Source: Eledone cirrhosa
Lineage: Eukaryota
Length of the DNA stretch: 64,000 bases
Assembly: GCA_964016885.1 (NCBI GenBank)
Contig: OZ024747.1
Coordinates: 2,108,001 to 2,172,000, forward strand
Direction: 5' to 3'
Part shown: one piece after another, positions 1-64,000 of the stretch
Numbering within the stretch: position 1 is the stretch's first letter
How the letters are laid out: every line of letters starts with the position of its first letter
Notes under the pieces: generated by a model
Told to the model about the DNA's origin: nothing
Databases searched by the model: none
Seen by the model: only the letters and a program-made list of their open reading frames with translations
Program-made: the position numbers and the translations under genes

Positions 1-510
1 CTCATGGGATTAAATCATTTTAAAATCTCCATGTTGAGTGTCAGTCAGTCTCCAGAATTATGAAACTAACCTTAATATTTTAAAAGAAACTAAAGATGAA
101 TGTTGACAGTAAAATCTGTGAAAGACAAGCTGATTTGTAGATTATGAAGCTGTCCAACAGATATGACTCATCTTTAGATACATACACACAGCAACTTCTA
201 TAAATTTATTATCTTCACATACAAATATTGTATGCAAAGATTTCTGTATATAATAGAATAGAAGAAGACTTCAACTGAAGAACAACTCAGTGTCACAGAA
301 GATTTAAAAGCAATTTACATTAAATACAAAAGTGATTTGAAAGGTATTTTCAGCATTACAAGCTAATTAAAGGTACTAAGGTAATGTTCATAAAAGCTTG
401 CACTGTTTGAATTATTCATTTCTCCATCACCAGCACCAGCACTACCCACACATATAGAGAGAACATTCTAATAATAATAATAATAATAGTAATAATAATA
501 ATAATAATAA

Positions 511-711
511 TGGTTTCTTATATAGGCACAAGGCCAGCAATTTTTGGAGGAGAGGAAAGTTGTTAAAATCGACCCCTTGCATGACTGGTACATTATTTTA
601 TTGACCCCGTAAGGATGAAAGGCAAAGTTAACCTCGGCGGGATTTGAACTCAGATCATAAAGGACCGTAACTCTATGCCGCAAAGCATGGCGTCCGACCC
701 TCTGCCAATCC
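511..711 (-). mobile_element. tRNA-derived SINE (family A, Meta/MESC-like central domain) embedded in (AAT)n
   Basis: Reverse strand has B-box GAGTTCAAATCC, body GAGGTTAACTTTGCCTTTCATCCTTACGGGGTCAATAAAATA..GTACCAG and an AGAAACCA(TTA)n tail; about 10 related copies in the window. Confidence 0.85.
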
Positions 712-1097
712 AAATAATAATAATAATAATAATAACAATAATAATAATAATAATCATCATAATTCCCAGCAAGTTGGATATTTAAATTTGGTAGATAAGC
801 AAATTTTATCTGCTCTTCTGAAAATAAGATCCATTTAGAGAAATGAGAATTAGCTAAGGTAGTCTGTCTTGTAGGTACATTTACATAGCGGTCATTTATT
901 GTAATATTGAAAGATTATAGTAAATAAGTGGCTGCTTGTTAAAGACAATTATATTTACAATAGGCACTGCAGTGTCTTAGTTGACAGGACAGGAAACAAC
1001 TGGACACAACTGGTTGTGACATTAGATATATTTGAGACAAGATGGAAACCATCAGCTTCATTTATATAATACTTGTAGAAAGGTTAAATTAGAGATG

Positions 1098-1212
1098 GTA
1101 CATGGCTGTATGGTTAAGGTGTTGGGCTCAGGATTGTAAGGTTGTGGGTTTGATTCACAGATGGAGCAGTGTGTTGTTTCCTTGAGCAATGTACTTCATT
1201 CCACTCAACTGA
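1098..1212 (+). mobile_element. tRNA-derived SINE 5' part (family B, CORE-like)
   Basis: A-box-like TGGCTGTATGG, degenerate B-box GGTTTGATTC, then GTGTTGTTTCCTTGAGCAATGTACTTCATT resembling the CORE motif; related to 4288 and 28610. Confidence 0.6.
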
Positions 1213-1224
1213 AATAGATGAATA

Positions 1225-1437
1225 CCAGCAGCAGCAGCAGCAACAACATTGGCAGAAGTGGCTGCAGCATCATCATCATCATCAGCTGCAGCAGCATCAG
1301 CAGTAATAGTAGCAGCATCAGCAGCAGTAGTAGCAGCATCAGCAGTAGTAGCATCATCATCATCATGAGCAGCAGCAGCAACAGCAGCAGCATCGGCAGC
1401 ATCAGAAGCAGTAGAAGCAGCAGCAGCAAGAGCAGTA
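1225..1437. repeat. Imperfect (CAG/CAT/TAG)n trinucleotide tract
   Basis: Direct reading; explains the poly-L/poly-S ORFs. Confidence 0.9.
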
Positions 1438-1576
1438 ACTGGCAGCTAACTTTGTGATGGTTTAGTGTCATGTTGATGGGGTGGCGGTAGTTTTGTACGG
1501 TCCATTCCTTGACCCTACATCAAACTGGTGACCTCTAGGCTGAAGAGAGGATTTAACAGATGGACATGATCTGGTT

Positions 1577-4238
1577 CATTGGTACAGTGACCTGACACTG
1601 GTACAGTGACCTGACATTGGTACAGTGACCTGTCATTGGTACAGTGACCTGTCATTGGTACAGTGACCTGACATTGGTACAGTCCTGTCATTGGTACAGT
1701 GACCTGACATTGGTACAGTGACCTGACATTGGCACAGTGATCTGGTTCATTGGTACAGTGACCTGACACTGGTACAGTGACCTGACATTGGTACAGCGAC
1801 CTGACATTGGTACAGTCCTGTCATTGGTACAGTGACCTGACATTGGTACAGTGACCTGACATTGGTACAGTGACCTGACATTGGTACAGTGACCTGACAT
1901 TGGTACAGAGACCTGTCATTGGTACAGTGACCTGACATTGGTACAGTGACCTGATATTGGTACAGTGACCTGACATTGGTACAGTGACCTGACATTGGTA
2001 CAGTGACCTGACATTGGTACAGTGACCTGACATTGGTACAGTGACCTGACATTGGTACAGTGACCTGACATTGGTACAGTGACCTGACATTGGTACAGTG
2101 ACCTGACATTGGTACAGAGACCTGTCATTGGTACAGTGACCTGACATTGGTACAGTGACCTGACATTGGTACAGTGACCTGACATTGGTACAGTGACCTG
2201 ACATTGGTACAGTGACCTGACATTGGTACAGTGACCTGACATTGGTACAGTGACCTGACATTGGTACAGTGATCTGGTTCATTGGTACAGTGACCTGACA
2301 TTGGTACAGTGACCTGACATTGGTACAGCGACCTGACATTGGTACAGTCCTGTCATTGGTACAGTGACCTGACATTGGTACAGTGACCTGACATTGGTAC
2401 AGTGACCTGACATTGGTACAGTGACCTGACATTGGTACAGTGACCTGTCATTGGTACAGTGACCTGACATTGGTACAGTGACCTGACATTGGTACAGTCC
2501 TGACATTGGTACAGTGACCTGACATTGGTACAGTGACCTGACATTGGTACAGAGACCTGTCATTGGTACAGTGACCTGACATTGGTACAGTGACCTGTCA
2601 TTGGTACAGTGACCTGACATTGGTACAGAGACCTGTCATTGGTACAGTGACCTGACATTGGTACAGTGACCTGACATTGGTACAGTGACCTGACATTGGT
2701 ACAGTGACCTGACATTGGTACAGTCACCTGACATTGGTACAGTGACCTGACATTGGTACAGTGACCTGACATTGGTACAGTGACCTGACATTGGTACTGT
2801 GACCTGTCATTGGTACAGTGACCTGACATTGGTACAGTGATCTGGTTCATTGGTACAGTGACCTGACATTGGTACAGTGACCTGACATTGGTACAGTGAT
2901 CTGGTTCATTGGTACAGTGACCTGTCACTGGTACAGTGACCTGACATTGGTACAGTGACCTGACATTGGTACAGTGACCTGACATTGGTACAGTGACCTG
3001 ACTTTGGTACAGTCCTGACATTGGTACAGTCCTGACATTGGTACAGTGACCTGTCATTGGTACAGTGACCTGACATTGGTACAGTCCTGACATTGGTACA
3101 GTCCTGACATTGGTACAGTGACCTGACATTGGTACAGTGACCTGACATTGGTACAGTGACCTGACATTGGTACAGTGACCTGACATTGGTACAGTGACCT
3201 GACATTGGTACAATCCTGACATTGGTACAGTGACCTGACATTGGTACAGTGACCTGTCATTGGTACAGTGACCTGACATTGGTACAGTGATCTGGTTCAT
3301 TGGTACAGTGACCTGACTTTGGTACAGTGACCTGTCATTGGTACAGTGACCTGTCATTGGTACAGTGACCTGACATTGGTACAGTGACCTGACTTTGGTA
3401 CAGTGACCTGTCATTGGTACAGTGACCTGTCATTGGTACAGTGACCTGTCATTGGTACAGTGACCTGACATTGGTACAGTGACCTGACATTGGTACAGTG
3501 ACCTGACTTTGGTACAGTGACCTGTCATTGGTACAGTGACCTGTCATTGGTACAGTGACCTGTCATTGGTACAGTGACCTGACATTGGTACAGTGACCTG
3601 ACATTGGTACAGTGACCTGACATTGGTACAGTGACCTGACATTGGTACAGTGACCTGTCATTGGTACAGTGACCTGACATTGGTACAGTGACCTGACATT
3701 GGTACAGTGACCTGACATTGGTACAGTGACCTGACATTGGTACAGTGACCTGACATTGGTACAGTGACCTGACATTGGTACAGTGACCTGACATTGGTAC
3801 AGTGACCTGACTTTGGTACAGTGACCTGTCATTGGTACAGTGACCTGTCATTGGTACAGTGACCTGTCATTGGTACAGTGACCTGTCATTGGTACAGTGA
3901 CCTGACATTGGTACAGTGACCTGACATTGGTACAGTGACCTGACTTTGGTACAGTGACCTGTCATTGGTACAGTGACCTGTCATTGGTACAGTGACCTGT
4001 CATTGGTACAGTGACCTGTCATTGGTACAGTGACCTGACATTGGTACAGTGACCTGACTTTGGTACAGTGACCTGTCATTGGTACAGTGACCTGTCATTG
4101 GTACAGTGACCTGACATTGGTACAGTGACCTGACTTTGGTACAGTGACCTGTCATTGGTACAGTGACCTGTCATTGGTACAGTGACCTGTCATTGGTACA
4201 GTGACCTGTCATTGGTACAGTGACCTGTCATTGGTACA
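1577..4238. repeat. Minisatellite, 19-bp unit CATTGGTACAGTGACCTGA, about 140 copies, with 17- and 21-bp variant units
   Basis: Direct reading; all ORFs in this span are repeat translations. Confidence 0.98.
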
Positions 4239-4287
4239 ATTTTTATGAACATTTGGCTGTGAAGTATACTTAAGATTAATGGCGGAA

Positions 4288-4510
4288 ATGTGGTCTAGTG
4301 GTAAAGGTGTTGAACATACAATCATAATGACATGGGTTTGCTTCCTAGACTGGGTTGTGTGTTGTGTTCTTGAACAAAACACTTCATTTCACATTACTCC
4401 AAGCTTAAAATGAATAACAGCAGCATCCTGTCCAGGGGAGGGTCATGCCATAGAAACTGGAATAAGCACCTGCCTGATGAGCCTTCTGGCTCGAGACAGA
4501 CTTTAGACTT
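4288..4510 (+). mobile_element. tRNA-derived SINE family B (CORE-like), near full length
   Basis: A-box TGGTCTAGTGG, CORE-like GTGTTGTGTTCTTGAACAAAACACTTCATT, 3' stem-loop GAGCC-TTCT-GGCTC and an AGACTTT repeat tail. Confidence 0.7.
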
Positions 4511-4594
4511 TTTTTAAAATTAATATTTGAGATTCAACAACATTGTTTATTTAGTAACGTTGTGTTATGTTACATTTGCTATGGCTGTCTCTAG

Positions 4595-4743
4595 TCTCAA
4601 TTCAAATACTGCCAAGTTCAACTTTGCCTTTCATCTTTACGGGGTCAATAAAATAAAGTACCAGTAATGCACTGGTGCCAATTTAATCAACTTTCCCCAC
4701 CCAACAAATTGCTAGCCTTGTACCAGTGTTAGAAATCATTATT
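4595..4743 (+). mobile_element. SINE family A, 5'-truncated
   Basis: CAACTTTGCCTTTCATCTTTACGGGGTCAATAAAATAAAGTACCAG body and AGAAATCATTATT end. Confidence 0.8.
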
Positions 4744-6379
4744 AAGATAATATTTACAACATAACAAAAGGTTCTGATATAAAATATTGGACGATTTTAA
4801 TTTCAATAGAAACCCTTTAAAATTGGGTGAATTTGTTTCAAACAGAAGCAGTATGAGGTAGGTTGGTATTAAAAGTGTTAAAGATATGGTCTCTCTCTTC
4901 AGTTAGACAATCAATGGGAAATGCCAGTCAGACTTTAATTTTTTATGTGTGTTTCTTGTGATATAAGCTTTACTATTAATTATATGCCTTTCTTTTCAAT
5001 GTTTTATGGTTTTTAATAATGTTTGACTTTTTAATAATATTATTATCATAGTTATAACGAAATTCAGTGTATTGTAGTAAAAGATTAATTTTATTTATGT
5101 TCTGTCAAACCGTTTATCATAATTCCTGCAGTTAAGTCTAAATTGGAATTAAAACTTGAAGTTCTGGTTGAAGAAATATAATATTGCAAATATTCTTAAA
5201 ACACATGAAAAATTATTTTATTAATAGTAAATATTACAGAGTTTATTATTATTTCCCCTTGTGTGCTAGAAATATAATTACATAGTTTTTCACTATATAT
5301 TTTTCATTTTCCCCCACCACATAACAACAATTTCCTTTATTGCAATTTATCATTGTAATATCTCGCATTCTTTTTTTGAAAAAAAAAAAAAAAGAAATGT
5401 CAAATCTTATATAGTGAGGAAAAGTTTGTTAATATTTTATTCAATATCCTAATATATTTGTGTAATATATTTTGGCTGTCGGCAATCAGCTGCACTAAAA
5501 TATTGTTATTTTCACTTGTTCAATCATCATATTCTATTGAATATTTTAGAAACTATAAGTAACTTAGAAGTTTTGCTGGGTGTTACTCCGCTAGAAGGGT
5601 ATATAATAGATTATGTGAGGAGTGAAAGAAAGAAAGAAGAAATCTATTTAAATCCAATTTTGGAAAAGATAATTATGCCATAACTCTTTATGTTTAGTTT
5701 TCTAAATTAAGATCATTGACAATATCACAAAACATTGCTTTTCTTCAACATTTATATATTAGCTTAGCTTTTATACTACATATATATAGAGTACATATAA
5801 GGTAAACATCATCATCATCATCAGCAGCAACAGCAACAAAATCATCATCATCATCATTACCATCATCATCATCAGTTTAAATCCATTTTATTATGTTTAT
5901 TACTTTATTCTTTTATTCAGAGTCAAGTTGTTATATGTAAATAAGTGTTGATGTTCTCTCTCTTTCCCTACCTCTGTCTCCCTTACTCTCCCTATCTCCC
6001 TTTCCCTGCCTCTGTCTCTCTCACTCTCCCCCTCTCTCACTATTATAAACAAATGGGGGCCCTCTGATCTGGTTATCATAAACCATTTGATTAATTCTGC
6101 ATTTTGAAATCGAAATGGTTTAAGTTCAATTGTTATAATTATATTATATTCTATAATATCTACACTCTACTTTCCTTAAGTATGGAGTACTAAGTTGTGT
6201 GATTGTCTTACTGATCTTAACTGGTAACATCTCCTATATATATGGTATGGAGAACAGGGAGACAATAAATGAAGGTAGTACTTCATACATATATAGCTAA
6301 AGAGCTTGTATAATGATTAGTACTATCCAAATAGAGGACCAGCTACTTCGGTTGACCTGCATGCTTACTGGCTTGGAAC

Positions 6380-6990
6380 AGTTTATCTCTAGTCATAATC
6401 CAGCATGAAGCCAACCTCGTCAGGGGAAATAATCCTTGTAACAAATCAATTCAATGACATAAGGAAGAGGTAGATATGTGATGAACATGAATGTCATTAT
6501 TACTGTACAGAATGTCCAGAAATAAGGATTAACACCAGCACTAGAAATACACTTAAAATAGGGAAAGAAATATAATTTGGTTTACACCCCTACCTTCTAA
6601 CATAGGTAAAACATTCTTAGAGTTTCCCCTCTGAAAATAGATATAGGAACATTTTCAATGGGTAGTCGATGAAAATCAGCAACTCCTGTCGACCTTTCAT
6701 GAAGGTAAACATTACAAATAGAAATCAACCTGATGTAAACTCGGGATTTTCTTGCAGGATTAAAGAAGATTGCCCTCTGCAATAAAAATGTAACACCAAG
6801 TTGGTTGTATATGAAACCACTATCATATTAATTATGACCAACTACACAGAGAGCAAAAAAGATGTGTGTATGACATAAGACTGGTTTAAACAACGGTACT
6901 ACTCACATACTGCATTTATCTAACATCAGGAAATGACCACAGCACTGGCAAATTGTTATGGGACCTTATTTGGGTAAAACAACATGTTCA
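6380..6990 (+). mobile_element. Decayed Penelope-like retroelement, RT C-terminus/linker and GIY-YIG endonuclease
   Basis: Manual translation across stops and frameshifts gives RNIIWFTP..SNIGKTFL..FPSENRYRNIFN..KISNSCRPFMKVNITNRN..CPLQ*KCNTKLVVYE..WFKQRYYSHT, matching the PLE pattern WFNPP/NIGK.FL/CPL.GKC...VVY/FK.RY..H. Confidence 0.75.
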
Positions 6991-7264
6991 TCTTTCATAA
7001 GAGTTAGTAAGACATAAATTAAGTGACATAAAGAATAGTCAAACTGGAAGTTCTCTTTGTTTTGTTATGGTTTTAGTCTTAGAATTCTGTTATAAAATAT
7101 TCTCTATTTCTAGATGACACTCTGTGTCAATCATTGAACATTAATTAAAAAGGAGTATTTTGAATTTGCTATTCACACAAATATTTTAATGTTTGCTTAG
7201 TGAGATCTTCCTTAGTTCCAGTGTTTGTATTTGTTGTGTGGAAACAAATATAAAATATTTGTGA

Positions 7265-7462
7265 TAATAATGATAATATTTGATCTGTTTGCAAGTAAAC
7301 AGCCTCATTATGTTACGTGTTTAAGATGACCATTGCTATCCTTTTCTAGCAGTGACAGAGAGAAACAATCTGCCACCACTAGAACAAAAGGATAATGAAA
7401 GTTATTTAAATAACACAACATAATGAGGCTGTTTGCTTGCAAATGAATTAAATACTATTATT
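7265..7462. repeat. Degenerate ~200-bp fold-back (old MITE-like palindrome)
   Basis: TTGCAAGTAAACAGCCTCATTATGTT (7289-7314) pairs with AACATAATGAGGCTGTTTGCTTGCAA (7417-7442); weaker pairing continues to a centre near 7365. Confidence 0.75.
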
Positions 7463-7639
7463 TTGATATAAAACTCAAGAATGCATTTATGTATCCGCTA
7501 TGTTAGAACAAAACTAATTTTGTTTTCAAATATAAAATACTTTCTTGTTAAATATAAGCCGCTATACCTAGCTTTGAGTTATCTGAAGAAGAGCTTTGAC
7601 AGAATACCATGATCTGTTGTCTGCTGGTCCTTAAAAAAC

Positions 7640-8560
7640 TGCATATAGATGAATGGCTTCAGGGAGCAGTGCAAGCCATGTAGAGAAGTGCTGTCAGTAA
7701 AGTGAGAGTTGGTAATCAGTTTAGCGGGGAATTCAATAAGCAAGTAGGCATTCATCGTGGCTCTGTTCTCCACCCATTTCTGTTTATTATATTGTTCTCC
7801 AGGCCACAACAGAGGAATTTAATTCCATCTGTCTATGAATGGCCTTACATGCGAGGTTTTTGTAGCTGAGTTTGATGAAGAGCTAGAGAAGAAAATGCTG
7901 TCGTGGAAATAGAACTAAGAATCAAAAGGGCTGAGAGGGAATTTAGCAAAGACCAAAGTCTTAATGAGATGGAAAAAAAAAAAGGCACAAGATGCTGATA
8001 CCATCAGGAAAATGGCCATGTTTGATATATAATAAAGGATTGGTTAAGAACTCCATACTATGCACACAATGTAAAATACAGGTTCACAAGATGTGAAGGA
8101 TAAGAGGAAGGTTAACCCAAAAGGTAGGTTTTCTATGTGGCAGATGCATGGGAATAGTTGGTAGTAAGAGCACCAGTAAAATAAACTTTTTCCAATCCCA
8201 AGAAAGTACCACAGAGTAGTAGATAGCTTCTGTTGCATAGGTGGCCCAATTTGTAGTGTAACTATAATAAGAACATGATAGAAAAAGTTGAGAGAGTTAC
8301 TGCCCTTGTTAACAACAAAGAATTTTCTCTCTCTAAGTAAAAAGCAGGCTGTTTAATGCCTACATGTGAAGTGTGATGCTGTATGGTAGTAAGACCTTGG
8401 TCATGAATGTAGTGAATATATAAAGACAGGTGAGAAACACATTAGGTCTGCTGTCATGGATGTATAATGTTAGTCTGTATGAACAGCAAAACATGGATGA
8501 ACTGATAGGAAACTAAACATAAGAGATGACGTGTGTATGAGAGAAGTGTGTGCTGCTATA
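7640..8560 (+). mobile_element. Decayed RTE-clade LINE, reverse transcriptase region
   Basis: AVQAM*RSAVSKVRVGNQFSGEFNKQVGIHRGSVLHPFLFI..VLQATTEEF, later GLRGNLAKTKVL and VMLYGSKT; many stops. Confidence 0.8.
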
Positions 8561-8727
8561 GAAGTTCTAACACAAATGTCTTGTCACACAAATCAGTAGT
8601 GAGAAGTATTTCGCTTGTTAAGGAAAATGAAAACAGGCAGAGTTATGTACCTTGTTCAGAAGCACAGCACTGTAGAAGTATTGCAGTCTTTCACTCTCTC
8701 TCTCTCTCTCTTTCTCTCTCTCTGCCT

Positions 8728-8763
<36 letters not shown>

Positions 8764-8767
<4 letters not shown>

Positions 8768-9423
8768 GGACTAACTTTATTCATATGTAACCCATTAGCA
8801 ACCACGCAGCACGTTTATTCTCATATTTACACATATTTTTTCCCCCACTGTGACCCGTCTATTTCGTTCTTACTGCTTCCTCTTTCTCTGTATCTTTACC
8901 CTCTCTAACAGTCACTCTCTCTATTAGCCTCTTCCTCACCCTTCACTCACTCACTCTCTGTTACTACCTCTCCTCCTCCTCCTTCTTCCCGTTTGACCTG
9001 GCGTAATTCTTTTCTTTCGCACGCTTGGTCAGGCAGGTTCGCTTTTTTTTCTCTCTCTCGTCTACGATTTCACAGAACTTATGTTCACCGAATTCACAGA
9101 CTAGATTCCTTCTTCCTCCCGTTAAACCTGTACGGAATTCCTTCCTTGCTCACATTCCAACCAGGTTTGATGGTCTTTATTCTCTCTCGTTCACGATTTC
9201 ACTGAACTTATATTCATGGAAATTTGGGACTTGACTCCTTCTTCCTCACTTTTCGTTGCTTCACCATCTTTGTTTGTTTACACTCTCGTGTCCCCTTTAT
9301 TTACGTGTCCCAACGACTTTTTTTAGCCGTTGCTCGCACCAACCGGAGGTATATGGTCTTTAAAGCGATGAAATACCAATGATGGTTGGAAGATCACTGA
9401 TGAAGGACTAACTTTATTCATAT
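8764..9423. mobile_element. ~660-bp non-coding element with 23-bp terminal direct repeats, inserted in (TA)n
   Basis: TGAAGGACTAACTTTATTCATAT at 8764-8786 and 9401-9423; both ends abut (TA)n. Confidence 0.6.
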
Positions 9424-9562
9424 ATATATATATAATGTAGGAGGTGAGTTTTATTGTAGTACAATAAAGCAATGCAGATATCGGATAAGAAGCACTCTAC
9501 AGTTTGTGGGACTGGAGTATGCATAATATAAGATCAAAAGATGGTTAAAGGAGTTCCATATA

Positions 9563-9629
9563 TTTTATTATGCGCATTTCAAAAACAAACATCATCAAAC
9601 AATAATATTTGTGTTTTCATCAGATAAAA
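9563..9629 (-). ncRNA. Type I hammerhead ribozyme motif
   Basis: TTTTAT-CTGATGA-[16-bp stem II, GTTT loop]-GAAA-TGCGCA-TA-ATAAAA; stem I 6 bp, palindromic helix III ATGCGCAT, AUA cleavage triplet. Confidence 0.8.
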
Positions 9630-9751
9630 CAGGAGAACATGATATGAAGGCTAAAAAACACTTGTTGATAGTGCAGTTTTAAATCAACATATGTTGATTT
9701 AAAACTGCACTATCCACAAGTGTTTTTTAGCCTTCATATCATGTTCTCCTG

Positions 9752-9818
9752 TTTTATCTGATGAAAACACAAATATTATTGCATGATGATGTTTGTTTTT
9801 GAAATTCGCATAATAAAA
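9752..9818 (+). ncRNA. Type I hammerhead ribozyme motif (mirror copy)
   Basis: TTTTAT-CTGATGA-stem II-GAAA-TTCGCA-TA-ATAAAA; one substitution breaks the helix III palindrome. Confidence 0.7.
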
Positions 9819-9855
9819 TACATGGAACTCCTTTAACCATCTTTTGATCTTATAT

Positions 9856-9857
<2 letters not shown>

Positions 9858-9930
<73 letters not shown>

Positions 9931-10098
9931 TGTGTATGTTTGTGTCTGTGTGTTTGTGTCTGTGTGTGTCTATCTGTCTGTATGTGTGTATGTATGTGTG
10001 TGTATGTGTGTCTATCTGTATGTATGTGCGTCTGCCTGTATGTGTGTGTATGTGTGTCTATCTGTCTGTATGGGTGTGTCTATCTGTACGTGAGTGTG

Positions 10099-10137
<39 letters not shown>

Positions 10138-10140
10138 ATC
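9858..10140. repeat. Compound (TA)n/(TG)n/(TCTG)n microsatellite
   Basis: Direct reading. Confidence 0.9.
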
Positions 10141-10469
10141 TTCTCACGTGTTCCATATTTGTTTCATTGATGTAAAATTTTTATATTTCTGTCAATAGAA
10201 ATATTTATCTCCTTAATTCCAGCTTTTTAGGATTTTTCTCGCTCTCTTCTTTCTCTTTAATTTTCTTTCTCTTTCTCTCTCTCACTTTCTCTATTTTTCT
10301 CTCTATCCCTGTTGTTCTTTCTTTCTTCTCCCTCTTTTTCTTTCTCTCCCCCTCTCACTTTCTCTCCCTCTCTCACTTTCTCTCCCTCTCTCACTTTCTC
10401 TCCCCCCTGCCTCCTTACTTTCAACACCCCCTCCCTCTCTCTTTATAAACAATGAGGTCCAAGAAGCAC

Positions 10470-10620
10470 AAAATATGTTTAAGTCCCTACAGTTGCCTCC
10501 CTTTAATACTTCTCCTTCACCCTTGTAACAGTTGTCAATGGCGCTGCTACACCAACCATTGGGTATCACATCTTCCAGCACTACCTCATTTACTAAGTCA
10601 CTAATCTGTATTCTGCTCCA
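10470..10620 (-). mobile_element. RTE LINE fragment (N-terminal part of the RT domain)
   Basis: SDLVNEVVLEDVIPNGWCSSAIDNCYKGEGEVLKGGNCRDLNI matches the RTE pattern IP.DW..S.I...YKGKGD.....NYRGI. Confidence 0.75.
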
Positions 10621-10624
10621 CATC

Positions 10625-10920
10625 GGCAACCTGGTGTTTTCAGGTACCAACGGAGGCTTCACTGCTTACCAGACTGAGGAGGGTAAACTGTTAAAGTATC
10701 GGTCGCTCTCTGTTAGGTTTGGGGTTGAGCCTATGGCAGTGGAGCCTTCCAGTATTCCTGCCCCCCCCCCCCCGACTATATCCCTACTCACAGCCATCAG
10801 AGCAAAGTTGGCTATCTGCAAATCTGTGCTCAGCAAGCTGGAGTGGCTCTTACAGTGCACCTCTCGTCATATTCTGGGGCAATGCCTTCGCCATCCTGTT
10901 GGCAGGGAAAACAAGGCGGA
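10625..10920 (+). mobile_element. CRE-like (restriction-like endonuclease) non-LTR retrotransposon 3' fragment
   Basis: AYQTEEGKLLKYRSLSVRFGVEPMAVE...LEWLLQ, then frameshifted LVIFWGNAFAIL; matches the A...E..K..KY..L...F.P.A.E / Q.......RGNA..IL C-terminus. Confidence 0.6.
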
Positions 10921-10978
10921 TAACATATTAGGGCAAAAGTAGGGTAGCAGTCTTCAGACGAAAGTGTTGGTTATGCTG

Positions 10979-11061
<83 letters not shown>
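10979..11061. repeat. (CA)n microsatellite
   Basis: Direct reading. Confidence 0.95.
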
Positions 11062-11062
<1 letters not shown>

Positions 11063-11469
11063 CAGTATTTGCCATGTCCTGAAATTTAAGGTGGATTGGT
11101 TGGAAAATGAATATAGAGTGACACAAAACATGGGGCCAATTGTTTTGGGTCTCTCTCTCTCTCTCTCTCTCAATATACATATAAGGAAAAATAATTGGAG
11201 GAAAAAGCAATACATTTAAAAACAAGATTTACTCCTTACACAGTGTTTTATCTAAAGTACAATATCAATATAACAGGTCTATATATATATAGATGTGCGT
11301 ATGTATATATATTAATATAAAGATTATGTACTTAGAATCCTCAGAGAAGAAACATTATTGACTTCAAAGATATTGCTGGAGGGAAGTCCAATCTATACAA
11401 CAGCAAACGAATTTTACCATCAATGGTATACTTATTCCTTCAGTGGAATACTTAGAGGCAAGTAAAACA

Positions 11470-11647
11470 TAGTCCACGCTGTAATGTGGTTGGTGTTAGG
11501 AAGGGCATCCAGCCAGAGAAAACCTGTCAGATAGTCCTATATGAGCAAGACATGGTCACCCGACCAATCTTGCCTCAAGTGGGACAATTCCTGTCTAACC
11601 CATACTAGCGTGGAAGATAGACGTTAAGCGATGATGATGATGATGAT
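11470..11647 (+). mobile_element. SINE family C / RTE-type 3' end with (GAT)n tail
   Basis: GTGGTTGGTGTTAGGAAGGGCATCCAGC...AACCCATACTAGCGTGGAAG..GACGTTAA..(GAT)n; closely similar to 12500-12675. Confidence 0.8.
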
Positions 11648-11911
11648 ATATATATAAAGTTTAATATAGAAATGGCTTCTGTAGGACTAGAAACTTTTCA
11701 TTCAAAAGAAATGAGGAAAGCCGACTGTTGTATTTATGTTTTCTGGTGGTTGGGGAAGGTGGTGATTTGGGGGTTGGGTGGAGGTCAAGGGATTTTAAAG
11801 AATAGGGATTCTTTGAAAAACTATGTTTAGAAATATACACAATAATACAATGACACAGATAAAAGACAAAGATCACATTCTCCCTCATGTGTGTGTGTAT
11901 GTACACACACT

Positions 11912-12676
<765 letters not shown>

Positions 12677-12904
12677 TATATAAATATATATATATATGGC
12701 AGAAATCAACATCTGCTTCAAATATACTAAACATGGTTGTGTAGACACTCAATGTGGAATTGAAATAAACTGTAGGAATGACATGAGAAAGGTTCTAAAT
12801 GTGATACACACAGGTGGCTAAAGTAAGTTCCTTTAAGAATTCTCAGAGAAATCTTCCATTCAATATCTGTTGTGGTAACAGATGGGAGCTACCCACTCCC
12901 TACT

Positions 12905-13041
12905 GGGAATTTAAACTACTGATTAGATTGTGGTAGAGGAGATGACAAAAGAAGGTGACAAGTGGAGAGATGTCCTGCTGAGAAGGGCTCCTCCAACCCA
13001 TGCTAACATGGAAAAGTGGACATAAAAACGATGATGATGAT
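12905..13041 (+). mobile_element. RTE LINE extreme 3' end
   Basis: EEMTKEGDKWRDVL followed directly by CCAACCCATGCTAACATGGAAAAGTGGACAT..(GAT)n. Confidence 0.65.
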
Positions 13042-13199
13042 ATATATGTATTTTTAACTTCTCCACCTATGTTACTAATTTTTTATATTGTTTTTGTAAA
13101 AAATGATATCTATTTCATATATATATAATACAGAAGACTCCACCTCCCATGGGTACAAGCCCAAGCTGAAGCATATAGACAACATGCCCCACCCCCACC

Positions 13200-13411
13200 A
13201 ACTGCAAAGTGGTCGTGTAGGCACCACAGAAAAGAAAAAGCACCCAGCACTCACTGTAAATGAGGGCATCCAGCTGTAGAAATCAAGCCAGAATCAGTTC
13301 CCGTATGAGCAAGACAAGGTCAGCCGACCAGACACTGCCCACAACAAGACAACCCGTCTAACCCATGCTAGCGCGGAAGAATGGGCGTAAAACGGTGATG
13401 ATGATGATGAT
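13200..13411 (+). mobile_element. SINE family C with RTE-type (GAT)n tail
   Basis: GGGCATCCAGCTGTAGAAA...CCGTCTAACCCATGCTAGCGCGGAAG...(GAT)n. Confidence 0.7.
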
Positions 13412-13611
13412 ATATATATAAAATTAGCTTGTCCACCTAAGTTACATGTTTTAATGATATATTATTTTTCTAAAAAATCTTTCTTCTATCTTCTATCTGT
13501 ATCTCCTGATGAAGGGCTAAAACCTGATATGTTCAACTCTTTTCTCTACCTTTTATCTAGAGATAATATTAATTGTTCTGTATTTCTGTGTTGGCCTTAT
13601 TTTAAATATCT

Positions 13612-13765
13612 TACCTTCCATACACATGCACACATGTGTATATCATGACTCACGCACTGTTCAATTTCCTGACGTTTGTGCATTACCCTATGTACTATAT
13701 ATACACTTTTGATGAGTTGTAGTGCACCTGAGCACTGTACACAATATTTCATTATTATTATTATT
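13612..13765 (+). mobile_element. CR1 LINE 3' UTR fragment with (ATT)n tail
   Basis: Matches the 3' UTR of the CR1 at 30577-30720 (GAGTTGTAGTGCACCTGAGCACTGTACACAAT); a shorter copy lies at 50085-50140. Confidence 0.75.
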
Positions 13766-13780
13766 AATCATTATCATCGG

Positions 13781-13976
13781 TGGATTGGCAGTAACGGTAG
13801 AGGGTCGGACGCCATGCATTGATGCATCGAGTTACGGCCCTTGCCATTCTGAGTTCAAATCCCGCCGAGGTTAACTTTGCCTTTCATCCTTATGGGGTCG
13901 ATAAAATAAAGTACCAGTAATGTACTGGCGTTATTGCTGGCCTTGTGCCAAAAAGTAGAAACAATTATTATTATTA
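13781..13976 (+). mobile_element. SINE family A, full length
   Basis: tRNA-like head, B-box GAGTTCAAATCC, family body and (TTA)n tail; nearly identical to 61678-61862. Confidence 0.85.
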
Positions 13977-14015
13977 TCATTGGTTAACGTCCATCTTCCA
14001 CGCTAGCATGGGTTA

Positions 14016-14297
14016 GATGATGGTGGTGATGGTGGTGGTGGTGGTGGTGGTGGTGATGGTGGTGGTGGTGGTGGTGGTGGTGTCAGTGGTGGTGGTGGTG
14101 GTGGTGATGGTGGTGATGGTGGTGGTGGTGGTGGTGGTGGTGGTGATGGTGGTGGTGGTGGTGATGGTGGTGATGGTGATGGTGGTGGTGGTGATGGTGG
14201 TGATGGTGATGGTGGTGATGGTGGTGGTGGTGGTGATGATGGTGGTGGTGGTGGTAGTGGTGATGGTGATGGTGATGGTGGTGGTGATGGTGGTGAT
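14016..14297. repeat. (GGT/GAT)n trinucleotide tract
   Basis: Direct reading; gives the poly-V/poly-H ORFs. Confidence 0.95.
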
Positions 14298-14673
14298 TAG
14301 GAGAGATATAACTCTGTATATCTCTCCTCATCTCTTACTCTCCCTATAACAATGTCTCTCTCTCTCTATCAATCTGTTTCTCCTTCTAACCCCCCCCTCT
14401 CTTCCCTCTCTATTCCTCTCTTTCTTCATTTTCCTTTTTTATTTATTTGCTTCTTTCTTTCCTTTTTTTTCTTACTTTTTCTTTCATTTTTTTTCTTACT
14501 TTTTCTTTCATTCTTTATTTCTTTTTTTTTGTTTATTTCTTTCTTTTATTTCTTCCTCTCCTTCTCTCTCTCCTTCTCTCTCCATCACTCCTCCTTCCTT
14601 CACACATTCTTTCATTCCTTCCATTTTTCTTCCTATTCTCTCTCCAAACTTTCTTTGAACTCTTCTCTCTCTC

Positions 14674-14744
<71 letters not shown>

Positions 14745-15010
14745 ATTTGTGTGCGTGTGTATTTATGTGTGTGTATTTATGTGTGTATTTATGTGCGTGC
14801 GTGTGTGTGTATGTGTGTATGTGTGTGTGTGTATATATGTTTGTGCGCGTGTGTGTATGTGGGTATGTGTGTGTGTATATATGTGTGTGTGTGTGTATTT
14901 ATGTGTGTGAGTGTCTGTGTGTGTGTATCTATCGATCTGTCTAGTTACTTCTCTTTTCCTTATTTTTTCTCTCACTCTGTAGAAGTTGTCTCATTCTCTC
15001 TCTTGCAAAC

Positions 15011-15049
<39 letters not shown>

Positions 15050-15119
15050 TGGTGCAAGAAGTAAGAAAACAGTTCTCCTGTGTTCATAAACACAGCAGCA
15101 GCTGAAGAAGCCGGCTTCT

Positions 15120-15123
15120 TAGT

Positions 15124-15158
<35 letters not shown>

Positions 15159-15304
15159 TAGTAGTAGCAGCAGTAGTAGTGGTAGTAGTATCAATAGTAG
15201 TGGTAGTAGTAGTAGTAGTATCAATAGTAGTGGTAGTAGTAGTAGTAGTAGTATCAATTATAGTAGTAGTAGTAGTATCAGTAGTAGTGGTAGTAGTACT
15301 AGTA
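15120..15304. repeat. (AGT/AGC)n trinucleotide tract
   Basis: Direct reading. Confidence 0.9.
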
Positions 15305-15745
15305 AAAGCCATTTATATTATTATCAGGGTTTCACTCATCACCACACCATAACTATGCTGTATCCTCTTTTAACCAATTCCATTTCTATATCTGCCCCCC
15401 CCCCCCTATCACTTGACCTGTACATTGTCCATTTCCACTCAAGACCACCCACTTACAATGGCATGGACAGCTATGTCCGGTCCCCTGGTATACTTCTACA
15501 TCTTCCCCTGCACCCAGAAACAGATCAAATGGGACCACTCATCCTCCCAAACTTGGCTTACCTAACCAGACCACAACCACCAGGGAGACAGACATTATCA
15601 GACTACAGCTGTCATATTACATAGTTTCTACAACAGATTACAACAGCCACTATATGGGGTGACAAACATTATCAGGCTACAGCTGTCATATAAAGTAGTT
15701 TCTATATATGAAATTAAAGCCAAAGCTTGGATGCAAGACTGACCA

Positions 15746-16025
15746 TTTGAAAGTAGGTTTATAATTATCAATTTTCAATATACCTTTGTAACTGTCTCTG
15801 TGGCCTAGTTGGAGGAGTCACAGACAGTAGTGATCCTGGTCTGAAGTTCAATCCTGGTCGGGAGTAAGATTCCTGGTCAACCTTTTCAGTTTTTTGTAAA
15901 ATCAAAACAGAAAAAGGTTACAGGATTGAACCCAAGACCTCCACCATCTCTAGTACTTACCGTTAGGCCACAGACACAACTACAAATATCTTATGAAAAT
16001 TCATACTTATAAACCTACTTTCAAA
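15746..16025. mobile_element. MITE-like element with long TIRs enclosing two convergent tRNA-like units
   Basis: TTTGAAAGTAGGTTTATA...TATAAACCTACTTTCAAA termini; A and B boxes on both strands; second copy at 43945-44260. Confidence 0.8.
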
Positions 16026-16674
16026 ATTTTCAAAGGAAAGTGTTGTGGTGTCGTTCATGTCTTTCTTAATGTTATTGCTCCTACTTAAGGTCGACTTCTA
16101 AATCATTTGGGTGTTCCAAAAACTACATCCTCGTTTTGTTTCACATCTATCTAGACTACATTTTAACCTGTAATCCATGTTTCATTTCTGTTCCACCTCT
16201 TTTCTCTCCCTCCTCTGTACAACCTCTGATTCCAGCTATTTGCACTATATTTTGGTTTCTAGTAATTCCCTGGGGAATTGGTTGACCAAATTATATTTGA
16301 TATCTAACATTTTTTTCAGTGTCATTTAGAGTAGTTTTTGTTTCAAAACTCTAAAATGTAATTATTTTTTTTAGCCATTTTAACCGTTTTATAAAGTTTC
16401 AACAAGTTTTTCAAATTTTTGTCTACTTTCTTTTAGCGTTATTTTACAAAGGTAGTTATCTAACATACAAATCAAATGAAACATATGTATGTATATAATA
16501 AATATGCCTCTCTCTCTCTCTCTCTCTCTTTTTTTTTTTCTCTCTCTATTAAACATATATTTCTCAATTTATATATATATATATATGAATCTCAGGTTCA
16601 ATCGGGGGTAACCACAGTAAATAAGGTATTCAATACATTAGTAGAGTGTATACAACAAAATATAATATAGAAAT

Positions 16675-16725
16675 GGCTTCTACAGGACTAGAACTGTTTC
16701 ATTCGAAGAAAATCATCAGGAAAGC
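16675..16725 (-). ncRNA. Minimal type I hammerhead motif in a (TA)n-flanked element (16588-16750)
   Basis: GCTTTC-CTGATGA-TTTTCTTCGAAT-GAAA-CAG.ttctagtc.CTG-TA-GAAGC; core intact, stem II closing pair decayed; homologues at 11664-11722 (-) and 39851-39985 (+). Confidence 0.6.
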
Positions 16726-17519
16726 TTTCCTAATGTTTTCCTAATGTTTTTGTTATATATATATATACACACACACACATATATATACACATCTATACAT
16801 ATATACATATCCTTTTCAGCACAGGTAGTTGTGCAATAAATAAATCATTGCAACATATTTTATTTTTTACACATTTTAGAAAATGTCTTTCGACCTTACA
16901 ATTTCAAAATTTGGAAACTACAATTAAGGTTAAGATTATAGTTTAGAGTTATGGTTATGGTTCAGGTTTTGGTTATGAGTTAAAGTTAGGGCTAAATGGA
17001 GAATGGGAGTTGTAAAAAAGACCTTGTTCCAAGATATTGTTCACATCTGTGCAAAAAGATATCTTAAATGCTGTATAGGTGCATGTTCTTCCAAAGAAAA
17101 ATTAATAAGTTATATAACATTTTCTGAAATCTGAAATTTCAGACAGAAAAATCTAAGAATATTGCATACCCTCAAGCACTAAAATAGAAACTGGAAAATT
17201 TTTCTGATTAGAAAAATAATTAATTCAGAGTAATTATGCAAATTAGTACAGTATTTTGAATTAAGATGTATGTTTTACAGAACAAAAAACAAAAAAATAT
17301 TATGGCAAAATTCTATTTTTGGTTTCATGTTTTTAAAAAAATTTTTTTCAGCACTTTTCTGAATTGCTTAAATGCAACTTTCCAAGACCAACTGAAGATT
17401 GTTAATTATTTTAAAGCTAGTTATCCAAAAGTCAATGAATTAATGTGATTATATCTATTTTAGGTGTTAAACTCAAACAACACACACTTATCTATATCAT
17501 TATTTAACAAAAGTAGGGC

Positions 17520-17703
17520 AGTGCATTGGCAGTATCGGTTGAGGGTCGGACGCCATGCTTTGCAGCATAGAGTTACGGTCCTTTATGATCTAAGTTCAAA
17601 TCCCGCCGAGGTTAACTTTGCATTTCATCCTAATGGGATTGATTTAATCGATTTTCCCCTTCCCCCAAATTGCTGGCCTTATGCCTATATAAGAAACCAT
17701 TAT
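17520..17703 (+). mobile_element. SINE family A with internal deletion
   Basis: Same head, body and tail as 511-711. Confidence 0.8.
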
Positions 17704-18081
17704 TTAACAAAAGTATGTTTTCCCTGCTACCAAAGTTTGGGAACACACATTTATATATATTGAAACACTTATACTTATAATACATATATATGTATATAAT
17801 TAAAAAAAGCCTGTTTGGCTAAGTGGTAGAATATGAATTGAAAATAGGGGTGCACAGTACAAAGACAATGGAAAAAAACAATGGAAAGACGGACAGTCCA
17901 ATTTCCTCAGTCAAATTCTGGATATCACTATGGTTTTGGTGCATTAAGGTTGATACTGTTGATTCCAGTACACATTGGGACATAACAAAACAGATAATGA
18001 CAAAGACAGGACAAGTTATGCCTTTAAGCAAATTACACAGATATAGATGAAAAAGTACCCCAAGTACATCAACTGACAGAG

Positions 18082-19394
18082 AAAAGAGAGAATGGTGCAG
18101 GAGGGCTCAACCAAAGGAGAGAATGGTGCAGGAGGGCTCAACCAAAGGAGAGAATGGTGCAGGAGGGCTCAACCAAAAGAGAGAATGGTGCAGGAGGGCT
18201 CAACCAAAGGAGAGAATGGTGCAGGAGGGCTCAACCAAAGGAGAGAATGGTGCAGGAGGGCTCAACCAAAAGAGAGAATGGTGCAGGAGGGCTCAACCAA
18301 AGGAGAGAATGGTGCAGGAGGGCTCAACCAAAGGAGAGAATGGTGCAGGAGGGCTCAACCAAAGGAGAGAATGGTGCAGGAGGGCTCAACCAAAAGAGAG
18401 AATGGTGCAGGAGGGCTCAACCAAAAGAGAGAATGGTGCAGGAGGGCTCAACCAAAGGAGAGAATGGTGCAGGAGGGCTCAACCAAAGGAGAGAATGGTG
18501 CAGGAGGGCTCAACCAAAAGAGAGAATGGTGCAGGAGGGCTCAACCAAAAGAGAGAATGGTGCAGGAGGGCTCAACCAAAGGAGAGAATGGTGCAGGAGG
18601 GCTCAACCAAAAGAGAGAATGGTGCAGGAGGGCTCAACCAAAAGAGAGAATGGTGCAGGAGGGCTCAACCAAAGGAGAGAATGGTGCAGGAGGGCTCAAC
18701 CAAAGGAGAGAATGGTGCAGGAGGGCTCAACCAAAAGAGAGAATGGTGCAGGAGGGCTCAACCAAAGGAGAGAATGGTGCAGGAGGGCTCAACCAAAGGA
18801 GAGAATGGTGCAGGAGGGCTCAACCAAAAGAGAGAATGGTGCAGGAGGGCTCAACCAAAGGAGAGAATGGTGCAGGAGGGCTCAACCAAAGGAGAGAATG
18901 GTGCAGGAGGGCTCAACCAAAGGAGAGAATGGTGCAGGAGGGCTCAACCAAAAGAGAGAATGGTGCAGGAGGGCTCAACCAAAGGAGAGAATGGTGCAGG
19001 AGGGCTCAACCAAAAGAGAGAATGGTGCAGGAGGGCTCAACCAAAGGAGAGAATGGTGCAGGAGGGCTCAACCAAAGGAGAGAATGGTGCAGGAGGGCTC
19101 AACCAAAGGAGAGAATGGTGCAGGAGGGCTCAACCAAAAGAGAGAATGGTGCAGGAGGGCTCAACCAAAGGAGAGAATGGTGCAGGAGGGCTCAACCAAA
19201 AGAGAGAATGGTGCAGGAGGGCTCAACCAAAGGAGAGAATGGTGCAGGAGGGCTCAACCAAAAGAGAGAATGGTGCAGGAGGGCTCAACCAAAGGAGAGA
19301 ATGGTGCAGGAGGGCTCAACCAAAAGAGAGAATGGTGCAGGAGGGCTCAACCAAAGGAGAGAATGGTGCACATGGATTCAACCAAAGGAGAGAA
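18082..19394. repeat. Minisatellite, 31-bp unit GAGAGAATGGTGCAGGAGGGCTCAACCAAA(A/G), about 42 copies
   Basis: Direct reading; the unit has no stop on +, so all three frames are open. Confidence 0.98.
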
Positions 19395-20784
19395 ACACAA
19401 AAGAGAATAATATGGACTACAGTCCAATGTACAGACAAAATAACACTGAGGTGTAGAAAAGGAAGGAAGGGAGAATAGGGAAAGATAGACATGATAGTTT
19501 AAAAAAAACCCTCACATGGTTAAGTCTGCAGTTTTGCTTCCTTACATTATAAGTTTAAATTCCACCAATATTATATATATCAATTTGGTGGTAAACTTAG
19601 TCTGTCACCTAGTTTAACACAACGACTTGGCCTCAGGGTAAGTTTAGCAGAGTTCACTCTGTTACAAGCATTCTTACCAAGAACCCAGTTTTAGGATATC
19701 TTTTTCCCTCCCTCCCACTAGTTTCACAAGCCCCGAAAAGGGTTGCAGGTACTGCTCCTGACTAAACATTAAAAAAAGTGTTTTACTTAAACTTAATTAT
19801 TCATATACTCTACAGTAGTGATGGAGAAAAAGTTTATATTACTCTATTAATGATAACAGTTCTTCTTTCTTTGGCTTCAAGATGGAAAGAAATACAAAGT
19901 TTGTGATAAAGAAAAACCTGGAATTCTTCTACTAATTGTTAACTGTAAAAATTATTTCCATACATTTCAAACTGTGCCCCAGGTTGTTTTCTGATATTTC
20001 AAACTGTTCTATGATTTCAATTCTTCTAACTGAAGAATCTCACAATACAAGGGTGTATTGACTTTTCTTATCTTGCACTGACACAAACAAAATGCCTTGA
20101 GAATAAACTAAATTGAATTGATAGGTAGAAGATTTAACCAGAAACAAACAGGAATCCTTTGCTCTGCTATTGATATTTTCAATAGAGCTCCAATCCATTG
20201 CTTTGGTAAAGGAAGTTGTATGGATTTTTCAATGGTGTGTGAATTGTTCCTGTCATTGCTGCTGTCATAACCAGCAGTGGTATAATGTCTCAAGCAATCC
20301 TTCTAACATAATGATAATCCTCCTCCTCATCATCACCACCATCATCACCATCATATATATATATATATAGAGAGAGAAATAGTTGCATTGATGATGATAA
20401 TGTCATTGATGTCATTATCCTCACCACAACCACTACTACCATCTCCTCCACCATCACCATCACCATCACCATCATCTTAATGTTTTTAAAACTACTAAAG
20501 TCACCAACATCAGTGACATTCTTAATATTGATTTTTCTTATTTAAGGAAAGTTGTTTCTGTTGTTTCTGTTGTTTCTGTTGTTTCTGTTGTTTCTGTTGT
20601 TATTTAACCCAGGGTCAACCCTGGTCAATCCTATTACTGTAGACATTCCAGCTGTATCTGTTCTGTCCCTTTGTAGGTCTATCATTACAATATGTCCACC
20701 AGAGAATGGCTTTGGGGAGATTTGGCTGCTATTTTAAGCAGGGTGAGTGATTACATTAACCCTTTAGTATTTAAACCATCACTG

Positions 20785-21230
20785 AACTATTTACTGACCA
20801 TTTTACATATAACTCCACCTTTGCTTTGGTGAGACCCCTAATGGATTATTGCATTCATATCTGGGATGGTGGAATTTTCACACACACAAACACCGTAGAC
20901 TGCACCCAGAATAAAAGTTATTCAATTTATTGGCATAAAGTCATTCCAAGACATTCTCCAGTTTCCAGCCCACAAATATGCCGACTTCTTCCTTTGCCTT
21001 TTCTAACAAAGTTACAATGGTCTCTGGTCCATAGAACTGGTCTTCTACCACCATTATCTGAGCATTCCTTCCTCCTGTCATCACCCATGTTAGGTTTAAC
21101 CCTCAAACCTCACAGAAGTTGCTGCTCTCAGTCTTTTTATTCCAGGATGTCAGCTTTTTAGATGTCTTTCTTAGATTATGTCTTTCCTTCAGTTTAAGCA
21201 GAACATCAATAGCATCAATCTCACTTGTCT
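20785..21230 (+). mobile_element. Decayed non-LTR retrotransposon ORF2 C-terminus (CR1/L2/Jockey group)
   Basis: LVRPLMDYCIHIWDG..YNGLWSIEL..SQSFYSRMSAF; matches the RP.MEYC..IW.G and FF.R...LWN.LP patterns. Confidence 0.7.
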
Positions 21231-22510
21231 CAGAGGGTCTGTGAAGGCCATGAAAGTCATTTTTTTCTCCAGATCAACAAGTAAAACTCCAAAAACTTTA
21301 AAAATGTTATAGTTCAGAATTAGAAGTGAATAGTTATTTTTCTACTCTGGCTTGTTGTTATACACTATTTCAAACCTAATTATTTTTTACATAAACGTAG
21401 CCGTTCCCATAAAGAAAATCTTGTATCCTACATAACTTTAGTATTCATCAGCTTCTTTCAGTGAAGTGATCATATCTGATGACTTAATCTGAAGAGGTTT
21501 ATAGTAAATATTTTCCAAGCCAAACTTAACTTTTACCAATTCTTATGTTCAGCTAAAATAGGTTCAACATTAACGATTCAGCTTCTATAATTTACTTTGC
21601 CTTTCTAGAAATATTAAAGTTAATTTTGAAGTGACCACTAAAATAACTGAGATCTTCTGAGTTCACATCATTGAGATCAACTTAGTCTTTCATTTTTTTT
21701 GTTGTGGTTGATAGAATAAAATACCAGTGATTTAATAAGATCAATCTAATCTATTACTTGTGGCTGTGTAAGAAATTAATATTTTATATATGGATAATCT
21801 GTAGAATTAGATAGAATTCTTCATCTACATAATTAATTAGTCTTGCTATTGATTTCTATAATCTCTACATAAAATGATGAAACTTTATATTTTTCTCCAA
21901 AGTAGAAGTACTATCCTCAGAATTGCGCTAATAACATTGGCAACTTACAAATATTCTTTTATTAAAATTTGTTTTCACAGAATTAAAACACAGAGAGAAA
22001 TGATTACTATTTGCATATAAAAGGAAAATTTCTTCTTTTCTTTTTTTTTGAAAAAGTGTAATTTATTCAAAATCTAAATAGAACTCGGAGACTTCTATTG
22101 AATATTAATAAATACTTGATAGTTTTTTTATTTGTTATTTTTACATAAAATATTTTCACACATATTTAGTTTGGTTTAGTTTGCAGCAAATTTTCTATGA
22201 TGGCTTGCCATTATTTAAATTCTCTGTTTCTGGTTAAGACAAGAAGAAAATGGAATTTAAGTAAACAAAGCCATTCTTTTAGCTGGCATTGTTCACTGGT
22301 TAAAAATCCTGTCATGAACTCACCTTGCAACAGATGTGCTATTAATTTTACTTATGCTGGCAATGTCTTAAGAAGCAGCTTTTATATATATATATATTTT
22401 ATCACCATAGTTTTAATGTCTACTTTCCCATTAAAATGATGATGATGATGATAATATACATACATATATATATGCATCTCTCTCTATTTCTATCACACTC
22501 TCTCTCTTAG

Positions 22511-22549
<39 letters not shown>

Positions 22550-23647
22550 ATAAACAGATTTCTAAAGTTTCCTTTTATTAAATTCTACGGACAACATATT
22601 GTTTGACTTGATATCATGGCAGATGGTACTTTCTATGTGATGGGATCAAATCCTGTGGTGAAGTACACTTCTTAACCACACAGTAACGTCTATGTTTCTC
22701 CTGTATTTGTCTTCTTACATAGATTTTATTTACTTATAGAGTTAGTTGTTCCTTTGGTAGAGCAGCAGGAACATTATTGAAACCAATGGATGTCTAATAA
22801 TATTACATAGAAATGAAAACTTAAAAGGAAAAGATTTAAAAAAATGAGAAAGCAAACGAGGATTAAGGATTAGGGTTTTGTAAAGAAAACATTAGTTGTG
22901 TTGGAGGCATGCTTGTAGAAAATATATTTTGTTTTTTCTACAATATATAATATGTTATGTAGAAAATAATTAATGTTATAAGCTCTGACGGAAATGAACT
23001 AAAAGTGAGAAAACTAAGAAATGACAAAAGAAAGATGGGTTGTAGAAATATGTGACAGCACATTGAAAGAGAAAGATGTATAATACATGAATGATGATGA
23101 TGATGATGGTGGTTATAGTGGTGATGATAATGATGATGATGATAGTGGTGTTAGTGGTGATGATAATGATGATGATGGTGATTATGTTGCTGCTGCTGCT
23201 AATGATGCTGAACTTGTGATATCTGAAATAATATTCCTAAAGGCCTGCAGTAGATTCCTGTGACAATAATATCAACTGTTTAGTTATTTACTGCAGACTT
23301 GATGATATACACAGAAAAACCTTACAATGAGCAGATTGTTTTAAAGAGAAATTCCTGCTGTGTTACTGTGTAACATCAAATACTACAGAGTAGAAGCTAT
23401 GAAGGTGTTGCATTTCAAATTAGCAACCACCCAACAAAATCTTTTAAAGCTTTCTATTTTAAAATGTTATTTCTCAGAATTTAGTAATGTTTTATCATTT
23501 ATTACATATTTGCAGAAAAATGTTTCCTGCATTTATTGATACATAAAATATTGGATTTATATAATAAATCATAAAAGAAAAGTCACATAGAGCTGTGAAA
23601 CTGTTCATCCATATGTAAGGAAAGACTGGAATTAGTTTAAATTGATT

Positions 23648-24305
23648 TCATCACCATTTAACATCCATTTTCCATGCTAGCATGGGCAGTGCCGGATTTA
23701 ATAGGGGGCAAAGGAGGCAATTTCCCTGGGCCTGCTGCAATGGGGTGGGATGGGGGCACCAGTGATGGCCGTAGCAATTTATTTGCAACCTCAGCTGGGC
23801 TTTTTAGTTTTAAGATGGTTAGAACTTTAGAATTTAATACCTGTATGTATAACTTTTCAATTCCAATTACTTGTACCAAACTAACTTTGATATGTGAAAT
23901 TGGGGGTTGGCTGTGTATTCTAATTTTTTGTGTATGAAGGGCTCCCCCAAACCTGAAGTGACCTGGGCCCACTAAGGTCTAAATCCAGCCTTGAACATGG
24001 GTTAGATGATTTGTCTCGTTGTGAGACAAGCCAGATCAAATGAACATGTTTTGCTCATACACATCTGATTTTTGTTTGGTTTCTATGGCTGGATGCCCTT
24101 CCTAATGCCAACCACATTTACTGTGCATACTGGATGCTTTTTGTCATGACACCGACACAATCACTTTACAGTGAGTACTGGGAGCCTTTTATCATGTCAC
24201 CAACACATCCACTTTACAGTGTGAACATGACACCGACACACCACTTTAAGCATGGGCTGTCCACTTTTGTAGTGGCACCAAAACAACAACTTTACAGTGT
24301 GAACT
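23648..24305 (-). mobile_element. SINE family C (interrupted by the hAT MITE) with internal ~45-bp degenerate repeats
   Basis: CATCCATTTTCCATGCTAGCATGGG|GTTAGATG...GGCTGGATGCCCTTCCTAATGCCAACCAC, then several ACTTTACAGTG units. Confidence 0.7.
23687..23993 (+). mobile_element. hAT-type MITE inserted into a family C SINE tail
   Basis: TIRs CAGTGCCGGATTTA / TAAATCCAGCCTTG; 8-bp TSD AGCATGGG / AACATGGG; inverted copy at 54434. Confidence 0.85.
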
Positions 24306-25279
24306 GATCATCATCACCAGTTAATGGCTGAGGCCAGACTTTTTCAACAATAACAAAGCCAGATCTTTGCTCATATATTTTGATGATGACATTGTTAAAG
24401 TCCCAAAATAGCTTCACCTCTTCCGACTTACCACAGAATCAGGCTGTAAGTTGAAACACTTTTCTCTCATACTCATGTATATGCTGAGAAATATATGACA
24501 GAAATACGAATGTTAAAAAGGTGCCAAAATCACTGGAATGATACATATGAATACTTCCAGTAATTTATGTGAGGAAAAATGACAATATCTTAAATACTTC
24601 TAATAAAACATATTTGAAAATATATCTGCAACATACGCAATTTAACAGAAAAGTAAAAGTTGTGAAGAAACAAATTTAGGTGGGGGAAGTACACTGTAGT
24701 TATACACACACACACACATATGTATATATATATATATCTTGTCTAATGAAAAATTGTTGTGATAAATATAAAAACTTACAAACATACTTTTATAAATATA
24801 TTGAAACATTGACACAATCACAGATACATAAATTTATAATATTGCATAGACAGTGACATACACTTAGGACCACATAACCATAAACAGTCTACATATGTGT
24901 GTTTATTGAATACATACATGCATTTTATTCAATTTGAATGTTAAATAAAAACCTATTTTATTTGGAAGATGGCACTATTGTTGTCTGCTAAAAGGAAGAA
25001 AAAAAAATTGTGAAACTTGTTGAAACTTTATAAAACGGATGAAATAGTAAAAAAACTCATTATGTAATTGAGTTGTGAAACAAAAACTCTTTTCGAACTG
25101 ACACTTAAAACATTTTAGCTACCAAAATATTAAAACTTCATAAAAATATACTTCACTCATAGGAATTTACAAAACTGTACCATCTAAACATAGTTAATTA
25201 GCTACTTTAACTTATAGATGGAATTTCTAACTTCACAGTGGGATGAAACTCCTGCAAAGTTCAGAGCCTCTTTGCACAA

Positions 25280-25480
25280 TATACACAACATGTCTATTAA
25301 AGGCCCCAGTCAATATGAGAGTATCAGTATCATTCATGATTGATGTAGACTGCAGCAAATCCTCATAGGAGTGGTACTTCTGTTCATCTGCAAGTCCAGT
25401 TTGTGGATCATGTACAGAAGACAATTGTAACAATTAGCCTATTCTCAGCTTAATTACCAAACTCTGTCTATCTTGATATC
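25280..25480 (-). mobile_element. RTE LINE AP-endonuclease fragment
   Basis: SSVHDPQTGLADEQKYHSYEDL...LILTGAFNRHV matches S.YAPQ.G.....K..FY..L...GDFNGHV. Confidence 0.75.
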
Positions 25481-26139
25481 TACCTATTATACCATTATAT
25501 ATTTAATATTAATTCAGGCAGAGACATAATATAGTAGCTAAAACATTCATTTCACAACATCATGGCATCACCTTGGACAAATATCTTCAACTGTAGCAAT
25601 AGGCTGAACAATAATTTGTGAGGGAATTTGGCAGATGGAAACTCTAAAGTTTATACATACATATATATATATATATACAAGCAAATTATAAACATATATA
25701 TATACATACAAACATATACATATTTATATTAGAGCCATCATTTGCAATTGAGTATGTCTTGATAGCATTTACCATATTTTTACTGAGATGTGTCGGTGCC
25801 CATGCAGTTGTGATCAGATTTTTTATACTCCTTCATTCTACCTGAACATCTAGGATATGACAGCTGGAAGGAAAGCGTGCTGCACTAACACCGGGCTAGT
25901 ACTTTATTTATCAACCTCAAAAGGATATTGGAATAAATAGCCAGATAAATGGGAATAGGAAACTCTGAGTAAAGGCTTTCAAAATGGCTGATCTAAATAG
26001 ATCTTATGCAATGTAGTCTACTCCGTATTGTTATGTTTCAGTCTTAATTATTAATTCAATTATAAGGCTAATTGGTTGCCATAACCAGTACACAGTTGGA
26101 CAAAATTCCCTTGTGGTAATTGTTCTGGATCAAATCCTA

Positions 26140-26283
26140 AGTTCAAATCCTGCTGAAATTAACTTTGCCTTTTATCCTTCCAGGGTCAAGAAAATAAAGT
26201 ACCAGTGAAATATTGGGGTTGATATAATCGACCTTCCCTCCCCACTAATTGCTGGCCTTGTACCTAAATCAGAAACCATTATT
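26140..26283 (+). mobile_element. SINE family A
   Basis: AGTTCAAATCC B-box, family body, AGAAACCATTATT end. Confidence 0.8.
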
Positions 26284-26459
26284 AATTCAATGAGATCTAT
26301 TTTCTGATTTGCATAAAAGAAACTCTTTAATCTCCATCAATAGCCACTTCAGAGATTCTGCCAACGAGGGAGCTTTATATGGTTAATTGGCTTGCTAGAT
26401 ATAGCAACTAATTTCATTTCAATATATCCTCCTATATTAAAATAACTTGTAGAAATCAT

Positions 26460-26594
26460 GGGATAATGTGATTCGCTGAAGCTCACAGAGAAGATGACGA
26501 AGGACCGTGACAAGTGGAGAGATGCTGTGCTGTATAGGACCTATCCCACCCTTGCAAGCAGGGAAAAGCGGACGTAAAATGATGATGATGATGA
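26460..26594 (+). mobile_element. RTE LINE extreme 3' end with (GAT)n tail
   Basis: LKLTEKMTKDRDKWRDAVLYRT, then GGAAAAGCGGACGTAAAAT(GAT)n. Confidence 0.75.
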
Positions 26595-26868
26595 CTGAAA
26601 GTTAGATGGTATGGCCTTGGCTGAAATGGAACTAAATAATACTAACTTATATTCTTGTTTGTTTATTTGGCAAATTTATTTAAAGTGTTGTATATTTGTT
26701 TGGTTCTTTGTGTTTTTAGTTCAAATTCTGCCGAGGTCTAGTTTGCCTTTCATTTTTGTGGTGGTGATACAGAAAGTAAAATTTGTCACATCCTGTATGC
26801 TCCACTAGATCAACAGAATGGGTGTTAAGAGGGTATCAGTATCTCTTCATGACAGTATGAGAACTTAA

Positions 26869-27089
26869 CCCTTTAGCATTTAAACCATCCGTATCTAGCC
26901 AGAATTCTATCACCGCTTTCTGTTCAAACTGGCCATAACTGGCCACTCATGCTGATGTTAAGGTATTGTTCTCAAAATAAATAACATCAAAATCTTATAG
27001 ATTCGATGTTATGTGAGATAATTGTGTAAGATAAAGCCTTTACCATGAAAATACTATAGTAAATATAGATTAATGTAAATGCTAAAGGT
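26869..27089 (-). mobile_element. piggyBac-type MITE (TTAA target)
   Basis: TTAA|CCCTTTAGCATTTA...TAAATGCTAAAGGT|TTAA; opposite orientation to 35536 and 47643. Confidence 0.7.
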
Positions 27090-27625
27090 TTAAAACCTTT
27101 ACTGATAGCATGATGTATACTAACTAGTAAAACATACAAGATTGTGAGTGACTGTCTTCAGTATTAACCCCAACAGTTATCATGAATGCTTCTTATTATA
27201 ATTATCTTTTCTATAGTGAGCCTTCAGATTTACTTCAGTGCTGCTTTAATATCTTTGTTTTGAAAAACTTGTCTATGAATATTTATTTTCTATATTGTCT
27301 CAAAGAATACTGAATTATTCAAAGATAGTAGAATTCCTATTTTTCTCACAAACCTTTTGTTAATAGTTTTGTATTTTGGAAAATTCCAAGACAATATATA
27401 CATTGTTATAATCTTTTAAAAATGTCCTTTGTTTGAGGGAAAACCGCTGTGAAAAGTAACATTATTACACAATGATAATGGAAAAACATACATTTACTGT
27501 GTTGTCTAATAATCAGTAAGATATTACCAGTTCTTCAAAAGCTGGAGAAGAGCATTGAGCAGGCAAAACAGAAGAAAATCTCAAATAATATTCTATACAT
27601 TGTCTTCAAAATATGCATAAGAGCA

Positions 27626-27656
<31 letters not shown>

Positions 27657-28609
27657 TCTTTCATTCCATTATATTGAACTTTGGCAATATTTTGGTATAT
27701 TGTCTCTTCGTAAGTTATTAAAAAAAAAAAAACACATTTTAATTGAACATATTTTAATTTTAATTTTTTAATCAAATGTAATTGAAATTTTGAAATTTGA
27801 ACTGTGACATTGATACAGTGCAAACTAAAATCTTGAATAAATGGATACAGGCATGGAAATGTAGTTAGAAATGGGTGCAGACATGTCTGTGTGTTTAAAT
27901 ATTAGTGCAGGAATGGCTGTGTGTTTAAGTATTGGTGTAGACATATCTGTATGATTAAGAATAGCTGTGTGTTTAACATGATTACATTTCAACCTTATGG
28001 ATCTAGGTTCAATCTCATTATGCAGCACATTAGTTAAATGTTGTGAACCATAGAAATAGAGAGGACCCAATAATATGGTGATCAGAATTTGGGGGATGAA
28101 AATTGTGTAGAAGCCCATAGTATATGTGTTTGCTTATGTGTGTATAAGTGAGTGAGTGAGAGTGTGTGTGTATGCATGTGAGTGCATGTGTGTATGTGTG
28201 TGAATGCTTTTGTGTGTATGTGTGTGTGCATGTGTTTGTGTGTGTGTCTTTCATGTCTATGTATATCAGTAAAATGGATGTTTTGAAATAAAAACAACAT
28301 GTGTGATGTTTGTTCCAACAGAAAGCCTGAAACTAATTCTGTCATAGGAATTCCAGTCAAGTGTCTCAAATGTTGGTATCAGCACCGGCCCTACAAGTAT
28401 TTTGTAGAATATTGTAGAATATTGTAGAATATTGTCTTGTAGAGGTCAGCTCAGGCTGCCATACTGTGTTTGGCTTGGTATATCTTTTCTGTTTTATATA
28501 TATTTTTGTCAATATGTAAGTATTTGTATCATGAATTGCATGGTAGTCTAAGTCTATAGTCTGTCTTAAGCCAGTCATGGCGGGAAGCGACTGAGAGTAC
28601 AAGACTCAC

Positions 28610-28703
28610 TCTTGGACAAGAACACAACACGCAACCCAGGAATCGAACCCATGACATTATGATCATAAGTCCAACACCCTTGTCACTAGGCCACGTGCCT
28701 CCA
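28610..28703 (-). mobile_element. SINE family B tRNA head
   Basis: Reverse strand reads GGAGGCACGTGGCCTAGTGA..GGGTTCGATTCC..GTGTTGTGTTCTTG. Confidence 0.7.
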
Positions 28704-29172
28704 CCAATTGTATAGTAGAGAGAGACCATAAATACAAAGGGCCAGGGTTTAAAAAACAGTTTTTCCACATTCAGCTGTTATATATGAACATGCATACAAG
28801 CATGAAAAGCTAGACACACTTTCCCACAATGCTACTGGAATGGTTAAAAAGCTCTCAGTCCACCCTGTAAGGTGGTCATGCTGGTGATGCAACAAAAGCT
28901 CCCTAGTCTACCCTGTAAGGTGCTCATGCTGATGACATGACAAAAATCACCCAGCCCACCTTGATTATACCCTGAGCTGATCGATATCAAATCAATTGCT
29001 ACAAATAGCATTTGTACATCTGCTGCAACACTGACTTTTAAATCTATTTACACTCTGCACTCTACAGTTGTAACATGGGAATACAACCCAAACAAAACGG
29101 ACATCATAACACCTGGAGTGCTTCAAACGGCACGCTGCCTGTAACTGTTGTTACACACACATATATATATAT

Positions 29173-29814
29173 ATCATCATCCTCGTTTAATGTCCACTTT
29201 CCACGCTAGCATGGGTTAGACGGGAGTTGTCCCACTTGAGGCAAGGTGGGTCGGGTGACCGTGTCTCGCTCATATAGGACTATCTGGCAGGTTTTCTACG
29301 GCTGGATGTCCTTCCTAACACCAACCACATTTACAGTGTGGAACTGGGAACTTTTTACCGTGTTACCTACACGGCCACATTACAGTGTGGACTGTGTGTT
29401 TTTTCTCGTGACACCTACACGATCTCGATCTCATTTATCTCATTTATTTGGACTGGATGCTGAGGTACCAACTTTATAGAGAGGGGGTGGTGTTGGTGGG
29501 AGTGGGAGGATAGGGTAGGGGTAGTGGATTGGGGTGTATATTTGGTTAAGAGGTCCCTACTGACTGTAGGGTTCTCTTTGTACATAGGCAAGGTGGGTCT
29601 TTTGTATTACTGCGTAGTGCCAAAGATCTCGGTCCAGTGACATTGTCTTAGAGAGGTGCAAGTGTGTAAGGTCGGAATTTATCAGATCGTCCCAGGTTTT
29701 TCTGGGTCTGCCTACTCCGTAACTTCCATCAATTTTGATCGCCCTGCACTTTTTTATACAGCTGTCGTCTTTCATGCGCATCACATGGCCATACCAATGT
29801 AGTCTTCTCTCCAG

Positions 29815-29815
<1 letters not shown>
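29173..29815 (-). mobile_element. 5'-truncated RTE LINE 3' end (sister of 12028-12676)
   Basis: [39 protein letters not shown], with the same 3' UTR and GAT tail. Confidence 0.9.
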
Positions 29816-29845
<30 letters not shown>

Positions 29846-29923
29846 GCTGCCTGTAACTGTTGTTACACATATATACATACATATATGTATATACATACAT
29901 ACGCGCTGCCTGTAACTGTTGTT

Positions 29924-29956
<33 letters not shown>

Positions 29957-29986
29957 CATACATACACGGTGCCTGTAACTGTTGTT

Positions 29987-30036
<50 letters not shown>

Positions 30037-30044
<8 letters not shown>

Positions 30045-30379
30045 ATACTTTGGGAGGGTCATGTTGCCAATAAGAAACACACGCACCAGTTGCTTTCACT
30101 TCAATTTAATTTATTATATATTTATAAATTTACAAATTTATAAATTTCTGGTTGGTTGGTTCCACAACCAGATAGTTGTTTATATATATATAGTCATAGT
30201 TCTTTCGTCACACACTCTGTGACCTCTTCAGTGACTGGGGATTTCTTTCTTCGTTTCTGTGCCTTTCCTTTCTTCTATCCTACGCCAAAATGGCGTAGGA
30301 TAGAAGAAAGCAACTGGTGAAAGCAACTGGTGCGTGTGTTTCTTATTGGCAACATGACCCTCCCAAAGTATAACAATAT
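30037..30379. repeat. 63-bp perfect inverted repeats enclosing a hammerhead and a 20-bp hairpin (PLE-like terminus)
   Basis: 30037-30099 is the reverse complement of 30317-30379; internal perfect hairpin 30268-30310. Confidence 0.85.
30192..30236 (-). ncRNA. Minimal type I hammerhead ribozyme motif
   Basis: AGTCA-CTGAAGA-g-GTCACA.gagtg.TGTGAC-GAAA-GAAC-TA-TGACT; stem I 5 bp, stem II 6 bp, minimal helix III, CUA triplet. Confidence 0.75.
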
Positions 30380-30480
30380 CGGTTTCAACACACGATTTCA
30401 GATAAAGAATCTTGCTAAACAAATTCAGAAACGATATATATATATACATACATACATACACGCTGCCTGTAACTGTTGTT

Positions 30481-30529
<49 letters not shown>

Positions 30530-30576
30530 CACACTGCCTGTAACTGTTGTTACACACACACACATATATATATATA

Positions 30577-31952
30577 TAATAATAATGAAATGATTGTGTA
30601 CAGTGCTCAGGTGCACTACAACTCGTCAAAGGTGCATGTATAGTACATAGAATAATACACAAATGTCAGGGAAGTGAATAGTGTATGAGTCATGATATAC
30701 ATGTGTGTATGTGTATGGAGGGGGAACATCAGGTGTAGTGTTGGCGGATCTCGGGAAGCATGGAGGCCTTAAAGGATGCAGTGTCTCGACAGCTAACAAC
30801 TGATGCAGGTAGTTTGTTCCATGGAGGCCTTAAAGGATGCAGTGTCTCGACAGCTAACAACTGATGCAGGTAGTTTGTTCCATGGAGGCCTTAAAGGATG
30901 CAGTGTCTCGACAGCTAATAACTGATGCAGGTAGTTTGTTCCATGGAGGCCTTAAAGGATGCAGTGTCTCGACAGCTAACAACTGATGCAGGTAGTTTGT
31001 TCCATGGAGGTTTTAAAGGATGCAGTGTCTCGACAGCTAACAACTGATGCAGGTAGTTTGTTCCATGGAGGTTTTAAAGGATGCAGTGTCTCGACAGCTA
31101 ATAACTGATGCAGGTAGTTTGTTCCATGGAGGCCTTAAAGGATGCAGTGTCTCGACAGCTAACAACTGATGCAGGTAGTTTGTTCCATGGAGGTTTTAAA
31201 GGATGCAGTGTCTCGACAGCTAATAACTGATGCAGGTAGTTTGTTCCATGGAGGCCTTAAAGGATGCAGTGTCTCGACAGCTAACAACTGATGCAGGTAG
31301 TTTGTTCCATGGAGGCCTTAAAGGATGCAGTGTCTCGACAGCTAATAACTGATGCAGGTAGTTTGTTCCATGGAGGCCTTAAAGGATGCAGTGTCTCGAC
31401 AGCTAACAACTGATGCAGGTAGTTTGTTCCATGGAGGCTTTAAAGGATGCAGTGTCTCGACAGCTAACAACTGATGCAGGTAGTTTGTTCCATGGAGGCC
31501 TTAAAGGATGCAGTGTCTCGACAGCTAACAACTGATGCAGGTAGTTTGTTCCATGGAGGCCTTAAAGGATGCAGTGTCTCGACAGCTAACAACTGATGCA
31601 GGTAGTTTGTTCCATGGAGGTTTTAAAGGATGCAGTGTCCCAGCAGCTAACAACTGATGCAGGTAGTTTGTTCCATGCTTCAGCAACTCTGAGCATGAAA
31701 AAATGTTTCCGAAAGTCATGGGAACTGTGCTGTTTTCTGACTTTGCGGTCATGCCCACGTGTTTTAGACACATTGAAATCAAAAAGGTACTCAGGGTTGT
31801 TGTTGGCAACATGGTTAACAATTTTGTGGGTGTTTACCAAGTCAGTTGCCAGGCGTCGGAGCTTCAATGTATCCATGCCCAGGGAAGCAAGGCATTCAGA
31901 GTATGGTAGATGCCTGATGGAGGGTATTCGCTTGGTTGCACGTCTCTGAACA
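30577..31952 (-). mobile_element. 5'-truncated CR1 LINE 3' end containing an internal tandem expansion
   Basis: VQRRATKRIPSIRHLPYSECLASLGMDTLKLRRL..DL..THKI..TRGH..K..RKHFF..RV..AWNKLP..VV is a canonical CR1 C-terminus; 3' UTR and (ATT)n tail present. Confidence 0.92.
30759..31677. repeat. Minisatellite, 61-bp unit x15, inside the CR1 ORF2 end
   Basis: CATG at 30759 and 31674 are 15 x 61 bp apart. Confidence 0.97.
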
Positions 31953-31980
31953 TACATACACGCTGCCTGTAACTGTTGTT

Positions 31981-32023
<43 letters not shown>

Positions 32024-32077
32024 CATACACGCTGCCTGTAACTGTTGTTACACACACTGATATATATATATATATAC

Positions 32078-32520
32078 GTGTGTATAATGGTAGCTATGGT
32101 GCTTCCATAGGCGGTATGCCAAAATTAGCACTCAATATTCTTACAGAGCAGAGTGTGAATAGTATACAAAAACGAAAAATCAGTGATGCATCTGGACTCA
32201 GTTTATTGCGTGTTACAATTGTTTCGCCTGCAGCTCGAGACATGATCACTGTATAGATCTGGCTGATTCTACGGCTGCAGGTTCCTCCAGACACATGCAA
32301 TTCTTTCAGAGCAAATTTTCTCACTGGGGTGTTATCATAAAAAAACACCTTCAAAACACATCTTCCACTCTTGTCCTGCCATTGGCTGTTCTTTTTCTAC
32401 GTCATCATAAATTCTGGTCACTATTTACTGCTACACAGGTCATCAGCCATTTTCCGTCGGACACACTTCAATGGAGCCATGCTGGGTTTGGTATCTCACA
32501 CGTCTGTTCACACTCCGGAG
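32078..32520 (-). mobile_element. (TA)n-associated non-coding element with hammerhead-like motif (32208-32298)
   Basis: Homologous to 43070-43385; GTGT-CTGGAGGA-a-CCTGCAGC..GCTGCAGG-c-GAAA-CAATTG-TA-ACAC. Confidence 0.6.
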
Positions 32521-32524
32521 TATG

Positions 32525-33375
32525 TACCCACATATACACACACACACACACACACAGACATACACACTCGCAGGCACACACACACATGCATGCATACACG
32601 TATGTACGCACACATGTGTAGACACACATACTCCCATGCACATATATACACACACACACTCTCCCTCTCTTACACATACCCAAGCACACCCACACCCACA
32701 TGCATACCACCACATGCCTATTGGTGCCTGCCTATACAGCCCCTTACATCCGGTGTCACACGCACATACATGCACACACACACGCAGACACACATGTACA
32801 TGCATACAAAGACACATATCGGTGTTCGGGCACATCTGCACATTTATACACAAACACTCTCAGACACATACATAGACACACACACGCACATACACGCACA
32901 TACACGCATATCCTTACGGATAGGCATCAAGGACAGACACACTTCCAAAGACATAAGCACACATACACACACATACACACACATACACACACAAGTACAT
33001 GTACCCACATATAAACATATAGACAAACCCAGTCCTATGTGGGTGTACGTACGCACCCACACACACACACCCCCACTGACAGATACACATACCATGGATA
33101 TATATGCGTGTGTACATAGACACACACACATACACACGCATACATACACACACACACATACACATATACATATATGTATGCATATACTTATATATATATA
33201 TACATATATATACACACATACACATACAAGCTTATACACACACATGTCTATATGTGTGCATACACACACACATACAAACACATCGACACACACATACGCA
33301 CAAACATATGGCTACGCATTTCCATATATACATACATTTATATAAATACATACACATACATACATATATATACAT
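32525..33375. repeat. CA/TA-rich low-complexity tract
   Basis: Direct reading. Confidence 0.85.
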
Positions 33376-33406
33376 ACACGCTGCCTATAACTGTTGTTAC
33401 ACACAC

Positions 33407-33449
<43 letters not shown>

Positions 33450-33628
33450 CACGCTGCCTATAACTGTTGTTACACACATACATACATACATATATACACA
33501 CATATATATACATACATACATACATACACTCTTGTTTACACTCTTGGTTGTGTTTGTCTTGAAAAGACTGAGGCTACATAGAATGAAGTGGAGTGTTTAG
33601 ATTTGTGAGAGACACTCCACCCTCTCAT

Positions 33629-35185
33629 GTAGTGGTGGTGGTGGTGGTGGTGGTGGTGGTGGTGGTGGTCGTGATGGTAGTAGTGGTGGTGGTATTGGTG
33701 GTGGTGCTGGTATTGGTGGTGGTATTGGTGGTGGTGGTGGTGGTGGTGGTGGTGGTAGTGGTGGTGGTGATGATGGTGGTGGTGGTGGTGGTCGTGGTGG
33801 TGGTGGTGGTGGTGATGGTAGTAGTGGTGGTGGTATTGGTGGTGGTGGTGGTATTGGTGGTGGTATTGGTGGTGGTGGTGGTGGTGGTGGTGGTGGTGGT
33901 GGTGGTGGTGGTCGTGGTGGTGGTGGTGGTGGTGATGGTAGTAGTGGTGGTGGTGGTGGTGGTGGTGGTGGTGGTGGTGGTGGTCGTGGTGGTGGTGGTG
34001 GTGGTGGTGGTGGTGGTGGTGGTGGTCGTGGTGGTGGTGATGATGGTGGTGGTGGTGGTGGTAGTAGTGGTGGTGGTGGTGGTAGTGGTGGTGGTGGTGG
34101 TAGTGGTGGTGGTGGTGGTAGTAGTGGTGGTGGTGGTGGTGGTGGTGGTGGTGGTGGTGGTGGTGATGATGGTGGTGGTGGTGGTGGTAGTAGTGGTGGT
34201 GGTGGTCGTGGTGGTGGTGGTGGTGGTGGTGGTGGTAGTGGTGGTGGTGGTAGTAGTGGTGGTGGTGGTGGTGGTGGTGGTGGTGGTGGTGGTGGTGGTC
34301 GTGGTGGTGGTGATGATGGTGGTGGTGGTGGTGGTAGTAGTGGTGGTGGTAGTGGTGGTGGTGGTGGTGGTGGTAGTGGTGGTGGTGGTGGTAGTAGTGG
34401 TGGTGGTGGTGGTGGTGGTGGTGGTGGTCGTGGTCGTGGTGGTGGTGGTGGTGGTGGTGGTGGTGGTGGTGGTCGTGGTGGTCGTGGTGGTGGTGATGAT
34501 GGTGGTGGTGGTGGTGGTAGTAGTGGTGGTGGTGGTGGTAGTGGTGGTGGTGGTGGTGGTGGTAGTGGTGGTGGTGGTGGTAGTGGTGGTGGTGGTGGTG
34601 GTGGTGGTGGTGGTGGTAGTAGTGGTGGTGGTGGTGGTGGTGGTGGTGGTGGTGGTGGTGGTGGTCGTGGTGGTCGTGGTGGTGGTGATGATGGTGGTGG
34701 TGGTGGTGGTGGTGGTGGTGGTAGTGGTGGTGGTGGTGGTGGTGGTGGTGATGGTAGTAGTGGTGGTGGTATTGGTGGTGGTGGTGGTATTGGTGGTGGT
34801 ATTGGTGGTATTGGTGGTGGTGGTGGTGGTGGTGATGGTGATGATGGTGGTAGTAGTGGTGGTGGTGGTGGTGGTGATAGTGGTAGTAGTGGTGGTGGTG
34901 GTGGTGGTGGTAGTGGTGGTGGTTGTGGTGGTGGTGGTGGTGATGGTGGCGGCGGTGGTGGTGGTAGTGGTGGTGGTAGTGGTGGTGGTGGTTTTGGTAG
35001 CAGTGATGATGGTGGTGGTGGTGGTGGTGGTGGTAGCAGTGATGATAGTGGCGGCGGTGGTGGTGATGATGGTGGTGGCGGTGGTGGTGGTGGTGGTGGT
35101 AGTGGTGGTGGTGGTGGTGGTTTTGGTAGCAGTGATGATGGTGGCGGCAGTGGTGGTGGTGGCAATGGTGATGATGATGATGATG
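33629..35185. repeat. 1.55-kb interrupted (GGT)n array
   Basis: Direct reading; the poly-V and poly-P ORFs are artefacts. Confidence 0.97.
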
Positions 35186-35535
35186 TGGAGGGGGAAAGAA
35201 GAGAGTAGTTAAGATGTTATATTAATGGGTAAAAGGAGTGTTTGTGAATATATTATGGTCTGCAGACTATATCTAACCTGCCAATCAAATTTTGTCTGGC
35301 CTGTCACTAATATTTTACAGATTTGCGATAAATGTGTGTTTTGGTTATGGTATGTTTTCAACAATGAAAATAATAAATAATAAATATTTTCAAGAAAATA
35401 TCATAGTTTCATTAGATATCAAACCATGGGTTGAGAGGATGAAAAAATTAGAATAAGTTTCAGAAATATAAACATTATGCCAATGATTTTGATCTACTAC
35501 AGCCTACATAATCTGTCTTTAGCAAGGAATATTAA

Positions 35536-35745
35536 CCCTTTAGTATTTACAATACTCCATATTTACTATTATATTTTCACAGTAAACACTTTATCTCACA
35601 CAATTATCTCACATAATATCAAATCTATGAGATTTTGATGTTATTTATTTTGAAGACATTAGTATGAGCGGCTGCTTATGGCCAGTTTGAACAGAAAGAG
35701 GTGAGAGAATTCTTGCCGGATATGGCTGGTTTAAATGCTAAAGGG
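35536..35745 (+). mobile_element. piggyBac-type MITE
   Basis: TTAA|CCCTTTAGTATTTA...TAAATGCTAAAGGG|TTAA. Confidence 0.85.
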
Positions 35746-35816
35746 TTAAAGACCAAGAATAGTGGAAGGGGAAGAAGGAAATATTCTGAAAACAGAGACC
35801 TAGCATGAATGCTTGA

Positions 35817-38770
35817 AACAGAGTATATCCTGCTAAAGGCACCCTAGGTCCAGTTGGCACCAATGTTTGTAACAGAGTATACCCTGATAAAGGCACCCTA
35901 GGTCCAGTTGGCACCAATGTTTGTAACAGAGTATACCCTGTTAAAGGCATCCTAGGTCCAGTTGGCACCAATGTTTGTAACAGGGTATACCCTGCTAAAG
36001 GCACCCTAGGTCCAGTTGGCACCAATGTTTGTAACAGAGTATACCCTGATAAAGGCACCCTAGGTCCAGTTGGCACCAATGTTTGTAACAGAGTATTCCC
36101 TGCTAAAGGCACCCTAGGTCCAGTTGGCACCAATGTTTGTAACAGAGTATACCCTGATAAAGGCACCCTAGGTCCAGTTGGCACCAATGTTTGTAACAGA
36201 GTATACCCTGCTAAAGGCACCCTAGGTCCAGTTGGCACCAATGTTTGTAACAGGGTATACCCTGCTAAAGGCACCCTAGGTCCAGTTGGCACCAATGTTT
36301 GTAACAGAGTATACCCTGCTAATGGCACCCTAGGTCCAGTTGGCACCAATGTTTGTAACAGAGTATACCCTGTTAAAGGCACCCTAGGTCCAGTTGTCAC
36401 CAATGTTTGTAACAGAGTATTCCCTGCTAAAGGCACCCTAGGTCCAGTTGGCACCAATGTTTGTAACAGAGTATACCCTGTTAAAGGCACCCTAGGTCCA
36501 GTTGGCACCAATGTTTGTAACAGAGTATACCCTGTTAAAGGCACCCTAGGTCCAGTTGGCACCAATGTTTGTAACAGAGTATTCCCTGCTAAAGGCACCC
36601 TAGGTCCAGTTGGCACCAATGTTTGTAACAGAGTATACCCTGTTAAAGGCACCCTAGGTCCAGTTGGCACCAATGTTTGTAACAGAGTATACCCTGTTAA
36701 AGGCACCCTAGGTCCAGTTGGCACCAATGTTTGTAACAGAGTATACCCTGCTAATGGCACCCTAGGTCCAGTTGGCACCAATGTTTGTAACAGAGTATAC
36801 CCTGATAAAGGCACCCTAGGTCCAGTTGTCACCAATGTTTGTAACAGAGTATTCCCTGCTAAAGGCACCCTAGGTCCAGTTGGCACCAATGTTTGTAACA
36901 GAGTATACCCTGCTAAAGGCACCCTAGGTCCAGTTGGCACCAATGTTTGTAACAGAGTATACCCTGCTAAAGGCACCCTAGGTCCAGTTGGCACCAATGT
37001 TTGTAACAGAGTATACCCTGCTAATGGCACCCTAGGTCCAGTTGGCACCAATGTTTGTAACAGAGTATACCCTGTTAAAGGCACCCTAGGTCCAGTTGGC
37101 ACCAATGTTTGTAACAGAGTATACCCTGTTAAAGGCACCCTAGGTCCAGTTGGCACCAATGTTTGTAACAGAGTATACCCTGCTAATGGCACCCTAGGTC
37201 CAGTTGGCACCAATGTTTGTAACAGAGTATACCCTGTTAAAGGCACCCTAGGTCCAGTTGGCACCAATGTTTGTAACAGGGTATACCCTGCTAAAGGCAC
37301 CCTAGGTCCAGTTGGCACCAATGTTTGTAACAGAGTATACCCTGTTAAAGGCACCCTAGGTCCAGTTGGCACCAATGTTTGTAACAGGGTATACCCTGTT
37401 AAAGGCACCCTAGGTCCAGTTGGCACCAATGTTTGTAACAGAGTATACCCTGTTAAAGGCACCCTAGGTCCAGTTGGCACCAATGTTTGTAACAGGGTAT
37501 ACCCTGCTAAAGGCACCCTAGGTCCAGTTGGCACCAATGTTTGTAACAGAGTATACCCTGTTAAAGGCACCCTAGGTCCAGTTGTCACCAATGTTTGTAA
37601 CAGAGTATTCCCTGCTAAAGGCACCCTAGGTCCAGTTGGCACCAATGTTTGTAACAGAGTATTCCCTGCTAAAGGCACCCTAGGTCCAGTTGGCACCAAT
37701 GTTTGTAACAGAGTATACCCTGTTAAAGGCATCCTAGGTCCAGTTGGCACCAATGTTTGTAACAGAGTATACCCTGATAAAGGCACCCTAGGTCCAGTTG
37801 GCACCAATGTTTGTAACAGAGTATTCCCTGCTAAAGGCACCCTAGGTCCAGTTGGCACCAATGTTTGTAACAGAGTATTCCCTGCTAAAGGCACCCTAGG
37901 TCCAGTTGGCACCAATGTTTGTAACAGAGTATACCCTGTTAAAGGCATCCTAGGTCCAGTTGGCACCAATGTTTGTAACAGGGTATACCCTGCTAAAGGC
38001 ACCCTAGGTCCAGTTGGCACCAATGTTTGTAACAGGGTATTCCCTGTTAAAGGCACCCTAGGTCCAGTTGGCACCAATGTTTGTAACAGAGTATACACTG
38101 TTAAAGGCATCCTAGGTCCAGTTGGCACCAATGTTTGTAACAGAGTATACCCTGCTAAAAGCACCCTAGGTCCAGTTGGCACCAATGTTTGTAACAGAGT
38201 ATACCCTGCTAAAGGCACCCTAGGTCCAGTTGGCACCAATGTTTGTAACAGAGTATACCCTGATAAAGGCACCCTAGGTCCAGTTGGCACCAATGTTTGT
38301 AACAGAGTATTCCCTGTTAAAGGCACCCTAGGTCCAGTTGGCACCAATGTTTGTAACAGAGTATACCCTGCTAAAAGCACCCTAGGTCCAGTTGGCACCA
38401 ATGTTTGTAACAGAGTATACCCTGCTAAAGGCACCCTAGGTCCAGTTGGCACCAATGTTTGTAACAGAGTATACCCTGATAAAGGCATCCTAGGTCCAGT
38501 TGGCACCAATGTTTGTAACAGAGTATACCCTGCTAAAAGCACCCTAGGTCCAGTTGGCACCAATGTTTGTAACAGAGTATACCCTGCTAAAGGCACCCTA
38601 GGTTCAGTTGGCACCAATGTTTGTAACAGAGTATACCCTGCTAAAAGCACCCTAGGTCCAGTTGGCACCAATGTTTGTAACAGAGTATTCCCTGCTAAAG
38701 GCACCCTAGGTCCAGTTGGCACCAATGTTTGTAACAGAGTATACCCTGCTAAAGGCACCCTAGGTCCAGT
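35817..38770. repeat. Minisatellite, 54-bp unit AACAGAGTATACCCTGCTAAAGGCACCCTAGGTCCAGTTGGCACCAATGTTTGT, about 55 copies
   Basis: Direct reading; one minus frame is open as an 18-aa repeat. Confidence 0.98.
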
Positions 38771-38929
38771 GGATATATTTTTTCCACATATTTCTGTTTT
38801 CTTTGATTGTTCTTCTAAGATATTCTGAAATTCCTGCTGTATTTCCTTCTCTGATTTTGTGACTCGCCACTTTCTTGATCTTTCTATTTGTTATGAAGTC
38901 CCCTGTTGTTTTTATCTCATCACATTCAG
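38760..38929 (-). CDS. Candidate terminal coding exon of an unknown gene (ECDEIKTTGDFITNRKIKKVASHKIREGNTAGISEYLRRTIKENRNMWKKYIHWT*)
   Basis: Branch-like TTCTAAT, pyrimidine tract and TTAAACAG acceptor, then 56 codons ending in TAG; no homology recognised. Confidence 0.25.
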
Positions 38930-39184
38930 CTGTTTAAAGAACTTATAAATAATTAGAAAGAATAAGACAAGATATGTTTTTACAAAAAAAGAGATCAGGA
39001 ATTCGAGAAAGAAAAGAGAAAGATTACACATAAGTTTATAAGTTAATGGTTGTATTAAATATTTATATCTTTACTGTAATATCAGCAGTGACATGTATAT
39101 AAGCCAGCAAGGGATCCCCTCAGTATTTACTACACATCCCACAATGATTCATATTAACTACACTACACTCTCTCTATATATATA

Positions 39185-39365
39185 TCATCATCACCATTTT
39201 ACGTCCATTCACCCATGCTAGCATTGGTTAGATCAGTTGTCCTGTTGTGGGCAATGCCAGGTCAGGTGACCGTGTCTTGCTCATATGGTTACCTGACCTG
39301 GCACATATATATGATTACCTGACCTGGCACATATATATGGTTACCTGACCTGGTACATATATATA
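39185..39365 (-). mobile_element. SINE family C tail followed by three ~26-bp tandem units GTTACCTGACCTGGCACATATATAT
   Basis: CATCACCATTTTACGTCCATTCACCCATGCTAGCATTGGTTAGA tail; tandem units at 39287-39364. Confidence 0.7.
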
Positions 39366-39434
39366 ATCATGGTTTAGCAAAAAAGAAAAAGTTTTAAAAT
39401 AAATTTTAAAAAATTCACTGTATCTGCTATGGTT

Positions 39435-39519
39435 ACCTTTACCGTACGGTTTTGAGTCTCAAAAATAAATGGATAGTCTTTAAGGGCCTCATTGAAAAGA
39501 AAAACCCTCGTCAGAAGGT
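39435..39519 (-). ncRNA. Type I hammerhead motif with one core mutation (GAAA to AAAA)
   Basis: ACCTT-CTGACGA-GGGTTTT..GAGACTC-AAAA-CCGTACGG-TA-AAGGT; palindromic helix III ACCGTACGGT, GUA triplet. Confidence 0.7.
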
Positions 39520-39799
39520 TCTTTTCACTTGGAGAATATAAAATTCCCGAGTTCGAATTACGAACTGGCGCTATTCAAAATTGTTCCGGATATGAGAATG
39601 AATGATGTGGAAGCAATTCTGTCCAGTGCCGTGTGCAAAGATAGAAGGCAGAGGCGGAGAGGTCAATCTACTACCACTAGAAATAGCAGCAGTCAAAACG
39701 ACCAAATGTTATCTCGACCAGGAGGAGATTAATAATAATAAAGTATATATCCCTACACACAAAATACGTATAGGGACACATGTATTATCCAACCATATG

Positions 39800-39842
<43 letters not shown>

Positions 39843-39990
39843 AGAGAGGAATATCCTGATGGTTTCTTACGAATGAAGCAGTTCTACTCCTGTAGACGTC
39901 ATTTTTTTAATATAGAATAACTATGCTTATACTGACTACCTTATTTAACTGTGGATATTTCTCAATTCCCTTCAGGATATCATCCTTAAT

Positions 39991-40024
<34 letters not shown>

Positions 40025-41683
40025 GATGGGAAAATATTGGGTTTGAAAACGCAGACAAATGTTTAAATTAACAGATCTGATAGATTCTCTCCATGTTCTC
40101 ACTAGGTGAAAATATTGTTGGTATTGCTTCCAATGTAGTCAAAGCATTACTTCATGCTATGTTCCAGTATGAAAATGTATGGTTTAAAAATTATTGGAAT
40201 TGCATCTGTCATTATAAATAGTCTATACATACTTTGTGAGAATTATCTCTCTTCTTATTTATTATTATTATTATTTTTAGTTCATTTGATATTTAAAATG
40301 ATAGAATTTATTCTTGTTATATCAGTGCATGAGAGATTCTTGGAAAAAGAAATCTAGTCATAAAACCAATTATAGTGAAATTTCAATTTTCACAATAAAG
40401 AGAAAAATAGCTATTTACATAGACATCAAACATTGAGGAAAAGACAGTGAAGTGGCTATTTACATAAACAGGAGCATTTATGTTAGTAAATTAAAGGGTT
40501 GCATTACCGTTTTCACACATCCCTTTCAACACCCATCTGTTAAAAAAAAACAAAAAAACTTTCAGCACTAACTTGGTAAATGAAGTTAATGTATGATGTC
40601 ATGATAGAAATTGTGATATCTTTGAAATCATTCATAATTCACAAGGGTTAGTCTTTCTTTTAGATACATAACAAATTGATATCTTGTCATCTCTATGTTG
40701 TTCTCATCACTTACAAGTTTCGTTGTATTTCACACAAATATATTTAGCCTACACAAATATGAGAAAAATACTTTCCACTTTCCCTTTTCACTTCATTTAT
40801 ATAAAAATTTGTGATAAAAATCAGTAATTAGATACAGTTGGTAGTTTTGTTAGATGTATGGAGCTACAGAGCAGAAAAATTTGCTTCTTTCATTTACAAT
40901 AGTTGGAGTTATTTTATTATCTGACTTCTTTCAGTAGATAATAAAATAAACAAAGAAAGAATATTTATTTTATTTATTTTATTTATCATTAGTTCAAGGA
41001 ATGATTGCAAAGAATTGATTATAAGCCATAACTGATTTTAGTTGGAATTTTGTCGTGTTCAGTCTATTTGTCATTTTTTGAAAACCATATTTGTGAAATT
41101 CCTCCTACCAAGTACTTTTATAAATATTTTAAGTGTAATGCTATTTAGTTAAAAAAAACCTATATAATTCAATATAAAATGAAATAAACATGTAGAAAAT
41201 GTAATAATCACAGCAAATATTAACAAATATCCTTACAATATTGAATTTCTGTTCCACTATTTTTGAGGAAAGAAAAATCCAGCTGATTTGAAATGATTGA
41301 AATGTTAACAATAAATACATACATAAATAAATAAATAAAGGGGCAAATAAATAAAATAAAAAATAAAATCAGTCAGTATCTCTTCAGAAACATTGACACC
41401 TGTTCAACTAAAAAATAGTTAATCGTGTTATCAATGTTGGGTTTCTTCAAATTATTTGCTGCAGGTTTAGTTTTTGAAGGAATTTGAAATTGAAGATATT
41501 CTTTAATTTTTTTTCTTTTCTTTTGTTGGAGTGAACAGAGTTGTTTCTCCAGCTGAAGTTAGACATTTTAGTCAACTGGTGCAGCAGAAAAGAATATTAT
41601 CTAGGAAAACATAATTTGGATTCAAATTGAAAAATATTTTAAATGAATTTGCCAAACAGTGATAGACATTGTATTTCATGATG

Positions 41684-41686
<3 letters not shown>

Positions 41687-41763
<77 letters not shown>

Positions 41764-41987
41764 ATATATATGTATATACATATATATATATATGTAATAT
41801 GTATGTATATACATATATATATATGTAATATATATGTGTATACATATATATGTGTATGTAATATATATGTATATACATATACATACATATATATATATAT
41901 ATGTGTGTGTGTATGTATATGTATATACATATATATTACATACACATATATATGTATATACATATATATTACATACACATATATATG
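41687..41987. repeat. (TA)n and TA/TG-rich tract
   Basis: Direct reading. Confidence 0.9.
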
Positions 41988-42994
41988 CACAATTTTTATT
42001 TATATGAGTTCTAGTTACTAAAGTGTTTTTCACCAACCAGGTGTTCATCCAATGGCCATTCACAAAATAAACTGTGAAAATTTGCTTACATAGACAATTT
42101 TGTTTTATATTACATCTATTCAGAAACAGTAGTTTTTTGGGGACATTTGAAACCAAAAATTGCAATTAACTGGCTAATTTGGTTGACTGTATCACTGAAA
42201 GTGAAGTGACAAGAACTATTTCACCCTTAGCTTTTACAACTTCTACAGGGCTGTTTATTTATTTAGTTTTTGCTTATGATAATAGCTAAGTGGCAGTGAA
42301 ATGACAGAGTTGTTAGAACATCAGATAGAATGCTTTGTGGTATCCATTTTGGCTCAAAACCCGCCGAGGTCAACTTTGCCTTTCTTCAATTCAAGGTTGA
42401 TAAAAAAGTACCAGCCAAGTACTGGAGTTGATTCTTCCTCTGTCTCTGTTTGTTACTTCCATTCTCTCACTACCTATCCTTATTTGGAAGAAATCTGCTG
42501 TTTTCAGACCTGGAGAGGTGATGGGCTCCACCAGGTTTCAAAAGGGCCCTAGAAACGCCATATGTCAATACAGAGCACCTATCACTCCCCCAGAAATTAC
42601 AGGACCATACAATAGAAGCATCTATACAGCATTCTAAAGATCAAAGCTGTTGAAAATAACTTTGAGAATCAGAGTTTATTCCTGTTGAAACTCTTCCTTC
42701 CACATATAGAGTAGATTAGTGTTTCTTGCAAGATAAGTCAATATCTTTGAAACGTGTAGAAGTTGTTAGAACATTGCATGAAATTACTAGTACTCAGACA
42801 ATGATGAAGAAGATAGTGATGTTCATATTATAGACTAAAATCCTTGATTGTGATGCCCCAGCATGATCACGCTCTAATAATGAAAGCAGTAAAAATGAAA
42901 AGAATGTATTTATTAATGTACACACACACACACATATATATATATAATATATATATATGTATATATAATATATATATGTATATATATAATATAC

Positions 42995-43037
<43 letters not shown>

Positions 43038-43069
43038 TATATATATTATATATATATATTATATATTAT

Positions 43070-43385
43070 AAAGAAAACGAAAAATCAGTGATGCATCTGG
43101 ACTTAATTTATTGCGTGTTACAATTGTTTCTCCGGCAGGTAACTCAAGACGTGGTCCTTGTATGGATCTGGCTGATTCTACTTCTGAGGTTCATTCAGAC
43201 ACGAGTATTTCGTTAGGAGCAAATTTTATCACTGGGGTGTTATCATAAAAAAATACCCTAAAAAAACCGTACTTCCACTCTTGTCATGCCATTGGCTGTT
43301 TTTACTCAACGTCATCACAAGTTCTGGTCAGTATCTACTGCCACACAGGTCATAAAAAAACACCCTAAAAAAACCGTACTTCCTA
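43070..43385 (-). mobile_element. Second copy of the 32078 element, with hammerhead-like motif at 43114-43203
   Basis: CGTGT-CTGAATGA-...-GAAA-CAATTG-TA-ACACG; flanked by TA tracts; ~33-bp internal segment duplicated at the end. Confidence 0.6.
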
Positions 43386-43386
43386 T

Positions 43387-43433
<47 letters not shown>

Positions 43434-43447
43434 ATATATATATATAT

Positions 43448-43538
43448 ATAATGAAGGAGTGAAGAATAACATAGATCCGCTATACAGAATAAACCCTAGT
43501 GTATAGCCGATCTGTGTTATTCTTCACACCTTCATTAT
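43448..43538. repeat. 39-bp inverted repeat with 13-nt loop at the edge of a (TA)n-flanked element (to ~43695)
   Basis: ATAATGAAGGAGTGAAGAATAACATAGATCCGCTATACA pairs with TGTATAGCCGATCTGTGTTATTCTTCACACCTTCATTAT. Confidence 0.85.
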
Positions 43539-43734
43539 TAATACTCCAGGAACCACTTACCTAGGAACTGAACACCACAACTAAGTAAGCCTCGAACAAC
43601 GTCAAACAACGACTCATATTAGAATCCTCCACTGTACAGATTACTCATTACCTCTACTTGGATTACCTTATATGATACGTCATTTACTTCAATATATTTA
43701 TATATATATATACACTCACATACATACGCACACA

Positions 43735-44345
43735 CAGTGGTGGACTTGCCAGGTTGCCCAATGGCAAGTGGGCCCCAAGGTCCCACGGTAGCATTGCAGG
43801 GCCCACTGTAGTATTTTAGGGGCCAATACTTAGCTTTCAAAAAATACCTGAAGTCTAAGAGAAAGAATAAACATTTTTTAAAAATAAATAAAACAATTAA
43901 GCAAAGCATTTGGTCAACGACATCACATCATTTTGTGTTGACAATTTTGAAAGTAGGTTTATATGTATGCATTTTCAGTAGATTTGTGTGGCTGTCTCAG
44001 TGGCCTTGTGGTAAGTACTAGCGACGGTGGAGATCCTGGTCTTGGGTTCCATCCTGGTCAAGAGGTACATGTAATGTCTTTCAGTTTTTATTTTACATCC
44101 CATAGAAAAAAGACTGAAACGTTTTACCAGGAACCCTACTCTCCCAACCAGGATTGAACTTCAGACCAGGATCACCACTGTCTATGATTCCTCCAACTAA
44201 GCCACCGAGACAGCTACAAAAGTATAATGAAAATTAATAATTATAAACCTACTTTCAAAATCAAAATTAAATGATAGCCTTCTATATGTAGGTGGGCCCC
44301 CTTCATCTCCTGGCACCCAATATTTTTAGACCCAGTCCACCAGTG
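43735..44345. mobile_element. hAT-like MITE carrying a nested insertion
   Basis: TIRs CAGTGGTGGACT / AGTCCACCAGTG and subterminal GGGCCC motifs; TSD not resolvable in the microsatellite flanks. Confidence 0.6.
43945..44260. mobile_element. Second copy (inverted) of the twin-tRNA MITE-like element
   Basis: TTTTGAAAGTAGGTTTATA...TATAAACCTACTTTCAAAA; homologous to 15746-16025. Confidence 0.8.
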
Positions 44346-44358
44346 TATATATATATAT

Positions 44359-44474
44359 ATAGGAATGAGTAGGACCCCGACGGCTGAGCTCGAGCCATTT
44401 CGACGGCTAATTCAGTCCAGAATTAGCCATCGAAATGGCTTGAGCTCAGCCGTCGGGGTCCTACTCGTTCCTAT
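44359..44474. repeat. GC-rich hairpin with 55-bp arms and 6-nt loop, containing the 3' half of a hammerhead
   Basis: Arms 44359-44413 and 44420-44474 have 3 transition mismatches; GAAA-TGGCT.tgagctc.AGCCG-TC. Confidence 0.9.
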
Positions 44475-44570
44475 TACCCACTCTACTACCCTAAGTATTG
44501 AGTACTTTGGTGCGTTATGGTCCACCTGGTTCCTTACCACATTTCCTTCGTTATATATATATATATATAT

Positions 44571-44726
44571 ATATTTGTCACTTAATGAAAATTTAGAAGT
44601 AAAAAACCCCTATATATATATGTATACATATGCCCGTGTGGGATATATATCATTTTGATTTCTTTGTTAAGTGAGACATGAGAGGGTTTTTTTCCTTCTT
44701 CTAAATTTTCATTAAGTGACAAATAT
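44571..44726. repeat. 29-bp perfect inverted repeats around a ~100-bp spacer
   Basis: ATATTTGTCACTTAATGAAAATTTAGAAG / CTTCTAAATTTTCATTAAGTGACAAATAT. Confidence 0.85.
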
Positions 44727-45165
44727 GTGTCATATATATATATATATATATATACACACAAATGTATGTATATATGTTTGTATGTATATTTCCTGAGAAT
44801 ATTATTTGATATCATCACCAATCATTTCCTATACAACAACAACAGCAATAAATGGTCTGGGAATAACAGAATATCTGTTAAAAACATAATAAAAAACAAA
44901 ACACAAGCCAAAAAAGCTATGATATCTATGAAATCTAATTCTTGTGTTTCAAGTGTAAATGTAAAACGGCAATATCGTGGTATTTGTCATCCAATATTTC
45001 ACAGAGAACAGGAACAAACACATGCAAATTACATTTATATGTATATCACATTTATTTCTCTATCTTTCTCTGTATCTCTACATTACTGCCTTCGTCCTTG
45101 CCCCACAACCATCACATTCCCTCCTCTCTGTCTTCCACTGAATATACATACATATAAATATGTAC

Positions 45166-45197
<32 letters not shown>

Positions 45198-47104
45198 ATT
45201 CATATTACTTTTAATTTTGCTTAAAGCAATGCACATAAAAATTTCTAGTATTCTAGTATTTTCTATCTGGCAACATATGAAAGCCACTGTTATCTAAAAT
45301 AGAATCTTCTCAATTTTAGAAAACACATTTAGAATTGCATTTCTCCAAATCTATATCAATATCATGTATATTGTATCATGCCAGAAATATTAATTTCTTT
45401 CTTAATCAATTGGCAAAACGAAGCCTGTCATGGAAAATATTTAAGGATTTAATTATGAATGAGGAATTTTGTCATCTGTCACTTATCATAATCTGATACT
45501 TAGTATTCCATTGATATCACCTCACATTAAACTGACTGTTTCTAAAATTGAAAGTCTTTCTATTCAATATCATGCCTGATTTAAATTTTAAAACCAGCCA
45601 ACTAATTCAAAAATATTTCTTTAAACAAAAACAAAAAGTAAAAACAATAATAATGATAAAAATCGAAAAACTTTCAAAACATGTATTTAATTAATTTTCT
45701 TAGTTTCTATTACTAGTACAGTGGTGTTTGTCATTATAAATCTTCTTTTTTAATTCTGTAATGGAGATTCTTGAAAAATCCTAGCATATCTTATTCTGCC
45801 AAATGGTAGTTTTCATGTGAATAGACAAAAGTATAATTTGACTCTTCATTGTCCTAAAGCCAGATCAAATTTGCATCAATCTCATCCAGTTAAAGCCTTT
45901 AACAATACAAAATCAATCAATGGTACAAACACAAAATCACTCTTATCAAAGACTTCCATTACCAGTGACAGCTAATTTAAACATGCCAAACACTTCTCCA
46001 TACCATGTGTTACCATTCTTAACTGTATAAACTTGAATATTATGATATATCTTCTTCCCATAATCTGAGAAATGCTGCTAACAGTAATACCCAACATTGT
46101 ACAAGAAACAAATGACTCAGTCTGTGGACAATTACTTGCAAAATAGTAATTGCGATTCTGTAGAAATATATCATTTGAAACATGTTTTATATTCAGTGTA
46201 TGTGTGTGTGTATTTATCTATGTGTGTGTATATTTGTCTATGTCTATGTTTTCTATTCAGTGTATGTGTGTGCATTTGTCTATGTGTATGTGTGTTTGTC
46301 TATGTGTGTGTATTTGTCTATGCGTATGTGTGTTTGTCTATATCTATGTTTTATATTCAGTGTGTGTGTTTGTCTTCGTTTTATATTCAGTGTATGTGTG
46401 TGTGTTTGTCTATGTTTTATATTCAGTGTGTGTGTTTATGTGTCCATGTCTATATTGTTGCATTTGTCCCATAACAGCAATTTGGCAAATTGAGATCAAT
46501 AAGTACTGGAATGGATATGATCATTGGAACTCTCAAAGACAGTTGAATGACAGAAACAAAATCAGTGAAAGAGCTGATTCATTTTTATTGTTACTGTTCA
46601 TTTGCTCTATTGATTTTATGTGTATGGAACTAAAACATCCTTGCAACTGATCAACCTTAATTATGAAGAGTACACAATTAGAAGAACCCCCTCATTCACT
46701 CCAAATGTTAAGCCTCACTCTCACTAAGGACCTCTTGTGAATGCACATCCTAGAACTAGAACTGCATCTAAAAGATTAGCTCTTCTCTTCAGAACCAGAA
46801 ATTTCTTAGGTTCTTTACAAATTCTGATCCATTAAAAACTCAGATAAAACCCACAATAGAATACTGCTCCAACATCTAGATTGGGGCTGTTGCCATGCAC
46901 ACAAATATCCTAAACTATATTAAGAAAAAGATTATTTGTTTCATTGGCATGCAATCACTGCTAGTCAGGCTTAAGTCTCTGGTCCACAAAACCTCTCACT
47001 TCTCTTTCTACTTCTACTATAACGTCCTCTGTTCCTGGAAGGAAAAGAGTGAGAAAGAGGGGGAGATATAAAAGAGATAGGTAACAATAGAGAGAGAGCA
47101 AATA

Positions 47105-47490
47105 ATTGTTTCTAGATTGAGGCACAAGGCCAGAAATTTGAAGGGAAAGCGAAATTTGATTGTGCATTACTGGTACTTTATTTACAAACCCCGTAAGGAT
47201 GAACACAAACATAAAGGGATGTAACTATATGCTGCAAAGCATTTTGTTCAATGCTTTAACGATACTGCCAATCCACCATAATTATTTCTAACATAGATAC
47301 AAGGTAATACATTTCAGATAGAAGCTAGATGATTAAATGGACCCAGCATTTGACTGGTACTTTATTTTATCAACCCAGGAGGATGTAAAGGAAAGTTGAC
47401 CATGGAAGAATTTGAACTCAGAATGTAAAAAACTGGAATAAATACTGCAAACTATTTTTCTCTAATGAATCTACCAATCAACCACCATTA
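47105..47490 (-). mobile_element. Two adjacent decayed family A SINEs
   Basis: Two CTGGTACTTTATTT...GGATG...AAAG bodies and a TTTGAACTCAGA B-box remnant. Confidence 0.65.
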
Positions 47491-47642
47491 TTGAAATGAA
47501 GGAGTAGTAGTTAGATATGAAAACATGCTGAAAGACAGAGCCCACTCGGAGTTTCCATCCATAATTCCCTTGACTTCGAGTTACTCTGTAGACTTTACTC
47601 TATTCTTGTTATGGCAGCTTTAGTTCTTGTTTTTATGTTTAA

Positions 47643-47862
47643 CCCTTTAGCATTTACATTACTCTATATATACTATTGTATTTTTGTGGTAAAGGCTTTA
47701 CCTCACATAATTATCTCACATAATATCGAATCTATGAGATTTTGATAGTATTTATTTTGAGAACAATACCTTAATATCAGTATGAGGGCAGGATATGGTC
47801 AGTTTGAACAGAAAGAGAGGAGTTAATTCTGGCCGAATATGGCTGGTTTAAATGCTAAAGGG
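47643..47862 (+). mobile_element. piggyBac-type MITE
   Basis: TTAA|CCCTTTAGCATTTA...TAAATGCTAAAGGG|TTAA. Confidence 0.85.
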
Positions 47863-49304
47863 TTAAGACTGGATTAGTAAGAAGGGGATTCAGCTGAAGA
47901 GCCATGGATGTCTTCTGTGAATATTACAGCACCCATGAACTTTTAGAGAAGCTCCTCCCAACCCCTGGCCCTTGAAAGATCTTTTTTTTCTGGCCTACAA
48001 AGTTTCTCTTGGTGGTCCTGATTCTATGGAATCACAAAAATGTGACACGATAAAATCAAATCACATAAATTTTAAACTAGGAAATTTTAACTTATTGATT
48101 TAGAAATATTGTGTCTTCACTGTTATTTATAGACTACTTAAAGGAAATGGAATCCTGTTTATAATGGTTCATTTGTCTTACAACAATGATTAAAATAAAA
48201 AAAAACCAAAAAAAACCAAAAAAAAAACACAGCTCAAAATATCTGGTATTAATTTGTATTAGCTGTTGATAAATTTGAATATTTTAACAAAAGTAGAGCA
48301 AAACCTGTTAGCTAATTAACTCACTGTATTAAAGCAAACCTTGGGAATAGTTGTAAAAGAGAGAAATTAAGAAAACATTGTGAGTAAGCTAAAGCTAATA
48401 TCTTAAGAGCTGCTCCTAATGTGTTGGTTAAATCTTATATTTATATCACTTTATTAATAACAACATTTAATCTGTCATATATTTTTGAGGAAATAATTCA
48501 TATTTTAAGACCACTTTAGATTTATTTCAATAACAAAAGAAGAAAAAGTAAAGAAATTCAATTCTATCAGAAATTCTAACCAATATTCTTGGACCAATTA
48601 AGTATAGGAATATGTACTAGGAATCAATATTATTTAAGAGGATAGAACAATTTTCATTTATATCTTTCAAATTGCCATCCAACAAAGCTGTTGTATAATG
48701 GTGTGATGATGTAGATATCCTTTTTATCATCTTACTAATCTCAGGAGTTCTTCTTGTCACTAACAGAAATCCAAAAATTATTTGAAAGCAGCATTAAAGA
48801 ATAACAACACAAATCTTAAAAAAAACATACAAAAAAACAAACAACAACAACAACAACAAAAATAGCAAACAAACAAAACGAAACAAAATATAAATATATA
48901 TAGGCTTTTATTTATTTCATGGTGATAATCAATAAAACTTCATGCAAAAATATTGATCTTTCATAGTGAGAAATATATCAGCATATACTGGACAATAATA
49001 GAGATTACAAGAAAGATAAGTTGGGGACTTTACATCCCAATATTTCTCAGTTTTGTCTATATGTGTGTATTGATTAGAAAGGAAAGAAGGGTAGAGGAAA
49101 ACTATAGTGGCATATATTAGGAAGAAGAAAAACAAACCAACAAATTACATCTTTACAACAGGAATAAAATTATTATTATTGTTATTATTATTACTATTAT
49201 TATTATTATTATTGTCACTATTATCATCATCATTATCATTATTATTATTTCAAGAATTATATTTTATTTATTGTCAGAATTACCATCTAACAAACATCTG
49301 CTTC

Positions 49305-49357
<53 letters not shown>

Positions 49358-50522
49358 CTTTATTTCTTTCATTCCATCTTTATTTCTGTCTTTCTCCAGA
49401 TATCAATAAGCTAGCAAATGGATTTTCATAAATACATACAAATATGTGTTGGCTGTATGTTTATAGAATTGTATATGAATCTTCCCTAAAGCAATATTCA
49501 AGTACATTAAACTCAGTTGCCAACTGCATTTCTGTTTCCCTTCCTTGGGAACCTTAACAAGCCTGTCATTGGCTGTAGCAGATATTACACAAATACAGAC
49601 CAACAACATAATACAGCTGTCACACACCAACAGCAGCAGTGAGTGTATAAAACTCAATGGTAGGATACAGATTTCTTGTAATGACATTCACATACGGAAT
49701 CGGTAGTAGCAACACTGTAAGTATATATACATATATACTTTATTATTATTGTTTTTTTTAAAAATCTTAATTTACCTGTGGTTTTTTTTGTTTTTTAATT
49801 TAAGAAACACAGACATAAATATAAAATTGTTGAAATACCTTTAAATTATAGAAAAAAGAAATTATAGTAAAAAGTAAAGAATAAAACAAACAAGAAAAAT
49901 AAAAGAATTTACAAAAACACAAAAAAGTAAACAAATAAACTAAATATAAGACAAAAACAAAACAAAAGAAATAAAACTGTGATTGGAAATCCTTTTTTTA
50001 TTTTAATTTTTTCTGATAAGAATTTAAATAGTTTGAAAATTTTAAATGTGGTGGATCATCATCATCACCATTATCATGCTACTACACACTTTTGATGAGT
50101 TGTGGTGCACCTGAGCACTGTACAATCATTTCATTATTATCATTTTCCTCATTTTCCCTATACACATCACTATCAATGTCACTATCATCATCATCATTGT
50201 CATCATCATAACCACCACCACCACCACCCCATTGCCATCACCACCAGCAACATCACTGTCATCATCATCATCATAACCACCACCAACACCACCCCATTGC
50301 CTTCACCACCATCATCATCATTATTCTCCTCTTCCTCCACCTCCTCCTACACATCATCATCATCAACCTAACTGTTGTTGTTACTCAAGATATTGCCCAG
50401 CATGGCCACAGACTAATAATTGAATCCAGTTAAAAAATAAAAATAAAATTATAAAACCAAAAAGTCAAAGAAAAAAACATCCTTAGTTAGTTTTTAATTT
50501 ATATAACTTAATATAGAACTGG

Positions 50523-50976
50523 TCGGTGTGGAGACTTCAGGTGTGGACTTTGTACTGTCGGTGTGGAGACCTCAGGTGTGGACTTTGTACTGTCGGTGTG
50601 GAGACCTCAGGTGTGGACTTTGTACTGTCGGTGTGGAGACCTCAGGTGTGGACTTTGTACTGTCGGTGTGGAGACCTCAGGTGTGGACTTCGTACTGTCG
50701 GTGTGGAGACTTCAGGTGTGGACTTTGTACTGTCGGTGTGGAGACTTCAGGTGTGGACTTTGTACTGTCGGTGTGGAGACCTCAGGTGTGGACTTTGTAC
50801 TGTCGGTGTGGAGACTTCAGGTGTGGACTTTGTACTGTCGGTGTGGAGACTTCAGGTGTGGACTTTGTACTGTCGGTGTGGAGACTTCAGGTGTGGACTT
50901 TGTACTGTCGGTGTGGCGACCTCAGGTGTGGACTTTGTACTGTCGGTGTGGAGACTCAGGTGTGGACTTTGTACTG
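50523..50976. repeat. Minisatellite, 35-bp unit TCGGTGTGGAGAC(C/T)TCAGGTGTGGACTTTGTACTG x13
   Basis: Direct reading; the last unit is 34 bp. Confidence 0.97.
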
Positions 50977-51656
50977 TCCAGCTCTTCCATAAGATGGGAA
51001 TGTCAGCAGCCCTGTAAAGAGCTAGAAATGCTTTGCAGTCTTGTCTGTGAGACACAGCCCCAACACTGCTGAACACTAGGCCCAGAACCCATCACCCTCT
51101 CCCCTTCTCCCTCCCTTTCTTCTGTGGCCCTAGAGTCCTTGCTTTTCCCCTCCTTTTCCTCTTATGGCTTTCATAGTCCTTTCCTCTACTTCCCCATACA
51201 GCCAGACCTGCCCTTCCTCATCCCTTCCTCACCCCTTCCTCACCCCTACCTTACCCCTTCCCACTCCTACCTTACCCCTTCCTTCCCATTTTCTCATTAA
51301 TTTAACTTTTATTTTTATTTCTCTTATTTATTTATCTTTTGAAAAGAAACTTCTCTAAATAAAATCTTAAAGTTGTATTTATTTTGCAGGTAACTTAATC
51401 ATTTATATATTATATTAATTATTACCTGTAACTTTAGCTAGACATTAATAACAAGTAAAACATAGCAACAATTTAATGATTACAGGTGTTTAGTAATAAT
51501 TAATGAAAGGAAGGAGTTGAAAAAGTGAAAATAATTAAAACTATTTAACAAAAAACTGTTAAAACAACATTTTATTGAATATGAATAAACAAGTTTGGTT
51601 TGGAAATACTTTTTATTTCTCTTGAAATATATTTCAAGTGTTAAACTTAGGTGGAA

Positions 51657-54120
51657 TGGTGTGGTGGTGGTGATGGCGGTGTTGTGGTGGTGGTGTGGTG
51701 GCGGTGTTGTGGTAGTGGTGTGTTGGTGGTGTTGTGGTAGTGGTGGTGTTGTTGTAGTAGTGGTGTGGTGGTGGTGTTGTGGTAGTGGTGTGGTGGCGGC
51801 GTTGTGGTAGTGGTGTGTTGGTGGTGTTGTGGTAGTGGTGGTGTTGTTGTAGTAGTGGTGTGGTGGTGGTGTTGTGGTAGTGGTGTGGTGGTGGTGTTGT
51901 GGTGGTGGTGTGGTGGCGGTGTTGTGGTAGTGGTGTGTTGGTGGTATTGTGGTAGTGGTGGTGTTGTTGTAGTAGTGGTGTGGTGGTGGTGTTGTGGTAG
52001 TGGTGTGGTGGCGGCATTGTGGTAGCGGTGTGGTAGTGGTGTTGTGGTAGTGGTGGTGTTGTTGTAGTAGTGATGTGGTGGTGGTGTTGTGGTGGTGGTG
52101 TGGTGGTGGTGTTGTGGTGGTGGTGTGGTGGCGGTGTTGTGGTGGTGGTGTGGTGGCGGCATTGTGGTAGTGGTGTGGTGGTGGTGTTGTGGTAGTGGTG
52201 GTGTTGTTGTAGTAGTGGTGTGGTGGTGGTGTTGTGGTAGTGGTGGTGTTGTTGTAGTAGTGATGTGGTGGTGGTGTTGTGGTGGTGGTGTGGTGGTGGT
52301 GTTGTGGTGGTGGTGTGGTGGCGGCGTTGTGGTAGTGGTGTGGTGGTGGTGTTGTGGTAGTGGTGGTGTTGTTGTAGTAGTGGTGTGGTGGTGGTGTTGT
52401 GGTAGTGGTGTGGTGGCGGCGTTGTGGTAGTGGTGTGTTGGTGGTGTTGTGGTAGTGGTGGTGTTGTTGTAGTAGTGGTGTGGTGGTGGTGTTGTGGTAG
52501 TGGTGGTGTTGTTGTAGTAGTGATGTGGTGGTGGTGTTGTGGTGGTGGTGTGGTGGTGGTGTTGTGGTGGTGGTGTGGTGGCGGCGTTGTGGTAGTGGTG
52601 TGGTGGTGGTGTTGTGGTAGTGGTGGTGTTGTTGTAGTAGTGGTGTGGTGGTGGTGTTGTGGTAGTGGTGTGGTGGTGGTGTTGTGGTGGTGGTGTGGTG
52701 GCGGCGTTGTGGTAGTGGTGTGGTGGTGGTGTTGTGGTAGTGGTGGTGTTGTTGTAGTAGTGGTGTGGTGGTGGTGTTGTGGTAGTGGTGTGGTGGCGGC
52801 GTTGTGGTAGTGGTGTGGTGGTGGTGTTGTGGTAGTGGTGGTGTTGTTGTAGTAGTGGTGTGGTGGTGGTGTTGTGGTAGTGGTGTGGTGGTGGTGTTGT
52901 GGTGGTGGTGTAGTGGCGGTGTTGTGGTAGTGGTGTGGTGGTGGTGTTGTGGTAGTGGTGGTGTTGTTGTAGTAGTGGTGTGGTGGTGGTGTTGTGGTAG
53001 TGGTGGTGTTGTTGTGGTAGTGGTGGTGTTGTTGTGGTGTGGTGGTGGTGTAGTGGTGGTGTGGTTGTGGTGGTGTGGTGGTGTGGTTGTGGTGGTGTGG
53101 TGGTAGTAGTGGTGTGGTGGTGGTAGTGGTGGTGTTGTTGTGGTGGTGTGGTGGTGGTGTTGTGGTTGTGTTGGTGTGGTGGTGTTGGTGTTGTTGTAGT
53201 GGTGATAGTGGTGGTGGTGTTGTTGTAGTTGTAGTGGTGGTGGTGGTGTTGTTGTGGTGGTGTTGTTGTTGTTGTTGAGGTAGTGATGGTAGTGGTGGTA
53301 GTAGTGATGTGGTGGAGGTCTTGTGGTAGTGGTGTGGTGGCAGTGTTGTGGTACTGGTGGTGTGGTGGTGGTGGTAGTAGTGGTGGTGTGGTGGTGGTGT
53401 GGTGGTGTAGTGGTGGTGTGGTGGTGGTGTAGTTGTGGTGGTGGTGTAGTGGTGGGGTGGGGGTGTGGTGGGGGTGTGGTGGTAGTGGTGTTGTGGTAGT
53501 AGTGGTGTCGTGGTGGTGGTGTGGTGGTGGTGCTGTAGTTGTGCCATGTGGTGGTGGTGGTGTTGTGGTGGTGTTGTGGTGGTGTTGTGGTGGTGGTTTG
53601 TGGTGGTGTTGTGGTGGTGGTGTTGTGGTGGTGGTGTTGTGGTGGTGGTGTTGTGGTGGTGTTGTGGTGGTGGTGGTGTTGTGGTGGTGTGGTGGTGTTG
53701 TGGTGGTGGTGTTGTGGTGGTGTTGTGGTGGTGTTGTGGTGGTGGTGCTGTGGTGGTGTTGTGGTGGTGGTGTTGTGGTGGTGTTGTGGTGGTGGTGCTG
53801 TGGTGGTGGTGTTGTGGTGGTGTTGTGGTGGTGGTGGTGTTGTGGTGTTGTGGTGGTGTTGTGGTGGTGTTGTGGTGGTGTGGTGGTGTTGTGGTGGTGT
53901 TGTGGTGGTGGTGCTGTGGTGGTGTTGTGGTGGTGGTGTTGTGGTGGTGTTGTGGTGGTGGAGCTGTGGTGGTGCTGTGGTGGTGTTGTGGTGGTGGTGT
54001 TGTGGTGGTGTTGTGGTGGTGGTGCTGTGGTGGTGTTGTGGTGGTGTTGTGGTGGTGGTGTTGTGGTGGTGGTGGTGTTGTGGTGGTGGTGGTGTTGTGG
54101 TGGTGGTGCTGTGGTGGTAG
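51657..54120. repeat. 2.5-kb GT-rich cryptic satellite (GTG/GTT/GTA) with higher-order blocks
   Basis: Direct reading; 52561-52680 is nearly identical to 52681-52800. Confidence 0.95.
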
Positions 54121-54208
54121 ATGGAGAAATATGTTTCCTGTTTATTTAGAAAGAAAATATTTTCCCATCTTTTTTTATTGTTGTTGTTGTTGCTAATGAT
54201 GTTGTTCT

Positions 54209-54236
54209 TACTACTACTACTACTACTACTATCACC

Positions 54237-54296
<60 letters not shown>

Positions 54297-54382
54297 GCTA
54301 CTACTACTACTACTACTACCACCACTACTACTACTACTATCACCATACCACCACTACTACTACTACTATCACCACCACCACA

Positions 54383-54425
<43 letters not shown>
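54209..54425. repeat. (CTA/CCA)n trinucleotide tract
   Basis: Direct reading. Confidence 0.92.
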
Positions 54426-54433
54426 GTTTTATA

Positions 54434-54716
54434 CAGGGTTAGATTTAGACTTTGGGGGGCTGGGGTCACTTCAGGTTCAGAGAGCCCCTCATACACAATA
54501 AGTTTACAATACACAGCCCTCCCCCCTTATCACAAGTAATTGGAATTGAAAAGTTAAACATACAGGTATTAAATTTAAAATCTCTAACCATCCTAAAACT
54601 AAAAATCCCAGCCGAGCTCACAAATAAATTGCTCTGGCTGTCACTGGTGAGGCCCTCATTGCAGGAGACCCAGGGAAATTGCCCCCCCCCCCCCCGCCAT
54701 ATTAAATTTGGCCCTA
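54434..54716 (-). mobile_element. hAT-type MITE (inverted sister of 23687-23993)
   Basis: Shared body; termini CAGGGTTAGATTTA / TAAATTTGGCCCTA; degenerate 8-bp TSD GTTTTATA / GTCCTATA. Confidence 0.8.
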
Positions 54717-55072
54717 GTCCTATAGTCAAACATATTACAGTTAGATATTACAGACTATATTATTCTATATGTCATTTTAAGTTGGTAGATTGTATGTTTA
54801 GAAAGATGTTGCTGCTATTTCTAGCAGATATGTATGACCATGTAGAGGCCTTTTGAATTAGTTCACATATTAAATCATGAGGATGATAGTAGTTTATCCA
54901 ATGTATGTATATGTATGTGCAGGTCTGTGTGTAGCTTTATACGTGTTTGTGTGTGTGTGTTTGTGTGTGTGTGTGTGAGCAGGTGTATATGTTTCTATAT
55001 CCATGTTTTTTCCTACTAAATCAAGCATTAAACTAATATATAACTTCATTGTACAGTATTGCTTACTTTTTG

Positions 55073-58000
55073 CATACAGTTAGGTCTATTACCAACCTCT
55101 CTAGTGATGGTGTCATACAGTTGGGTCTATTACCAACCTCTCTAGTGATGGTGTCATACAGTTGGGTCTATTACCAACCTCTCTAGTGATGGTGTCATAC
55201 AGTTGGGTCTATTACCAACCTCTCTAGTGTTAGTATCATACAGTTAGGTTTATTACCAACCTCTCTAGTGATGGTGTCATACAGTTAGGTCTATTACCAA
55301 CCTCTCTAGTGATAGTGTCATACAGTTAGGTCTATAACCAACCTCTCTAGTGATGGTGTCATACAGTTAGGTCTATAACCAACCTCTCTAGTGATGGTGT
55401 CATACAGTTAGGTTTATTACCAACCTCTCTAGTGATGGTGTCATACAGTTAGGTCTATTACCAACCTCTCTAGTGATAGTGTCATACAGTTAGGTCTATT
55501 ACCAACCTCTCTAGTGATGGAGTCATACAGTTAGGTCTATTACCAACCTCTCTAGTGATGGTGTCATACAGTTAGGTCTATTACCAACCTCTCTAGTGAT
55601 AGTGTCATACAGTTGGGTCTATTACCAACCTCTCTAGTGATAGTGTCATACAGTTAGGTCTATTAGCAACCTCTCTAGTGATGGTGTCATACAGTTAGGT
55701 CTATTACCAACCTCTCTAGTGATAGTGTCATACAGTTAGGTCTATTACCAACCTCTCTAGTGATGGAGTCATACAGTTGGGTCTATTACCAACCTCTCTA
55801 GTGATGGTGTCATACAGTTGGGTCTATTACCAACCTCTCTAGTGATAGTGTCATACAGTTAGGTCTATTACCAACCTCTCTAGTGATGGAGTCATACAGT
55901 TAGGTCTATTACCAACCTCTCTAGTGATAGTGTCATACAGTTGGGTCTATTACCAACCTCTCTAGTGATAGTGTCATACAGTTAGGTCTATTACCAACCT
56001 CTCTAGTGATGGAGTCATACAGTTAGGTTTATTACCAACCTCTCTAGTGATGGTGTCATACAGTTAGGTCTATTACCAACCTCTCTAGTGATGGAGTCAT
56101 ACAGTTGGGTCTATTACCAACCTCTCTAGTGATAGTGTCATACAGTTAGGTCTATTACCAACCTCTCTAGTGATAGTGTCATACAGTTGGGTCTATTACC
56201 AACCTCTCTAGTGATGGTGTCATACAGTTAGGTCTATTACCAACCTCTCTAGTGATGGAGTCATACAGTTGGGTCTATTACCAACCTCTCTAGTGATGGT
56301 GTCATACAGTTAGGTTTATTACCAACCTCTCTAGTGATGGAGTTATACAGTTAGGTCTATTACCAACCTCTCTAGTGATGGTGTCATACAGTTGGGTCTA
56401 TTACCAACCTCTCTAGTGATGGAGTCATACAGTTAGGTCTATTACCAACCTCTCTAGTGATGGTGTCATACAGTTAGGTTTATTACCAACCTCTCTAGTG
56501 ATGGTGTCATACAGTTAGGTCTATTACCAACCTCTCTAGTGATGGTGTCATACAGTTGGGTCTATTACCAACCTCTCTAGTGATGGTGTCATACAGTTAG
56601 GTCTATTACCAACCTCTCTAGTGATGGTGTCATACAGTTAGGTCTATTACCAACCTCTCTAGTGATGGTGTCATACAGTTAGGTCTATTACCAACCTCTC
56701 TAGTGATGGAGTCATACAGTTGGGTCTATTACCAACCTCTCTAGTGATGGTGTCATACAGTTAGGTCTATTACCAACCTCTCTAGTGATGGTGTCATACA
56801 GTTGGGTCTATTACCAACCTCTCTAGTGATAGTGTCATACAGTTGGGTCTATTACCAACCTCTCTAGTGATGGAGTCATACAGTTAGGTCTATTACCAAC
56901 CTCTCTAGTGTTAGTATCATACAGTTAGGTCTATTACCAACCTCTCTAGTGATAGTGTCATACAGTTAGGTCTATTACCAACCTCTCTAGTGATGGAGTC
57001 ATACAGTTGGGTCTATTACCAACCTCTCTAGTGATGGTGTCATACAGTTAGGTTTATTACCAACCTCTCTAGTGATGGAGTTATACAGTTAGGTCTATTA
57101 CCAACCTCTCTAGTGATGGTGTCATACAGTTGGGTCTATTACCAACCTCTCTAGTGATAGTGTCATACAGTTGGGTCTATTACCAACCTCTCTAGTGATG
57201 GAGTCATACAGTTAGGTCTATTACCAACCTCTCTAGTGTTAGTATCATACAGTTAGGTCTATTACCAACCTCTCTAGTGATAGTGTCATACAGTTAGGTC
57301 TATTACCAACCTCTCTAGTGATGGAGTCATACAGTTAGGTCTATTACCAACCTCTCTAGTGTTAGTATCATACAGTTAGGTCTATTACCAACCTCTCTAG
57401 TGATAGTGTCATACAGTTAGGTCTATTACCAACCTCTCTAGTGATGGAGTCATACAGTTAGGTCTATTACCAACCTCTCTAGTGATGGTGACATACAGTT
57501 GGGTCTATTACCAACCTCTCTAGTGTTAGTATCATACAGTTAGGTCTATTACCAACCTCTCTAGTGATAGTATCATACAGTTAGGTCTATTACCAACCTC
57601 TCTAGTGATGGAGTCATACAGTTGGGTCTATTACCAACCTCTCTAGTGATGGAGTCATACAGTTGGGTCTATTACCAACCTCTCTAGTGATGGTGTCATA
57701 CAGTCAGGTCTATTACCAACCTCTCTAGTGATGGTGTCATACAGTTAGGTCTATTACCAACCTCTCTAGTGATGGTGTCATACAGTCAGGTCTATTACCA
57801 ACCTCTCTAGTGATGGTGTCATACAGTTGGGTCTATTACCAACCTCTCTAGTGATGGTGTCATACAGTTAGGTCTATTACCAACCTCTCTAGTGATGGAG
57901 TCATACAGTTGGGTCTATTACCAACCTCTCTAGTGATGGTGTCATACAGTTGGGTCTATTACCAACCTCTCTAGTGATGGTGTCATACAGTTAGGTCTAT

Positions 58001-58191
58001 TACCAACCTCTCTAGTGATGGTGTCATACAGTTAGGTCTATTACCAACCTCTCTATTGATGGTGTCATACAGTTGGGTCTATTACCAACCTCTCTAGTGA
58101 TGGTGTCATACAGTTAGGTCTATTACCAACCTCTCTAGTGATGGTGTCATACAGTTAGGTCTATTACCAACCTCTCTAGTGATGGTGTCAT
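55073..58191. repeat. Minisatellite, 41-bp unit CATACAGTTAGGTCTATTACCAACCTCTCTAGTGATGGTGT x76
   Basis: CAT at 55073 and 58189 are 76 x 41 bp apart; runs into a family C SINE body. Confidence 0.98.
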
Positions 58192-58265
58192 CAAAATTCC
58201 CACAGTACACTCCATAAGGGTGGTTTGTGACAGGAAGGGCACCCTGCTGTAGAAACCTTGCTTAA

Positions 58266-59240
58266 CCCTTTAGCATTTACTCTACTATTATATTTTTGTG
58301 GTAAAGGCTTTATCTCACATAATATCTCACATAATATCTCACATAATATTGAATCTAACAGATTTTGATGATGTTATTATTTATTTTGAGAACAGTATCT
58401 TAACATTGGTATAAGTGGCTAGTTATGGCAGGCTTGAAGAGAAAGAGGTGAGAGAATTCTGGCTAGTTATGGCTGGTTTGAACAGAAAGAGGTGAGAGAA
58501 TTCTGGCTAGTTATGGCTGGTTTGAACAGAAAGAGGTGAGAGAATTCTGGCTAGTTATGGCAGGCTTGAACAGAAAGAGGTGAGAGAATTCTGGCTAGTT
58601 ATGGCAGGTTTGAACAGAAAGAGGTGAGAGAATTCTGGCTAGTTATGGCCGGTTTGAACAGAAAGAGGTGTGAGAATTCTGGCTAGTTATGGCAGGCTTG
58701 AACAGAAAGAGGTGAGAGAATTCTGGCTAGTTATGGCTGGTTTGAACAGAAAGAGGTGAGAGAATTCTGGCTAGTTATGGCCGGTTTGAACAGAAAGAGG
58801 TGAGAGAATTCTGGCTAGTTATGGCAGGCTTGAACAGAAAGAGGTGTGAGAATTCTGGCTAGTTATGGCTTGTTTGAACAGAAAGAGGTGAGAGAATTCT
58901 GGCTAGTTATGGCTTGTTTGAACAGAAAGAGGTGAGAGAATTCTGGCTAGTTATGGCCGGTTTGAAAAGAAAGAGGTGAGAGAATTCTGGCTAGTTATGG
59001 CCGGTTTGAACAGAAAGAGGTGAGAGAATTCTGGCTAGTTATGGCAGGCTTGAACAGAAAGAGGTGTGAGAATTCTGGCTAGTTATGGCTTGTTTGAACA
59101 GAAAGAGGTGAGAGAATTCTGGCTAGTTATGGCCGGTTTGAACAGAAAGAGGTGTGAGAATTCTGGCTAGTTATGGCCGGTTTGAAAAGAAAGAGGTGAG
59201 AGAATTCTGGCTAGTTATGGCTGGTTTAAATACTAAAGAG
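58266..59240 (+). mobile_element. piggyBac-type MITE inflated by an internal 44-bp x18 tandem array (58416-59228)
   Basis: Same ends and body as the ~210-bp copies at 35536 and 47643; unit TGGCTAGTTATGGCTGGTTTGAACAGAAAGAGGTGAGAGAATTC. Confidence 0.9.
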
Positions 59241-59244
59241 TTGG

Positions 59245-59718
59245 GAGGACTCTTTAGTTATGTCAAAGGCAGTACAACCTCTCTAGTGTTGGTGACCACC
59301 ATGATAAACACACAAGTACATGCTATAAAGTGGTTGGAGATTGGAAGGGCATCCAGCCATAGAAAGCTTGCTAAACAAAGTGTTGGGAGGACCCTTCTGT
59401 TTGTGTCAAGGACACAACAACCTACCTAGTGCTGTTGATCTACACAATAAAAGCTGCCAGTGTATGCTGTGAGGTGGTTGGTGTTAAGAAGGGCATCTAG
59501 CCATAAAAAGGTTGCCAAACAAGGGGTTAGGAGGACCCTTCAGTTTATGTCAAAAGATACAATTTCTTCTCTGCACTCGGTATGACCATACATAAGCAGG
59601 ATCAGACCCTGTTGGCCTGAGAGATCAGTAGTCCCGCTTCAGTACAGACTTGGTCTATGTAGACCCATCCAACCCTTACTAGCAGGGAAAGCAGACGTTA
59701 AATGATGATAATGATAAT
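59245..59718 (+). mobile_element. SINE family C with tandemly duplicated body and GAT tail
   Basis: Two GTGGTTGG..GAAGGGCATC(C/T)AGCCATA units about 145 bp apart; tail CCAACCCTTACTAGCAGGGAAAGCAGACGTTAAATGATGA. Confidence 0.7.
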
Positions 59719-60299
59719 AGTTATTGATATGTGTGGATGCGACTTAAGGTTGTTTCCATAAGTTTATTTAGAGTTTTACCAAGTTATCCTGGATGAAAAA
59801 CAATTTTTCTGTCAGATTATTTTACAAAGAATGAGGTCAATAATGCCAGGGCAACCTTCCCAATATTTAGGATAAGAGTAATATAGTTATATTGATATAA
59901 ACACTTGAAGACTTACATAACAAGAGACACAATTTCATGTCCAGAAAGTCTAATATTTATAACATAATAACAATACATACACACACACACTTTGACACTA
60001 ATACACATACACATATACACACACACATACACATATTTTGACACTAGTACACATGCTCACACCCCTATGCACACTTTAACCCTAACACATTCATACACAC
60101 ACATACACATCCACAAACACACACATATACACTAACACACACACACATGCACGCACTTTGACATTAACCCACACACACACATACAACACTCACATTCACA
60201 CTTTGACACTAAAGCACAGACACAAACATCTGTCACCAATGTAGCATCCAATATCCAATGTTTGGATATGCTGAAATAAAGCCTGAAGCAGATCAATGT

Positions 60300-60930
60300 T
60301 TTCAAAAGGATTGTATCTCTTTGTCCAAAGAACTTATCTAAAATTGGGTACAGAGAAGTGATTTAGCTTTGTCTCAAGGGATAGAGGTCTTTAATATGCC
60401 TTCCAAAAATGAATTTAAAGAGGTACTGTCTGACGACTGGACTAACATTTGAAGCATATCAAAGGGCAAATCCTATGACACTATCTGCCTGACTTTCGGT
60501 AGCAAGGGAGAAGTGAAAAGATAATAAAAATAGTGTGTGAAGCACTTAAGTTTGTACTCCAGTTCTTGGGAAGATGTAACACTAAAATCAAAGTTGGAAC
60601 TATATCTATTGACTTTGATCCCTGGGTCATAGTTACATTTTAAAGCAATATAGACATGTAGTAAGTGGCAAAGTAATGAGGAATTTTATGTAGTTGGGAG
60701 AGATCCATGTGAATTTGCACGTACACACGACCCACAAGGCTGTCCCAGAACTGTGTCCCTTCATAGGTACAGAGCCAAAAGCAATAAAACTGATGGTGCA
60801 GAGAAGAAAGCCCAGTTGTTACACTTGTGACAGTAAAAACTACTTGATGGCTTTCTGGCCTCCTGAGGGTCTGAAAACAAGATCAAGTAATGAGGAAGTT
60901 GTTGAGGTAACTGTTCCTGTAGAATAATCA
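60300..60930 (+). mobile_element. Decayed LINE ORF1 (L1/Tx1-like) with zinc-knuckle remnant
   Basis: FLGRCNTKIKVGTI..DPWVIVTF and RRKPSCYTCDSKNYLMAFWP (decayed CX2CX4HX4C). Confidence 0.5.
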
Positions 60931-61677
60931 GTGTTGCCATCAGTTCCATTTCTGAAGGTGACAGGAAACTTTACTTTCTCCTTGGATCCTTAAGAAGACG
61001 GTGCCATAGTAATTCCTTCTAATTCTGAGATAGTAAAGAAAGCTATATATCATGCTCAGTTTCAGAGGTGAAAGATGTTGAAATTCCTCCTCCTAAGAAT
61101 ACCTTCCCATTCATTGGTGATGTGGTGTTGATGATGATGAAATGGAGGTTAGGAAGGCCACCAGACTGTTGTAACAGGAGTAGAAAAGAAGCGAAAAATA
61201 AAAATACAAATATCTATGAGAAATCTTCATAAAATGAAATTAAACCACGTTTCCTTAAAATCATGCTCGCCAAAAGCAACAACACTTGGTCACTTCACAA
61301 ATTGCATGAATTGGAGGAGGAAACAAAATATAATATACCAATAGACTTAGAAATAAAGAATTGCTACTGAGAACTCCGAGATAATAGACTCTTATTTCTA
61401 GTATCCACATGGAATTCATGAATGGAGCCAGGAGCTTGGTGGTATTAAACAAGGTGATAGATTAAGTCTACGGCTCAAATAGACCACAATACTATTTGAG
61501 CCAAGCAAATATCACAAGGTATCTCATTGACAACTTTTATCAATCTATTCCTCTCGACTGGGACTTTATTTTATCAATCTTAAATGGATAAAATACAAAT
61601 TGACCAAACTGGAACAAATATCAACCACAAGGCATTAATGTTATAACAACTCTACTAGTTCCCCATTATTATTGTAA

Positions 61678-62102
61678 TTGGCAGTATCAGTAGAGGGTCG
61701 GACGCCATGCTTTGCAGCATAGAGTTACGGCCCTTGCCATTCTGAGTTCAAATCCCGCCGAGGTTCACTTTGCCTTTCATCCTTACGGGGTCGATAAAAT
61801 AAAGTACCAGTAATGCACTGGGATAATTGCTGGCCTTGTGCCAAAAAGTAGAAACAATTAATATTGTAAATAAACTCTATAAGGGCAGTGGATTGGCAGA
61901 GCATCGGACAGCAAGCTTTGTGATATATAATTATGGATCTTTGTGTTCTGATTTCAAATCCTACTGAGGTTAGCTTTGCCTTTCATTCTTATGGTTGGGT
62001 GGGGGTAATAGAATAAAGTACCAGTAACACACTGGTGTCGATACAATAGAATTTCCCCTCCCACCAAATTGTTGGCCTTGTGCCTAAATTAGAAACCATT
62101 AT
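61678..62102 (+). mobile_element. Two adjacent family A SINEs (61678-61862 and 61888-62102)
   Basis: Each has head, TTCAAATCC box, family body and AGAAAC(A/C)ATTA end. Confidence 0.85.
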
Positions 62103-63034
62103 AAATAAACTCTGACTAGAATTTCATTCTGTTAAACATTACCATTCTATGTAGTTCTACTAAAGTTGTGTTAATATGAGAGGAAAGCTGTAAATTGCGG
62201 TTATATTTAAAATAAATATTTTGAAAAAATTCCTAGCAATACCAACTCTCTTCTAATTATACATTATTTATCATCAAAGTTAGCAAGTTAGTACATTCTC
62301 TTTCATGCATATTACTATTAAAATTCCTTTTTAATATTTTGCTTTTTTACATTAAAGTGTGTAATTTTATATTCTATAAACAGCCAACAAAAAAGAGAAT
62401 ATCTTTTATTTATATATACTGTTTGGGAATATACTTCAATTTAATGGTGTATGAAAGTGTTGATTATGTATGTGTATGTTTATATATTTCATCGTCATCA
62501 TCGTTTTATGTTTATGTTCCACACCATTATGGTTTAGACAGGGAGAGACTAAACAGGTCATATGAACATATCTTTGCTTATAAGTTCCAGTCTGGCATCG
62601 ATTCTATGGCTAGTTACCTTTCCTAAAACCATCGATATTACAGAGTCTACTGGGTGCATTTTATCATGGGCAAAGGAGAGAATTTTAACAACTGATTTGC
62701 AATAGAATTAGTTTAGATGAGATGCAGTGAGATTTTGTTCTAGGGTGGAGTACAACTGGTGGACTCATTTTGGTCAGATTACTGCAAGGAAAGTCTTTAG
62801 CTAAGAGTAAACCACTATATCAAGCCTTCATTGATTTGGAGAAGGTCCTTGACAAAATACTTCTACCTGGTCAAAAGTGGTGAGAGTGGATCTCAATATG
62901 GTGAACCTCACATAGGAGTGACACAGTAACACAATGAGTGGAAGGAAACTGCATTAGAAAAGACCTGTCCAAGCAATCATGAAAAAAACAGATGTAAAAT
63001 GGACGATGATGAAAATAATGATGGAGAGAAATTA

Positions 63035-63395
63035 ATTAAACATGCTCTATTGGATATGTAATGTTAATGTGCAGGAACAATGAAGCATAAATGAACTAAG
63101 AGAAAAACTAAACATAAGAGGAATTGGATGTTGCATGCAGAAAAGAAGATTGTACTGGCTCAGAGATGTATTGTATATGAATGATGATGACTGGGTGAAG
63201 AAGTGTCTAGAGTTCCAAGTGGAAAGAAGGCATGGTAGAAGAAGACCAAGAAAAACATGGCCAGAGGTAATAAAATCCAATTTCAAGTTTGTACACTTCA
63301 CAAAGGAGATGACAGTAGAGAGATTTTGTACTGAAGAAAGGTTGTCAAACTCACACAAACATTGAAATATGGATGTAAAAACAATGATGATAGTG
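63035..63395 (+). mobile_element. Decayed RTE LINE 3' end
   Basis: ELREKLNIRGIGCCMQKRRLYWLRDVLYMNDDDWVKKCLEFQVERRHGRRRPRKTWPEVI; upstream remnant AFIDLEKVLDKI near 62820. Confidence 0.85.
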
Positions 63396-64000
63396 AACAT
63401 TTTGAGGAAAAGATGGCAGTGAATTTGAAGTTTTGCAGAATTCCTCTTCTGACTGTGATTAACAGGTCTTTTGTAGGGGATTATGGCTTCTTTATTAGTT
63501 ATTGGTGAACAGAGTTAGTATTTACATGGAGGTGAGAGACTGATTAGTTGTGTTATTTGTAACGCTATAGCAGTGAAAATGGGTGTATATGTGTGTACTA
63601 TGGATCTTGTTTTGAAAGTCTGTTTGAATAAAAAATGAGTGTAGTTTTGTGGATTTAGGATTGGTTAAAATTTTATGTACATTGGACCTTAACTTAAGAA
63701 AAGCTAGGGAATGTTTTTATCAAAGTAGTTTTGTATTTTTCATAAAATTAGTCAAGTGGAAATAAGAATTTGGAATTCTATTCTTTACATTGAGAACTTA
63801 AGTTTATTTATGGAATATAGATTTGTGAGGAGTGGTAAATTAAAATAGCTATGAATAATAGGTTACTATATACACACACTCTTACTAACAGAGAAAACCT
63901 ATGGTGATGATGATGACATACATGCATAGAATATATACATATGTATGTATGTCATTGTTCATCATCATCGTGTTTGTGTTTCCTGGCATGGATTAGAACA

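Follow-up and report, generated by a model that had tools for sequence, protein, structure and literature searches.

A compound TA minisatellite that grew by microhomology slippage and was then struck by independent, TA-seeking retroelements is the probable explanation for the repeat array at positions 29131–33476 of the window (the whole stretch of 64,000 nucleotides of Eledone cirrhosa DNA analysed here). A copy of a dispersed Penelope-like family, family X, would have inserted into a CA/TA microsatellite and then decayed. Slippage or microhomology-mediated repair would have jumped from (CATA)n back to the motif-initial CAC, creating a 59–73 bp unit that may have expanded like the other minisatellites of the window. 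The four retroelements likely arrived later in the TA tracts separating the copies, each through an ordinary retrotransposition event of its own. Array growth and insertion would have overlapped in time, with every new TA tract a new target, and the locus would be without function. A sequence-only reading had proposed serial break repair or a trap for retroelement ends. This interpretation was supported in part, and the case it had named against itself, a minisatellite later taking independent insertions, fits best. Its observations were likewise confirmed in part: the copies, their order and the four inserts are real, and several details are corrected below.

Local amplification of a Penelope-like tail

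We observed ten plus-strand copies of a 27-bp motif (R1 to R10, starting at 29131, 29843, 29902, 29965, 30459, 30530, 31959, 32028, 33377 and 33450); five match exactly, and each of the other five has one mismatch. The count of ten stood (0 in 100 shuffles), and the motif was absent from the rest of the window, as claimed. Copies and inserts follow the reported order, R-[1]-RRR-[2]-RR-[3]-RR-[4]-RR. R1 (29131–29157) is the original motif; it makes up the distal tip of the one-sided tail in family X and has a weak hairpin. R2, R3 and R4 (29843–29991) are separated by CA/TA/CATA spacers, and are followed by R5 and R6 (30459–30556), R7 and R8 (31959–32054), and R9 and R10 (33377–33476). A private substitution is shared by R9 and R10, in agreement with the first description. 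The terminal CA/TA/CATA tract (33477–33529, plus strand) ends in CAC, the first three bases of R1, and is followed by single-copy flank. The short microhomology proposed to bound the re-copied motif is this CAC, with which the unit starts and the array terminates.

Units in uninterrupted copy groups were spaced 59–73 bp head-to-tail (TRF periods 59–73). Gaps between copies measured 32–46 bp without an insert and 467–1402 bp with one; microsatellite alone filled five of the nine gaps and inserts occupied four. Because these five gaps are insert-free and R9 and R10 have a variant in common, copies can be seen to multiply without insertion. Repeat copies differed pairwise by 3.5% (~1.8% per copy for the array). 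The hairpin, described as a constant feature of the motif, scored no better than shuffled sequence (z −1.0), and R9 and R10 carry a weakened form of it. No second allele of the locus was found in the assembly. Seven large minisatellites occupy 12.2 kb of the window.

The motif is the terminal 27 bp of family X, an old, dispersed Penelope-like family (774 candidates, ~80% identity). The left flank of R1 had been called unique; it is in fact the body of a 5′-truncated old copy of this family (28957–29157, plus strand; Penelope-like by structure), the last 27 bp of which are R1. The suggested genome-wide count placed 70 of 78 exact 19-mer sites outside the array, all 70 solitary, so the motif recurs but is unamplified there. 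All ten copies carry the locus's own allele, and the window's combination of upstream 7 bases and missing family-terminal bases occurred in 0 of 30 other X loci. This allele comparison therefore shows that amplification was local and that all ten copies descend from the local X copy.

Of 40 loci, 17 carried the X arm on both strands, and a type I hammerhead descriptor matched 4 of 40 X loci compared to 0 of 28 control loci. A dispersed repeat lay within 130 bp of 12 of 40 other X ends (here and for TA association, counts exclude the window's own loci and duplicate places). At two of these 12 ends the neighbour was an RTE 3′ end close to insert 1, with matching orientation. We judge from the unequal identity of both parts that these two RTE 3′ ends inserted independently. 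A composite ‘X+RTE’ family or a segmental duplication was rejected for these loci, L010 and L015, where the RTE match stopped at different points and identities were unequal (86 vs 93% and 87 vs 90%).

Four inserts in TA tracts

Insert 1 (29175–29814) and insert 3 (30578–31950) are minus-strand, 5′-truncated LINE 3′ ends, as had been read. Judged by protein motifs, insert 1 is RTE-like and insert 3 CR1-like; a Pfam search with these two short LINE pieces of the window had no match. The 3′ simple-repeat tail of insert 1 faces R1, and TA lies on both sides. At its 5′ junction insert 3 shares a short microhomology with the CATA tract, and no TA lies on its 5′ side. It also contains a 61-bp × 15 minisatellite (30759–31677, bounded by CATG) that the earlier description lacked.

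Insert 2 (30041–30434) is a very young palindromic Penelope-like element with a one-sided tail at 30380–30434. It differed from its family majority in 0 of 267 columns, and the family was palindromic in 14 of 14. The right arm carries an internal deletion at a microhomology junction and a 13-bp templated duplication (30306–30332); this internal junction was single-copy. The hammerhead claimed for insert 2 was recovered by the type I descriptor as a predicted minimal motif at 30192–30236 on the minus strand (core 30231; helix I of 5 bp, helix II of 6 bp by descriptor, minimal helix III). It was the one hammerhead that the descriptor matched in 28500–33700, and the repeat units had none. An Rfam scan gave 67 matches, all under gathering score and mostly to CA/TA-rich miRNA models, the hammerhead being found via the descriptor only.

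Insert 4 (32077–33376, minus strand) is one arm of a Penelope-like element, with a ~97-bp one-sided tail at the left and a CA-rich body. What had been described as a second hammerhead-like element plus CA-rich DNA is a single element, which 3 of 14 relatives match at ~85–89% along nearly its full length. The hammerhead likeness was not sustained: neither the window's copy nor any of the 14 relatives fitted the descriptor, yet the 3′ half is kept. Inverted arms occur in the family at L111 and L112. Insert 4 and family X have 83 bp in common at 73%, and by this similarity insert 4 is a distant relative of family X; the four inserts are unrelated among themselves, as stated, but not to the family of the motif. 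Frames were scanned for in 9.9-kb extensions of two insert 4 relatives. Near one of them, L112, lay a GIY-YIG frame (E 2e-4, narrowly short of the Pfam cut-off), parted from the relative by other sequence. This frame, and the hammerhead and LINE frames downstream of L111, were not counted towards family membership, lying outside the family's aligned span.

Divergence from the family majority was, left to right, 2.5, 0, 2.6 and 2.9%, and by these alignments the inserts are shown to be young members of abundant families. The polarised gain of inserts that had been suggested was not seen: ages were unpolarised, and the youngest, insert 2, is internal. (TA)n adjoined 17 of 17 tail ends in the insert 2 family, 14 of 14 in the insert 4 family and 24 of 43 RTE tips, with a weaker association for CR1 tips (7 of 20), against a background of 22%. 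The proposal that TA tracts act as hot spots was borne out. Target-site duplications were unreadable within TA. In none of the 4 cases did the copies flanking an insert have a private variant in common, and in 3 of them a substitution set the two apart. There was no adjacent pair of inserts (15 of 126 arrangements). All four inserts had been placed on the minus strand, which is correct for inserts 1, 3 and 4. Insert 2 is palindromic and bears a 3′ end on either side, and therefore only three inserts have an orientation; the chance of co-orientation, given as 1 in 8, becomes 1 in 4 (three informative inserts, any common orientation). LINE pieces elsewhere in the window were found on both strands.

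Array growth, insertion and the alternatives

Among arrays of another TA-linked core elsewhere, 8 of 12 were split by inserts into the repeat-insert-repeat layout. One (L122) held two inserts in opposite orientations, and another (L068) consisted of one unit, then CR1, then ten units. Inserts occupied 4 of 9 gaps here vs 7 of 50 long-TA gaps in the comparison arrays (P = 0.053, Fisher), and the binomial P for four inserts in nine gaps was 0.02–0.35, depending on the background chosen. In the comparison arrays, the distal third held 8 of 9 inserts (P = 0.002 under a uniform expectation and 0.035 when weighted by TA length; post hoc). We found no publication on this layout in titles and abstract openings.

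Several observations count for a minisatellite struck by independent insertions. Among them are the origin of the motif as the end of a dispersed family, the solitary 19-mer sites elsewhere, the allele private to the locus, the CAC at the unit start and at the array end, and the multiplication of copies without insertion. Insert 2 shows no differences from its family majority though the repeats differ pairwise by 3.5%, and insert-flanking copies share no private variant in four of four cases and differ in three. The (TA)n association of the insert families, the nearby repeats at X ends, the split comparison arrays, the opposite orientations in L122 and the seven minisatellites of the window are on the same side. 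Counting against it are the insert density above that of the comparison arrays, the lack of adjacent inserts, the distal bias in those arrays, the weak CR1–TA link, the 5′ side of insert 3 without TA and the co-orientation of the three oriented inserts. The similar ages of inserts 1, 3 and 4 (2.5–2.9%) and of the array (~1.8% per copy) also count against it, because growth coupled to insertion predicts them too.

Such coupled regrowth is possible, though doubtful. A nick or break in TA would prime retroelement reverse transcription, and a microhomology-mediated template switch would close the far junction, re-copying the motif one to three times. Each capture would make new motif and TA sites, and the Penelope-tail motif itself might attract the nicking enzyme. 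Besides the ages, coupling would account for the insert directly after R1, the two to three copies behind every insert, and the distal bias and unit order of the comparison arrays. The microhomology deletion with templated duplication in insert 2 would fit coupling or local template-switch repair, and the distal bias would fit the latter too. Published work is also consistent with it: breaks at TA repeats in human cells are mended by MMEJ with short templated duplications (PMC13645644), and a Penelope-like enzyme cleaves both strands at AT-rich DNA and initiates reverse transcription within the tail's AC-rich stem-loop (PMC11167929). However, no insert-flanking pair had a private variant in common, R9 and R10 were duplicated without an insert, and the youngest insert is internal, between copies that differ. 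The 70 other sites with an intact 19-mer are unamplified, and the hairpin is not selected. We consider it unlikely that the locus is a self-renewing landing pad, in which a relic Penelope tail by (TA)n would be nicked, retroelement RNA copied in and the tail motif re-copied behind it.

DNA-templated capture, in which a broken end would copy a distant TA-flanked locus and then return, so that every insert would duplicate a donor already present in the genome, is very improbable and largely refuted already. The window's 5′ truncation point does recur elsewhere, at four RTE loci and at a single CR1 locus. Yet the RTE loci were 85–94% identical with 0–1 of 16–17 window variants, and the CR1 locus 87% with 2 of 9, compared to 96–97% for the best ordinary relatives in both cases, which speaks against the distant TA-flanked donors first envisaged. 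The insert 2 junction is single-copy, and no donor flank was carried in. Exact-pattern searches with inserts 1–3 of the four, which miss mutated or unassembled donors, turned up no donor whose junctions and variants agreed with those of the insert.

We give equally little credence to a selected trap yielding antisense small RNA, as a miniature piRNA cluster, or to a CRISPR-like memory. The three oriented inserts are co-oriented, and piRNAs are reported to be widespread in molluscs (PMC6128900), but this is a single locus without polarity, its repeats and hairpin decay in a neutral-looking way, LINE pieces of the window lie on both strands, and comparable arrays are common, one with opposite orientations. 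Misassembly of TA-bounded repeats is hardly credible: all junctions fall in microsatellite, but copies and inserts carry private variants, spacers are distinct, both flanks are ordinary (the right one single-copy) and nearby kilobase minisatellites are resolved. Three sequencing runs contain 58–63% of words; they come from one sample, possibly the assembly's source, hence are not independent, and no RNA run was listed with them.

Relation to known systems and meaning

CRISPR arrays and piRNA clusters have a repeat-spacer look, with foreign mobile sequence between repeats. The likeness here lies in this look and in mobile inserts, three of them antisense. Resemblance to CRISPR is confined to layout, as had been said: spacers span 32 bp to 1.4 kb, the repeat structure is not conserved, and neither the constant spacer length nor the polarised acquisition of CRISPR was found here.

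In a report on transposon-derived minisatellites and non-LTR retrozymes (bioRxiv 10.64898/2026.07.22.740005), a Penelope-like terminal piece likewise amplifies locally into a tandem array. The unit here differs in being 27 bp plus microsatellite and in lacking a ribozyme, and is therefore not a retrozyme; the array is also split by four unrelated elements. Head-to-tail units of 10–100 bp and local amplification of an element-derived unit are those of a TE-derived compound minisatellite. Microsatellite-targeting Penelope-like elements, as outlined in PMC8557442, PMC4209133 and PMC11167929, have inverted arms, a one-sided tail, (TA)n targets and minimal hammerheads on opposite strands. In family X and in the families of inserts 2 and 4 we observed an inverted or partial-tandem pseudo-LTR structure, a tail extension at one end only and (TA)n targets; as to hammerheads, the descriptor matched insert 2 and 4 of 40 X loci, and the insert 4 family showed no canonical core. 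Tails in the three families, in ascending order, were ~55, 97 and 115 bp vs 30–40 bp in those accounts, and scanning the two extensions of insert 4 relatives revealed no linked RT/GIY-YIG frame. TA tracts, microhomology junctions and short local duplications are shared with MMEJ at TA repeats, but PMC13645644 concerns somatic human cancer ecDNA without retroelement capture, and the scars here are those of a germ-line assembly.

On the favoured reading, the locus illustrates how repeat DNA in Eledone cirrhosa is built from TA microsatellites, the ends of transposons and insertions that follow, with no sign of function. The recurrence of the layout, in 8 of 12 arrays of the second core, makes the locus usable as a test case, and comparing alleles could settle whether the insertion of retroelements into TA tracts itself drives local duplication in an animal germ line. 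Insertion-driven duplication, if true, would connect the birth of minisatellites with Penelope integration and TA fragility. If the landing pad were true, such arrays would be common in this TA-rich genome and would keep a record, through time, of transposon activity and of break repair in the germ line.

Array layout and the source of the motif

We observed ten copies of the 27-bp motif (R1 to R10) between window positions 29131 and 33476, half of them exact and half carrying a single mismatch. As the sequence-only reading had held, none occurred elsewhere in the window. Shuffled sequence also gave none (0/100 shuffles). Five of the gaps between copies consist of CA, TA or CATA sequence (32-46 bp), and four hold inserts (0.4-1.4 kb). 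The left flank of R1 had been described as unique. Instead, the 181 bases ending at R1 belong to a dispersed family, X (774 candidates; 40 scored, identity 77-85%), and judged by these matches the motif forms the end of that element. Elsewhere, X copies continue past the motif for a few family bases before a CA or TA microsatellite begins. At one locus (L089, 1500-1519) it lies between CA/TA tracts without an X body, which would make it a tip that was transposed or else an X copy with extreme truncation.

The X arm was present on both strands at 17 of 40 loci, with the motif-bearing part confined to one arm. A type I hammerhead (helix II ≤8 bp, palindromic loop III) was kept in 4/40 X loci versus 0/28 control loci. 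Both-strand arms, one-sided extension and such hammerheads are among the features described for Penelope-like elements (PMC8557442, PMC4209133). On structural grounds, we regard family X as probably Penelope-like. Another family is represented by a GIY-YIG frame with a cysteine cluster upstream (L112, 3697-4554), a truncated autonomous Penelope-like element. A purified Penelope-like system is described as beginning reverse transcription within an AC-rich tail stem-loop (PMC11167929), and the motif hairpin may be a relic of such a start site. The hairpin is weak (-3.6 kcal/mol, z -1.0), falling to -1.1 in R9 and R10.

The window copies combine a common upstream allele with missing family-terminal bases. 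Because this combination was found in 0/30 loci, and none of 40 distinct X loci had a second motif copy within 1.5 kb, we infer that R2-R10 are descendants of R1, not fresh X insertions. An exact 19-mer of the motif occurred at 78 sites, 8 at the array and 70 elsewhere (closest pair of the latter 45 kb apart). Unique X sequence precedes the CAC with which R1 starts, and the array closes with CAC ahead of single-copy flank, a pattern suggestive of tandem duplication at three-base microhomology. Four substitutions are spread among the ten copies (average pairwise difference 3.5%).

The window lies 2.1 Mb into contig C7 of a 3.0-Gb genome, close to a contig end, and shows a strong tendency to tandem expansion. 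Seven further large minisatellites occupy 12.2 kb of it: one sits inside insert 3, and six more (19-54 bp units), together with two multi-kilobase (TGG)n-rich tracts, lie at 1577-4238, 18082-19394, 35808-38770, 50522-50978, 55073-58191, 58416-59227, 33632-35162 and 51657-54118.

The four inserts

By comparison with their genomic matches, all four inserts are ordinary family members. Inserts 1 (29175..29814, minus strand; 9214 candidates, best 96% identity) and 3 (30578..31950, minus strand; 2127 candidates, best 97%) are 5'-truncated LINE 3' ends, which we take to be RTE and CR1, respectively, from motifs in longer natural copies. Insert 2 (30041..30434; 432 candidates, best 99%) belongs to a palindromic family with TA at both sides in 14/14 other copies. 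It contains a minimal hammerhead motif (descriptor match), a predicted ribozyme, and its palindrome centre bears a microhomology deletion and a 13-bp templated duplication. Loci L037-L050 hold a very young family of almost perfect palindromes, each roughly 500-560 bp long and with one hammerhead per arm; central deletions differ between the window copy and L037, as cruciform instability would predict.

Insert 4 (32077..33376, minus strand; 3404 candidates, best 95%) had been read as a hammerhead-like element plus CA-rich DNA. It runs on through the CA-rich DNA as a single element distantly related to family X, and the canonical hammerhead core was absent from it and from the relatives recovered (0/14). 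The reported co-orientation of four inserts is reduced to three, because insert 2 has a 3' end at either side. LINE pieces elsewhere in the window lie on both strands.

We found (TA)n within 60 bp of 17/17 3' tips in the insert 2 family, 14/14 in that of insert 4, 24/43 in that of insert 1 and 7/20 in that of insert 3, against a background of 22% of random positions. The 5' end base of insert 1, which recurs in four more RTE copies (L117, L119, L120 and L121) where the element reads into TA, is a putative microhomology truncation hot spot.

Comparable arrays in the genome

At least 12 of 40 X ends had a dispersed repeat within 130 bp. Among 101 other loci, a core was repeated on either side of a LINE at two, L068 and L122. 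At L068 (1050-3060; G000:C23:0.84 Mb), a single 72-bp unit precedes a CR1 3' end, and ten units come after it; this CR1 contains four copies of a 61-bp piece that insert 3 holds 15 times. L122 (575-1580; G000:C2:142.71 Mb) bears two inserts in opposite orientation and, with L128-L146, represents family Y, a second TA-linked core with arrays at 12 loci. The search with the L122 core returned 12 arrays of 4-19 copies each, 8 of them split, by nine inserts in all (8/9 matching other loci). Their parent element may have passed on part of these arrays. At L120/L127 (G000:C10:52.77 Mb), an RTE 3' end sharing the truncation base of insert 1 has a family Y end on one side and, on the other, three copies of this Y end in inverted orientation. 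Inserts filled 4/9 gaps in the window versus 7/50 long-TA gaps in the L122-core arrays, a marginal excess (p = 0.053) at a locus chosen for its striking look.

Assembly of the array

We consider it probable that the window array is a compound TA minisatellite derived from a Penelope-like tail and hit repeatedly by TA-seeking retroelements. Re-copying of the motif coupled to each insertion is unlikely, though we retain it as a real minority reading because several observations point its way. The array and inserts 1, 3 and 4 are similar in age, and no two inserts are adjacent (15/126 arrangements). The distal third of the family Y arrays holds 8/9 inserts (p = 0.002; TA-length-weighted 0.035; post hoc). 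The order of units at L068 and the scar in insert 2 are also consistent with it, as is microhomology-mediated end joining (MMEJ), described at TA breaks in human cells as leaving short duplications (PMC13645644).

Copying from distant donor loci, proposed from the sequence, found no support for inserts 1-3, the scope of the donor test: four RTE loci share the truncation point of insert 1 at 85-94% identity with 0-1 of 16-17 window variants, one CR1 locus shares that of insert 3 at 87% with 2/9, and the internal junction of insert 2 was single-copy, with no donor locus found. Polarised gain likewise failed: measured against the majority base per column in the 13-14 best relatives, divergence was, from left to right, 2.5, 0 (0/267), 2.6 and 2.9%, and the youngest, insert 2, is internal. 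No private variant was common to the copies flanking an insert (0/4 pairs), which argues against a large target-site duplication; these copies differed by a substitution in 3/4 pairs. The sole shared variant links R9 and R10, the last two copies, as first described, with no insert between them.

A preprint discusses Penelope ends that amplify locally (bioRxiv 10.64898/2026.07.22.740005), and LINE, RTE, CR1 and Penelope-like families are described as recently active in one octopus (PMC13282606). Our literature searches found no published account of exactly such a layout; we attribute this to such arrays having drawn little attention, not to their being new in kind. The family Y arrays could serve directly as a test set for insertion-coupled growth.
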